From contig NIVC01000639.1 of NCBI GenBank assembly GCA_002269645.1, forward strand, positions 346,760 to 410,759: DNA of 64,000 nucleotides, written 5' to 3'. The stretch comes from Macrostomum lignano. Taxonomy: Eukaryota. The notes under the pieces are model-generated. The model did not search any database. It worked only from the letters and a program-made list of their open reading frames with translations, and was not told the origin of the DNA. The position numbers were made by a program, and so were the translations under genes. Shown here piece after piece: positions 1 to 64,000 of this stretch (the first letter of the stretch is position 1; every line of letters begins with the position of its first letter).

Positions 1-1159
1 CTCACTGCCTATCTGATTGTGTCCTCCCCTGCCTATCTGAGATTGTGTCCTCAGCCTATCTGATTGTGTCCTCACTGCCTATCTGAGATTGTGTCCTCCC
101 CGCCTATCTGAGATTGTGTCCTCACTGCCTATCTGATTGTGTCCTCACTGCCTATCTGAGATTGTGTCCTCACTGCCTATCTGATTGTGTCCTCACTGCC
201 TTCTGAGATTATGTCCTCACTGCTATCTGATTGTGTCTCACTGCCTATCTGATTGTGTTCACTGCCTATCTGATTGTGTCTCACTGCCTATCTGAGATTG
301 TGTTCCTCACTGCCTATCTGATTGTGTCCTCATGCCTATCTGAGATTGTGCCTCACGCCTATCTGATTGTGTCCTCACTGCCTATCTGATTGTGTCCTCA
401 CTGCCATATCTGATTGTGTCCTCCTGCCTATCTGAGATTGTGTCCTCCCCGCCTATCTGAGATTGTTGCCTCATTGCCTATCTGATTGTGTCCTCCTGCC
501 TATCTGATTGTGTCCTCACTGCCTATCTGATTGTGTCCTCACTGCCTATCTGATTGTGTCCTCACTGCCTATCTGATTTGTGTCACTGCCTATCTGATTG
601 TGTCCTCACTGCCTATCTGATTGTGTCCTCACTGCCTATCTGAGATTGTGTCCTCCCTGCCTAACTGAGATTGTGTCCTCATACCTATCTGAGATTGTGT
701 CCTCACTGCTATCTGATTGTGTCCTCCCTGCCTATCTGAGATTGTGTCCTCACTGCCTATCTGATTGTGTCCTCACTGCCTATCTGAGATTGTGTCCTCA
801 CTGCCTATCTGAGATTGTGTCCTCATTGCCTATCTGATTGTGTCCTCACTGCCTATCTGAGATTGTGTCCTCACTGCCTAACTGATTGTGTCCTCACTGC
901 CTATCTGATTTGTCCTCACTGCCTATCTGAGATTGTGTCCTCACTGCCTATCTGAGATTGTGTCCTCACTGCCTATCTGAGATTGTGTCCTCACTGGCCT
1001 ATCTGATTGTGTCCTCACTGCCTATCTGATTGTCTCTCACTGCCTATCTGATTGTCTCCTCACTGCTATCTGAGATTGTGTCCTCACTGCTATCTGAGAT
1101 TGTGTCCTCACTGCTATCTGAGATTGTGTCCTCACTGCTTATCTGAGATTGTGTCCTCA
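1..1159. repeat. Minisatellite, 23-25 bp unit CTCACTGCCTATCTG(AG)ATTGTGTC; runs off the left edge
   Basis: Direct tandem copies visible; explains ORF 598-837. Confidence 0.95.
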
Positions 1160-1458
1160 ATATCTCTGCGTCATAATTAACCCTAATAGCATATTTTTTC
1201 ACCTCAAAGTCTGCAAAAGGCCTCTCTACGTGTCCTCACTGACTTCATAAGTCGCAAAGCACAGGGCACTCTTTCGGGACAAAGTCCATCATTTATCAGG
1301 AAAGCTTCTTTTTGTGAATTTGAAATTATCTAAAATCTCACCAAGCTTTTAGACCAGAAAAATCCCTTTATCGCCCCGAGCTGCCCCTACTCAATCATTA
1401 TTAAGCTGGGGACAAAAAGTTTAACGAAAGCTGTGACTGAAAAAACGGGTGATAGACT

Positions 1459-2241
1459 ATGCCATTTGATTTTAGGGTGTGCCATTTGATTTGAGGTATG
1501 TGCCATTTGATTCGAGGGGAGTGCCATTTGATTCGAGGGGTGTGCCATTTGATTTGAGGAGGGTCCCATTTGATTTTAGGGTGTGCCATTTGATTTGAGG
1601 GGTGTGCCATTTGATTTGAGGGGTGTGCCACTTGATTTGAGAGGTGTGCCACTTGATTCGAGCCTTTGATTTGAGGGGTGTGCCATTTGATTCGAGGGGT
1701 GTGCCATTTGATTCGAGGGGTGTGCCATTTGATTCGAGGGGTGTGCCATTTGATTTGAGGGGTGTGCCATTTGATTTGAGGGGTGTGCCATTTGATTTGT
1801 GGGGTGTGCCATTTGATTCGAGGGGTGTGCCATTTGATTCGAGGGGTGTGCCATTTGATTTGAGGAGGCGCCATTTGATTTTAGGGCGTGCCATTTAATT
1901 TGAGGAGGCGCCATTTGATTTTAGGGTGTGCCATTTGATTTGAGGGGGCGCCATTTGATTTGAGGAGGCGCCATTTGATTTTAGGGTGTGCCATTTGATT
2001 CGAGGGGTGTGCCATTTGATTTGAGGAGGCGCCATTTGATTTTAGGGTGTGCCATTTGATTTGAGGGGCGCCATTTGATTTGAGGGGCCATTTGATTTGA
2101 GGGGCGCCATTTGATTTGAGGAGGCTTTGATTGGGTGTGCCATTTGATTCGAGGGGTGTGCCATTTGATTTGAGGAGGCGCCATTTGATTTTAGGGTGTG
2201 CCATTTGATTTGAGGGGGCGCCATTTGATTTGAGGGGGCGC
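1459..2241. repeat. Minisatellite, ~21 bp unit GCCATTTGATTTGAGGGGTGT
   Basis: Direct tandem copies; explains the repetitive minus-strand ORFs at 1387-2264. Confidence 0.95.
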
Positions 2242-2956
2242 CACACTACTGCAAGGGGCGCCATTTAATTTTGCCAGCCGGCTGGAGGGACAGCCCCCAC
2301 TGCCCCCCCCCTGGCTACGTCTTCACTGAGCCTCATCTGCCTCATCAACAGTGTGACGGGGCCCAGCCTCATCACCCAGCCAAGCCACCATGCGGAACAG
2401 ACTGGAGGGGACTCAAAAATCTCTCGAACTGAATTCTCCCGTGGGGATTCGCATGCGGCTGCAAATTCGCGAATCTGGGCGGCGCCATAGACAAAAATTA
2501 GCGCTCGGGTTCCCCTCTGCCCCCCCCCCCCTAAGCGATGACGCAACAGCAACCGGCTCGTTTGTGGCAGCCGACTATCCCTCAATTTAGGGATTTTCAT
2601 CCCAGCCGCATCGATTTTTATCTGCGGCCCCCCGGCTTCCTCTCAATTCGCTTCAGAGATTCTTTTAAACGGCGTGATTTGGTCGGCAGCTCCCTGGCTG
2701 GGCCCTCGAGGCGGACAGAGCGTGCCGAGGACCGGAGAAAGCAGCGTCGGGCGTCGTGCCCAGCTGCCCGCCATTGTTCTCGTTCAGCCAGGCGGGGGAG
2801 GAGGCTGGTGGCCCAATTTCCAAAATAAAAACTTCGCAGAGCGCGCGGCGGAGAGAAAAAAGGCGGAACAGAAAGGTGGAGACTTGTTCGATAGTGGCCG
2901 ATTTTTGAGCTCCCTCAGTTTGATTTGCCAACAGTTTAACTCGGCATTGAGTTAAT

Positions 2957-3512
2957 GAGCTGCCGTCTGCTGCCGTCTGCTGCCGTCTGCTGCCGTCTGC
3001 TGCCTCTCAGTTCAGACGGACTGCCTTGCCTCCTGCTGCCCCCTCTCTTCTCTCACCTCTCCTCTCTCTCTCTTGCCTCTCTCCCTCTCTGCCCTCTCCC
3101 CCTCCCCTCTCTCCCCTTCTTCCCGCTCTCCCCTCTCTCCTCTCTCCCCTCTCTTTCCGCTCTCTCCCTTTCTCCTCTCTCCCTCTCTCTCCCCTCTCTC
3201 CTCTCTCCCCTCTCTCGCCTCTCTCTCCCTCTCTCCCCTCTCTCCCCTCTCTCCCCTCTCTCCCCTCTCTCCCTCTCTCCCATCTCTCCCCTCTCGCCTC
3301 TCTCCCCTCTCTTCCCTCTCTCCCCTCTCTCCCCTCTCTCCCCTCTCTCCCCTCTCTCCCTCTCTCCCCTCTCTCGCCTCTCTCCCCTCTCTTCCCTCTC
3401 TCCCCTTCTTCCCTCTCTCCCCTCTCTTCCTCTCTCCCCTCTCTTCCCTCTCTCCTCTCTTCCCTCTCTCCCCTCTCTTCCCTCTCTCCCCTCTCTTCCC
3501 TCTCTCCCATCT
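2957..3512. repeat. (GCTGCCGTCT)x4 followed by a CT-rich low-complexity tract
   Basis: Polypyrimidine (CTCTCCC)n-like sequence. Confidence 0.9.
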
Positions 3513-4821
3513 CTGGTCCAACTGGTTGCATATTAAAAGATATGAGAGCTTCATCATGATATCATACTGAGAGCTGTCATATCGTCTGACCAAATGAATT
3601 GTCAAATCCAGTGCTCGCCAATCAAACTGCGCTGTCATGTCATGCTCGCTTAATCAGGCACCTCCCTGTCTTCCTATCTCCTATCTATCCATTATTTCCC
3701 AGCTCGAACCCCCAAGCCGTAATGCCTGGGTCATTAGTCAGTTTATCGCAGGTGAATTGTCTGGTTATGAATTATAAATTGCAAGATGGCATTGATGGGG
3801 CCCTTCGAACCCAGCCTTCAGCAGCGAATATCCAGCTCTCGGGTTCGGGAATGCCAAACCTCCCCCCCCCCACATTGCCGTCATGGCCCGGGGCAGACAA
3901 AGCTTTTTTTAACAAAATAATTTGGGGAAAAAGTTACCCGCCAACGACTTTATTTATCTCTTCCCTTGAAAGCGTTGCGTGCCGCCGGCCTTGGGTAGGC
4001 GAGGAGCCTCTTTGTCACCCCCCCCCCCAGTGAGTCACCGCACAGCAGCTGCTGCAGAGAGTTGAAAACAGCAAAAACAACAAAAAACTTGTCCCCTCGC
4101 TTGTCGCGACGAATTCAATTGACGAAACCTTCCTGTGTTGGCACCTGCAGATGCGGTCTGGACTGGGAATCTAATCCCCAAATTTGATCTCCCAGCAAAG
4201 CGCCGCATGTTTGACAGGCCGTGAGAAGTCGGCCGCCACATCCGGCGTGGACTGCCGCCCACTTCAGCTCATTGTGACACAGCACTAGCAGCAATCACTT
4301 CGCAAATATGATGGCATTGCTATGGTGGACACGGCATGCCTGGTCGCACTGGTCTGTCAGTTAGGGCGAGCGGTCAGGCTGAGTGACATGAGAGGGGGGG
4401 GTGGCAGCCCATCATCAGGCAGCGCCAAGCTCCCAGCTCCGAGACGTCCTCTCGATGACAAACGCAAAACCACTCTGGCAATCTCCCCGCTGCTGCACAG
4501 CTCGATTCTCATTGGCTGGCCTTTGTTGGCCAATCAGGCTTGGCTGAGAGATTTTTAAAACTGTGGTTATGGGATGGGAGACAGACAGACGGACTGAAAG
4601 GGACAGGCAGGGCGTTGAAAGGCCAGCAACTGCAGTGCATTCTCAATCCACCTGCTGCGAAATCTCCAAAGCGGTGAGTGGCTTTTCTTCAATTTTGCTT
4701 CTTTCTGTTCCATAAGACGCAAATTTCCCCAAGGCCCTCTGCTGCTGCTGCTGCCAATGCAATTTTAATCAGGCAGGCAAGGCTCGGAGTACCAGGTGGG
4801 CGAGACCGGTTGCGTGACATC

Positions 4822-5478
4822 CGGGTAGTGAGCAGTGTACCTGAGCAGTGTGCTATATCCGGGTTATTGAGCAGTGTACCTGAGCAGTGTGCTATATCCG
4901 GGTTATTGAGCAGTGTACCTGAGCAGTGTGCAACATCCGGGTAGTGAGCAGTGTACCTGAGCAGTGTACCTGAGCAGTGTGCTATATCCGGGTTATTGAG
5001 CAGTGTACCTGAGCAGTGTGCCACATCCGGGTAGTGAGCAGTGTACCTGAGCAGTGTGCTACATCCGGGTAGTGAGCAATGTGCCTGAGCAGTGTGCTAC
5101 ATCCGGGTAGTGAGCAGTGTACCTGAGCAGTGTGCTACATCCGGGTAGTGAGCAGTGTACCTGAGCAGTGTGCTACATCCGGGTAGTGAGCAGTGTACCT
5201 GAGCAGTGTGCTACATCCGGGTAGTGAGCAGTGTACCTGAGCAGTGTGCTACATCCGGGTAGTGAGCAGTGTACCTGAGCAGTGTGCTACATCCGGGTAG
5301 TGAGCAGTGTACCTGAGCAGTGTGCTACATCCGGGTAGTGAGCAGTGTACCTGAGCAGTGTGCTACATCCGGGTAGTGAGCAGTGTACCTGAGCAGTGTG
5401 CTACATCCGGGTAGTGAGCAGTGGACCTGAGCAGTGTGCTACATCCGGGTAGTGAGCAGTGGACCTGAGCAGTGTGTT
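4822..5478. repeat. Minisatellite, 38 bp unit GAGCAGTGTACCTGAGCAGTGTGCTACATCCGGGTAGT
   Basis: Near-identical tandem copies. Confidence 0.95.
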
Positions 5479-5869
5479 CATCTAATCACGTGAAGATTTT
5501 TCCTAGAAATCATTGGGAACTCGCTAAATTAATTCTGAGGCCACGGTCTGAACCATTCAAAAGTTTAAGGCGGAGAAATCTAGCGATTGAGAAGTCTAAA
5601 ATGATGAAGAAGGATTCTACGAATTCCCTTTCAACATGAGAGAAATCGAACTTGAAGGCCAATAATTCTGCCATCCATGCCAGCGCCATCGCCCAAACTC
5701 CCTGCTCCTTTCTCCGCTCCCGCATCTGGGAAAAGTTCTCATTATTGGGCCTGTCATGTTCCTCACACGCGGCTTGTGCGAGAGTTGGGGGAGCAAGGGG
5801 AGTGGAAAGAGTATGGGCAATAGCAAGATTAAAGAAGGCAAAAGAAGAAGGGAGTGACGGATAGAGATA

Positions 5870-6450
5870 GGGATAGAGACAGAGAGAAAATGGCGAGAGA
5901 CAGGGAAGATAGGGACAGAGACAGGGAGAGAGACAGGGGAGACAGAGAGAGAGAGACAGGGAGAGACAGGGAGAGACAGTGAGAGAGACAGGGAGAGACA
6001 GTAAGAGGGACAGAGAGAGACAGAGAGAGAGAGAGAGACAGGGAGAGACAGGGAGAGAGACAGGGAGAGAGACAGGGAGAGAGACAGGGAGAGAGAGACA
6101 GGGAGAGAAAGAGAGACAGGGAGAGAGAGAGACAGTGAGAGAGACAGGGAGAGAGACAGGGAGAGAGACAGGGAGAGAGACAGGGAGAGAGACAGGGAGA
6201 GAGACAGGGAGAGAGACAGAGAGAGAGACAGGGGAGACAGAGAGAGACAAAGAGAGACAGAGAGAGACAGGGAGAGACAGAGAGACAGGGAGAGAGAGAC
6301 AGGGAGAGAGACAGGGAGAGAGAGACAGGGAGAGAGAGACAGGGAGAGAGAGACAGGGAGAGAGAGACAGGGAGAGAGAGACAGGGAGAGAGACAGGGAG
6401 AGAGACAGGGAGAGAGGCAGGGAGAGAGACAGAGAGAAAAGCAGGGAGAG
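5870..6450. repeat. GA-rich microsatellite (GGGAGAGAGACA)n
   Basis: Direct reading. Confidence 0.9.
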
Positions 6451-6457
6451 TGAGAAC

Positions 6458-6771
6458 AGTGCCAATAAGAATCAGTTACACAACCTGAAAGAGAACTGAA
6501 CAGTGCCAATAAGAATCAGTTACACAACCTGAAAGAGAACTGAGTAGTGCCAATAAGAATCAGTTACACAACCTGAAAGAGAACTGAGTAGTGCCAATAA
6601 GAATCAGTTACACAACCTGAAAGAGAACTGAGCAGTGCCAATAAGAATCAGTTACACAACCTGAAAGAGAACTGAGTAGTGCCAATAAGAATCAGTTACA
6701 CAACCTGAAAGAGAACTGAGTAGTGCCAATAAGAATCAGTTACACAACCTGAAAGAGAACTGAGCAGTGCC
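6458..6771. repeat. Minisatellite, 44 bp unit AGTGCCAATAAGAATCAGTTACACAACCTGAAAGAGAACTGAGT, ~7 copies
   Basis: Unit starts recur every 44 bp (e.g. 6546, 6590). Confidence 0.95.
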
Positions 6772-9700
6772 ATAAACCACACGCAGACACACACAGGAAT
6801 AAATGGCGCAGAGAACACAGCGGGGCTATTCATGAGGAAGTTGTTTCACAGATGATGAGGCACCGCAGCGTGCAGTGGCAGGCAGCTCAGTGGGGAAGGA
6901 GGAGACTCAGTGAGGCGGAGCGGCAGCCATGAATGCCGGGTGCCATGAGAGCCGGCAGGGCTGGGGGAATCTGTGGCCATCTGTATCTCTCGCTCACACA
7001 AGCGCGGTACAAGCAACACAAAAGAAGAAGTGCAGGCCCGGCTGCGGCTACGCACGGGGCCGCCGCCGCCACTGCCGCCTTCTCGCGGCTTGTTGGGAAG
7101 TTTGAGCTGCTGCGGGTGTTGCTGCTCCCCAGAGCTCTGGCAACCCCCCCCCCGTGCCAGCTGCAATGAGAGCCGCGCAGCTCTGCCCTTCTGCCCATCT
7201 CTCCCTCTTTTGCTCTTTTTTACGGTTGCCGGGCGGCTTTCGCTGCAGCCCCCCCGCCCCCCGAGGCGGCGCGCCATTGATCTGGCGGTTTTGATCGAAG
7301 GCGCAGAAAGTCAGCCAGCAGCCCGCCATCTCCCTCATCAATTATCGAATATCGATAAAGGTAGCAGCCGCTACCTGCCGTGCCAATTATAAAAATCCCC
7401 AGACTTCTGCTCCCAGGAGAAGAGCTGGATGAGCTGACTCTTATTATCTGCAGACCAGGGGGTGGGGTTATCATTATCCATTGAGAAGGTGCCGGCAGTC
7501 CTGGGGTGCGACGTCCGGCTTTTTTCTGGGAAGAGGGAGGGGAGCTGCAGCAGCAGGTCACGCGAGGCGGGATTCCAAAAAATCTGCCTTAAAAATCCGG
7601 GCCAGTCAGAAGAAGAAATGGGTGACAATAGCGGTCTGTGCCCAGCAGTCATTGTGCTGCTCAAGTTGGTAGCGTGCGGCCCACTGTGGCAGGGGTCGGG
7701 GCTTGAAGAGCCTCCTTGAAGCTGCAGTCAGCCAGCCCTGATCCGCAAGAAGTTGACCGGCGTGTTTGTCGCACCTGTCAGTCATTAGCGCACCCGCAAA
7801 CAAAAGCTGTCGGTGTGGGGGGTTGCGGGGCACAAAAAACACACAAAGCTGGTGTGTGGAAATTGCTGAAGAAGCGGGCAGGCAGGCAGGGCAATGAGGC
7901 TAATTAGCTTGTCACCTTTGCCCGCGTGAAAGCGCAGGGGGTTGAGGGCTTCATTAGCAGTTGGAAAAGCAAGGCTTCAATTAAGCAGATTCTTTTGACA
8001 TCAAAATATTCGGGATATTTTGAGGGCTGTCTTTTGCGCGAAAAAATGCACTACGAAGAGAGATGGAAAAATAGAAATAATAGATGACAAAAAAATACAA
8101 ACAAAAAACCAACGAAAATGGCCTTTTATTTGGTTTCTCCTTTCACTGCCTCTTAGTTCATTCACCAAAACTAGAAAAAACTGTGTGAGTCTCTTGCTTT
8201 TGCACACGAAGCTTTACAGAAACTCAGGGCAGCGATAAGACTGGAGGCAGGTTGTACTAAAAATGAGCTGTCAATCTGCTTCCGGATCCCGATTTCCGCA
8301 GCGCATTTTTCTAAGAAAAGAACGAGGTTTCCCGATTTCTGCTTAAGTCGTCCTTGGAAGAAGGCAAGATTTCTTCCACTGTGTCTACCTGGGCCTTCTC
8401 GGCCTTCAAAGCGATGCAAATGAAGGCCTCATCAGTGAGAGTTTTATGGGATCTTGAAAATGCGGTCGATCAGCCTGCAAGGCGACTGACTCACCGGGCC
8501 TATCAATCAGACACGGGTCTGGCTGGCATTACCGGTTGCCAAGGCCGACCGTGCTGGCCAGGTTACAGATAGATACAGAATATGAAGTCTCAGGCGTATT
8601 TGCATTCATCTTTGAGCAGCTTGGATTACGCAACCGCTCCCTTCCCCATCCCCTCCCACCTCAGCGCCTGAAAAGGAGAACAGGGGCAAATCTTTAAAAT
8701 ATCCCCACGGCTCCAGCTGGGGAATTTATCCCCAAATCTTCATATTTCTTGACGGAAATGTTTCTTTTTAGGCTGGCATGGGAAAATGGGAAAATGCTTT
8801 CAGATGTCAATCTGGGGGCGCGAGACGGACAGGCCAGCGAGTTTGAGCAAATCCAATTCTGCCTGCTCAGGCGGGCCGGCAGGGCGCGAACATTTGATGA
8901 GATTCTGCACTGTTTGGGCCGCAAGGATTGTCGCAAAAAATCCCTTTCCGATTCACAAAACTGCCTGGCTGATGAAGCTGTGCGGAGGCTGGACAATGCG
9001 GACCAGAGTGACTCACTTATCCCTCATCAAGTTCAGCCAGAGATTCTTCATGGGGATCGGGGAAGCGCGTGGGCGAAAAGGTGTTGCCTTGCTGCTCGAG
9101 CTCTAATCTGATGCAGGCGGGATGCTGGGCCGTCTGATTGCCATCTCCTGTCTGCACCCTTTGACCCCTCGGCCATGAAAACTGGGGATTTGGATCCGGG
9201 CCGATCTCGAAGGGTCTCCACGGATCCGGGACTCGCGCGCTCATGGACGGAGGCGGACCCTCCAGCCCCGCTCACTTAATTAGTTTGCCCCGAGCTGGCT
9301 TAGCAACGCGCAGCGGGGGGTCCGAGCCGGGCTGACTTCCCCCCCCCGGCTATTGCGTAACTCCCGGCCAGCTTTTGAAGCAAATCTGTTTTAATCGGCG
9401 CTGGTAAATGTTGCGAGATTGCAGCAGAATTTCTCTGCCTCGATTTTCAATGCGCAGCAGAGGCGGATGCAGCCCCCCCCCAGCCAGCCTCCGAGTCCCC
9501 CAGGTGTCACTCAGCCAGAGCAATGACTTCACAGCTCAGGTGACTTTGCTCTGCTGTCGCTATCTCTCGGCCAGGTGGTTAATGCCGCTCCGGATTAGAG
9601 GCTAATCCTCGCAATCAGGCGGTGTGCAGGTGGTCTCGAGCCGGTCGAACCGCGCGTGTGCTCTGCTCTGTTTATTGGGATAATTATTGCCACATAATTG

Positions 9701-9834
9701 AAGCTTTGATGATGACGCGGCTTCTGGCTGGGAGTTCAAGCAGTTCAGTTTTTTGTAACAAGGGTTGCGGGCACTCGAAAGGCCTGAGCAGCCCCTGACA
9801 CTCAAAGGTTCTTCCCTGAAACCTAAAGTGTCTT

Positions 9835-10117
9835 CTGACGCACAAAGTGTCTCCTCTGACACCCAAAGTGTCTCCCCTGACGCACAAAGTGTCTCCTCTG
9901 ACGCACAAAGTGTCTCCTCTGACACCCAAAGTGTCTCATCTGACACCCAAAGTGTCTCCTCTGACACCCAAAGTGTCTCATCTGACACCCAAAGTGTCTC
10001 CTCTGACACCCAAAGTGTCTCATCTGACACCCAAAGTGTCTCATCTGACACCCAAAGTGTCTCCTCTGACACCCAAAGTGTCTCCTCTGACACCCAAAGT
10101 GTCTCACCTGACACACA
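9835..10117. repeat. Minisatellite, 21 bp unit CTGACACCCAAAGTGTCTCCT
   Basis: Tandem copies just upstream of the first visible cadherin exon. Confidence 0.95.
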
Positions 10118-10203
10118 AGTGGCGGCTTGGAGGCCCTGACACCCAACTGCTTATTAAAAGTACAAGCCGCCCAGCTTCATCGCCAGCCTCCCCGAACCGC
10201 TAG

Positions 10204-10593
10204 GCCGCAACCGGCGCATTCGCTACAGCATCGAGCCGCGCACGGCCGAGTCCAGCTGCTTCCGCCTCGACCCGTCAGCCGGGCTGCTCAGCCTCGAGTT
10301 CCAGAAGCTCGACCGGGAGGCCAACCCGCTTCACCGCATCGTCATCGTTGCCAGGGACTGCGGGGAGCCGCCGCTCAGCGCCAGCGTCACCGCCACCCTC
10401 AGCCTCATGGACGTCAACGACAACCCGCCCGAGTTCGAGCAGCCCAGCCCGACGGTCAACCTGTCCGAGGCCGTCCCGGTTGGTCACGTGATCACCCGGC
10501 TGCGAGCCACCAGCCGCGACTCCGGCAGGAACGCCGAGATTCGGTATCGACTGCTGGACTCCGCCGGGCTTTTCAACCTGTCTGAGCTGACCG
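10204..10593 (+). CDS. FAT1/2/3-like: Fat-like cadherin, first exon visible in window (cadherin repeats); upstream exons not seen
   Basis: ccgctAG acceptor, G|gtgagt donor. Translates G-RNRRIRYSIEP...LDRE...ARDCGEPPLS...DVNDNPPEF...DSGRNAEIRY, containing the cadherin Ca-binding motifs LDRE, DxNDN and DxDxG. Splices in frame (phase 1) to 18018. Confidence 0.9.
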
Positions 10594-10809
10594 GTGAGTG
10601 ACAGCTGGGGTGGGGGTCAAATTTGAGTTGGAGAGGGGAACTTGAGAGAAGAGTAGAAGAGAGAGAAGTAGAGATGCTTAGATAGAGGCAGGGGGCTGTG
10701 TGCACCACCGGGGAGAGGCATTGCTGCCCATTCCGCCGACTCCCCTGAGCAGGCACACAAGCGCACGGGTTACGTACGCAGTCACACAGGAGTGCACAGC
10801 GGCCCTAAC

Positions 10810-10996
10810 TTTATTTATATCGTTAGGCATGTACACTACACTGTGCCTTGGGGGTTGGCCCTTAAGGTTGTTAATTTCATGAGCAGACCCAAGCCGAGAT
10901 TCAGATTTTGCCCCAAATTAATGTGACTGCACTGGGAATCGAGCCTGGGCCGCTGGCGCATCACAGAGCGCCGCACTGGACTATTAGGCTACGGCC
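10810..10996 (-). mobile_element. tRNA-derived SINE (intronic)
   Basis: Minus strand: A-box-like TAGCCTAATAG, B-box-like GGCTCGATTCC (10945-10935), unique body, then an AATAAA-containing tail (10815-10810). Confidence 0.6.
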
Positions 10997-10999
10997 TGA

Positions 11000-11640
11000 A
11001 GTAGATGTGAGAAGTAGAGATGAGGGAAGTAGAGATGAGAGAAGTAGAGATGAGAAAAGTAGAGATGAGAGAAGTAGAGATGAGAGAAGTAGAGATGAGA
11101 GAAGTAGAGATGAGAGAAGTAGAGATGAGAGAAGTAGAGATGAGAGAAGTAGAGATGAGAGAAGTAGAGATGAGAGAAGTAGAGATGAGAGAAGTAGAGA
11201 TGAGAGAAGTAGAGATGAGAGAAGTAGAGATGAGAGAAGTAGAGATGAGAGAAGTAGAGATGAGAGAAGTAGAGATGAGAGAAGTAGAGATGAGAGAAGT
11301 AGAGATGAGAGAAGTAGAGATGAGAGAAGTAGAGATGAGAGAAGTAGAGATGATGGAAGTAGAGATGAGAGAAGTAGAGATGAGAGAAGTAGAGATGAGG
11401 GAAGTAGAGATGAGAGAAGTAGAGATGAGAGAAGTAGAGATGAGGGAAGTAGAGATGAGAGAAGTAGAGATGAGGGAAGTAGAGATGAGAGAAGTAGAGA
11501 TGAGAGAAGTAGAGATGAGAGAAGTAGAGATGAGAGAAGTAGAGATGAGGGAAGTAGAGATGAGGGAAGTAGAGATGAGGGAAGTAGAGATGAGAGAAGT
11601 AGAGATGAGAGAAGTAGAGATGAGAGAAGTAGAGATAAAG
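11000..11640. repeat. Minisatellite, 15 bp unit GAGAAGTAGAGATGA
   Basis: Near-perfect tandem; explains the RSRDE/MREVE ORFs. Confidence 0.95.
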
Positions 11641-12621
11641 GAAGCAGGGCTGTAGAAATGAGAGCCGGATTGCTTCAATCTTGTTAGCATGAGCCCCAGT
11701 CGATAAAATGGGGTTGGCGCTTCAACCTGCGCCAGACTGACAGCCGAAGACAAAAGACAGCAAAGATTTCCACACACTCAGCCCTGACAAGCCAGCAAGC
11801 ACTTTTATGACAGCTCATGGAGTTGGGATGCGACCTGCGTGATCCGCTGGCTTCTCCCGGTCGCTACTTTCTGATCGATTGTCAGCGCGGGTTTCCCGCT
11901 GCAGTCCTCGCCAGTTGCTTTCGGATTTCCTGTTCGTTTAGAAAAAGAAGAGCCGGACAGAGTTTCAACAAAGTTCCAGGTCAAGAGGGGCTGACTGGCG
12001 TCTCCTTGGGGAGCTCCCGGCCCATCATTCACGGCCTGCGTGGGCCGAGATGTCAATCTCGCAGCATCCGCCCCGTGCGGCGTGCGCAGTTGGTCATCCC
12101 GGAGCTCCGAGTTATCGCAGCTGCGGCGGTTTGTTCAGACCCGCAGGAATTTATTAGCAGTTAAGAGGGGGAAGGGACGGCGAGGTGAGGAAAATGCCAT
12201 CGGTTGTTGAACCAATTTTGGGTCATAAAAAATAGGGGAACTACCTGCTTTCTCGGCCTGTTGACACCCGGGTGGCTGAGCGGAGGGCCGGTTGCCCCGA
12301 ACAGCTCGCGAGAAAGTGCGTCCCGACCACGGCTGCTGGAAGTTGCCGAGTTTTGCTTGGGGGGGGGGTGGCAGTAGCTGGGATAAACAGCCAGCCGGTC
12401 CCCGGGGATTTCCTGGAAAGCAGCGGCACTTCTTGCTGGCGCCTGTGCGCGTCCGCTGCCTTTTTGTAACGGTGGATTTTTTATTTATTGGAAGCCTTTT
12501 ATTGCCCATTATCTGCACCGCAGTGGGGGGGGACTCAGCCAGAGCAATTTGCGGTTCAGCGCTTTGTTGGATTTGGCTCGCTTTTGATTCTATTCATTGC
12601 TTGCCTGCCGCGGATTCTGCT

Positions 12622-13335
12622 TCTACTCTCAGTGTCTACTCTCAGTGTCTACTCTCAGTGTCTACTGTCAGTGTCTACTGTCAGTATCTACTGTCAGTGT
12701 CTACTGTCAGTGTCTACTCTCAGTGTCTACTCTCAGTGTCTATACTCTCAGTGTCTACTCTCAGTGTCTACTCTAAGTGTCTACTCTCAGTGTCTACTCT
12801 CAGTGTCTACTCTCAGTGTCTATACTCTCAGTGTCTACTGTCAGTGTCTACTCTCAGTGTCTACTGTCAGTGTCTACTCTCAGTGTCTACTGTCAGTGTC
12901 TACTGTCAGTGTCTACTGTCAGTGTCTACTCTCAGTGTCTACTCTCAGTGTCTACTCTCAGTGTCTACTCTCAGTGTCTACTGTCAGTGTCTACTCTCAG
13001 TGTCTACTGTCAGTGTCTATACTCTCAGAGTCTACTGTCAGTGTCTACTGTCAGTGTCTACTGTCAGTGTCTACTCTCAGTGTCTACTGTCAGTGTCTAT
13101 ACTCTCAGAGTCTACTGTCAGTGTCTACTCTCAGTGTCTACTGTCAGTGTCTACTCTCAGTGTCTACTCTCAGTGTCTACTCTCAGTGTCTACTCTCAGT
13201 GTCTACTCTCAGTCTCTACTGTCAGTGTCTACTCTCAGTCTCTACTGTCAGTGTCAACTCTCAGTGTCTTCTACTTTCAGTCTCTACTCTCAGTGTCTAC
13301 TCTCAGTGTCTACTCTCAGTGTCTACTCATTGTCT
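12622..13335. repeat. Minisatellite, 13 bp unit (C/G)TCAGTGTCTACT
   Basis: Direct tandem copies. Confidence 0.95.
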
Positions 13336-13799
13336 ACCATAAGTCTCTGCTTCTACATTTCCCGTGACTACTCTTAATGTTCATTCCAATCTCCCCATGT
13401 CAAGCAACTATTTACTTCTTTAGCACCTGCATTTGCTAATTACTTTTCACTCGTCTTCAATCCATCTTAAAGTTCGCGGTTTTTCTCTCTCGGAAGAGGC
13501 ATTCGCAAATCAAGACAGTCGGGAGGCGGGAGCGCCAAGAAAGTTTTAGGGATAATTTTCCCCTATCATTTCGATGGAGAGCGGGGGACACCTGCTGTGC
13601 TCTCTGGGGCCGACACTGCCGTTGCCGGGACGTTGCTGGGGTCCGCGCTCGGCGGAAATTCAGCAGCAAAGCGGCTGAAAGTCGGGCCGCGTGTTGCCTC
13701 TGACAACAACTGAAAACTGCGGCTGTCTTAGCAGCTTTCCGGCCCGCTTGCAGCTCTTGGGGCTGAGAGATTCTGCGATTGGATCTTTTCGTCTGGTCC

Positions 13800-13870
13800 G
13801 TCTGTGTGCGTGTGTGTCTGTCTGTCTGTCTGTCTGTCTGTGTGTCTGTCTGTCTGTCTGTCTGTCTGTG

Positions 13871-13923
<53 letters not shown>

Positions 13924-13950
13924 GTCTATCTGTCTGTCTGTCTGTCTTTC
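13800..13950. repeat. (TGTC)n microsatellite
   Basis: Direct reading. Confidence 0.9.
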
Positions 13951-14654
13951 TGTCGCAGCCCTCGCTGCATAAGAAAAAGATAAGCAAACCGACGCCCCTC
14001 TTGATTGCCGGCAGGGAAGAGGAGGGCTGCAAAAAGCCTTCACCGTAGGGTACCAGCTTTTTCCTGAATGGGATTCTCGCCAGGCAGCCCGAATCCCAAA
14101 TATTATTAAAAACTCGCCCTCTACGCTGCAAGAGTGTCGGGCGAGGCGAGGCAGCAGCCTCCCTTCACCAGCATCCCAGACTTCTCCATCATCGCCCAGC
14201 TGCCAGCTTCATCTTCTGTCTCCTGCGCCGCTCTGCTTGGCCGAAGCAGCAAAAGCAGCAGCACCTGCCAGCGAGCCGCGGGCAGCCACTTTAGCGGCCC
14301 ACCCGGTCCCGCCTCCCCCCCCCCCCTGACCAACTTGAATGACAGATATGATCAACTGTGTTTGTCAGGTGGCCCGCGGAACTGGCAGCAGCAGCAGAGC
14401 CGGGAAAAGCCATTTCTATTCTGGCCGGATGAAAGAGGCAGAATTCTTTTTTCTCTACATTTTAGTTGCCATGCGAACTGACCCTCCCGACCCCTGGGCC
14501 TCATTGTCTGCCGCGAAACAGACCCTCCCCAGGGGAGGCGGGCGGGTGGCCCAGCAGATCTGCTAAGATCGCCTCCCGCCGGCTGTCCATCTTTCAGTCT
14601 CGCCGTTTCGGCCTCCCTTTTCACCGTGCAGCTTTCAGGGGCGGCTGATCATCG

Positions 14655-15095
14655 GGTGGGTCATGAGGTGGGTCATGGGGTGGGTCATGGAGTGGGTCAT
14701 GGGGTGGGTCATGGGGTGGGTCATGGGGTGGGTCATGGGGTGGGTCATGGGGTGGGTCATGGGGTGGGTCATGGGGTGGGTCATGGGGTGGGTCATGGGG
14801 TGGGTCATGGGTGGGTCATGGGGTGGGTCATGGGGTGGGTCATGGGGTGGGTCATGGGGTGGGTCATGTGGTGGGTCATGGGGTGGGTCATGGGGTGGGT
14901 CATCGGATGGGTCATGGGATGGGTCATGGGTAGGTCATGGGTTGGGTCATGGGGTGGGTCACCGGTAAATCATGGGGTGGGTCATCGGGTGGATCATTGG
15001 GTGGGTCATCGGGTGGGTCATCGGGTGGGCCATCGGGTGGGTCATGGGGTGGGTCATCGGGTGGGTCATCAGATGGGTCATCGGGTAGATCATTG
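14655..15095. repeat. Minisatellite, 12 bp unit GGTGGGTCATGG
   Basis: Direct tandem copies. Confidence 0.95.
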
Positions 15096-15099
15096 GGAG

Positions 15100-16150
15100 A
15101 CAGACTGAGAGTCTGGCTGAGAGACAGGATAGGGGAGAGTCCGGGTGAGAGAAAGGATGGGGGAGAGTCCGGGTGAGAGAAAGGATGGGGGAGAGTCCGG
15201 GTGAGAGAAAGGATGGGGAGAGTCCGGGTGAGAGAAAGGATGGGGGAGAGTCTGACTGAGAGACAGGATGGGGAGAGTCTGGCTGAGAGACAGGATGGGG
15301 GAGAGTCTGGCTGAGAGACAGGATGGGGGGGAGTCTGGCTGAGAGACAGGATAGGGGAGAGTCTGGCTGAGAGACAGGATGGGGGAGAGTCTGGCTGAGA
15401 GACAGGATGGGGAGAGTCTGGCTGAGAGACAGGATGGGGGAGAGTCCGGGTGAGAGAAAGGATGGGGGAGAGTCCGGGTGAGAGAAAGGATGGGGAGAGT
15501 CCGGGTGAGAGAAAGGATGGGGGGAGAGTCTGGCTTAGAGAAAGGATGGGGAGAGTCCGGGTGAGAGAAAGGATGGGGGGAGAGTCTGGCTGAGAGACAG
15601 GATGGGGGGAGTCTGGCTGAGAGACAGGATGGGGGGAGTCTGGCTGAGAGACAGGATGGGGAGAGTCTGGCTGAGAGACAGGATAGGGGAGAGTCTGGCT
15701 GAGAGACAGGATGGGGGAGAGTCTGGCTGAGAGACAGGATAGGGGAGAGTCTGGCTGAGAGACAGGATGGGGAGAGTCTGGCTGAGAGACAGGATGGGGG
15801 AGAGTCTGGCTGAGAGACAGGATGGGGGAGAGTCTGGCTGAGAGACAGGATGGGGAGAGTCTGGCTGAGAGACAGGATGGGGAGAGTCTGGCTGAGAGAC
15901 AGGATGGGAGAGTCTGGCTGAGAGACAGGATGGGGGAGAGTCTGGCTGAGAGACAGGATGGGGAGAGTCTGGCTGAGAGACAGGATGGGGGAGAGTCTGG
16001 CTGAGAGACAGGATGGGGGAGAGTCTGGCTGAGAGACAGGATAGGGGAGAGTCTGGCTGAGAGACAGGATGGGGGAGAGTCTGGCTGAGAGACAGGATGG
16101 GGGAGAGTCTGGCTGAGAGACAGGATGGGGAGAGTCTGGCTGAGAGACAG
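15100..16150. repeat. Minisatellite, ~26-27 bp unit GGGGAGAGTCTGGCTGAGAGACAGGAT
   Basis: Direct tandem copies with two variant types. Confidence 0.95.
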
Positions 16151-16989
16151 GGTGAGAGTCTCACTGTGACAGTGAAGTGGAGCCACTGTTTAATAAAATG
16201 AACTGACTCTCATTCCCATTAAGCCATAAAACGCAGCCCGCGCAGCCCAGGCAGAAGCGGGAAATGGGGATCGCGTCCCCGATCCGGGTCATATTTTTCA
16301 CACGGAGGCGGCAGAGATTGTCGCCAAGGGAGCCGGCATGAAATCGTCGTCAACTTCTGTGGAATTTTTGCGTTTCGAATTTAAACCCCCTTGGGGAGGT
16401 GGCGAAGGCTGAAGTGCTCGCAGCCTCTCCCGAATCCTCTGACGTGGGTGCGCGGCGGCTGTTATTGCGACCCGGGAATTCCGGATCCCCCCAGCCGCTG
16501 CCCGCCTTTGTCTCTCTGCGCGCGGCAGCTGGAAACTTTTCATTGCTCCCGCGGAGGGCGGCTCGAAAGCGGACCTCCTTCCCAACAGGCTTGGCGGCTA
16601 AAATCCTCCACAGCCAGCCATGCAGCTTCATCGAGCGGGAAACTCAACTTCTTTGAAGCCGCCTCTTCGTGAGCGAGAGAGCTGCTCCTTTGACCGCAGG
16701 CGAGTCCGCTGGGGATGAGAGAAGTCGCCGCTCTCAAAGTGTTTTTTGGCCCGAGCGCGAGATGCTGGCTCGAGAAGGTCGGGCTGGAGAGGTCGCGGGG
16801 GTCGCCGTGGCAGACGGGGTCCGAACAAAGGAGACACGGTAGAGAGGCCGAGAGAGCAAAAAGGCCAAGTGTGGAACAGACAAAGGAGAGGATTAGCCCA
16901 TTTGGCCGGCTTAATTAGTGCGCGGGGAAAATCCTGGTCGCGACTCCGCAGCGAATTCGATTCAGCTACTTTCAGTAGGAGCTGCCGGG

Positions 16990-17820
16990 TTTTGACAGAG
17001 TTTTAGCTGAGTGGATGGCAGCTGATCGGGTTTTGACTGAGTTTTAGCTGAGTGGATGGCAGCTGATCGGGTTTTGACTGAGTTTTAGCTGAGTGGATGG
17101 CAGCTGATCGGGTTTTGACTGAGTTTTAGCTGAGTGGATAACAGCTGATCGGGTTTTGACTGAGTTTTAGCTGAGTGGATGGCAGCTGATCGGGTTTTGA
17201 CTGAGTTTTAGCTGAGTGGATGGCAGCTGATCGGGTTTTGACTGAGTTTTAGCTGAGTGGATAACAGCTGATCGGGTTTTGACTGAGTTTTAGCTGAGTG
17301 GACGGCAGCTGATCGGGTTTTGACTGAGTTTTAGCTGAGTGGATAACAGCTGATCGGGTTTTGACTGAGTTTTAGCTGAGTGGACGGCAGCTGGTCGGGT
17401 TTTGACTGAGTTTTAGCTGAGTGGATAACAGCTGATCGGGTTTTGACTGAGTTTTAGCTGAGTGGACGGCAGCTGGTCGGGTTTTGACTGAGTTTTAGCT
17501 GAGTGGATGGCAGCTGATCGGGTTTTGACTGAGTTTTAGCTGAGTGGATGGCAGCTGATCGGGTTTTGACTGAGTTTTAGCTGAGTGGATGGCAGCTGAT
17601 CGGGTTTTGACTGAGTTTTAGCTGAGTGGACGGCAGCTGGTCGGGTTTTGACTGAGTTTTAGCTGAGTGGATGGCAGCTGGTCGGGTTTTGACTGAGTTT
17701 TAGCTGAGTGGATGGCAGCTGATCGGGTTTTGACTGAGTTTTAGCTGAGTGGATGGCAGCTGATCGGGTTTTGACTGAGTTTTAGCTGAGTGGATGGCAG
17801 CTGAGATCGGGTTTTGACTG
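16990..17820. repeat. Minisatellite, 41 bp unit GCAGCTGATCGGGTTTTGACTGAGTTTTAGCTGAGTGGATG
   Basis: 41 bp period (e.g. 17041, 17082). Confidence 0.95.
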
Positions 17821-18017
17821 AGCCCCAAATGAAATCCGCGCACGGAACTGAACCGTTAGGGGTCGGGCACCGAAAAACCACACTTGAAGCTTCACACAAT
17901 CCTCTGAAGTCCTGGCGGTGACAAAGAGTCACTTCAGTACAAAAATTAAAACCATTAATTTCTCGCTCGTTCGAACTCCGGCCTTCCAATGAACACTTTC
18001 TCCAACTGTCCGCACAG

Positions 18018-18517
18018 GCGAGCTGGTCCTGGCCGCGAAGCTGGACTTCGAGCGCCAGCAGCGCCACCACGCCACCGTCAGGGCCTTCGACCTCGGCGAC
18101 TCGCCGCTCAGCTCCACCGCGGTGGTCACCGTCCGCGTTCTAGACGAGAACGACAACGCGCCGCAATTCCTCAGCGACGTGTACAACGCCAGCCTGCCGG
18201 AAAACCGGGAGCCGGGGTACCGCCTGGACGTCAACCTGACCGCCACCGACGCGGACTCGGGCAACAACGGCCGGCTGGCGTACAGCATCGAGTCGGGCAA
18301 CTCGCAGCAGCTGTTCTCGCTGGACATGAGCACCGGCCGGCTGTTCGCCAGGAAGAAGGCCGACCGCGAGGCCAAGGACTTCTACCGGCTGACGGTGCTG
18401 GCCACGGACTACGGCAACCCGCCGATGACTGGTAGGGCCGAGGTTCGAATCCGCGTGCTCGATGAAAATGATTGCGAGCCGAAGTTTGACCAGGAGGAAT
18501 ACCGGTTCGTGATGCAG
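18018..18517 (+). CDS. FAT1/2/3-like: Fat-like cadherin exon (about two cadherin repeats)
   Basis: cgcacAG acceptor, CAG|gtgagt donor. Translates ELVLAAKLDFE...DENDNAPQF...DADSGNNG...ADRE...DENDCEPKFDQEEYRFVMQ. Confidence 0.95.
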
Positions 18518-18559
18518 GTGAGTGGGCTGAAGCAGTCTCTATGTAGCCCCTACGCAGCA

Positions 18560-20610
18560 CAACCTATGTAACACATCCTATGTAACACATCCTATACAAC
18601 ACATCCTATGCAACACATCCTATACAACACATCCTATGCAACACATCCTATGCAACACATCCTATACAACACATCCTATGCAACACATCCTATACAACAC
18701 ATCCTATGCAGTACATCCTATGCAACACATCCTATGCAACACATCCTATGCAACACATCCTATGCAACACATCCTATGCAGCACATCCTATGCAACACAT
18801 CCTATGCAACACATCCTATGCAACACATTCTATTCAACACATCCTATGCAGCACATCCTATGCAACACATCCTATGCAACACATCCTATACAACACATTC
18901 TATTCAACACATCCTATGCAACACATCCTATGCAACACATCCTATGCAGTACATCCTATGCAACACATCCTATGCAACACATCCTATGCAACACATCCTA
19001 TGCAACACATCCTATGCAGCACATCCTATGCAACACATCCTATGCAACACATCCTATGCAACTCATTCTATTCAACACATCCTATTCAACACATCCTATG
19101 CAACACATCCTATGCAACACATCCTATTCAACACATCCTATGCAACGCATCCAGTGCAGCACATCCTATGCAACACATCCTATGCAACACATCCTATGCA
19201 ACACATCCTATGCAACACATCCTATACAACACATCCTATGCAACACATCCTATACAACACATCCTATGCAACACATCCTATGCAACACATCCTATGCAAC
19301 ACATCCTATGCAACACATCCTATGCAACACATCCTATGCAACGTATCCAGTGCAGCACATCCTATGCAACACATCCTATGCAACACATCCTATGCAACGC
19401 ATCCAGTGCAGCACATCCTATGCAACACATCCTATGCAACACATCCTATGCAACGCATCCTATGCAACACATCCTATGCAACACATCCTTTGCAACGCAT
19501 CCTATGCAACACATCCTATGCAACACATCCTATGCAACACATCCTATGCAACACATCCTATGCAACACATCCTATACAACACATCCTATGCAACACATCC
19601 TATACAACACATCCTATGCAACACATCCTATGCAACACATCCTATGCAACACATCCTATGCAACACATCCTATGCAACACATCCTATGCAACACATCCTA
19701 TGCAACACATCCTATGCAACACATCCTATGCAACACATCCAGTGCAGCACATCCTATGCAACACATCCTATGCAACACATCCTATGCAACACATCCTATG
19801 CAACGCATCCAGTGCAGCACATCCTATGCAACACATCCTATGCAACACATCCTATGCAACGCATCCAGTGCAGCACATCCTATGCAACACATCCTATGCA
19901 ACACATCCTATGCAACGCATCCTATGCAACACATCCTATGCAACACATCCTATACAACACATCCTATGCAACACATCCTATGCAACACATCCTATGCAAC
20001 ACATCCTATACAACACATCCTATACAACACATCCTATGCAACGCATCCAGTGCAGCACATCCTATGCAACACATCCTATGCAACACATCCTATGCAACAC
20101 ATCCTATGCAACGCATCCAGTGCAGCACATCCTATGCAACACATCCTATGCAGCACATCCTATGCAACACATCCTATGCAACACATCCTATGCAACACAT
20201 CCTATGCAACACATCCTATGCAACACATCCTATGCAACACATCCTATGCAACGCATCCAGTGCAGCACATCCTATGCAACACATCCTATGCAGCACATCC
20301 TATGCAACACATCCTATGCAACACATCCTATGCAACACATCCTATGCAACACATCCTATGCAACACATCCTATACAACACATCCTATGCAACACATCCTA
20401 TGCAACACATCCTATGCAACACATCCTATGCAACACATCCTATGCAACACATCCTATGCAACACATCCTATGCAACACATCCTATGCAACACATCCTATG
20501 CAACACATCCTATGCAACACATCCTATGCAGCAACACATCCTATGCAACGCATCCAGCACATCCTATGCAACGCATCCAGTGCAGCACATCCTATGCAAC
20601 ACATCCTATT
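18560..20610. repeat. Minisatellite, 14 bp unit ATCCTATGCAACAC (~2 kb)
   Basis: Tandem copies. All three plus frames are open only because the unit lacks stops (ORFs 18608-20649 are artefacts). Confidence 0.97.
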
Positions 20611-21014
20611 TACATTAGAAATGTACGTATAACACATAGTCTGCCTTAGTTAGGGAGAAATGGGAACCTCTGGGTTGTCCCGGGCGGCCTCCTCGACCCC
20701 AGTTGACCTCAAGCCCGCCCCCAATCCAACCCGCAGATCGATGACAAAGGCAACGTTAGCCAGCAGCCGTACCTGGTGAGTCTGTAATTTACGACTTAGA
20801 AAGAGCACGGCTCAGTTTCTTATTCTGAGTCTCATAATTGGCCAATTATCTGTCCCTGTGCTGGAGAGGCACTGCTCCAGCTGACTCAGTTTGAGAGCAT
20901 CAGCCACTGGACAAGAAAAATCATGACTGGCTCAAACTGCTCTTAACTGAAGTTTGGTTAATGAAATAATTAATCGAGGCTACTGACACAAATTCAAACA
21001 GAACTGCAGCTATC

Positions 21015-22882
21015 TCATCCCATCTCATTCCATCTCACCCTTCTCATTCCATCTCACCCATCTCTCCCATCACATTCCAACTCATCCCATCTCATCCCAG
21101 CTCATCCCATCTCATCCCATCTCATTCCATCTCATCCCATCTCATCCCATCTCATCCCATCTCATTCCATCTCATTCCATCTCACCCATCTCATTCCAAC
21201 TCATCCCATCTCATCCCATCTCACCCCATCTCATCCCATCTCACCCCATCTTATCCCATCTGATCCCATCTCATTCCATCTCACCCCATCTCATCCCATC
21301 TCATCCCATCTCATTCCATCTCATCCCATCTCACCCCATCTCATCCCATCTCATCCCATCTCATTCCATCTCACCCCATCTCATTCCAACTCATCCCATC
21401 TCATCCCATCTCATTCCATCTCATCCCATCTCACCCCATCTCATCCCATCTCATCTCATCTTATCCCATCTCATCCCATCTCATTCCATATCACCCATCT
21501 CATTCCATCTCACCCATCTCACCCATCACATTCCAACTCATCCCATCTCATCCCAGCTCATCCCATCTCATCCCATCTCATTCCATCTCATCCCATCTCA
21601 TCCCATCTCATTCCATCTCATCCCATCTCATTCCATCTCACCCATCTCATTCCATCTCACCCATCTCACCCATCACATTCCAACTCATCCCATCACATTC
21701 CAACTCATCCCATCTCATCCCATCTCACCCATCTCATTCCATCTCATCCCATCTCATCCCATCTCATTCCATCTCATTCCATCTCATTCCATCTCACCCA
21801 TCTCATTCCAACTCATCCCATCTCATCCCATCTCACCCCATCTCATCCCATCTCACCCCATCTTATCCCATCTGATCCCATCTCATTCCATCTCACCCCA
21901 TCTCATCCCATCTCACCCCATCTCATCCCATCTCATCCCATCTCATTCCATCTCACCCCATCTCATCCCATCTCATTCCATCTCACCCCATCTCATTCCA
22001 TCTCATTCCATCTCACCCATCTCATTCCAACTCATCCCATCTCATCCCATCTCATTCCATCTCATCCCATCTCACCCCATCTCATCCCATCTCATCTCAT
22101 CTTATCCCATCTCATCCCATCTCATTCCATCTCACCCATCTCATTCCAACTCATCCCATCTCATCCCATCTCATCCCATCTCATCCCATCTCATCCCATC
22201 TCACCCCATCTCATCCCATCTCATCCCATCTCATTCCATCTCACCCCATCTGATTCCATCTCATCCCATCTCATCCCATCTCGCCCCATCTCATCCCATC
22301 TCATCCCATCTCATCCCATCTCATCCCATCTCATCCCATCTTATCCCATCTCACCCCATCTCATCCCATCTCATCCCATCTCATTCCATCTCACCCCATC
22401 TGATTCCATCTCATCCCATCTCATCCCATCTCGCCCCATCTCATCCCATCTCATCCCATCTCATTCCATCTCACCCCATCTCATTCCATCTCATCCCATC
22501 TCATCCTATCTCATCCCATCCTCTCATCCCACCTCATCTCATCTTATCCCATCTCATCCCATCTCATCCCATCTCATCCCATCTCATTCCATCTCTTCCA
22601 TCTCATTCCAACTCATCCCATCTCATCCCATCTCATCCCATCTCATTCCATCTCATCCCATCTCACCCCATCTCATCCCATCTCATCCCATCTCATTCCA
22701 TCTCACCCCATCTCATTCCATCTCATCCCATCTCATCCTATCTCATCCCATCCTCTCATCCCACCTCATCTCATCTTATCCCATCTCATCCCATTTCATC
22801 CTCTCTCATTGCATCTCATTGCATCTCACCCCATCTCATCTAATCTCATCTCATCCCACCCCATCTCTTCCTATCTCATCCC
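21015..22882. repeat. 10 bp unit (CCATCTCATC)n, ~1.9 kb
   Basis: Direct reading. Confidence 0.97.
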
Positions 22883-22913
22883 AACCAGAATCGTTACGCC
22901 GATGCCATTTCAG

Positions 22914-23123
22914 GAAACGGCAGGGTCGGACGGCGGGCCGGCAGCGGACGGCTCGGTCTTGCACGTCAGCGACTGCGACGCGCCGCCGAACGGCGGTCCG
23001 TTCTCCTGGTCGCTGGTGGACGGCGGTGGCCACGGCAAGTTTTTGGTGGACCAGCGTGGCCGACTTCGCGTGAACATCAACTTTGGCCACCTGGTGAAAG
23101 CCGAGGAGCAGATCATCGTCCAG
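22914..23123 (+). CDS. FAT1/2/3-like: Fat-like cadherin exon
   Basis: catttcAG acceptor, CAG|gtagga donor. Joining 18517 gives VMQ|ETAG...VLHVSDCDAPPNGGPFSW, matching the NGPPF-type late cadherin repeat of Fat proteins. Confidence 0.85.
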
Positions 23124-23237
23124 GTAGGAGCTGGCTGATTTAGTCAGATTTTAGTGAGCCATTCTGGAGCATTAGGGGTCAGGATGAGTCAATCAGGTTG
23201 ACGCTGGGTCACACTGAGGCACGCTGTCTCTCGCTAG

Positions 23238-23550
23238 GTCACACTGGGTCACACTGGGTCACACTGGGTCACACTGGGTCACACTGGGTCACACTGGGTC
23301 ACACTGGGTCACACTGGGTCACACTGGGTCACGCTGGGTCACATTGGGACTCACTGGGTCACACTGGGTCACACTGGGTCACACTGGGTCACACTGGGTC
23401 ACACTGGGTCACACTGGGTCACGCTGGGACACACTGGGTCACACAGGGTCACACTGGGTCACACTGGGTAACACTGGGTCACACTGGGTCACACAGGGTC
23501 ACACAGGATCACACTGGGTCAAACTGGGTCACACAGGGTCACATTGGATC
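23238..23550. repeat. 10 bp unit (ACTGGGTCAC)n
   Basis: Direct reading; intronic. Confidence 0.95.
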
Positions 23551-23588
23551 ACACTTAGTCACTTTCAACCCCGTCCACCCGTCCGCAG

Positions 23589-24715
23589 GCCTGCGACGGC
23601 GGCCAGCGCACTCTCTGTGGCCGGGCGAAACTGTTTGTGCGCACCGTCCGGGCGGACCAGCTGACGCCCAGCCTGCTGCCCAGCAACTTGACCGCGGTGC
23701 TCGCCTACCCGGCAGCCGGTGGGGAGAAGCTCGGCCGCCTGCGACTGCGGCACCCCAGCCCGAAGGACGCCCGGCTGCGGCTGCTCAGCCACTCGGATCT
23801 GTTCAGCCTGGCACCCAACGGGGAGTTGTCGGTTGCCATGGCGACCACCCCGCCAGACGGGCTGCACCGGGTTCGAGTGAGCGCCAGCAGCCGGGGCCTG
23901 GCCTCCGAGCAGGAGGTCCGGGTTCGAGTCACGCTGCTGACGGAGGCGATGGCGGAGTCGGCGGTGCCGCTGCAGCTGGGCGGCGGGAGCGCGCACGGCT
24001 TCTTCCTGGACAGGCGGGACGCGCAGCTGGCGGAGCAGCTGACGGCGCAGCTGCGGCTCGGCGCGGACGCTCGGGTGCTCCTGCTGGGTGTGCAGCGCGG
24101 CTCTGGGGGCGGCGAGCGGCAACGGCAGCTGATGGCGCTGTTGGCCGTCTACGAGGAGTCTCGGCGGGGCTTCCTGGACCCGGCGGAGGTGCGCAGCCGC
24201 CTGAACTCCTCGGAAGCCGTTCGCTCGCTGCTGCCCGAGGGCGGCGGGGGTTGCGGCTTGGCGGCGGAGGCTCGGCGGGACCGGCGGCTGCTGGTGGAGA
24301 CGGCCGGGATCACCTTCACGGCGCCGGAGTTCCGGCTGGTGCCGACATGCGGCACCGCTAAGTTGAAAGGCGCGCCGCCGTCTGGCGCCGTCTTCGGCTT
24401 CTTTCCGGGCGGCTCGGAGGGAGGCGAAGGCGCCGCCTGGGCGCTGGCGGAGCGGCAGCAGCTGCGCGGCCTGGAGCTGCGGCTGCGCACCCGACAGTCG
24501 CGGCCGGGGCGCCTCTTGCGGGTCTCCGGCTGCGGCGGCTGGCGGCTGGCGCTGCGGCTCCACGCTGACGGCGACGGCCGGCTCGAGGCCACGGCCGCGG
24601 TGTCCGGAGGCGGCGGCACCGAAGACCGCGACGGTCCGGAGCTGCTGCGGCTCGTCAGCCCGCGGCCGGTGAACGACGGAGCCTGGCACCGTGTGCTGCT
24701 GCGGCTGCACGACGG
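23589..24715 (+). CDS. FAT1/2/3-like: Fat-like cadherin exon: last cadherin repeat, non-chordate-type linker, start of laminin-G domain
   Basis: ccgcAG acceptor, GG|gtgagc donor. IIVQ|ACDGG continues the repeat; LELRLRT...VNDGAWHRV is a LamG signature. Confidence 0.9.
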
Positions 24716-24744
24716 GTGAGCGACGGCTGCCTCTCCATCTGTCC

Positions 24745-25160
24745 CTGTCCCCTCCCTTCCTGTCTCCTCCCTTCCTGTCTCCTCCCTTCCTGTCTCCTCC
24801 CTTCCTGTCTCCTCCCTTCCTATCCCCTCCCTTCCTGTCCCCTCCCTTCCTGTCTCCTCCCTTCCTGTCTCCTCCCTTCCTGTCTCCTCCCTTCCTGTCT
24901 TCTCCCTTCCTGTCTCCTCCCTTCCTGTCTCCTCCCTTCCTGTCTCCTCCCTTCCTGTCTCCTCCCTTCCTGTCTCCTCCCTTCCTGTCTCCTCCCTTCC
25001 TGTCTCCTCCCTTCCTGTCTCCTCCCTTCCTGTCTCCTCCCTTCCTGTCTCCTCCCTTCCTGTCTCCTCCCTTCCTGTCTCCTCCTTTCCTGTCTCCTCC
25101 CTTCTTGTCTCCTCCTTTCCTGTCTCCTCCCTTCCTGTCTCATCCCTTCCTGCACCCTCC
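24745..25160. repeat. 15 bp unit CTCCTCCCTTCCTGT
   Basis: Fills intron 24716-25216. Confidence 0.95.
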
Positions 25161-25216
25161 CGTCCCTCTCTTGTTTAGAAGTGTCAGTAGCAGACGAATT
25201 AATTGCATCCCCCCAG

Positions 25217-25912
25217 GTCTCCCTACTGGACCCTGGAGCTGCTGACGGACTCCATCGAGCCCCAGCTGGGCCAGCTACCGGCCCTACCAGCCTCCTCCCC
25301 TTCATCCTGGGACCGGGCCTCGACTCTGCGAGTCGAACTGGACCGATTTGTCGGCTGCCTCACCGACCTGCTGTCCTGGCCGGCGGCCACCCGACTGACG
25401 GCAGCGACGGCTGAGGCTGAGGCCGCGGCTCGGCGCGGCTGCCCGGAGGCCGAGCTGGCGGCGCACTGCGCGTCGACGCCGTGCCAGCACGAAGGCGTCT
25501 GCACGGAGGTCGGCGGTGGCGGCGGTGGCTTCCACTGCAGCTGCGAGCCGCCCTACGCCGGGCCGCGCTGCGAGCTGAACCTGCGGCCCTGCGACCACCG
25601 GCCCTGCCTGAACGGCGGCGCCTGCCGGGACTTCGGCGACGGGCGCGGCGGATTCGCCTGCGACTGCCCGGCTGGGGCGGCCGGACCGCGCTGCGAGCTG
25701 GTGGACCGCGGCGGCGGCGGAGCGGCGACCGCATCTTGTGGAGGTCGAGGCGCCTGCCAACACGGCGGCTGGTGCCTGGGCGGCCGCTGCCGCTGCGAGG
25801 GCACCGGCTATGCTGGGCCGCTGTGCGACCGCGACGTCGACGAGTGCCGACAGGCCGTCGGGCTGTGCGATGGCGGGCGCGGCGTCTGCGTCAACCTGCC
25901 GGGCGGGTTCAG
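25217..25912 (+). CDS. FAT1/2/3-like: Fat-like cadherin exon: end of LamG (FVGCL) plus EGF repeats
   Basis: cccccAG acceptor, AG|gtgggc donor. Three full EGF motifs (CASTPC..., CDHRPC..., CGGRGAC...) and the start of a Ca-binding EGF (DVDEC...CVNLPGGFR). Confidence 0.92.
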
Positions 25913-25924
25913 GTGGGCGGCAGG

Positions 25925-26033
25925 CGGATTTGGTAGAAGGCGGATTTGGTAGAGGGCGGATTTGGTAGAGGGCGGATTTCGTAGAGGGCGGATTTGGTAG
26001 AGGGCGGATTTGGTAGAGGGCGGATTTGGTAGA
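25925..26033. repeat. 16 bp unit GAGGGCGGATTTGGTA
   Basis: Fills the small intron 25913-26066. Confidence 0.9.
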
Positions 26034-26066
26034 GTTATTAGCAAATTCAAGCAACCCGGCCCCCAG

Positions 26067-26710
26067 GTGCGAGTGTCCATCGGGTTTCACCGGACCGGCC
26101 TGCGAGCGGCTGCCCGGCCAACCCGGAGCTGCCATCGACGGCGGCGCCTCGGCCTCTGAGCAGCCGCTGCTGCTGGGGCTGCGCTTCCACGAGCTGGCGG
26201 CGGTGCTGGGCTGCGTCTCCAGCCTGCTGCTGCTCGCGCTGGCCGTCTTCTGCCTCGTCTCCTGCTACGGCAAGCGCAGGCGCGGGCGGCGCAGGCGCGG
26301 TAATCATGGCAACGGGCGCGTCGCCAAGCAGCACTCGCCGGCCTCCATGTCGCCCACCAACGGAGGCGGCGGCGGCGGCGGCTGCCAGGACGACCCTGGC
26401 GAGGAGGCGATGGCGCTGATGCCGATGATGGCGCCGCCGATGATCAACGGCAGCTGCGGCGGCCAGGCGGCCTCGCTGACGTACGCCGGCTTCGAGACGC
26501 CGCTGCCGCCGCCGCTAACGCTGCTGTCAACGCCGACAGGCAGCTGCGCGGGCTGCGGGCCCTGCCGGTCCTGCTCAGGCTGCTCAGGCTGGGGCGGCGT
26601 CGGCCCCATGAGTCCGCAGAAGCCACCGCCGCTGCTCAGCTTCCCGCGCTCCTGCGGCGTCGGCGGTCTGGGCGGCCGCGGGTTCAGCGGCGAGCTGGTG
26701 GATGATCAGG
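26067..26710 (+). CDS. FAT1/2/3-like: Fat-like cadherin exon: end of EGF, transmembrane helix, proximal cytoplasmic tail (3' end may be any of 7 donors, 26710-26836)
   Basis: cccccAG acceptor. R|CECPSGFTGPACE, hydrophobic LAAVLGCVSSLLLLALAVFCLVSCY, then the basic stop-transfer KRRRGRRRR; ends DDQG|gtgagc. Confidence 0.88.
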
Positions 26711-26850
26711 GTGAGCTGGTGGATGATCAGGGTGAGCTGGTGGATGATCAGGGTGAGCTGGTGGATGATCAGGGTGAGTTGGTGAATGATCAGGGTGAGC
26801 TGGTGGATGATCAGGGTGAGTTGGTGGGTGATCAGGGTAAGCTGGTTGGT
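26695..26850 (+). repeat. 21 bp tandem repeat GTGGATGATCAGGGTGAGCTG, each unit carrying a splice donor
   Basis: CAGG|GT(G/A)AG at 26710, 26731, 26752, 26773, 26794, 26815, 26836. Confidence 0.95.
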
Positions 26851-26871
26851 GATGATCTCGTATGCACAAAC

Positions 26872-27000
26872 ACACAGTGACACACAGTGACACACAGTGA
26901 CACACAGTGACACACAGTGACACACAGTGACACACAGTGACACACAGTGACACACAGTGACACACAGTGACACACAGTGACACACAGTGACACACAGTGG
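26872..27000. repeat. 10 bp unit (GACACACAGT)n
   Basis: Direct reading. Confidence 0.95.
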
Positions 27001-27650
27001 CCTGACTGGTGCATTGTAAAGCGAACTTGATGGAGAACTTCCTGCGGGCAGCTGTGAAAGAGTTATTGTCAAAATTTCCTCATTCCAGGGAGCAGCTGCA
27101 CTAATAGAGGATCAGTTTATAATTTCCCAACTGGGAGATCAGGTTTGTGCTGATCGATTTGAGAGTCTGTTTGCTGTGGCTCATTAGCACTGCTTTTGCT
27201 GCCTAATTGAAAGTTAAGCAGACTTGGCCGCGGTTAGTACGCAGCTTGGGCTCCACCAGTTCATCCAGCTGCCGTAGAAATTCAGGCCTGAGAGTTGCGG
27301 CTTCCAAAACTCAAGCAGCGTAGAAGCCTACTGATGAGTAGCAAGAGAAGAATTTGAGGCCAATATGTTTACAGCTGCATCTCAGGCTCAGCGGTTCAGA
27401 CCAACTGATGAAGATTGCAGAGTCGGAAACTGGTCCTGGTCTCGAGTTCTAATCTCAAAAGTGCTCAAAAGTGCAGCGACTGTGCATTTGGTGTCAGGAC
27501 TACTTTAACTCAAAATATTGTCTCTTTTATAATAGCCTTGCTTTTGTCTGCTTTTAGTTTGCTGCTTGCAGAATCCGCCTAGAGTTGGAGTTTCTGCTTC
27601 TGAGCCCGCCCTGTTGTTCCTTGCCCAAGCTCTGATGAGTAGCCAGGGAC

Positions 27651-27890
27651 TTGAGCAGTCCTGAGCAGCAGTCCCTGAACTCAACAAAACCCGCAGGCTA
27701 CCACTGGGACCTGAGCAGTCCTGAGCAGCAGTCCCTGAACTCAACAAAACCCGCAGGCTACCACTGGGACCTGAGCAGTCCTGAGCAGCAGTCCCTGAAC
27801 TCAACAAAACCCGCAGGCTACCACTGGGACCTGAGCAGTCCTGAGCAGCAGTCCCTGAACTCAACAAAACCCGCAGGCTACCACTGGGAC
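27651..27890 (+). repeat. 60 bp x4 tandem duplication spanning the final Fat splice acceptor
   Basis: Units 27651-27710, -27770, -27830, -27890, each with acccgcAG|GCTACCACTGGGAC. Confidence 0.97.
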
Positions 27891-28220
27891 ACGTCCGACT
27901 GGCGCGGCGCGGCGGCGACCCTGGGCGGCCTTGGCGCGTCCAGGGGCCCCGGCAACCCGCCGGATCTCATCATGGACGGCGGCCCGTTCAGCGTCAGCTA
28001 CTTCGGCGGCGCCGGCTGTCGGCAAACGTCGGCAGCGTCGGCATCGTCGCCTTCGAACGCGTCGACGTCGACATCGGCGGCCGCCTCGGCGCCTCCGCTG
28101 GTCGTCATCGGCTGCGGCGGCGGTGGCAGCGGCTTCGGCGGCGGTGGCAGCGGCTTCGGCGGCTTCGGCGGCCTGGCGGAGGAGAGCGAGGAGCTGCGGG
28201 TGAACGAAACGGTGGCTTGA
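27877..28220 (+). CDS. FAT1/2/3-like: Fat-like cadherin terminal exon (start may be 27697, 27757, 27817 or 27877)
   Basis: Phase-1 join gives DDQG-YHWDTSDW, matching the DDNGYHWDTSDW motif of vertebrate FAT1-3 tails. Stop TGA at 28218-28220. Confidence 0.88.
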
Positions 28221-28902
28221 ACGGCAGCTGAGCGTTGATGACGACAGGACGAAGCGCGAAGAAGATGTACACACACAGGTGCACATTCTGAGTACTTTTT
28301 GAGTTCCCCCGGAGTCCTTGCAAGAGATTAATTTCTGCTTTGAGCTGAATTTAAAAAATATTCTTAATGTTAAACAGCGCGCTTGCACATTTTTGTCATT
28401 TCTGTTTTTTCGTGTTTATTTTTTCATCTCTGCTACACTTAATTGGTGCTTTCTACTTGCAGTAGTGTATCTGCAGTAAGTAGTTGTAATAGTGTAAATT
28501 CGAATGCCGTGTGTCCCAGCTGCATCAGTGCTGCTGGGTATTGTGGCTAATCTCATTTTCGCAATAATATTCGCTGTAGGAATCTAATTTTCGCTAAGCA
28601 ATAAGAGTAATCAATACAAATCATACACAGTAACATTGTAAGAATAATGCACGGCGGCAGTGTTCGACGCAATGCTATTCCTTTAGTAGCGAAACACGAA
28701 TGCACTATAAGTTTACATTGCTATGCAAATTCTACGAGCGTACTTTGAATTGCATCAATATTAATACATTAAAATCGAGTGACTATGGACGTCTGCACTA
28801 CGCCAATTCATTTGCAAGTTTGACAAAACAGGTTTTCATTACCTTGCTGTACTCTACTATCTAATGTAATTATTGAAGAGCCTTGCCAACTTCGAAGTTA
28901 GT

Positions 28903-28933
28903 TAGTTAGTTAGTTAGTTAGTCAGTCAGTTAT

Positions 28934-29010
<77 letters not shown>

Positions 29011-29021
29011 CAGTCAGTTAT

Positions 29022-29070
<49 letters not shown>

Positions 29071-29081
29071 CAGTCAGTTAT

Positions 29082-29154
<73 letters not shown>

Positions 29155-29165
29155 CAGTCAGTTAT

Positions 29166-29225
<60 letters not shown>

Positions 29226-29239
29226 CTAGTTAGTCAGTC

Positions 29240-29318
<79 letters not shown>

Positions 29319-29329
29319 CAGTCAGTTAT

Positions 29330-29402
<73 letters not shown>

Positions 29403-29413
29403 CAGTCAGTTAT

Positions 29414-29462
<49 letters not shown>

Positions 29463-29473
29463 CAGTCAGTTAT

Positions 29474-29546
<73 letters not shown>

Positions 29547-29557
29547 CAGTCAGTTAT

Positions 29558-29613
<56 letters not shown>

Positions 29614-29627
29614 CTAGTTAGTCAGTC

Positions 29628-29702
<75 letters not shown>

Positions 29703-29713
29703 CAGTCAGTTAT

Positions 29714-29781
<68 letters not shown>

Positions 29782-29799
29782 CTAGTTAGTCAGTCAGTC

Positions 29800-29868
<69 letters not shown>

Positions 29869-29873
29869 CTTAC

Positions 29874-29946
<73 letters not shown>

Positions 29947-29985
29947 CAGTCAGTTATTTAGTTAGTTAGTTAGTTAATTAGTTAC

Positions 29986-30060
<75 letters not shown>

Positions 30061-30065
30061 CTTAC

Positions 30066-30120
<55 letters not shown>

Positions 30121-30161
30121 CTTACTTAGTTAGTTAGTTAGTTAGTTAGTTAATTAGTTAC

Positions 30162-30238
<77 letters not shown>

Positions 30239-30267
30239 CAGTTAGTTAGTTAGTTAGTTAGTTAGTA

Positions 30268-30345
<78 letters not shown>
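28903..30345. repeat. (TTAG)n microsatellite, ~1.4 kb, with periodic GTCA/TATT variants
   Basis: Direct reading. Confidence 0.98.
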
Positions 30346-30346
<1 letters not shown>

Positions 30347-30359
30347 GAGGCTGCGACCC

Positions 30360-31815
30360 TTACTGAGGGTCGCAGCCCGCATTCCGGCAAATCCCGCTGG
30401 CATCGTCAAAGCTGAGTCTCTGCACACTGATCGGGAAGTCCTTGGTGACTTGTTGAATCTGGCGAATCCTGTTGCTGGGATACCAGGCCTTGCACAGACC
30501 GCTGATGTCTCTCAGCAGCAGGTGCTGAGCGTGCCGTAGGCGGGCCAGCCCGATGTACCGAGCCTTCAAAAACGCGATGCCGAACTTGCCCGACACGAAT
30601 CGCAGGCTGCGAAGGCAGCGCAGGTTGTCGGCGCCCAGCCGGTCGGTCCGCATGATGAAGAGGCGGCCGTAGAAAACCTGCAGCGATTCCAGAGCCTGCA
30701 GGCTGGCCTGGCTTGCCAGAATCGGAGCCTCCACGGTCAGAGCCGAGCTTGACTCCCAAATCACGCAGCCGCGGTTTCTCAGCGACATCGCCGATGCATC
30801 GTTGAGCAGCGGAGATTCCACTGAGCACGCTTTGCAGAGCGCAGGCGCAGAGCACAACTGACAGGCACTGGCAGCTGGGATCTCATTTGGCGGGCACTTG
30901 GCTGAGCAGTGGCGACTGTCAGAGCTGGTTGGGAAATTCCTGTCGCACTGCTTCACGCAAATGCAGCTCCAGTTGCTTCAGGCCGGACGCTCCAGCTTCA
31001 AGGCGCGAACAGCCGCTCCTGCAGACGCCTCGGGCCTGCCGGAGCAGCCGCCCACGCACTGGCTGCCGCAGCACTCCTCCCTACCCGAGTCCGGATCGCG
31101 GTAGCAACGGCCGCACTGCAGCCGCTCAATGCAGCCGTGAAAGCGCTGGCAGCCATTGGGCCCGCCTGACCAGCACAGCCGCCTTCCCGAGGCCTGCGAG
31201 TTGCAGCTGGCGTGACAGCTGGCCACTGACAAGCAAGCAACGGTTACCATGGAGGTCTGATCGATAAAATGATGCTTCGATTCGCTGTGGAGCAAGTTGG
31301 ACCAGTCAATGGAGCGCGACAGATGGCAGTACAGACTGGCGTGCAGGTTGCCGATGATGCTGGCGTCTCCCTGGATGGCGCTGAGGCTGGGCAGATCCAG
31401 CCGAGTGGGGTACATTGACTGCATCACCTCCAGGGCGTGGAAGTGGCTCCTCCAGGTTTTTGCCGCGAATGATGCGCCGACGGCGCAGGCTGATGCGCTC
31501 CAAGTTGGCCCGCTTGATCACCAGCCGGCCGCTGATCTCCTCGATGGAGTCCAGGAAGTCGGTGCTCATCCTGCTGATGAAGCTGTCCAGCGGCGCTTCG
31601 GAGATCGGATTGACGCCGAAGTTCTCGATGACGAGGTCGCCGAGCACGTGCTGGCAGCCGGCCACGGTGCTCGCCAGCTGGGCGTGCAGCCTGCTGACGT
31701 TTCAGTGAGAGGCGTAGCCGCCATGGCTGACCCGAATGGTTTTGCACACGCGGCCGTCCTGCGGCACCAACGAGGCCAGCAGAGGGAGAAACAGGAGCCC
31801 GACAATGCTCGGCAT
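30360..31815 (-). pseudogene. Intronless EGFR/ErbB-like ectodomain fragment (signal peptide, L1, furin-like Cys-rich, L2, start of second Cys-rich), disrupted and truncated
   Basis: MPSIVGLLFLPLLASLV signal peptide; GCQHVLGDLVI, IIRG, LYC...IDWSNLL, CCGSQCVGGC, CVKQC, GC..., LRSLRFVSG, CDPQ. In-frame TGA at 31704-31702 and 30980-30978, frameshift near 31452, no TM or kinase. Confidence 0.8.
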
Positions 31816-32134
31816 GGCCAGTTGGAGTGGCAGTTTTCCTTTCAGACTTGAGAAATTGCAAAATTGCTTATTATACAGCTCAGATCGACTTCAGTGATTT
31901 CTGATCCAGGAATGCCGCTTTTTTGCCAAAATATCGCATTCAGTAAAACAAGTTCTAAATAAAATTCTGTATCCAAATATTGTGAAAAATATTTTTCTGC
32001 TATTTCTGCTAGTAACGGATTTTTGTTGCTTGAGGAAATTTTGCTGCTCACTCAAGCATAACAAGACTCGAACCCGAACTATCACAAACCCGAAAAATCG
32101 AAATCCCGAAAATCATAAACCCGAAATATCACAT

Positions 32135-33040
32135 GAGCTAGAGTAGATCTAGCTAGAGCTAGACTGGGTCATGAGCTAGACTGGGTCATGAGCTAGACTG
32201 GGGTCATGAGCTAGACTGGGGTCATGAGCTAGAGTAGGGTCATGAGCTAGACTGGGGTCAGGAGCTAGACTGGGGTCATGAGCTAAACTGGGGTCATGAG
32301 CTAGACTGGGGTCATGAGCTAGACTAGGGTCAGGAGCTAGACTGGGGTCATGAGCTAGACTGGGGTCAGGAGCTAGACTGGGGTCATGAGCTAGACTGGG
32401 GTCATGAGCCAGAGTAGGGTCATGAGCTAGACTGGGTCATGAGCTAGACTGGGGTCATGAGCTAGACTGGGGTCATGAGCTAGACTGGGGTCAGGAGCTA
32501 GACTGAGGTCATGAGCTAGACTGGGGTCATGAGCTAGAGTAGGGTCATGAGCTAGACTGGGGTCATGAGCTAGAGTAGGGTCATGAGCTAGAGTAGGGTC
32601 ATGAGCTAGACTGGGGTCATGAGCTAGACTGGGGTCATGAGCTAGAGTAGGGTCATGAGCTAGAGTAGGGTCATGAGCTAGACTGGGGTCATGAGCTAGA
32701 CTGGGGTCAGGAGCTAGACTGGGGTCATAAGCTAGACTGGGGTCAGGAGCTAGACTGGGGTCAGGAGCTAGACTGAGGTCATGAGCTAGACTGGGGTCAT
32801 GAGCTAGAGTAGGGTCATGAGCTAGACTGGGGTCATGAGCTAGAGTAGGGTCATGAGCTAGAGTAGGGTCATGAGCTAGACTGGGGTCATGAGCTAGACT
32901 GGGGTCATGAGCTAGAGTAGGGTCATGAGCTAGAGTAGGGTCATGAGCTAGACTGGGGTCATGAGCTAGACTGGGGTCAGGAGCTAGACTGGGGTCATAA
33001 GCTAGACTGGGGTCAGGAGCTAGACTGGGGTCATGAGCTA
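32135..33040. repeat. Minisatellite, 18 bp unit GAGCTAGACTGGGGTCAT
   Basis: Direct tandem copies. Confidence 0.95.
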
Positions 33041-33369
33041 CATTAGCTGGAACAGTGAGGCACGGCTATTTTCATAGCCAAAGGCCAGCCACAGGGAAGC
33101 AAAGATGCTTGTTGCACTTCAGTTTACGCGCTGAGTCACCGCCTAAGCCGAGATGTCTATGGCCCAGGCTCCCCGATCCTGACAGGATTTCGCCTACAAG
33201 AGGGACTCAAACGCGCCCTCAGCTCAGCTGACTCACCACGAGTTCCTTCAAGCGCAACCATTTTTCAGGCAAACGCAAAACAGAACGGCGATGACAGCGG
33301 CGAAAGCAGTAAGCAACCGGCAGCAGAAGCAACAGGAAACAAGAAGATCGGTGCAGCAGGCCAGACAGC

Positions 33370-34070
33370 AAGCAAAAGCAGGTGTAGATCAGGTGAGGCG
33401 GGAAGCAAAAGCAGGTGTAGATCAGGTGAGGCGGGAAGCAAAAGCAGGTGTAGATCAGGTGAGGCGGGAAGCAAAAGCAGCTGTAGATCAATTGAAGTTG
33501 GAAAGTAGGGAGGCTGTGAAGCAAAAGCAGCAAGAAGGTAGGGAGGCTGTGAAGCGAAAGCAGCAAGAAGGTAGGGAGGCTGTGAAGCGAAAGTAGCAAG
33601 AAGGTAGAAAGGCTGTGAAGCGAAAGCAGCAAGAAGGTAGAAAGGCTGTGAAGCGAAAGCAGCAAGAAATTAGGGAGGCTGTGAAGCGAAAGCAGCAAGA
33701 AGGTAGGGAGGCTGTGAAGCGAAAGCAGCAAGAAGGTAGGGAGGCTGTGAAGCGAAAGCAGCAAGAAAGTAGAGAGGCTGTGAAGCGAAAGCAGAGAGAA
33801 TGTCGAGAAGAAGATGTGAAGCATCAAGCTGTTGAACTGACGAAGCAGCAAGCTGTGAAGCGGAAGCAGCAAGCTGTGAAGCGGAAGCAGCAAGCTGTGA
33901 AGCGGAAGCAGCAAGCTGTGGAGCGGAAGCAGCAAGCTGTGACACGGAAGCAGCAAGCTGTGAAGCGGAAGCAGCAAGCTGTGACACGGAAGAAGCAAGC
34001 TGCGAAGCGGAAGCAGCAAGCTGTGAAGCGGAAGCAGCAAGCTGTGACACGGAAGCAGCAACCTGCAAAG
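33370..34070. repeat. Compound tandem repeats (36, 30 and 21 bp units) built on GCTGTGAAGCG(A/G)AAGCAGCAA
   Basis: Direct reading; all units are multiples of 3. Confidence 0.85.
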
Positions 34071-34782
34071 CAGAGGCAACGATCAAGAAGAAGAGTCAAG
34101 TGGAAGCTGCCAGCAAGAGGGGCTACGCAGCAGGGAGCAAGCAAGAGAAAGAAGCAGAGAAGCAGAGTCTGCAGGCAGCCAGAAGGTCTGTCTTCCCGGC
34201 TGAGGCGGCGCCGGTGAGACTTGGTCCGCCACATTTGTTTTATTATTTTACTTTTGTTTTAATTGCAAAAACTCAACAAAAAAAACAAAAAAACAAAAAC
34301 AACAAAAAACCAAAAAAATATAAACCTAATGTTTACCAATTATATTAGATTACAGATAAAATTCATATCTAAATTTCAAATTGCATTCATTGATTTCTAG
34401 AGTAATCATACCTTTATTTTATATTCTTACCAGTAAAAAAACTTGAATATATTACAATGCTCTGAAAACCATCTTGATTCCCATCTCGATTGCACACCTA
34501 TCGCACTTTTATCTTTACTTACTAATACAGTGTAATTCACTTACAATCATAAATTTAATAGTCCAAAATTTCGTATTGTATGACTGTATTAGAAATTAAC
34601 TGAAATTTCAGAAATTTTTTCAAATTCAGCACCTTACCTTTCTTTGTCTGCAATCCCCCACTCCCAGCACCCAGCCGGCTCTGCCAAGCCGCCTCAAATA
34701 ATTTGTCCTTACTAAACTCTCCCTCACTTTCTCCGCCTCTCGTCATGGAGGGAAGCGGGGATCGCAGGGAAGAGCAGGCGAT

Positions 34783-34905
34783 GCTTGATGGGGCAGAAAG
34801 CAGCCTAGCCACCTGCTGTCCGCTCCATCACGCATCCCTGAATCCCCCAGACTCCTCCTAATTGGAGAGCCCGCCCACCAGTCTACTTACCTACCTATCT
34901 ACCTA
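34783..34905 (+). repeat. Dispersed repeat, copy 1 (homologous to 40811-40930)
   Basis: Shares GCTTGATGGGGC.GAAAGCAGCCTAGCCACCTG...GAATCCCCCAGACTCCT...AATTGGAGAGCCCGCC...CTTACCTACC. Confidence 0.8.
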
Positions 34906-35304
34906 AATACCTACCAATTTATCTACCTGCCTAAATATTTATCTACCTATTTATCTACCTTACCCTACCTGTCTGCTTTTATTTATACCGCACTTACACC
35001 AATATAAATACAGGGCCGCAACAACTGAGCTGTTTCATCAAAGCTTTACTCTACTTAAAGTTAAGATGGCTGCTTGCAACCTTCCTCGTGTTTGGGGTTC
35101 ACGAGTAACCAACGTCCCCCACTATTGTAAAGTCTGTGATGAAATGCTTAGTTGCTGTAGTCCCGCTAAAACTACGTTTTATTTGAAAATAAACAAACTA
35201 TTATCAGTCCAACAGCCTCACATTCTACCAAAGAAACTAATACAGTACCCACAAGTTTTTATTTTCCGGTACACACCTGGCCGAGAAACCTAGTAGACAA
35301 CAAC

Positions 35305-35582
35305 CCGGCAGCACACCCGGCGGCACACCCGGCGGCACACCCGGCAACACACCCAGCAGCACACCCGGCGGCACACCTGGCAACACACCCGGCAGCACAC
35401 CCGGCAGCACACCTGGCAGCACACCCGGCAGAAACACCCGGCAGCACACCCGGCAGCAACACCCGGCAGCAACACCCGGCAGCACACCCGGCAGCAACAC
35501 CCGGCAGCACACCCGGCAGCACACCCGGCAGCAACACCCGGCAGCAACACCCGGCAGCACACCCGGCAGCAACACTGGCAAC
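35305..35582. repeat. 12-13 bp unit CACACCCGGCAG(CA)
   Basis: Direct reading. Confidence 0.9.
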
Positions 35583-36924
35583 ACTGAAACGTACCACAAA
35601 CTTGAATTAATCGAGTTTCTTTCTTGGAAAACCTCCCATATTTTACAAAGTATTCTTTGTAAGAAAACTTCGCGAGATTGTTAAGATCAAACACAACGGT
35701 CAAATACAACATTGCAAACTGACTAAAATATTGTTTAAGGAAACGATTACCTATGTTGCAATCTGGAGTGTCTCAGCTGTCTATACATATTTTAAATGAA
35801 TCATAAGTGCTTGCCTTGTAATAATATAGGTACGAGCTAATTCGACACTTATACTTCAGGGTTCGGGTTAGGGTTAGGGTTAAGTGCTTTTGTAGTATAA
35901 TTCCAATGGTCTTTAATATATTGTAAAAGTGTAGAACTTTATGTATAGTGTAATAGTTTATGAGACAAAGTACAGTCAAAAACTTCAAAGTGAATGAATG
36001 GTTGAAATCAAATTGCACCTGTGCATTCTAGCTAAACCCTATCTATAAGGGGTAGTGAATTCAACAATGCCCAACAGCTTGAAGTCCCATGAACAGTGCC
36101 AGCAGAGTGGATGTCTACGAGCTACTTTATCTGTGAAAGGCTGAGCAACTATTGAGCAATACATCCTTCCGAACTATTGGTCTGTGCGCCATCTTCCGCC
36201 TGTTTGGAGTCTGCGAGAGCCGCTGTCGAATTGTTTCTTCGCTTGGAGGCCCATCACCCGTCCTTTGCCGTCCAGACTCAACAACGAGCAAATGCTAGCA
36301 GACCTGAGCAGCATTCGTGGAAGTCGTTTAGTCGAAGATCTCAACCAAACTGCCCATGCCAGCAACCTGCACAAAAATACAGATCCACGCAGCCTATGCA
36401 ACTGGTACACTTAACTAGACCAGAGGCTGACCTTCCACTACGAGTGCAGAGATGCAGCCCGGGCTCCTGTGCGGCAGCTGGATAAAGTGATAAATAAAGT
36501 GACAGCTAGCAGCTGTGCCAGGCGTGAGCAAGTGCTACGACAACATTAAAGTTCTCTTTCAGCATCAGAGCCTCGGAGGAGGAACAGTGACTTACGCACA
36601 ATTGTCACTGACTGTCATTGAGCACTGACTCAAGCATAACTGTCTCTTCCACTGAGTCTGGTTTTTTGGCTGGACCCACCACCTCCGAAATACCGAATAT
36701 ACTCGTAAAAACGAACAAATCGAAAAAATAGAACACACAAAATTACTTTGCACAAATTATAATGACTTTTATTCGATGCCCTATTGTCAGTAGAAATACA
36801 AGGAAAATACGCTAAGAAAAAAGTCTATAAAAATATGTCCAATACGAGCCATGGTACGTGTACTGTTAAGCTAAACAAATGGTTTTTATTTGCTACACAA
36901 AACCTCTGAGGGCTGGTAGATTGA

Positions 36925-37390
36925 CATATCAGTGTGTTATCAGTGTGCCAGTCTGTGTCTTATCAGTGTGCCAGTCCGTGTCTTATCAGTGTGCCAGTCC
37001 GGGTCTTATCAGTGTGCCAGTCCGGGTCTTATCAGTGTGCCAGTCCAGGTCTTATCAGTGTGCCAGTCTGTGTCTTATCAGTGTGCCAGTCCGTGTCTTA
37101 TCAGTGTGCCAGTCCGGGTCTTATCAGTGTGCCAGTTCGGGTCTTATCAGTGTGCTAGTCCGGGTCTTATCAGTGTGCCAGTCCGGGTCATCAGTGTGCC
37201 AGTCCGGGTCTTATCAGTGTGCCAGTCCGGGTCTTATCAGTGTGCCAGTCCAGGTCTTATCAGTGTGCCAGTCCGGGTCTTATCAGTGTGCCAGTCCGGG
37301 TCTTATCAGTGTGCCAGTCCAGGTCTTATCAGTGTGCCAGTCCGGGTCTTATCAGTGTGCCAGTTCGTGCCTTATCAGTGCGCCAGTCCA
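36925..37390. repeat. Minisatellite, 23 bp unit TCTTATCAGTGTGCCAGTCCGGG
   Basis: Directly follows the stop of the LamG-like gene; a candidate poly(A) signal AATAAA lies beyond it at 36773-36768 (minus). Confidence 0.95.
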
Positions 37391-37397
37391 GTGGTTT

Positions 37398-38245
37398 TCA
37401 GTCAGTCTCGGAGTTGCACAGGTTGCGAAGGCTGTCGAACTGGGACTTGCTGAGCGAGGCGTTCGCGAATCCCCAGCACTGCAGCCAGCCGCTGTAGTAG
37501 GGAGGGCTCGAGCCGAAGCAGTTGCCGATGCGGAGGCAGTCGTAGTACTGGCCGGAGATAGGAATTGCGCCAGTTCTGTACGGCGCGTCAGTGTTGTACA
37601 GGCTTCCGTTCATGTACCACTTGTTCGCGTAGTTCAGGGCGGCTCCATCAAAGCTCACTCCCACCGAGTTGCGTCTCTGGGTGCCATCAATCGGAATGAC
37701 ACTATCCGAGTTGACGTAAGCATATGCGCTGGAGCCGTCCACAAAGTAGTTGATGGAGTAAATACCGCCATTGTTGTTGGCGCTCCAGTAGCTGACTCTC
37801 AGGCTCGAGCTGCAGCCGCTGAACGAGCTCAAGCAGCTCCCCCTGCATAGGGAGATGCGAATTCGGTTGAAACAAGTGCTCAAACTCGAACGACAAAAAC
37901 AGCTGGCAATTCTTACGTGCCGTTGACAGCAAAAGTTCCTTGAAAGAAGAGACTGAAACTTTTTCCGGCTTTGAAATTCTCAAAATAGTTGGATGTGTTA
38001 ATCTTGATGTAGGAGCCAGAAGTGCCGCTAAGACGAGCTCCGTTGACTGAGTTCTGCTCCGCCACACCGAATGGAGTCGCTAGGAAGCTCGTTGGGTCAG
38101 CCAGGTTTGTGTAGCCCTTCTTGAAGTCGTACCAGAGCAGCAGGCTTGAAGAGAAGCTGAGAGCCGCAATGCCAGATGGAGTTGCAGGCGTGGAGACGGA
38201 ATCGATGGTAGGAGGTTCAGTGCCGGCAGCTGGCGTTGAGAAATG
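37398..38245 (-). CDS. Laminin-G/concanavalin-A-like (LamG3/pentraxin-type) domain protein; last two exons 38245-37917 and 37842-37398, 5' end not found
   Basis: ttctcAG acceptor at 38246; 74-bp intron AC|GTAAGA...atgcAG|G joins two ORFs in frame. LLLWYDF...GSYIKI...SFSLFF...YSGWLQCWGFANASLSKSQFDSL fits the beta-sandwich pattern. Confidence 0.7.
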
Positions 38246-38304
38246 CTGAGAAATGGCAAAGAGTTGGCTTTTGTCAGCTCCAGCATCCAAAATTCCAAGT
38301 TCTA

Positions 38305-39398
38305 AGGACTAAGCTACCAGTATCCGATATCCGAAGCCTAAGTAATAAGCTACCAGTATCTAATATCCGAAGGTCCAAGGACTAAGCTACCAGTATCCAA
38401 TACCCGAAGGTCCAAGGACAAAGCTACCAGTATCCAATACCCGAAGGTCCAAGGACAAAGCTACCAGTATCTAATATCCGAAGGTCAAAGGACTAAGCTA
38501 CCAGTATCCAATATCCGAAGGTCCAAGGACTAAGCTACCAGTATCCAATATCCGAAGGTCCAAGGACTAAGCTACCAGTATCCAATACCCGAAGGTCCAA
38601 GGACAAAGCTACCAGTATCCAATATCCGAAGGTCCAAGGACTAAGCTACCAGCTAGTATCCAACATCCGAAGGTCTAAGGACTAAGCTATTGATACTAGT
38701 ATCCAATATCCGAAGGTCCAAGGACTAAGCTACCAGTATCCAATACCCGAAGGTCCAAGGACAAAGCTACCAGTATCCAATATCCGAAGGTCCAAGGACA
38801 AAGCTACCAGTATCTAATATCCGAAGGTCCAAGGACAAAGCTACCAGTATCTAATATCCGAAGGTCCAAGGACAAAGCTACCAGTATCCAATATCCGAAG
38901 GTCCAAGGACAAAGCTACCAGTATCCAATATCCGAAGGTCCAAGGACAAAGCTACCAGTATCCAATATCCGAAGGTCCAAGGACTAAGCTACCAGCTAGT
39001 ATCCAACATCCGAAGGTCTAATGACTAAGCTATTGATACTAGTATCCAATATCCGAAGGTCCAAGGACTAAGCTACCAGTATCCAATACCCGAAGGTCCA
39101 AGGACAAAGCTACCAGTATCCAATATCCGAAGGTCCAATGACAAAGCTACCAGTATCTAATATCCGAAGGTCCAAGGACAAAGCTACCAGTATCTAATAT
39201 CCGAAGGTCCAAGGACAAAGCTACCAGTATCCAATATCCGAAGGTCCAAGGACAAAGCTACCAGTATCCAATATCCGAAGGTCCAAGGACTAAGCTACCA
39301 GTATCCAATATCCGAAGGTCCAAGGACTAAGCTACCAGTATCCAATACCCGAAGGTCCAAGGACAAAGCTACCAGTATCCAATATCCGAAGGTCCAAG
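38305..39398. repeat. Minisatellite, 37 bp unit AAGCTACCAGTATCCAATATCCGAAGGTCCAAGGAC(T/A)
   Basis: Direct tandem copies. Confidence 0.95.
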
Positions 39399-40429
39399 TT
39401 TACAACAGCAGAAAGCTGACTTAAATTCTGAGGCTCTGCGCAATCCAGCGCAATGCTTTCTCTCGGGAGTCACTGGGAAGACATTTATAATTTCATATGA
39501 GGTGTAGTTCAGCCATCACACCTTTGCATCACACCGGGCCGGACCTGCATGCCAGACAGACTGCTCCGGTGAGTCTCCCATCCGGGATATGGAGAGCAGA
39601 CTCAATGGCAGCTGCAGACAAGCAAGCGTGGCAGACGGGCTGCTGTAAAAATGTTTTACTGCAAATTTACCGTGACGATTTTGAGCCCAAAGCCAATATT
39701 TGGCTCTGTGTATCTTGTAACTAAGGGCGCTGTTGAGGAGCTGCGACGGGAGAAAAAATTTGCTCAACTGAATCGTAGCTCGCCTCAGCGCTTCTATAGC
39801 AAGCAGAAGCTCAGTGGGGAATGGAAATGTTTCGTGTAAGATGTTAAGCAGTTTTTTTTGAGAAGCCGACTTGAATCACCTGCCTTCTTATTTGAATTCT
39901 CCACTTAGGAGCACCCACGGTCTCAGGAGTTCTCAAGTATACTCTTGATAGCGAGTGACATGATAGGGTTAGTCAAGACAAGAAATGAGATAATGCTATA
40001 CTCGGCAACATCGAAAAGTTGCCATCACAGAAAATTCCGTCTGTGGTCGCCACTTTTGAGAGCGCAGGTATAAAGTCTCTCAATCTTTTCCAGCGACGCA
40101 ACTTAGCTACGCCGCGGCAGACTTGAGTTGAGGAATGAAGTGGGGGGAGCGATTTGCGAAGATTGGACGGATTAAAGCTACCGCGATCAGTTTTCTTACA
40201 TATTTTATTTCAGAATAGTCCAAGAGAAATTGCTCACTGGCGCATTTAGTGGCGACTTTCCAATGTCGCTGAGTATATTAGCTGAGGCAGTAGTGTTGAA
40301 TTGTAGAAGTGAGAAGAAAGGTGCTCACTTGAGAGCTTGGCTGACTCTATTCATTAGTTTGCAAAGAGATGGTGGATGCAGAAAAAGCGCGCATGGGGTG
40401 GTGGGGTTGAATTCAAGTTCAATTCAAGT

Positions 40430-40745
40430 GCTGCGGTAGGCCATCAGCAGTCGGTGGAGTTGCTCATTGGAGTGGCCCGCGCTCACTCAGATGCCGCTTC
40501 AGCACCTGGGCAAAGCGCTCCGCCTGGCCCTTGGTCACCGTGTGGAATAGCGTGAGATGTGCCGGATGCCGTTGGACCTGACGAACTCAGCGAACTCGGC
40601 TGGAGCGAATTGAAGCCCGTTGTCCGACACCAAAGTCCTCGGTAGGCCGAGACGAGAGAAGACTTCTCGCAGGCAGTTGATCGCCCTGCTCATCCTGTGC
40701 ACCTCTGGCCACTTGCTGTGCGCGTCGACCTGGACCAAGGTCCAC
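40430..40745 (-). mobile_element. Decayed Ty3/Gypsy integrase core fragment
   Basis: VQVDAHSKWPEV...CLREVFSRLGLPRTLVSDNGLQF...EFAEFVRSNGIRH, then after a shift KGQAERFAQVLK...LLMAYRS; deletions and stops. Confidence 0.85.
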
Positions 40746-40810
40746 GGGTCCCCCGAAGTCGAAGTGTAACCGCTCCCAACAAAGCTCAAACGGGGAAACT
40801 ACCTACCTTT

Positions 40811-40930
40811 GCTTGATGGGGCGGAAAGCAGCCTAGCCACCTGACCGCTCATCACGCAGCCCAGAATCCCCCAGACTCCTAATTGGAGAGCCCGCCAGTC
40901 CGCTTACCTACCTACCTACAACCTACCGTC
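40811..40930 (+). repeat. Dispersed repeat, copy 2 (homologous to 34783-34905)
   Basis: Direct alignment by eye; abuts the integrase fragment. Confidence 0.8.
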
Positions 40931-41904
40931 CTACCTGGGGCAACCTGCCTACAATCTAGGGGCACCTTATTGCTATGCACCTATGCACCTGTCGAAGGCG
41001 CTGGGCATTCGGCACACACGGCTTGCGCCGTCACCGATTGCAACTGACAGTTTGAGCTGTTAACCTGGGCGGCGGCTCAGGGCCAAAGAAGAGCACGCAG
41101 GTCCGCGTGGAGTGCGCCTAACCCTGCGCTGGAAATCGAGAAGCGACTAAGAAAATGCAGCCATGACCAAGATCGGCCTCGTCATGGACGTTTCAGCAGC
41201 TGCTGGCAAAAGCTCTGGGTGCAAGTGTTCCAGCCGATTGAGCAGACCAGGAGATCCTAAGGTGCCAGAAGTCAACGAAGACAGCGAATTGAGCTTCGGA
41301 AATCGCGTGTGCGACGTGCTGCGATTGGCACCCTGACTTCGGCGCCTACTGCCAAGTCCCGCACGAGTGGGAAGAAAAGAGGCAACAGAGCACGTCAGGT
41401 ATGTGGGTCTCATCGGCGTTTGCAGGTCGTGTGTGAAATTCGTTTAACAGTGCCCAGTAGTTTGTTGTGTTTGCATAAGAGCTGAATGCTATAGTTACCT
41501 GATCGCACTAAGCTGCCAGCCTCTTCTGATACATACCGGACACCTACCCATTGGCCCATTGGACAGCCCCCAGACACCCGGTTAGCATATTATTAATATG
41601 CATTTCAGACTAGTCGACAGCAGCGGCGAGTCGACTGCCATAAACTGCAGACTTAAAGTGACCTTCCCCGACTACTATTACTAACTGAACTTAAACAAGT
41701 CTGTACCTAGCGTTTTAGTTAACCATCCACCTACAGTAATTCTCTATCTAAACCTTTTTGCTAATTTTCTACATTTAAACTTTTTTAATTTATGCATCAT
41801 GTTGGCAAGGCGAGTTTTTCACATCAGCCGATAATTTTTATCAATAAACGCAGATCAAAGCCGAAACTGATAGCCTGGGGAACCAAGGAGGGGTAGAGAG
41901 AATA

Positions 41905-42570
41905 GGGGAGGGGATGAAGGAATCTGGGAAGGGAAGGGGGAATCGGAGAGGGGAAGAAGGAATCGGGGAAAAGAAGAGGGAATTGAGAAGGGAAAAGGGA
42001 ATCGGGGAGGGGATGAGGGAATTGGGGAGGGGAAAAGGGAATCGGGGAGGGGATGAGGGAATCTGGGAAGGGAAGGGGGAATCGGAGAGGGGAAGAGGGA
42101 ATCGGGGAAAAGAAGAGCGAATTGGGAAGGGGAAAAGGGAATCGGGGAGGGGATGAGGGAATTGGGGAGGGGAAAAGGGAATCGGGGAGGGGATGAGGGA
42201 ATCTGGGAAGGGAAGGGGGAATTGGAGAGGGGAAGAGGGAATCGGGGAAAAGAAGAGGGAATCGGGGAAAAGAAGAGGGAATTGGGAAGGGGAAAAGGGA
42301 ATCGGGGAAAAGAAGAGGGAATCGGGGAAAAGAAGAGGGAATTGGGAAGGGGAAAAGGGAATCGGGGAGGGGATGAGGGAATTGGGGAGGGGAAAAGGGA
42401 ATCGGGGAGGGGATGAGGGAATCTGGGAAGGGAAGGGGGAATCGGAGAGGGGAAGAGGGAATCGGGAAAAGAAGAGGGAATTGGGAAGGGGAAAAGGGAA
42501 TCGGGGAGGGGAAGAGGGAATCGGGGAGGGGAAGAGGGAATCGGGGAGGGGAAAAGGGAATCGGGAGGGG
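41905..42570. repeat. Purine-rich minisatellite (~19-20 bp GGGAAAAGGGAATCGGGGAG variants)
   Basis: Direct reading. Confidence 0.9.
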
Positions 42571-42883
42571 AGAGAAATAATCGCGAAGAGAATAAAAGCC
42601 GTCGTTTCAAAACCGCAAGCAGTGACTCAGTTTACAGATAAAGTATTTTATCGGCAAATTGTAACTGATGGGAGTCCTCAAGCCTTCGTCAGTTAAGAAT
42701 TTATTATTGGAAGAACAAGCCAACAAAGTGAAAGCAGATTTACAGGTGCTGCAGATTTTTAGCACAGTTTACAAAGCGCAATACAAGCAAAATTAGTATG
42801 CTTCGTATGAAAATGCGAAAGACAGGAACTCCAAAACACCGATTGAGTCTGGCAAACCCGATTGATGAAGAATGAAGCTGTGA

Positions 42884-45800
42884 TCACAGCAGCATGTCGG
42901 CAAAGTACTGATCGAACTCCTCCTCTCTGAAAGCGGATTTGAAAGGCGAAGAAACTGCAGTGAGAAACCTCGGTTTCCACGGCAGAGACCAGCTAACCTG
43001 CAGGAATTCCCACCTGCCCCCCCCGAGACCAGCTAACCCGCAGGCATTCTCACCTGCCCCCCCCCCAGAGACCAGCTAAGCTGCAGGCATTCTCACCTGC
43101 CCCCCCCCCCAGAGACCAGCTAAGCTGCAGGCATTCCCACCTGCCCCCCCCCAGAGACCAGCTAAGCTGCAGGCATTCCCACCTGCCCCCCCCCCCAGAG
43201 ACCAGCTAAGCTGCAGGCATTCCCACCTGCCCCCCCCCAGAGACCAGCTAAGCTGCAGGCATTCCCACCTGCCCCCCCCCCCCAGAGACCAGCTAAGCTG
43301 CAGGCATTCCCACCTGCCCCCCCCCCAGAGACCAGCTAAGCTGCACAAAATCCACACCTGGACGCGCCCTCATCTTCCACAGCCGGAGCTGGTTGTCGCC
43401 AAATTTCGCTCGCGTCAGCCGCTACCGCGTCTCCGGGCGGCTCCGCTGCTGCCTGCTGCTGCTCTGCTGCCTGCCGGATGGCGCGGATCCCCGCCAGGAC
43501 TTCGTCCTCAGCCTCCGTATCGGCGGCTGCGTCAGCTTCGGCTTTGGCTTGCAGCGGCTGCGTTGCCGACTCGGAAAGACGCTGCCGCTTGGCCTCGCGT
43601 CTGCGGTGCCTTCGGGTTCGGCATGCGGCGGGTTAGGGTGCCGAGGTGATGATGGCGAGGTGATGATGCTGAGGTGATTACACTGAGGTGATGATGGCGA
43701 GGTGATGATGCTGAGGTGATTACACTGAGGTGATGATGCTGAGGTGATGATGCTGAGGTGATGATGCTGAGGTGATTACACTGAGGTGATGATGCTCAGG
43801 TGATTACACTGAGGTGATTACACTGAGGTGATGATGCTGAGGTGATTACACTGAGGTGATGATGCTGAGGTGATAATGCTGAGGTGATTACACTGAGGTG
43901 ATGATGCTGAGGTGATGATGCTGAGGTGATGATGCTGAGGTGATTACACTGAGGTGATGATGCTGAGGTGATTACACTGAGGTGATGATGCTGAGGTGAT
44001 TACACTGAGGTGATGATGCTGAGGTGATTACACTGAGGTGATGATGCTGAGGTGATTACACTGAGGTGATGATGCTGAGGTGATAATGCTGAGGTGATTA
44101 CACTGAGGTGATGATGCTGAGGTGATTACACTGAGGTGATGATGCTGAGGTGATGATGCTGAGGTGATTACACTGAGGTGATAATGGCGAGGTGATGATG
44201 CTGAGGTGATGATGCTGAGGTGATGATGCCGAGGCTGAGGTGATGATGCCGAGGTGATAATGGCGAGGTGATGATGCTGAGGTGATGATGCTGAGGTGAT
44301 GATGCTGAGGTGATGATGCTGAGGTGAGGATGCTGAGGTGATGATGCCGAGGCTGAGGTGATGATGCCGAGGTGATAATGGCGAGGTGATGATGCTGAGG
44401 TGATGATGCTGAGGTGATGATGCTGAGGTGAGGATGCTGAGGTGATGATGCTGAGGTGATGATTCTGAGGTGATGAGTTAATTAATTTAAGGTGATGCTA
44501 ACCAAAGGTAAAGATTTGAGCAGACTAGTTAATGACGCTAAGCAGCTGCACCTGTCAATCACTCACTTTTTCTTATAGTTGAGCCGTGCCGAGCAGTCCG
44601 GGCAGAGGCGCAGCTTCACCAGCGCATTTTTTGTTTCTCCGCCCTCGGTGTAGCGAAAGTTCACCTCCCAGCTGACCAGGCCGTCAGCCTGCGGACGGTT
44701 AAAATTAGTTCCAATGATTACAGCTAGCTTCCATGATGATGAAGAACAAAAAGGCTGGGATGGGGGGTCGATTTCACAAACCCGAAACTTCCTATCGTGG
44801 AATTCGAGTTGAGTTAACAAAAAATGACAGCAGTACACATGACCAGAGGTGAGGATGCTGAGGTGAGGATGCCCTAGTGAGGATGCTGAGGTGAGGATGC
44901 TGAGGTGAGGATGCTGAGGTGAGGATGCTGAGGTGAAGATGCTGAGGTGAGGATGCTGAGGTGAGGATGCTGAGGTGAGGATGCTGAGGTGAAGATGCTG
45001 AGGTGAGGATGCTGAGGTGAGGATATTGAGGTGAAGATGCTGGGGTGAGGATGCTGAGGTGAGGATGCTGAGGTGAAGATGCTGAGGTGAGGATGCTGAG
45101 GTGAGGATGCTGAGGTGAGGATGCTGAGGTGAGGATGCTGAGGTGAAGATGCTGAGGTGAGGATGCTGAGGTGAAGATGCTGAGGTGAGGATGCTGAGGT
45201 GAGGATACTGAGGTGAAGATGCCCTAGTGAGGATGCTGAGATGAGGATGCTGAGGTGAGGATGCCCTAGTGATGATGCTGGGAGGGTGCTAAGGTAGGGA
45301 TTCTGAGGTGGTCTTAACCACAGCTGTGAGCAGCCTCATAGCGAGGCACTCACCTGCTCGCAGCGCTTCCCGCCGCAGGCGAACTGCCCCTGCCGGACAG
45401 AACCTCAGCCTCTGTGCGCCATCGCAGGCCGACCCGGCCCTCCTTGTAGCCCCTCAGGTCGGCAATGCAGTACTCCTTGTACAGCTTGTCCCAGTAGCGC
45501 TTGGCGAGCCGCTGCTCCCAGCTACCGGCCTCTTCGGAGCCGCCGTCCCACACGAACCGGTGGTGCTCCCTGATGATGTCGATGTCTCGCTTGTCGCGCG
45601 AGGCGTCCCTTTTGAAGTCAGCGTAGCTGCCGCCGAAGTACCTGGAAATTGGATGGCGCAGATGGGGCCTTTGATCTAAGCTCCGTGCATGGACCTGTGC
45701 TCACCGGAGCCGCGCCTGCGACACCAGCCGAAACCCGAATCCCGATTGGCTTTGATTTTGAGGATAAGGGAGGGTGCTGACACCCGAGTTGAAGACAAGG

Positions 45801-46251
45801 GAGGCAAAGCTGCTGATTACTGCGAGCTTAGTCAATTAACAGTGGGCTATGCAAGTTAAGCAGAGATGGCTACGGTTAGTACGCAGCTGAATAGGCTGCT
45901 TGTTTACCAGCATGCGGACGGCTACCTGATGTAGTTGTTCACCAGCATCTTGTGCCTCGAATAGGCGTCCATCGCCAGCAGCTGCTGCCTCCGAGCGCCG
46001 GCCTCCTCTCGACAGGCACCGTCGGCGACTGCCACGCCGCCGCTCCGCCGCGGTGCACCAAAGCCGGATGTTGACGAGGCAGCAGCCGCCCTTGCCTCAT
46101 CGCGGGGACGCGAGCGCTTCCGGTTGGACACCGAAGCGAGCCGCACGGAGGCGGCGTCCTCCGAGGCCGCCTGGCTGACGGAGTCCTCGAAACCGAAGTC
46201 CGACTGCCAGTCATCGGGCCCGACGTCGTTCGCCGTTGGCAACGGCTCGGC
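42884..46251 (-). CDS. FRA10AC1: FRA10AC1 homologue (spliceosome-associated); exons 46251-45926, 45641-45354, 44688-44567, 43600-43358, 42926-42884
   Basis: All introns GT-AG with matching phases. Motifs MDAYSRHK, HHRFVW, WEQRLAKRYWDKLYKEYCIADL, GLRWRTEAEVLSGRG, SWEVNFRYTEGGETKNALVKLRLCPDCS, SEIW, EEEFDQYFADMLL*. One 1-nt frameshift in the run at 45387-45390. Confidence 0.92.
42985..43345. repeat. ~41-46 bp unit CCAGAGACCAGCTAAGCTGCAGGCATTCCCACCTG(C)n in the last FRA10AC1 intron
   Basis: Direct tandem copies with a variable C run. Confidence 0.95.
43645..44475. repeat. 14 bp units TGATGATGCTGAGG / TGATTACACTGAGG
   Basis: Intronic in FRA10AC1. Confidence 0.95.
44850..45280. repeat. 14 bp unit TGAGGATGCTGAGG
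   Basis: Intronic in FRA10AC1; related to the 43645-44475 array. Confidence 0.95.
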
Positions 46252-46264
46252 CTGCGAAGTGGGT

Positions 46265-47250
46265 TGGGGAGGGGCGGAACCTGTGGCTGAGGAGGAGCGC
46301 AACGGCTGGGGACGAGCGGAACCTGTGGCTGGGAGGGGCGGAGCCTGTGGCTGGGGCGGAACCTGTGGCTGGGGGCGGAACCTGTGGCTGGGGGCGGAAC
46401 CTGTGGCTGGGGGCGGAACCTGTGGCTGGGGGCGGAACCTGTGGCTGGGGAGGGGGGGAATGTTGACTGGGGGCGGAACCTGTGGCTGGGGGCGGAACCT
46501 GTCGCTGGGGGCGGAACCTGTGGCTGGGGAGGGGCGGAATGGTGACTGGGGGCGGAACCTGTCGCTGGGGGCGGAACCTGTGGCTGGGGAGGGGCGGAAT
46601 GGTGACTGGGGGCGGAACCTGTGGCTGGGGGCAGAACCTGGGCTGGGGGTGGAACCTGTGGCTGGGGAGGGGCGGAACGGTGACTGGGGGCGGAATGGTG
46701 GCTGGGGGCGGAACCTGTGGCTGGGGAGGGGCGGAATGGTGACTGGGGGCGGAACCTGTGGCTGGGGGCGGAACCTGTGGCTGGGGAGGGGCGGAATGGT
46801 GACTGGGGGCGGAACCTGTCGCTGGGGCGGAACCTGTGGCTGGGGGCGGAACGGTGACTGGGGGCGGAACGGTGACTCGGGGCGGAACCTGTGGCTGGGG
46901 CGGAACCTGTGGCTGGGGGCGGAACCTGTGGCTGGGGGCGGAACCTGTGGCTGGGGGCGGAACCTGTGACTGGGGGCGGAACGGTGACTCGGGCGGAACC
47001 TGTGGCTGGGGGCGGAACCTGTGGCTGGGGAGGGGCGGAACGGTGACTGGGGGCGGAACCTGTGGCTGGGGGCGAAAACTGTGGCTGGGGAGGGGCGGAA
47101 CGGTGACTGGGGGCGGAACCTGTGGCTGGGGCGGAACCTGTGGCTGGGGCGGAACCTGTGGCTGGGGTGGAACCTGTGGCTGGGGTGGAACCTGTGGCTG
47201 GGGGTGGAACCTGTGGCTGGGGTGGAACCTGTGGCTGGGGGCGGAACCTG
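46265..47250. repeat. G-rich minisatellite (~18-19 bp GGCGGAACCTGTGGCTGGG variants)
   Basis: Direct reading; lies immediately 5' of the FRA10AC1 first acceptor. Confidence 0.95.
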
Positions 47251-47544
47251 TGATTGAGGAGGGGTGGACAAGAAAAACAAGTGGCTATATTTTCATATAA
47301 AGTGCCATTACAGCAACATATAAAATGAGCAGAGCCAACAGAAATCACAAAGCCAAACATGCCAATTCGGGTCAGATTCAGACTCAGATGAGTGCAGCAG
47401 TTTTTATTATTTTTATCAACAAATACAGGCAGCAAAATGCAATCCAAATATGGTTCAAAGCACACAGAGCGGAGAGTCAGAAAAGCTACGAGCTGCTCAT
47501 TGATTGCTTCGTAGAAACCGTGCATGGGATGAAACTGACGGGCG

Positions 47545-48020
47545 AATGACTGAGTGGTGCCGGGGCGAATGACTGAGTGGTGCCGGGGCAAATGACTGAG
47601 TGGTGCCGGGGCGAATGACTGAGTGGTGCCGAGCGAATGACTGAGTGGTGCCGAGCGAATGGCTGAGTGGTGCCGAGCGAATGACTGAGTGGTGACGGGG
47701 CAAATGACTGAGTGGTGCCGAGCGAATGACTGAGTGGTGACGGGGCAAATGACTGAGTGGTGCCGAGCGAATGACTGAGTGGTGACGGGGCAAATGACTG
47801 AGTGGTGACGGGGCAAATGACTGAGTGGTGACGGGGCAAATGACTGAGTGGTGACGGGGCAAATGACTGAGTGGTGACGGGGCAAATGACTGAGTGGTGA
47901 CGGGGCAAATGACTGAGTGGTGACGGGGCAAATGACTGAGTGGTGACGGGGCAAATGACTGAGTGGTGACGGGGCAAATGACTGAGTGGTGCCGGGGCGA
48001 ATGACTGAGTGGTGCCGGGA
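47545..48020. repeat. 23 bp unit AATGACTGAGTGGTGACGGGGCA
   Basis: Direct tandem copies. Confidence 0.95.
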
Positions 48021-48178
48021 GAACTGGAGCAGAGTGCAAAAGTACAGGACTGACAGGCTAATAACAGAGCATTCCTTGGCCTCGGCTGTTCGACAATCGA
48101 AAACAAAAAGAAGCGCAATACAAATAAGTTATAAATTAAATGTTAATTTTATGATTGGATGAGCTGCTTTGCTAACTG

Positions 48179-51100
48179 TCACTGATCCGTGAGAGCAGTC
48201 CCAGTCCCAGTCCCAGTTGCTGCAGCCGATGACTCCACGGGAGGCGCATCGGCAGGCGGCTCCGACATCGTCGTCGCTGCCGCCTCCGAGGCAGTCGACA
48301 AGGCCGCCACCGATGTCGGCACTCGCCGCTTCGTCCGCAGCTGCTGCTGCAGCGAGTCGCTGTCCTCGCTGTCCGCGTCCTGGCTGAAGCAGAGCCCCGG
48401 CTGCTCCGCCTCCTCCTGAGCCGCCGCCGGCTTCTGCCGCTTCTGCTGCTGACGGCGAGCCACCGCGTGCAGCTCGTCGTCGTCCGCTAGCGCGGCGTTC
48501 TTCGCCGCTGTCGCCGAGTCCTCGTCGGAGCTGCAGGTTGTTGCAGCGGCAGCGGCGGCCACAGCGGCGGAGGTCCTGGCGCGCCGCTTCCGCAGCACTT
48601 TGCCGCGCTGGCGCTGTCGCTTCGCGTCCTGCACCGGCGACTCCGAAGCGCCACCGACCGCGGCGTCCTCGGCGTCGGCAGCGGCGGCCCCGAGTTCGAC
48701 TTCATCGTCCGCTCGCCGATCCGAGGCGGTCGAGTCCAGAGAGGACGAAATCGAGCGGCGCTGCGGCTGGCGCGACTTCCGCTTGAGACTCGCTGACGGC
48801 CCCTGCTGGGCCTGGGCGGCCTCGGCCGGCTGCTGGGGATGCCGGGGCTGCTGAAGCTGCGGCATGCCGGCCGCGTCGGACTTCTGGCGTCGCCGGGCCG
48901 TCCGCTTGGTGCGCCGGTTGCTGACGACAGCGGCGCCGCTGCCACCAGCTGGTCCAGCGGCGGGGTCGGCGTCGGCAACCGGCAGCGGGGCCTTGAAGCC
49001 CGGTGGCTGCGCCTGCGTGCTGCCCGGACCGCCGCCGCTGATGCCGCCTTCGCCTGTTGTTGAAGCCGCGGCTGCTGCGGCTGCCGCTGCGGCCGCCTTC
49101 CTCTTGCGCTTCCTCTCGCCGTCAGCGCCGCCGCCACCGGAGGCGGAGCAGATCAGCAGGTGCTCATCGGCAGCCTCGCTACTATCGAAGATTCTGCCGC
49201 AGCTGTGGCAGGTGAGCTGCGGGTGGCTGGCCCTGCGGTGCTGCAGCAGCAGGTGCTGCATGCGGAAGGACAGGGTGCACACGCCGCACTGGTAGGCGTC
49301 GCTGGCAGGGTCGTGGCAGTTCACCTTCAAATCCTTCAGACGAACCTGCGGGTCAAGGAGGGAAAAGCAGATTCAATCAACTAATACCGGTAAATCGATT
49401 AATCAACCAACTAATCAATCAATTAATACATGTAAATCAATCAGCTAATCAGTCAATCAATAAACTAATCAGTCAATCAATAAACTAATCAATCGATTAA
49501 TCAATTAACTAATCAATCGATTAATCAATTAACTAATCAACCAATCTATCTATCTATCAATCATCCAATCAATCATTAAATCAATCAATCAATCATCTAA
49601 GTAGTCGAATAATCCATCAATCAATCAACTACGAGGTGTATTCAAAAAGTTCTTTTCGGTCCTTTGGCATTTATTTTTAAAAAGCCTTGTAAACAGAATT
49701 TTAGCGATTTCACCAAGTTATGTCTATGGCCTAAACGTTCCTAGGGTTTTAAGTCTCAGTTTGCAACTATGTTAGAGCAGCGAACATTTCTATCATCTAC
49801 CACTCAATTTCTTGGCCATGGCTGAATCATTTTCAAAGCAAGACGTTCGAAGCTTGATGAAGTTTCAGTTTCTGCAAGGAAAAAAGCCACCGGATATGTT
49901 TAGGGAGCTTCAGCAAGTGCTTGGCAAATGTGCACCAACTGAGCAGACAGTTCGAAAATGGTACCGGCTGTTCGCTGAGGGAAGAGAGAGCGTTGAGGAC
50001 AATGATCGCTCTGGAAGGCCGATGACTGCAACCAACGAGACTGTTGTGAAGAAAGTGCAAGAGCTCCTGGATGATGATCGGCGACGGACTTGCGAAGAGT
50101 TGGCAGAAGACGTTGGTGTGTCAGTAGGAAGCGTCCACACCATTCTGACGGAGCGTCTTCACCTGCAGAAAAAGTTTTGCAAGTGGGTGCCACACCTGCT
50201 GACAGGTGAGCAAAAGATGCAGCGAACTGTGGCTTCAAGCAGCCACCTGCGTCGGTTCCATCGAGAAGGGGAGGATTTTCTATCAAGAATTGTAGCTGGA
50301 GACGAGACGTGGGTTTACAGCTGGGATCCTGAGACAAAGGCCCAGTCTGCCGAATGGCTTCCAGCACATTCTCCAAGACCTCAGAAGGCCATCAGGAAGC
50401 AGGGCGCGATGAAGATCATGCACGTCATGTTTTTTGATTCCCAAGGAATCCTGCTGAACTGGGCAGTCCCACAAGGAACCACCGTCAATGGGACTACTAC
50501 AAGTGGATTCTGCAGGAGAAGCTGCGCCCAGCAATACGAAAGAAGCGCCCTGATCTGCTGGAATCTGGCGTGATCCTGCTGCACGACAATGCGCCAGCAC
50601 ATCGCAAGCACAACGTCGTGGAACTCCTGAGCAAATGGGGATGGGAAGTGCTCCAACATCCAGCCTATTCGCCTGATTTGTCGCCGTGCGACTTCTTCTT
50701 ATTTCCATCTGTGAAGAAGCACCTTCGGGGCATTCGATTCGACAGCGTCGAGCACATCGAGGCTGCATGCAATCAAGCTGTTCGCCAAACGGACGCGAGT
50801 GGTGTGAGTTCCGGAATCAGAGGCCTGGTAAATCGCTGGCAGAAGTGCAAAGACATTGGCGGTGAATATGTTGAGTGACCGAATCATGTTAAGCAATCTA
50901 ACAGTGTTTTCATAGTTCCAGTTGTTTTGTGTTCAGTTTTGTAGGGTACCGAAAAGAACTTTTTGAATACACCTCGTAATAAGTTAATCAACTAATCAGT
51001 CAATCAATCAATCAATCAGTCATCTAAGTAGTCAAATAATCCATCAATCAATCAATCAAGCCCAGTACTCACAGAACACCCAAGAAACAAAGACTAATTG

Positions 51101-52351
51101 CCTCACCTTGTGTTGAGAGATCACGTGATCGGACAGGTTGCGCACCTGCTTCTGGCACACAGGGCACTCTTTAGTCACCCGGGGCGACTCGTGGATCTGC
51201 TTGATGTGGCTGACCAGGTTTTGCTTGCCCTTCAGGCTGGCCTGGCAGTGCGGGCAGGGGAAGCAGCGGCTCTCGGAGGTCTGGCCGTGCACCCGCTGCC
51301 TGTGCACCGCCAGGAGCCGCTCGCTGCTGAACACCTTCTTGCACACTTCGCAGGAAATCTCGTCCCAGACCTCGGCTGCGACCGATTTGGAGGCTGAGGC
51401 GGGGACAGCGGACGCCGGCAGCGGCTCCTTGTGCACCGCGGCCATGTGGTTGCGCAGCAGGTAGAGGCGCTTGAAGTGGTGGCCGCAGAGGCCGCACTGG
51501 TGCGATTCGACTGGGTGTACATTGTGAAGGTGGACCCGCAGCCGGTACTCCGAGTTGAACTCCTTGCCGCAGGCCTGCGGTGCGACGGTTCGGGGGTCCG
51601 TTTGGGATTATCAGGCAGCCCAGCAACTGAGGATCTGGGAGGCTGGAACAGCAACTGAGGATCTGGGAGGCTGGCCCAGCAACTGAGGATCTGGAAGGTT
51701 GGCCCAGCAACTAAGGATCTGGGAGGCTGGCCCAGCAACTGAGGATCTAGGAGGCTGGCACAGCATCTGAGGATCTGGGAGGCTGGCACAGCATCTGAGG
51801 ATCTGGGAGGCTGGCAAAGCAACTGAGGATTTGGGAGGCTGGCCCAGCAACTGAGGATCTGGGAGGCTGGCCCAGCAACTGAGGATCTAGGAGGCTGGCC
51901 CAGCAACTGAGTAAATCAAAGCAGGCAGGCGATTTAACCTCGCAGGGATGCGTGCCGGTATCAGAGAAGCCGTGCAGGTAGTGCATGTGCTGGATCAGTT
52001 TGATGTGGTGGTTGAACAGGTTGACGCCGTCGCACAGATGGCAGCGCAGCAGCTTAGTGTGTTTGGCCATGACGTGGGCTGTCAGCTCGCGCAGGATGCC
52101 GTCGCTCTCGGCTACTTTGATGCGTCGCCGTCTGCTGCCACCGCCACCGCAGTTGAAATCGTCAGCGCCACTCCGAGTGTCAGAGTCGGAGCAGAACGGG
52201 CAGCTGACGGGGTTTTGAGCAGGTTGAAAATCAGAAACTCGAAATTTACAAATCTGCAAACAGACAGAGGCAGGCAGACAGACAGGCAGATAGACAGACA
52301 GACAGACAGACAGACAGGCAGACAGGCAGATAGACAGACAGACAGACAGGC

Positions 52352-52384
<33 letters not shown>

Positions 52385-55300
52385 GGAAGGCAGGCAGATA
52401 GACAGACAGACAGACAGAGACAGACAGACAGACAGAGACAGACAGACAGGCAGACAGACAGGCAGACAGACAGGCAGATAGACAGACAGATAGACAGACA
52501 GACAGGCAGATACAGACAGGCAGACAGACAGACAGACAGACAGACAGGCAGACAGACAGACAGAGAGACAGACAGGCAGACAGGCAGGCAGGCAGGCAGG
52601 CAGACAGAAAAACACTCAGTGTCACAAACCCGGCGGCGGGCTGCACGCTGGCACAGCAGAGCACCACGAAGGCCACGCAGCGGGTCAGATCGTAGGGCAG
52701 CAGCCGCCAGCGCAGCAGGTCCGGGCAGCCGAGGCCCCGCTCGTGCAGCTGGTCGAAGTCCAGCAGGCCGGGGCGCAGCGGCTCCGGGGTTGGCGGCAGC
52801 CGCAGGTCCGGGGCGGCCCGCTTCAGCAGGGCGTGCACCCGGCGCACCCGCTTGTCGCAGAACTGTGCGTAGCCGAGCAGCAGGAACAGGTCCACCCGGC
52901 GGCCGCGCTGCCGCCGCTGCTCCGGCAAGTCCTCGTCCTCCGCCTTCTCTTCCGCGGCTGAGGTTGGCGGCTCCACAACCAGCAGCAGGCGGAGGTTCGG
53001 CCACGGCCGGGCCAGCCAGAGGCCTTCGAACTGGCGGTCGGAGGTGCTGGCCAGCAGGCCGGAGACCAGCTCGTTCAGGCGGTAGTCGGCCAGGGCCCGC
53101 TGGGAGCTGCGAAATGGAAACATATGCACATGGGGTCACTGAGCTGCTGATCAAGGAGGGCAGTCGAAAAGGTGCAAGACGATGAAATTGATGGAGTTGA
53201 TGAGCGAGGTGCAGAGATGATGAAGATCGGTGCGGATGTTCCTTGCCAGTCTGGCGAGTTGAGAGGTGGCATGGCACGGATGTTTGGGGATGGGAACCAA
53301 ATTCAGGCCACATGATTTCGTCGTGATTCCACCCATCTCCGGATGGTCAAGCGCCTGGAACTTCCTCAAGGAAGGCTCGTTATCATCGCATGGCGGCTGG
53401 CGCAGCGTTTTGCGTTACCTGCTGCAGTAGGGGGGGAGGACTCACGACTAAAAGGTCGGGGGTTCGATTCTCGACCCACTCAGAACAATTTGTGTCCTTG
53501 AGCAAGACACTTAACTCTGCATTGCTCTACTCAAGATCTGCTGTTTTACACTTGATGAGATTTGATGAGATCCGGCATTGATAGAAGACTAACCCTTACC
53601 TGAACTCCTCCACGCTCAGTGGCGCGGCCGGCTCCTCGTCACCTGAGGAGCCGCCGACTTCCTCGCCGTCGCCCTCTTCATCCTCGTCGTCGTTGTCATC
53701 TTCGTCCGCCGCGCCGCCGTGTCTGTCGCGACGTCCACCGAAGCCAAGGCCGAAGTCGAGGCCTTCAAAGCTGCCAGCAGCTCCTCCGCCAGCAGCCTCG
53801 ACGCCGCCTTCGGATTCGTTCCGCCGGCGCTGCTGCAGCCTCAGCAGCTGCTTCTCGTCATCGAATCCGTAGCTTGCCGCCGAGCGCGCAGCGGCGTCGG
53901 GATTGTCGAAGCAGTCGAAGCCGGCATCAAATTCGTCCCACTGCTCGGGAGTGGCTGAGGAGGCCTTCACGTTCAGCATGGCGAGCAGCTTGCCGAACAC
54001 CGAGGCTCCGCCGGTGCCCACGATAGCGTCGGCGTCGGAAGCGGCAGAGGCAGCGGCGGTGTCGGCAGTTTCTGCTGCTGCTGCAGCGGCGGTGTCGGCA
54101 GTTGCTGCTGCTGCAGCGCCGCAGTAGTCGGTGTCGACGAGGTCGGGCTGCTCCTTGACGAGCTGATCGACAGCCGCAGGCGAAGGTTTCGACGGCTGCT
54201 GCTCTGGCTGTAGAACTGCATCAAAGGATCAGAGAGCAGTACTGCTTGGATTGATGCGGAGAACTGGGGGGGGGGGTTGAGAAAGCAAAATGGGAATTAG
54301 GACAGACTATGAGGAATTAGAGAATACAAAAAGGGATCTGAAGAAACTACTAGGGGATTTCTGTGACTATAAATGGGGATCAGTGGCTTTAGATGGGGAT
54401 CAGTGGCTACAGATGGGGATCAGTGGCTACAGATGGGGATCAGTGGCTATAGATGGGGATCAGTGGCTATAGATCAGTGGCTATAGATGGGGATCAGTGG
54501 CTATATATGGGGATCAGTGGCTATAGATGGGGATCAGTGGCTACAGATGGGGATCAGTGGCTAAGCGGGCAAGTGAGCAGGGAGATCTCCGGCCACTCAC
54601 TCGGCTCCTCAACTGTCAGCACCTCGTGCCGCTCGGCACGGACATCGACCAGCTCCACGGGCCGGAAGCCGGGCGGCGGCCTGCCGAAGCGCATGCCCAG
54701 CAGGCGCCTGTAGGGCTGCTGCATGAGGAAGGCGCGGCCTTCAAGGAGGCCACCGGATTCGTCCATCAGGCTGTCCAGCTGCCGCATGTAGGCGTCAGAG
54801 ACTACGCAGAGGCCGCGAACGGGCCACCTGGCCTGGTCCATGGTGGCGAAGGTGGCCGGGTCATCCGCCAGGTACTTGCCCCAGGTGGTGGCGCCGCGGG
54901 GCAGCGTCATGGCCGAGCCCACCTGCGGCAGGCGGTCGCAGCCGGAGGCCGGCTCGAACAGCTCGCGGCAGAACTCGAACGAGCAGGTGAGCATGGACAG
55001 GTAGACGGAGCTCGGGTCAGACGACTCGGCAGCGGCCAGCCCGGCCAGAAGGCGGCGGTCCCTGTCCGACGGGCGCTGCCTGGCGAACCTGGCCAGGAAG
55101 CCGGGCTTCGGGCGCACCAGGCCGCGCCGATGCAGCAGCAGGCTGGTGAGGTTCAGCGGCGCCCCGGCCGAGGACGGCGCCGTTGACGGCTCGGACAGTC
55201 GGCGCCGGATGTCCGAGTCGTCCGGACAGCAGGTGAGGGAGCCGAGACTGCGCCGGATGTAGCAGTCGGGGGGCACCGGCTGCACTGCGTTGGGGCCGCG

Positions 55301-55441
55301 CTGCTGCGATGACGGCGAGCGGCGGCGGCGGCGGCGGCGAGGCTGCGGCATCTCCTGAGAGGATGAAGCGTCGCCTGCGGGGGCAGCTGCGGGCTCGGGG
55401 GGCGGCTCAGCTGGCTGCTCTTCGTCCTGGTCTGACGACAT
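48179..55441 (-). CDS. Large multi-C2H2 zinc-finger protein; exons 55441-54601, 54215-53600, 53106-52630, 52203-51939, 51574-51107, 49345-48179
   Basis: Phases chain 1,2,2,0,0 with GT-AG ends. Fingers include CHLCD...HMHYLH, CEACGKEF...HLHNVH, CGLCGHHF...HMAAVH, CEVCKKVF...HRQRVH, CPHCQ...HIKQIH, CPVCQ...HVISQH, CGVCTLSF...HRRASH, CHSCGRIF. The exon 3/4 junction is the least certain. Confidence 0.72.
49632..50976 (+). mobile_element. Mariner (Tc1/mariner, DD34D) transposon, 1345 bp, in intron 5 of the zinc-finger gene
   Basis: Perfect 29-bp TIRs CGAGGTGTATTCAAAAAGTTCTTTTCGGT (49632-49660 / 50948-50976) and a TA duplication on both sides (49630-31, 50977-78), inserted in an (ATCA)n tract. Confidence 0.97.
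49818..50878 (+). CDS. Mariner transposase, ~353 aa if one frameshift at ~50490 is corrected
   Basis: HTH N-terminus, WVPHLL, GDETW, HDNAPAH, YSPDLSPCDF. Adding one G restores VNGDYYKWILQEKLRPAIRKKRPDLLESGVILLHDN. Confidence 0.92.
51615..51910. repeat. 28 bp unit GAGGATCTGGGAGGCTGGCCCAGCAACT
   Basis: Intronic tandem copies. Confidence 0.95.
52260..52605. repeat. (GACA)n microsatellite
   Basis: Intronic. Confidence 0.95.
53435..53535 (+). mobile_element. tRNA-derived SINE fragment
   Basis: B-box GGTTCGATTC at 53461-53470 followed by TGTGTCCTTGAGCAAGACACTTAAC, a central motif typical of many metazoan SINEs. Confidence 0.6.
54365..54562. repeat. 20 bp unit GATGGGGATCAGTGGCTATA
   Basis: In intron 1 of the zinc-finger gene. 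Confidence 0.93.
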
Positions 55442-55464
55442 TGCGCTGCGGGAAGGAGGAGGCG

Positions 55465-55890
55465 GCTAATGACGATTGCAGATAGGCTAATGGTGATTCC
55501 AGATAGGCTAATGGCGATTGAAGATAGACTAATGGCTATTCTAGATAGGCTAATGGTGATTCCAGATAGGCTAATGGTGATTCCAGATAGGCTAATGGCG
55601 ATTGCAGATAGACTAATGGCTATTCTAGATAGGCTAATGGTGATTCCAGATAGGCTAATGGTGATTCCAGATAGGCTAATGGTGATTCCAGATAGGCTAA
55701 TGGTGATTCCAGATAGGCTAATGGTGATTCCAGATAGGCTAATGGTGATTTCAGATAGGCTAATGGTGATTCCAGATAGGCTAATGGTGATTCCAGATAG
55801 GCTAATGGTGATTCCAGATAGGCTAATGGTGATTCCAGATAGGCTAATGGTGATTCCAGATAGGCTAATGGCGATTGCAAATTGGCTAAT
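55465..55890. repeat. 21 bp unit GGCTAATGGTGATTCCAGATA
   Basis: Tandem copies just 5' of the zinc-finger gene acceptor. Confidence 0.95.
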
Positions 55891-56324
55891 GGCGATATTA
55901 AACGGGCTAACACAGATTTTACAAGCATATTTAGCTAATTTGACTTCTATTGAAAGCTACTGAATCTGCTAGACTGGCCATAAAAGCTGGAATTGAGCAT
56001 CCTGAATGAGTAACAAGACTAAATAGAACAAAGACAGCACGGTGGTAGGCAAGGAGCCTAATTAAGAATCCTATTTGTGTTAATAATTATATATATTTAT
56101 TTAGTATGGTTTTCACTGCGTACAATCGAATACACAGTCGTTAATAGCTAAGATGGTAAAGAATTTCCTGTTTTTCTTAAATCTACATTTTTAAGCTACT
56201 AGAAGTAGTCAGGTGGATTATTAGACACTCTTAGCCTACATAAAAGAAACTAAGCGATCTGATACGTTGGAGGGGAACAGTTGGTATCCAGCGCGGTCAT
56301 CCGCACACACTGGGAGCTGGCCAG

Positions 56325-56801
56325 TCAGCCCATCGGCCCCGTCCACTCGCCGGTGTCCCTGGCGTCTTGGCCGTATTTCTGGTGCCAGCGCTCGATGTAC
56401 TCCTTCTTGCGCTGCTCCCGCCTGGCAAAGTAGTCCGGGTACTGCGCCTTCTCCAGCGGGTGCCACAGGTCCAGAAGCGCGTCCGGGTAGTACTGCCAGC
56501 GGCCGAAGGCCACGCCGCCGGGGTCGTTGGGCCAGCGGAAGGGGAAGTAAGACTTCTTGGCCTGCAGCTCCGAGTAGGCGGACTCCAGCAGAGCCTTGGC
56601 CTTGATCGGGTCCTCAACTTCGCGGTTCTCGTCGAAGCGCTGGCGCAGCAGCACGGCGTGGTAGCGGTAGTCCAGGCGCTCGTGGTGCTTGGCCCGCACC
56701 TCGTATAGGGCGGCCTTGTACAGCCGGCACACCTTCTGCGCATGCGACAGGTAGCTGGTGCGCAGGTAGGCTGGGAGCGGCGGACCGGGGAGGGTCGGCA
56801 T
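56325..56801 (-). CDS. NDUFB9: NADH dehydrogenase (ubiquinone) 1 beta subcomplex subunit 9 (complex I B22, LYR family), single exon
   Basis: YLSHAQKVCRLYKAAL...YRYHAVLLRQRFDEN...PGGVAFGR...LDLWHPLEKAQYPDYFARREQRKKEY. Candidate poly(A) signal AATAAA at 56101-56096. Confidence 0.95.
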   Translation of the reverse strand: MPTLPGPPLPAYLRTSYLSHAQKVCRLYKAALYEVRAKHHERLDYRYHAVLLRQRFDENREVEDPIKAKALLESAYSELQAKKSYFPFRWPNDPGGVAFGRWQYYPDALLDLWHPLEKAQYPDYFARREQRKKEYIERWHQKYGQDARDTGEWTGPMG

Positions 56802-56924
56802 GGCTGCTCAGCTGAGTCTACTGCCGATTGCTCTTTCAGCTTGGATAACTGCTAGGGCTGGGATCCGAGTGCGGCAGCCGCTGCTGCTGCTGCAGGTGGA
56901 GAGATGTGGTTGATCTATCAGGTG

Positions 56925-58065
56925 TGGTATGGGGTCTATCAGATTGCAATACGGGATCTATCAGATTGAGGTATGGGATCTTCAGATTGGGGTATGGGAT
57001 CTATAAGATTGCGGTATGGGATCTTCAGATTGGGTATGGGATCTTATGATTGGGGTATGGGATCTTATGATTGGGGTATGGGATATTATGATTGGGGTAT
57101 GGGATCTTATGATTAGGGTATGGGATTTTCAGATTGGGGTATGAGATCTATCAGATTGGGGTATGGGATCTTCAGATTGTGGTATGGGATCTTCAGATTG
57201 GGGTATGGGATCTTCAGATTGAGGTATGGGATCTTCAGATTGGGGTATGGGATCTTTAGATTGGAGTATGGGATCTTCAGATTGAGGTATGGGATCTTCA
57301 GATTGGGGTATGGGATCTTCAGATTGGAGTATGGATCTTCAGATTGGGGTATGGGATCTTAAGATTGGGGTATGGGATCTTCAGATTGAGGTATGGGATC
57401 TTCAGATTGGGGTATGGGATCTTCAGATTGGAGTATGGGATCTTCAGATTGGGGTGTGGGATCTTCAGATTGGGGTATGGGGTCTTCAGATTGGGGTATG
57501 TGATCTTCAGATTGGGGTATGGGATCTTCAGATTGGGGTATGTGATCTACAGATTGGGGTATGAGATCTATCAGATTGGAGTATGGGATCTTCAGATTGG
57601 GGTGTGGGATCTTCAGATTGGGGTATGGGGTCTTCAGATTGGGGTATGGGATCTTCAGATTGAGGTATGGGATCTATCAGATTGGGGTATGGGATCTATC
57701 AGATTGAGGTATGGGATCTATCAGATTGGGGCATGGTATTTATCAGATGGGGTATGGGATCTATTAGATGGGGTATGAGATCTTCAGATTGGGGTATGGG
57801 ATCTTCAGATTGGGGTATGGGATTTTCAGATTGGGGTATGGGATCTTCAGATTGGAGTATGGGATCTTCAGATTGGGGTATGGGATCTATCAGATTGAGG
57901 TATGGGATCTATCAGATTGGGGTATGGTATTTATCAGATGGGGTATGGGATCTATTAGATGGGGTATGGGATTTATCAGATGGGGTATGGGATCTATTAG
58001 ATGGGGTATGGGATCTATTAAATGGGGTATGGGATCTTAAGATTGGGGTATGGTATCTGTCAGAT
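56925..58065. repeat. 21 bp unit GGGTATGGGATCTTCAGATTG
   Basis: Direct tandem copies. Confidence 0.95.
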
Positions 58066-58571
58066 TGGATAAAACAACTGAAGCAATTAGGTAAATAATA
58101 AAAGTGAGCTCAAGCAGTAGGACGAAGCACTGTTAGAATCGACCTATTATTAAATCTATGCATATCAGTGCTAAAATGTACGAGCTAATGTAATCAGTAG
58201 TCTGGCTGGACAAAAATTGAATAAAATTCGCATAGACGTCAGCCAGAACGCGGACAAGACTGGACAATGCCGGGATAGCGCCACAAACTGCCTATGGTAG
58301 AAAACGAGTCGCAGTATCATTATAATAAAAGACACGGGTTGGCTGTAAAGGCGAAACGCCGCAATGAAGCATGGCTGCAGTGGACTAATGGCAGCCGCAC
58401 ATGCTACTCACAGTAATATTAGCAGCATATATGCATAAAACGAGAAATAACAGCGTATAGCAGTTTAACAACAGGATACAATGTTACAGCTCGGCAGGGC
58501 GAACAGGGTAAAACTGATAATAGGTCAATATTGAAGCTCCATCAACTAAAACGTTTTGTGTGGATTCAGCA

Positions 58572-59220
58572 TTCTGGGATCTGGGAGATTTAAATCCCAA
58601 GCTGAGGATCTGGGAGATTTATATCCCAAGCTGAGGATCGGGGAGATCTATATTCCAAGCTGAGGATCTGGGAGATTTATATCCCAAGCTGAGGATCTGG
58701 GAGATTTATATCCCAAGCTGAGGATCGGGGAGATCTATATCCCAAGCTGAGGATCTGGGAGATTTATATCCCAAGTTGAGGATCTGGGAGATCTATATCC
58801 CAAGCTGAGGATCGGGGAGATCTATATTCCAAGCTGAGGATCTGGGAGATTTATATCCCAAGCTGAGGATCTGGGAGATTTATATCCCAAGCTGAGGATC
58901 TGGGAGATTTATATCCCAAGTTGAGGATCTGGGAGATCTATATCCCAAGCTGAGGATCGGGGAGATCTATATTCCAAGCTGAGGATCTGGGAGATTTATA
59001 TCCCAAGCTGAGGATCTGGGAGATTTATATCCCAAGCTGAGGATCTGGGAGATCTATATCCCAAGCTGAGGATCTGGGAGATCTATATCCCAAGCTGAGG
59101 ATCGGAGAGATCTATATCCCAAGCTGAGGATCTGGGAGATCTATATCCCAAGCTGAGGATGCGGAAGATCGATATCCCAAGCTGAGGATGGGGAAGATCT
59201 ATATCCTAAGCTGAGGATCC
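58572..59220. repeat. 29 bp unit CCAAGCTGAGGATCTGGGAGATTTATATC
   Basis: Direct tandem copies. Confidence 0.95.
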
Positions 59221-59290
59221 AAAAAATAATATTTCCAAATGGGATCTCGGATATCTGGTGTCGCCACATCACATTTCTGTTCGACTCAGA

Positions 59291-61057
59291 TCAGCCGTCG
59301 TCGGGCCTCTCCCCGCCGGCCGAGGCCTCGCCGTCCTCGTCCTCATCGGACTGCATCCTGGCCCTGAGCACGGCCTCGAACTCGTTGTAGTGCATCTTCC
59401 GCTTCAGCCGGAACTGCCGCCGGCGCTCTCGCTCAGCGGCGTCCAGCAGCTCGTCCTCGGCGTCCAGGTCGTGCAGGTCGGCCGGGCCGCCGAAGCCGCG
59501 TCGATTCGGCGAGGCAGACTCGCCGCCGCCAGCAGCAGCCACGGCACCGGCATCGCCGTCCTCAGCAGCCGCGGCCTCCTCGAGACGCTCCATCAAAGCG
59601 TCTGGCGACACGGCGTCGGTGAAGCTGGTCCGGCGCTGCTGCGGCTGCTTCGCCGGCTGCTCGGAGGCCGCCGGGCAGCTCCTCGAGTCGGCGTCGCCTT
59701 CGTCGCCGCTGGCAGTCGAAGCCGCGTCGCTGGACAGCGCCGGCTCGTAAGGGGTCGGCGCTTCGTCCACCTGCCGGGGCGGTGATGCACAGATTCATCT
59801 AGATCCCAGATTTACCTAGATCCCATACAGATTCACCTAGATCCCATACAGATTCACCTAGATCCCATACAGATTCACCTAGATCCCATACAGATTCATT
59901 TAGATCCCATACAGATTCACCTAGATCCCATACAGATTCACCAAGATCCCATACAGATTCATCTAGATCCCATACTGATTCACCTAGATCCCATACTGAT
60001 TCACCTAGATCCCATACAGATTCACCTAGATCCCATACTGATTCACCTAGATCCCATACTGTTTCACCTAGATCCCATACTGATTCATCTAGATCTCATA
60101 CAGATTCACCTAGATCCCATACAGATTCACCTAGATCCCATACTGATTCACCTAGATCCCATACAGATTCACCTAGATCCCATACAGATTCACCTAGATC
60201 CCATACAGATTCACCTAGATCCCATACTGATTCATCTAGATCCCATACAGATTCACCTAGATCCCATACAGATTCACCTAGATCCCATACAGATTCACCT
60301 AGATCCCATACTGATTTACCTAGATCCCATACTGATTCATCTAGATCTCATACAGATTCACCTGGATCCCATACAGATTCACCTAGATCCCATACAGATT
60401 CATCTAGATCCCATACTGATTCATCTAGATCCCATACAGATTCACCAAGATCCCATACAGATTCACCTAGATCCCATACAGATTCACCAAGATCCCATAC
60501 AGATTCACCTAGATCCCATACAGATTCACCAAGATCCCATACAGATTCATCTAGTTCCTATAGACCCTCTCAGATCATAATACAGATTCCACCGATTCCC
60601 ATACCCTCTCCCAAATCCCGTAAGAATCCCTCAGATCCGATACAGATTTCCCGGATCCTATAGATTTCCCAGAATCTTAGAACTTCTCAGGCCCTAAAGA
60701 TTGCTCAGATCCCAGACTACACTGATCTTATAGATTCCCCAGATCCCAGTCTACCTTTATCTTATAGACTGCTCAGACCCTATGGAATCTTGTGAATTCC
60801 CAGGCACTACACACGTGACATAAGCCGACGCTCACCTTCATGTGCCCATAGTCCTTATCCGCAGGATGGTAAGTCTTCAAGATGTTCATTTCGTCCCACT
60901 GGAACTCTTTCCTGGCGTCGGTATCATCAGAGTTGCCGATAGCGGCAGCGGAACTGGCAACTTCCTGACTGTCCTCGTGCTCATCAGTGCTGATGGATTT
61001 GCACTTGAGGATGCCCTTCTTTGGCCGGGCATTCAGCGGCGGCGGGCTGTTTGACAT
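59291..61057 (-). CDS. PPP1R2: Protein phosphatase 1 inhibitor-2; exons 61057-60836 and 59770-59291
   Basis: KKGILK (SILK-type), FQWDEMNILKTYHPADKDYGHMK|VDEAPTPY (GSK3 TP site), FRLKRKMHYNE. Phase-0 GT-AG intron. Confidence 0.95.
59790..60560. repeat. 21 bp unit TTCACCTAGATCCCATACAGA in the PPP1R2 intron
   Basis: Direct tandem copies. Confidence 0.95.
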
Positions 61058-62784
61058 CTGACTGATTGACAATGACAGGGGAATGACAGCTGGAATGCCA
61101 GTCAGCAGGGTGACACTGCAGCAATTAGTAAGGAGGATGAAATCAACATCAACTCGCGTAGAGGTAAAGACAAGTGTGGGTTTACACTGTTACTCGTATA
61201 TAATTTCATAATGCTTCACTACCATGAAAACCTGTTTATATACTAAGAATATGATTAATATGCTGTGCTTAATTTCTAATTTTACTTTTAACCTAACCAA
61301 ATTAATCAATCACGAAATGCATGTTTATGCTAGCGATGTGATATTAAAGAGCAAGATTGAGAATAAGAGTGAAATTGTATTGAAATTATCACAATATAAT
61401 CCAAAAGTACAATGTCAGCTCAAATAAGCTATTATACATTGTTGATGCACTAAAATCGTAGTTTGCTTTTTGGTGCCCTAGAGTGATTTTTGCCTTTATG
61501 CCTAACTTTTGATATGCAAGTAAAATATTAATACTTTATTTAAATACAAAACTGATAGGTCTATATTATTTTATTAAACATGTCTATTAGAAATAGCAAT
61601 TTTTTTAATTCCAAACTTTCCACCAAATGTTAAAATTGTAGACCCCAAAATCTTATAAGGCCAAGAAAATGACTGACATTAAATTGGGCAAGATCAAACC
61701 AAAAATAAACAAAAAACCAAGAGTAGGCTAAGGTTGATACTTAACAACTAAGATTATTATAATTTATACTTAAAAATAACCATAGATGCCATGGTTTTCA
61801 AATATTAAAGTCACTAAAATATTAGTACTATGTTAATTACAATTGGCTTGTTTAAAATGTTTGCTAGAAAATTATAAAATTGAAAATCTATATGATAGCT
61901 AAGTAGCATTACATTAGCCTAGCTAAAGATGGGAAGAAACTGAAATTTTTAACCAATTTAATTTGATTTAAATATCTGACAATCAATTCAAATATCAGAT
62001 AATACTAAATATGGTTATATCAGTGAATAATATCTCTTTGGTAGCCTTTAACCAATAGGCCATCATCTTTACTTCTTGTTCAATTAAAATGCATTTACCC
62101 CTCTAAGTTTGTGGGAATTAGCACCTCCACAAATCCATGCTCAACTCGATTCCTAATCTTTCACTTTTCCTTAAAGCTTCAAATCTAAGTACAATTTACA
62201 TGCAACTGCTTTTAAATCACCTCTGCCTTTCCTTAAGACATGCCATGTATTATCATTTCCTTAATTTTCTCTCCATATTTATGAGCCACAAGCTGTCCAA
62301 AACCCCTAGCACTTCACTTTGGTCTTTGACTCTTCAAACTCAAACTTCTCAGCCCTCTACTCTTTCTAAAGCCTTCATAAATCTTAACACAAAATGATTT
62401 ATTGTTATATCTCTAATCTTTTTGCCTTTCCTCAGATCACAACTATCCCTAATTCTTTTCCTTCATTTATAAGCCACAACATCAATACTTTACTCTTAAT
62501 TTGTTTCAAATAATCTTTCCACATCAAAGCAATTATTTGGTATTTCTTGTAGATTGTCAACTTTTTCATTCCAATTTGAACCAAATATTCTAAATATTCA
62601 TCCCATCTCTAAACCTAGCATAGGCCTAACTTTTTTATGGATAAAACAATATCTAAAATACTATAGTTGTTTTTTATTTATAGATTATAAAAACCATATA
62701 ACACTTTTAGAAAGAAGAGAAAGAGAAGAAAAGAAAAAAAGGCAAAAAATCATATACAAAGTGAAAATTAAGTTGCAATTGGGA

Positions 62785-62920
62785 GAACTAAGTTGCAATC
62801 AAGAGGAACTAAGTCATAATCAGGAGGAACTATATCACAATTTGGAGGAACTAAGTCACAATCAGGAGGAACTAAGTCACAATTTGGAGGAACTAAGTTG
62901 CAAATCTGAACAAAACTAAG
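62785..62920. repeat. 21 bp unit GAGGAACTAAGTCACAATCAG, ~6 copies
   Basis: Direct reading within the AT-rich end. Confidence 0.8.
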
Positions 62921-64000
62921 TTGCACCAGATGGGTGAAATTTTAAGGTTGGGCATGTAAGTATATTCTCATATTTACACAATATTGATTCAAAGTTGGAG
63001 CCAAAATACAAGTAAACTTCCATTTAAAATAGAAAAAATTATGCCATTTTTTAAAATATATATCAATGGTGTTTTTTTCTTTGTTGTATTATCCAAAATG
63101 GCATAAAAACAGGACAAAACAATGATCTCATTTCCAGCTCTTCCTACAACTCCAGTAATGGCACTGATTTTTGGGTAAATGGCAAGAGTAACTATTACCA
63201 CTGTTTTGTAAGAAAGTGATTTATCATCTAATTAGTCAAGTTGATTTTAATTTTACTATCAAGTTTCATTGCATTGGGCATTATGTGTTTATAAGCATGT
63301 ATGTACATGAATACACTTGGCTATATGGCTTATTTTTTATCATAAAAGCAACTTAACTATGAAAGAAGAATAAGCAAAGTTAATGTAATGTTTGGGTAAA
63401 TGGTAGGAATAACTATAACTGTATTATAAGGGCTAAATGCCTTATCAGCTAATTAGGCCCTAATACTACTTTTAGAATTTTTTGAATGGGCATTTTTGCA
63501 GCTTACCTTGGCTGGGCCCCTTGCCAGCCAGCTAGATTGGCTTGGTATTGCATCTAGATGATCTATATAAGGACAAAAGTGGCATAATCCTGTATTAATC
63601 CATATATTAAAAATGGTCTGTCAGTAGGTAGGTATGTGTGTGATTGATTCTAGAAAAAATGGCTGAACTGATTTTCTTCACACTTGCACTATTCAATCAG
63701 AATTATAGTCTAAGGATTAAAATTCCAATATATAGCATATTACTTTTTGAGAATAAAAAAAAACTATTAGTTGTATTTTGCAAAGCACTAATGCAAAAAC
63801 ATCTACTAAAAATGCTAAAAATGACATATTAGGAATGAAAATCCACCGAATAGTTCAATAGTTATATCATCATATGTCATGTAACTGGCCTATAAGGATT
63901 AGGTTGGTTAGGCTATGTATTGGTTTCCCGACAGACATTTAGACAGACATTCAGAAATCATTCAGTAAATGTTTAACAAAATTGTCTATTTAGTACACAA

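What the first reader, a model, noticed from the sequence alone, without database searches (positions are those of the whole stretch)
42884..61060. Candidate spliced-leader trans-spliced operon: PPP1R2 - NDUFB9 - zinc-finger gene - FRA10AC1
Seen: four unrelated genes lie head-to-tail on the minus strand. Spacers are 0.9-2.5 kb and shrink to hundreds of bases once minisatellites are subtracted. Each gene begins at an acceptor-like AG: TCAGTCAG|ATG (PPP1R2, 61058), CATCTCTCCACCTGCAG 88 nt before the NDUFB9 ATG (56890), CCTCCTCCTTCCCGCAG|CGCAATG (zinc finger, 55446) and CCCACTTCGCAG|GCC (FRA10AC1, 46252). No upstream exon is evident in the spacers. Established: flatworms use SL trans-splicing, and SL trans-splicing resolves polycistronic transcripts in several animal groups. 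Inference: one promoter near the AT-rich region right of 61100 drives a polycistron.
Basis: partly seen in the sequence, partly recalled or inferred. Interest (0 to 1): 0.7.

Follow-up and report, generated by a model that had tools for sequence, protein, structure and literature searches.

The report
Annotated flatworm trans-spliced four-gene operon
Four unrelated genes of the flatworm Macrostomum lignano sit head to tail and are very probably made as one long RNA that is cut into single messages by adding a common leader, a well-described habit of this animal that its public genome annotation already implies for this locus.

Summary
The window is Macrostomum lignano assembly Mlig_3_7, contig NIVC01000639.1. 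The four minus-strand genes are real: PPP1R2/IPP-2, NDUFB9, a C2H2 zinc-finger gene and FRA10AC1.

GenBank coding regions, built from leader-read-defined 5' ends, are 5'-partial. PPP1R2 begins at a different AG (61090). The NDUFB9 acceptor (56890) is plausible but unverified.

Gene names in two paralogous copies share transcriptional-unit prefixes: Mlig025187 g1 PPP1R2 and g3 ZNF, and Mlig005215 g2 ZNF and g3 FRA10AC1. The genome authors therefore assembled precursor RNAs that together bridge all four genes.

Spacers are 0.7-2.4 kb. Without minisatellites they are a constant 430-660 nt, and 130-216 nt from the poly(A) signals. This meets the published operon criterion.

FRA10AC1 has no genomic start codon for its conserved N-terminus and must use the leader's terminal AUG.

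Two corrections: a paralog annotates a PPP1R2 5' exon at 63553-63507, so the promoter probably lies beyond 63.5 kb. The AT-rich block is then intron or outron.

The operon reading is supported, but the phenomenon is published and effectively annotated here, so interest is low.

The parts
63507..63553 (-). Upstream PPP1R2 exon (ATG...CCAAG|gtaagc). It is annotated in the paralog on NIVC01000386.1 and conserved in the window. It marks a likely capped transcription start beyond 63.55 kb.
   Evidence: PAA84187.1 (250 aa) was reconstructed exactly from L006; conserved in all 3 copies.
61090..63506 (-). AT-rich intron/outron upstream of the PPP1R2 body.
61090..61091 (-). AG of the PPP1R2 trans-splice acceptor (ATTCCAG|CTG). 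The annotated transcript starts at 61089.
   Evidence: PAA79374.1 is 'partial', its coding region starts at 61087, and there is no in-frame stop upstream.
61062..61063 (-). AG of the cis-splice acceptor used by the upstream exon (AATCAG|TCAGATG).
59291..61057 (-). PPP1R2 (protein phosphatase inhibitor 2) coding region: exons 61057-60836 and 59770-59291. The intron holds a 21-mer minisatellite.
56892..59290 (-). Spacer 1 (PPP1R2 3'UTR plus intercistronic region). It holds 29-mer and 21-mer minisatellites (58577-59219, 56926-58068) and a candidate poly(A) signal AATAAT at 58151.
56890..56891 (-). Candidate NDUFB9 trans-splice acceptor AG (CTGCAG followed by a CAG run). Unverified.
   Evidence: In one search the first CAG is lost in paralog L006, but the following CAGs are kept.
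56325..56801 (-). NDUFB9 coding region (single exon, 158 aa), identical in all three paralogous copies.
55448..56324 (-). Spacer 2: NDUFB9 3'UTR with AATAAA at 56101, then a 21-mer minisatellite at 55464-55896.
55446..55447 (-). Zinc-finger gene trans-splice acceptor AG (CCCGCAG|CGCAATG). The transcript starts at 55445.
   Evidence: PAA79372.1 is partial and starts AMSSDQ.
55427..55428 (-). Alternative zinc-finger acceptor AG (GACCAG|GAC) used in the copy on NIVC01002818.1. Here the leader's AUG is in frame.
   Evidence: PAA55040.1 starts DEEQPAEPP.
48179..55441 (-). C2H2 zinc-finger gene coding region: exons 55441-54601, 54215-53600, 53106-52630, 52203-51939, 51574-51107, 49345-48179.
46254..48178 (-). 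Spacer 3: zinc-finger 3'UTR with a 23-mer minisatellite (47536-48019), AATAAA at 47408, then a 19-mer minisatellite at 46316-47252.
46252..46253 (-). FRA10AC1 trans-splice acceptor AG (CTTCGCAG|GCCGAG). The ORF is open from the first exon base, with no genomic ATG for 93 codons.
42884..46251 (-). FRA10AC1 coding region: exons 46251-45926, 45641-45354, 44688-44567, 43609-43358, 42926-42884. The window copy has a 1-nt shorter G run at 45387-45390, which shifts the frame.
42700..42705 (-). AATAAA poly(A) signal of FRA10AC1, the likely 3' end of the gene cluster.
   Evidence: One search shows no further annotated gene for about 10 kb.

Best explanation
This is a four-gene spliced-leader operon of Macrostomum lignano. 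Transcription most likely starts upstream of the PPP1R2 5' exon (beyond 63.55 kb) and runs through PPP1R2, NDUFB9, the zinc-finger gene and FRA10AC1.

Each downstream message is released by cleavage and polyadenylation after an AATAAA-type signal. The 35-nt spliced leader (…TTGCATG) is then trans-spliced to an acceptor AG 0.3-1.3 kb further on.

The spacers look long only because minisatellites have expanded in them. Their unique sequence is constant between genome copies.

For FRA10AC1, and for one zinc-finger isoform, the leader's terminal AUG is the start codon.

Shown or reported by others: gene identities, 5'-partial coding regions starting at AGs, shared transcriptional-unit names, and spacer anatomy.

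Inferred: a single promoter, the NDUFB9 acceptor, and the poly(A) sites.
For: 1. Source. The window is 100% identical to NIVC01000639.1 of Mlig_3_7.

2. How 5' ends were set. In that annotation, 5' ends of trans-spliced mRNAs came from leader-containing reads, and multi-gene 'transcriptional units' were cut into genes (PMC5730564).

3. Coding regions starting at AGs. PPP1R2 is PAA79374.1 (partial, starts 61087). ZNF is PAA79372.1 (partial, starts 55444). FRA10AC1 is PAA79370.1, PAA55039.1 and PAA84184.1 (all partial, all start AEPLPT at the base after the AG).

4. Shared unit names.
- On NIVC01000386.1, PPP1R2 is Mlig025187g1 and ZNF is Mlig025187g3.
- On NIVC01002818.1, ZNF is Mlig005215g2 and FRA10AC1 is Mlig005215g3.
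- Suppl. Fig. 5a of PMC5730564 states that genes cut from one unit share the prefix.

5. Published operon criterion. PMC8629364 requires same strand, a leader-spliced downstream gene, and a repeat-adjusted distance under 1 kb, with a mode near 100 bp. This locus gives 130-216 nt from the poly(A) signals.

6. Spacer variation. Total spacer length varies up to 2.6-fold between the three copies, while the unique part stays at 430-660 nt.

7. FRA10AC1 N-terminus.
- There are 93 codons with no in-frame ATG. They are 62% identical to a related species' transcript, whose ORF also opens right at an AG, and differences are in excess at third codon positions.
- Homology to other animals starts 19 residues before the first Met.
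- The leader ends in ATG.

8. Isolation. The cluster is isolated from other annotated genes.
Against: - I saw no reads. Leader sites and precursor units are inferred from coding-region starts and gene names.
- In the window copy itself, the names imply three separate units: PPP1R2 as Mlig015312g1, ZNF as Mlig025187g5 and FRA10AC1 as Mlig005215g5. No unit bridges the 2.4-kb and 1.9-kb spacers there.
- The NDUFB9 5' end is not documented, and its names are hidden by the tool. Its g-numbers are assigned by elimination.
- Genome-guided assemblers can fuse neighbouring same-strand genes through read-through.
- Sixty per cent of leader-spliced genes in this species are not in operons.
- PPP1R2 has a cis-spliced capped-type isoform in a paralog.
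- Gene order is not conserved at the NDUFB9 loci of two parasitic flatworms.
Confidence: 0.8

Rival explanations
1. The four genes are independently transcribed, each with its own promoter in the 0.7-2.4 kb spacer and its own outron. Each is leader trans-spliced as a monocistronic gene. The multi-gene transcriptional units would then be assembly fusions caused by 3' read-through.
For: - Most leader-spliced genes in M. lignano (about 60%) are not in operons.
- Regions of 2 kb or less upstream suffice as promoters in this species.
- In the window copy the annotated units appear split at the two longest spacers.
- The spacers are long by operon standards.
Against: - Unique spacer sequence downstream of the poly(A) signals is only 130-216 nt. 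The rest is hypervariable minisatellite.
- Precursor units bridge PPP1R2 to ZNF and ZNF to FRA10AC1 in the paralogs.
- The splits occur only at the two longest spacers, 2.4 and 1.9 kb, each about 75% tandem repeat. The literature predicts splits in repeat-rich intergenic regions for technical reasons.
Confidence: 0.13
2. The locus is a shorter or mixed arrangement. PPP1R2 would be a conventional gene with its own capped, cis-spliced 5' exon, and only NDUFB9-ZNF-FRA10AC1 (or NDUFB9-ZNF) would form the operon.
For: - PPP1R2 has an annotated ATG-bearing upstream exon that is cis-spliced in a paralog.
- Spacer 1 is the longest and lacks a canonical AATAAA.
- 18% of published operons start with a gene that is not trans-spliced.
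Against: - A capped first gene is fully compatible with a four-gene operon.
- Mlig025187 g1 (PPP1R2) and g3 (ZNF) share one unit on NIVC01000386.1.
Confidence: 0.07

Closest known systems
Macrostomum lignano spliced-leader operons / multi-gene transcriptional units (Wudarski et al. 2017, PMC5730564; Ustyantsev & Berezikov 2021, PMC8629364)
   Same: Same species and same 35-nt leader. Genes lie on one strand and the downstream genes start at leader acceptors. Spacers are inflated by repeats and collapse to about 100-200 nt of unique sequence. Gene names already place neighbours in shared transcriptional units. The genes are conserved housekeeping types, as reported for trans-spliced genes.
   Different: Nothing in kind. 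Four genes is above the usual size (75% of operons have two genes, 18% three). I found no paper that names this operon.
Caenorhabditis elegans operons (SL2-type)
   Same: A polycistronic precursor is resolved by 3' end formation coupled to leader trans-splicing. The cluster holds unrelated housekeeping genes, and unique intercistronic sequence is on the order of 100 nt.
   Different: The papers read here describe a single 35-nt leader in M. lignano and no specialised downstream leader. Raw spacers here reach 0.7-2.4 kb because of minisatellites. The leader here carries a usable AUG.
Flatworm leader 3'-terminal AUG used as initiator (Cheng et al. 2006, cited in PMC9851317)
   Same: FRA10AC1, and one zinc-finger isoform, have an ORF in frame with the leader's AUG. 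FRA10AC1 has no genomic start codon for its conserved N-terminal residues.
   Different: That work was in Schistosoma mansoni. Here the case is inferred from sequence and conservation in two Macrostomum species, not from translation data.

Membership tests
M. lignano SL operon (criteria of PMC8629364) | Immediately adjacent genes, same orientation, not interrupted by an opposite-strand gene | tested here: met
   The only opposite-strand ORF is a degenerate mariner transposase inside a zinc-finger intron. It is a transposon absent from a sister copy.
M. lignano SL operon (criteria of PMC8629364) | Downstream gene is leader trans-spliced (leader reads at the start of its first exon) | tested here: inconclusive
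   Met indirectly for ZNF and FRA10AC1. Their 5'-partial GenBank coding regions start at the AG, in an annotation whose 5' ends come from leader reads. For NDUFB9 there is only a motif match at 56890. No reads could be inspected.
M. lignano SL operon (criteria of PMC8629364) | Repeat-adjusted intergenic distance below 1 kb | tested here: met
   Non-repeat sequence from stop to acceptor is 432-660 nt, and 130-216 nt from the poly(A) signals, in all copies.
Operon in the strict sense | One precursor RNA covers the genes | tested here: inconclusive
   Shared transcriptional-unit prefixes appear in two paralogs: Mlig025187 g1/g3 and Mlig005215 g2/g3. This is not shown for the window copy across spacers 1 and 3, and rests on names only.
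Operon in the strict sense | A single promoter, with no internal capped starts | not testable with these tools
   It needs RAMPAGE/CAGE data. Only a candidate 5' exon at 63553-63507 was found.
Leader-donated start codon (slORF) | The leader ends in AUG. The acceptor is in frame with the ORF, and there is no genomic in-frame ATG before conserved residues. | tested here: met
   The leader sequence ends in ATG. FRA10AC1 has 93 codons with no ATG, conserved in L007 and partly in other animals.
Leader-donated start codon (slORF) | Translation actually starts at the leader's AUG | not testable with these tools
   It needs ribosome profiling or N-terminal proteomics.
C. elegans-type SL2 operon | A specialised second leader for downstream genes and a raw spacer of about 100 nt | not tested
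   The literature read here describes one 35-nt leader sequence in M. lignano. Raw spacers here are 0.7-2.4 kb.

The most novel reading that the evidence does not exclude
FRA10AC1 may depend obligately on the spliced leader for its start codon, and this dependence may be conserved between Macrostomum species. That would lock the gene into trans-splicing, and so into a downstream operon position. Meanwhile the intercistronic regions tolerate kilobase-scale minisatellite expansions that differ 2.6-fold between genome copies. A bolder, much less likely version (a few per cent) holds that the minisatellites abutting each acceptor, 18-64 nt upstream, act in 3' end formation or leader recruitment.
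Probability: 0.35. Interest if true: 0.3.

Novelty: already known. Interest (0 to 1): 0.12.

Why it matters
It matters little beyond housekeeping. The result shows that a reader working from raw sequence alone can recognise a trans-spliced operon and place two of four acceptors to the base.

Leader trans-splicing, multi-gene precursor units and repeat-inflated operon spacers in M. lignano were published in 2017 and 2021. The deposited annotation already groups these genes into shared units.

The locus could serve as a compact test case, since transgenesis exists in this species. It could be used to ask how long minisatellite spacers are tolerated in an operon, and whether the leader's AUG is used as a start codon.

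Tried and rejected
- Leader RNA gene in the window: none found, even allowing up to 3 mismatches.
- Rfam families and tRNA genes in the window: none.
- M. lignano transcript contigs carrying the leader: none are in the collections. NDUFB9 is found only on the three genome contigs, and the exact ATG-start PPP1R2 and 'M+FRA10AC1' sequences are absent.
- A close-relative NDUFB9 transcript to fix its 5' end: none closer than 58% identity.
- Synteny at the NDUFB9 loci of Calicophoron and Hymenolepis: no IPP-2, zinc-finger or Fra10Ac1 neighbours.
- Supplementary tables of Grudniewska 2018: no entry for these genes.
- My first zinc-finger exon 3/4 junction was wrong by 18 codons against the RNA-based model. 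I corrected it.
- The bacterial promoter/terminator scan was not used because it does not apply to an animal genome.
Full report
**Where the window comes from.** The NDUFB9 protein encoded at 56801-56325 (minus strand) occurs on three contigs of GCA_002269645.1, the Macrostomum lignano Mlig_3_7 assembly. The locus from NIVC01000639.1 is 100% identical to the window, so record coordinate = window + 346,759. NIVC01002818.1 is about 99.5% identical and NIVC01000386.1 about 95%. All three carry the same gene order. This fits the duplicated, hidden-polyploid genome described for this line (PMC8629364).

**The genes.**
- PPP1R2 has exons 61057-60836 and 59770-59291.
- NDUFB9 is a single exon, 56801-56325.
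- The C2H2 zinc-finger gene has six exons, 55441-48179.
- FRA10AC1 has five exons, 46251-42884. I corrected these models against GenBank proteins.
- Pfam confirms IPP-2, Complex1_LYR, zf-C2H2/zf-Di19 and Fra10Ac1.
- Tandem repeats cover 42% of the window and fill introns and spacers alike.

**5' ends.** The genome authors set the 5' ends of trans-spliced mRNAs from reads carrying the leader. They also cut multi-gene 'transcriptional units' into genes at leader and poly(A) signals (PMC5730564). The GenBank coding regions reflect this.

- PPP1R2 on the window contig (PAA79374.1, 'partial') starts at 61087. No in-frame stop lies upstream, so its transcript starts at 61089, right after ATTCCAG.
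- The zinc-finger coding region (PAA79372.1, partial, AMSSDQ…) starts at 55444.
- The sister copy of the zinc-finger gene starts 19 nt downstream, after GACCAG, where the leader's AUG is in frame.
- FRA10AC1 is 'partial' in all three copies and starts AEPLPT… at the base after CTTCGCAG.
A paralog instead splices an upstream ATG-bearing exon, equivalent to window 63553-63507, to the acceptor at 61062. I rebuilt that 250-aa protein exactly.
- NDUFB9 starts at a true ATG with stops upstream, so its coding region says nothing about its 5' end. In the 95% paralog the first CAG of the run is lost but the following ones remain.

**Precursor RNAs.** Supplementary Fig. [quoted passage not shown] Prefixes were given to clusters of units at least 95% identical.

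The GenBank names are as follows:

| Contig | PPP1R2 | ZNF | FRA10AC1 |
|---|---|---|---|
| NIVC01000386.1 | Mlig025187g1 | Mlig025187g3 | Mlig005215g4 |
| NIVC01002818.1 | not called | Mlig005215g2 | Mlig005215g3 |
| NIVC01000639.1 (window) | Mlig015312g1 | Mlig025187g5 | Mlig005215g5 |

Unrelated genes can share a prefix only if some assembled unit spans them. Assembled units therefore link PPP1R2 to ZNF, and ZNF to FRA10AC1. By elimination, the hidden names Mlig025187g2 and g4 and Mlig005215g1 belong to NDUFB9; this step is inference.

The links are missing only across the two longest spacers of the window copy (2.4 and 1.9 kb, each about 75% tandem repeat). PMC8629364 says units tend to split in repeat-rich intergenic regions.

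**Spacers.** Lengths in nt (the counts for the window differ slightly):

| Spacer (stop to acceptor) | Window | NIVC01002818.1 | NIVC01000386.1 | Non-repeat part |
|---|---|---|---|---|
| PPP1R2 to NDUFB9 | 2424 | 2424 | 1279 | 638-660 |
| NDUFB9 to ZNF | 879 | 690 | 1446 | 432-446 |
| ZNF to FRA10AC1 | 1927 | 746 | not covered | 448-475 |

- Measured from the AATAAA signals (56101, 47408) or AATAAT (58151), 130-216 non-repeat nt remain.
- The published rule is a repeat-adjusted distance under 1 kb, with a mode near 100 bp. This locus meets it.

**The leader's AUG as start codon.** The leader is CGGTCTCTTACTGCGAAGACTCAATTTATTGCATG.

- From its acceptor, FRA10AC1 has 93 codons in frame with no ATG.
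- A spliced transcript contig of a related species (Logan SRR28338165, 76% identity) has a 90-codon counterpart that also opens right at an AG.
- The two are 62% identical, and differences are concentrated at third codon positions (47, against 27 and 22 at the first two).
- Homology to other animals begins 19 residues before the first Met, which is Leu in the closest more distant homolog I compared (P0003).
- Use of the flatworm leader's AUG as initiator is known (Cheng 2006, cited in PMC9851317).

**Limits.**
- No reads, capped-end data or long RNAs could be inspected.
- A single promoter is inferred.
- The rival of independent promoters plus read-through remains possible, at about 0.13.
- Gene order is not conserved at the NDUFB9 loci of two parasitic flatworms.

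**Verdict.** However, 30% of M. lignano genes are leader-spliced and 15% sit in operons with repeat-inflated spacers. The deposited annotation already implies shared units for these very genes. The finding is therefore correct but ordinary.

Noticed in passing
window 45387-45390 (minus strand, FRA10AC1 exon 2): The window copy has GGGG where the sister copy has GGGGG. This shifts the frame, and GenBank annotates a truncated 213-aa protein (PAA79370.1) against 343 aa in the two other copies. It is either a homopolymer assembly error or a decaying duplicate.
   Followed up: partly
window 49632-50976: A 1345-bp mariner-like element sits in zinc-finger intron 5 on the opposite strand. It has 29-bp perfect terminal inverted repeats, a TA target duplication and a degenerate transposase ORF (HTH_48, partial DDE). 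The 99.5%-identical sister copy shows the empty site, so the insertion is recent.
   Followed up: yes
window 55427-55447: Two trans-splice acceptors 19 nt apart are used in different genome copies of the zinc-finger gene. One leaves the leader's AUG out of frame, giving a short upstream ORF. The other puts it in frame and removes the genomic ATG.
   Followed up: partly
L007 1-57 (Logan SRR28338165 contig): A related species' FRA10AC1 transcript has its internal introns removed but still carries 57 nt of non-leader sequence upstream of the acceptor. It looks like a cis-spliced RNA that has not yet been trans-spliced.
   Followed up: partly
window about 53440-53485 (zinc-finger intron 2): A stretch resembles the 3' half of a tRNA (T-arm-like GGTTCGATTCTCGACCC on the + strand). 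ARAGORN and Rfam call nothing there. It may be a tRNA-derived SINE fragment.
   Followed up: partly
window 17993-18568 and 25203-25949, + strand: Open frames with cadherin (E=1.4e-31) and EGF domains point to a large FAT/CELSR-like adhesion gene on the opposite strand, convergent with the cluster.
   Followed up: partly
whole window: Tandem repeats cover 42% of the window, against 13% reported for the whole genome. Minisatellite copy number differs up to several-fold between the three genome copies of this locus.
   Followed up: partly
L005 480-900 and 2280-2760 (just beyond the window's right end, equivalent to about 64.0-66.3 kb): Repeated blocks of about 130 nt appear in direct and inverted orientation in the AT-rich region upstream of the PPP1R2 5' exon. 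They may be a foldback-type element.
   Followed up: no
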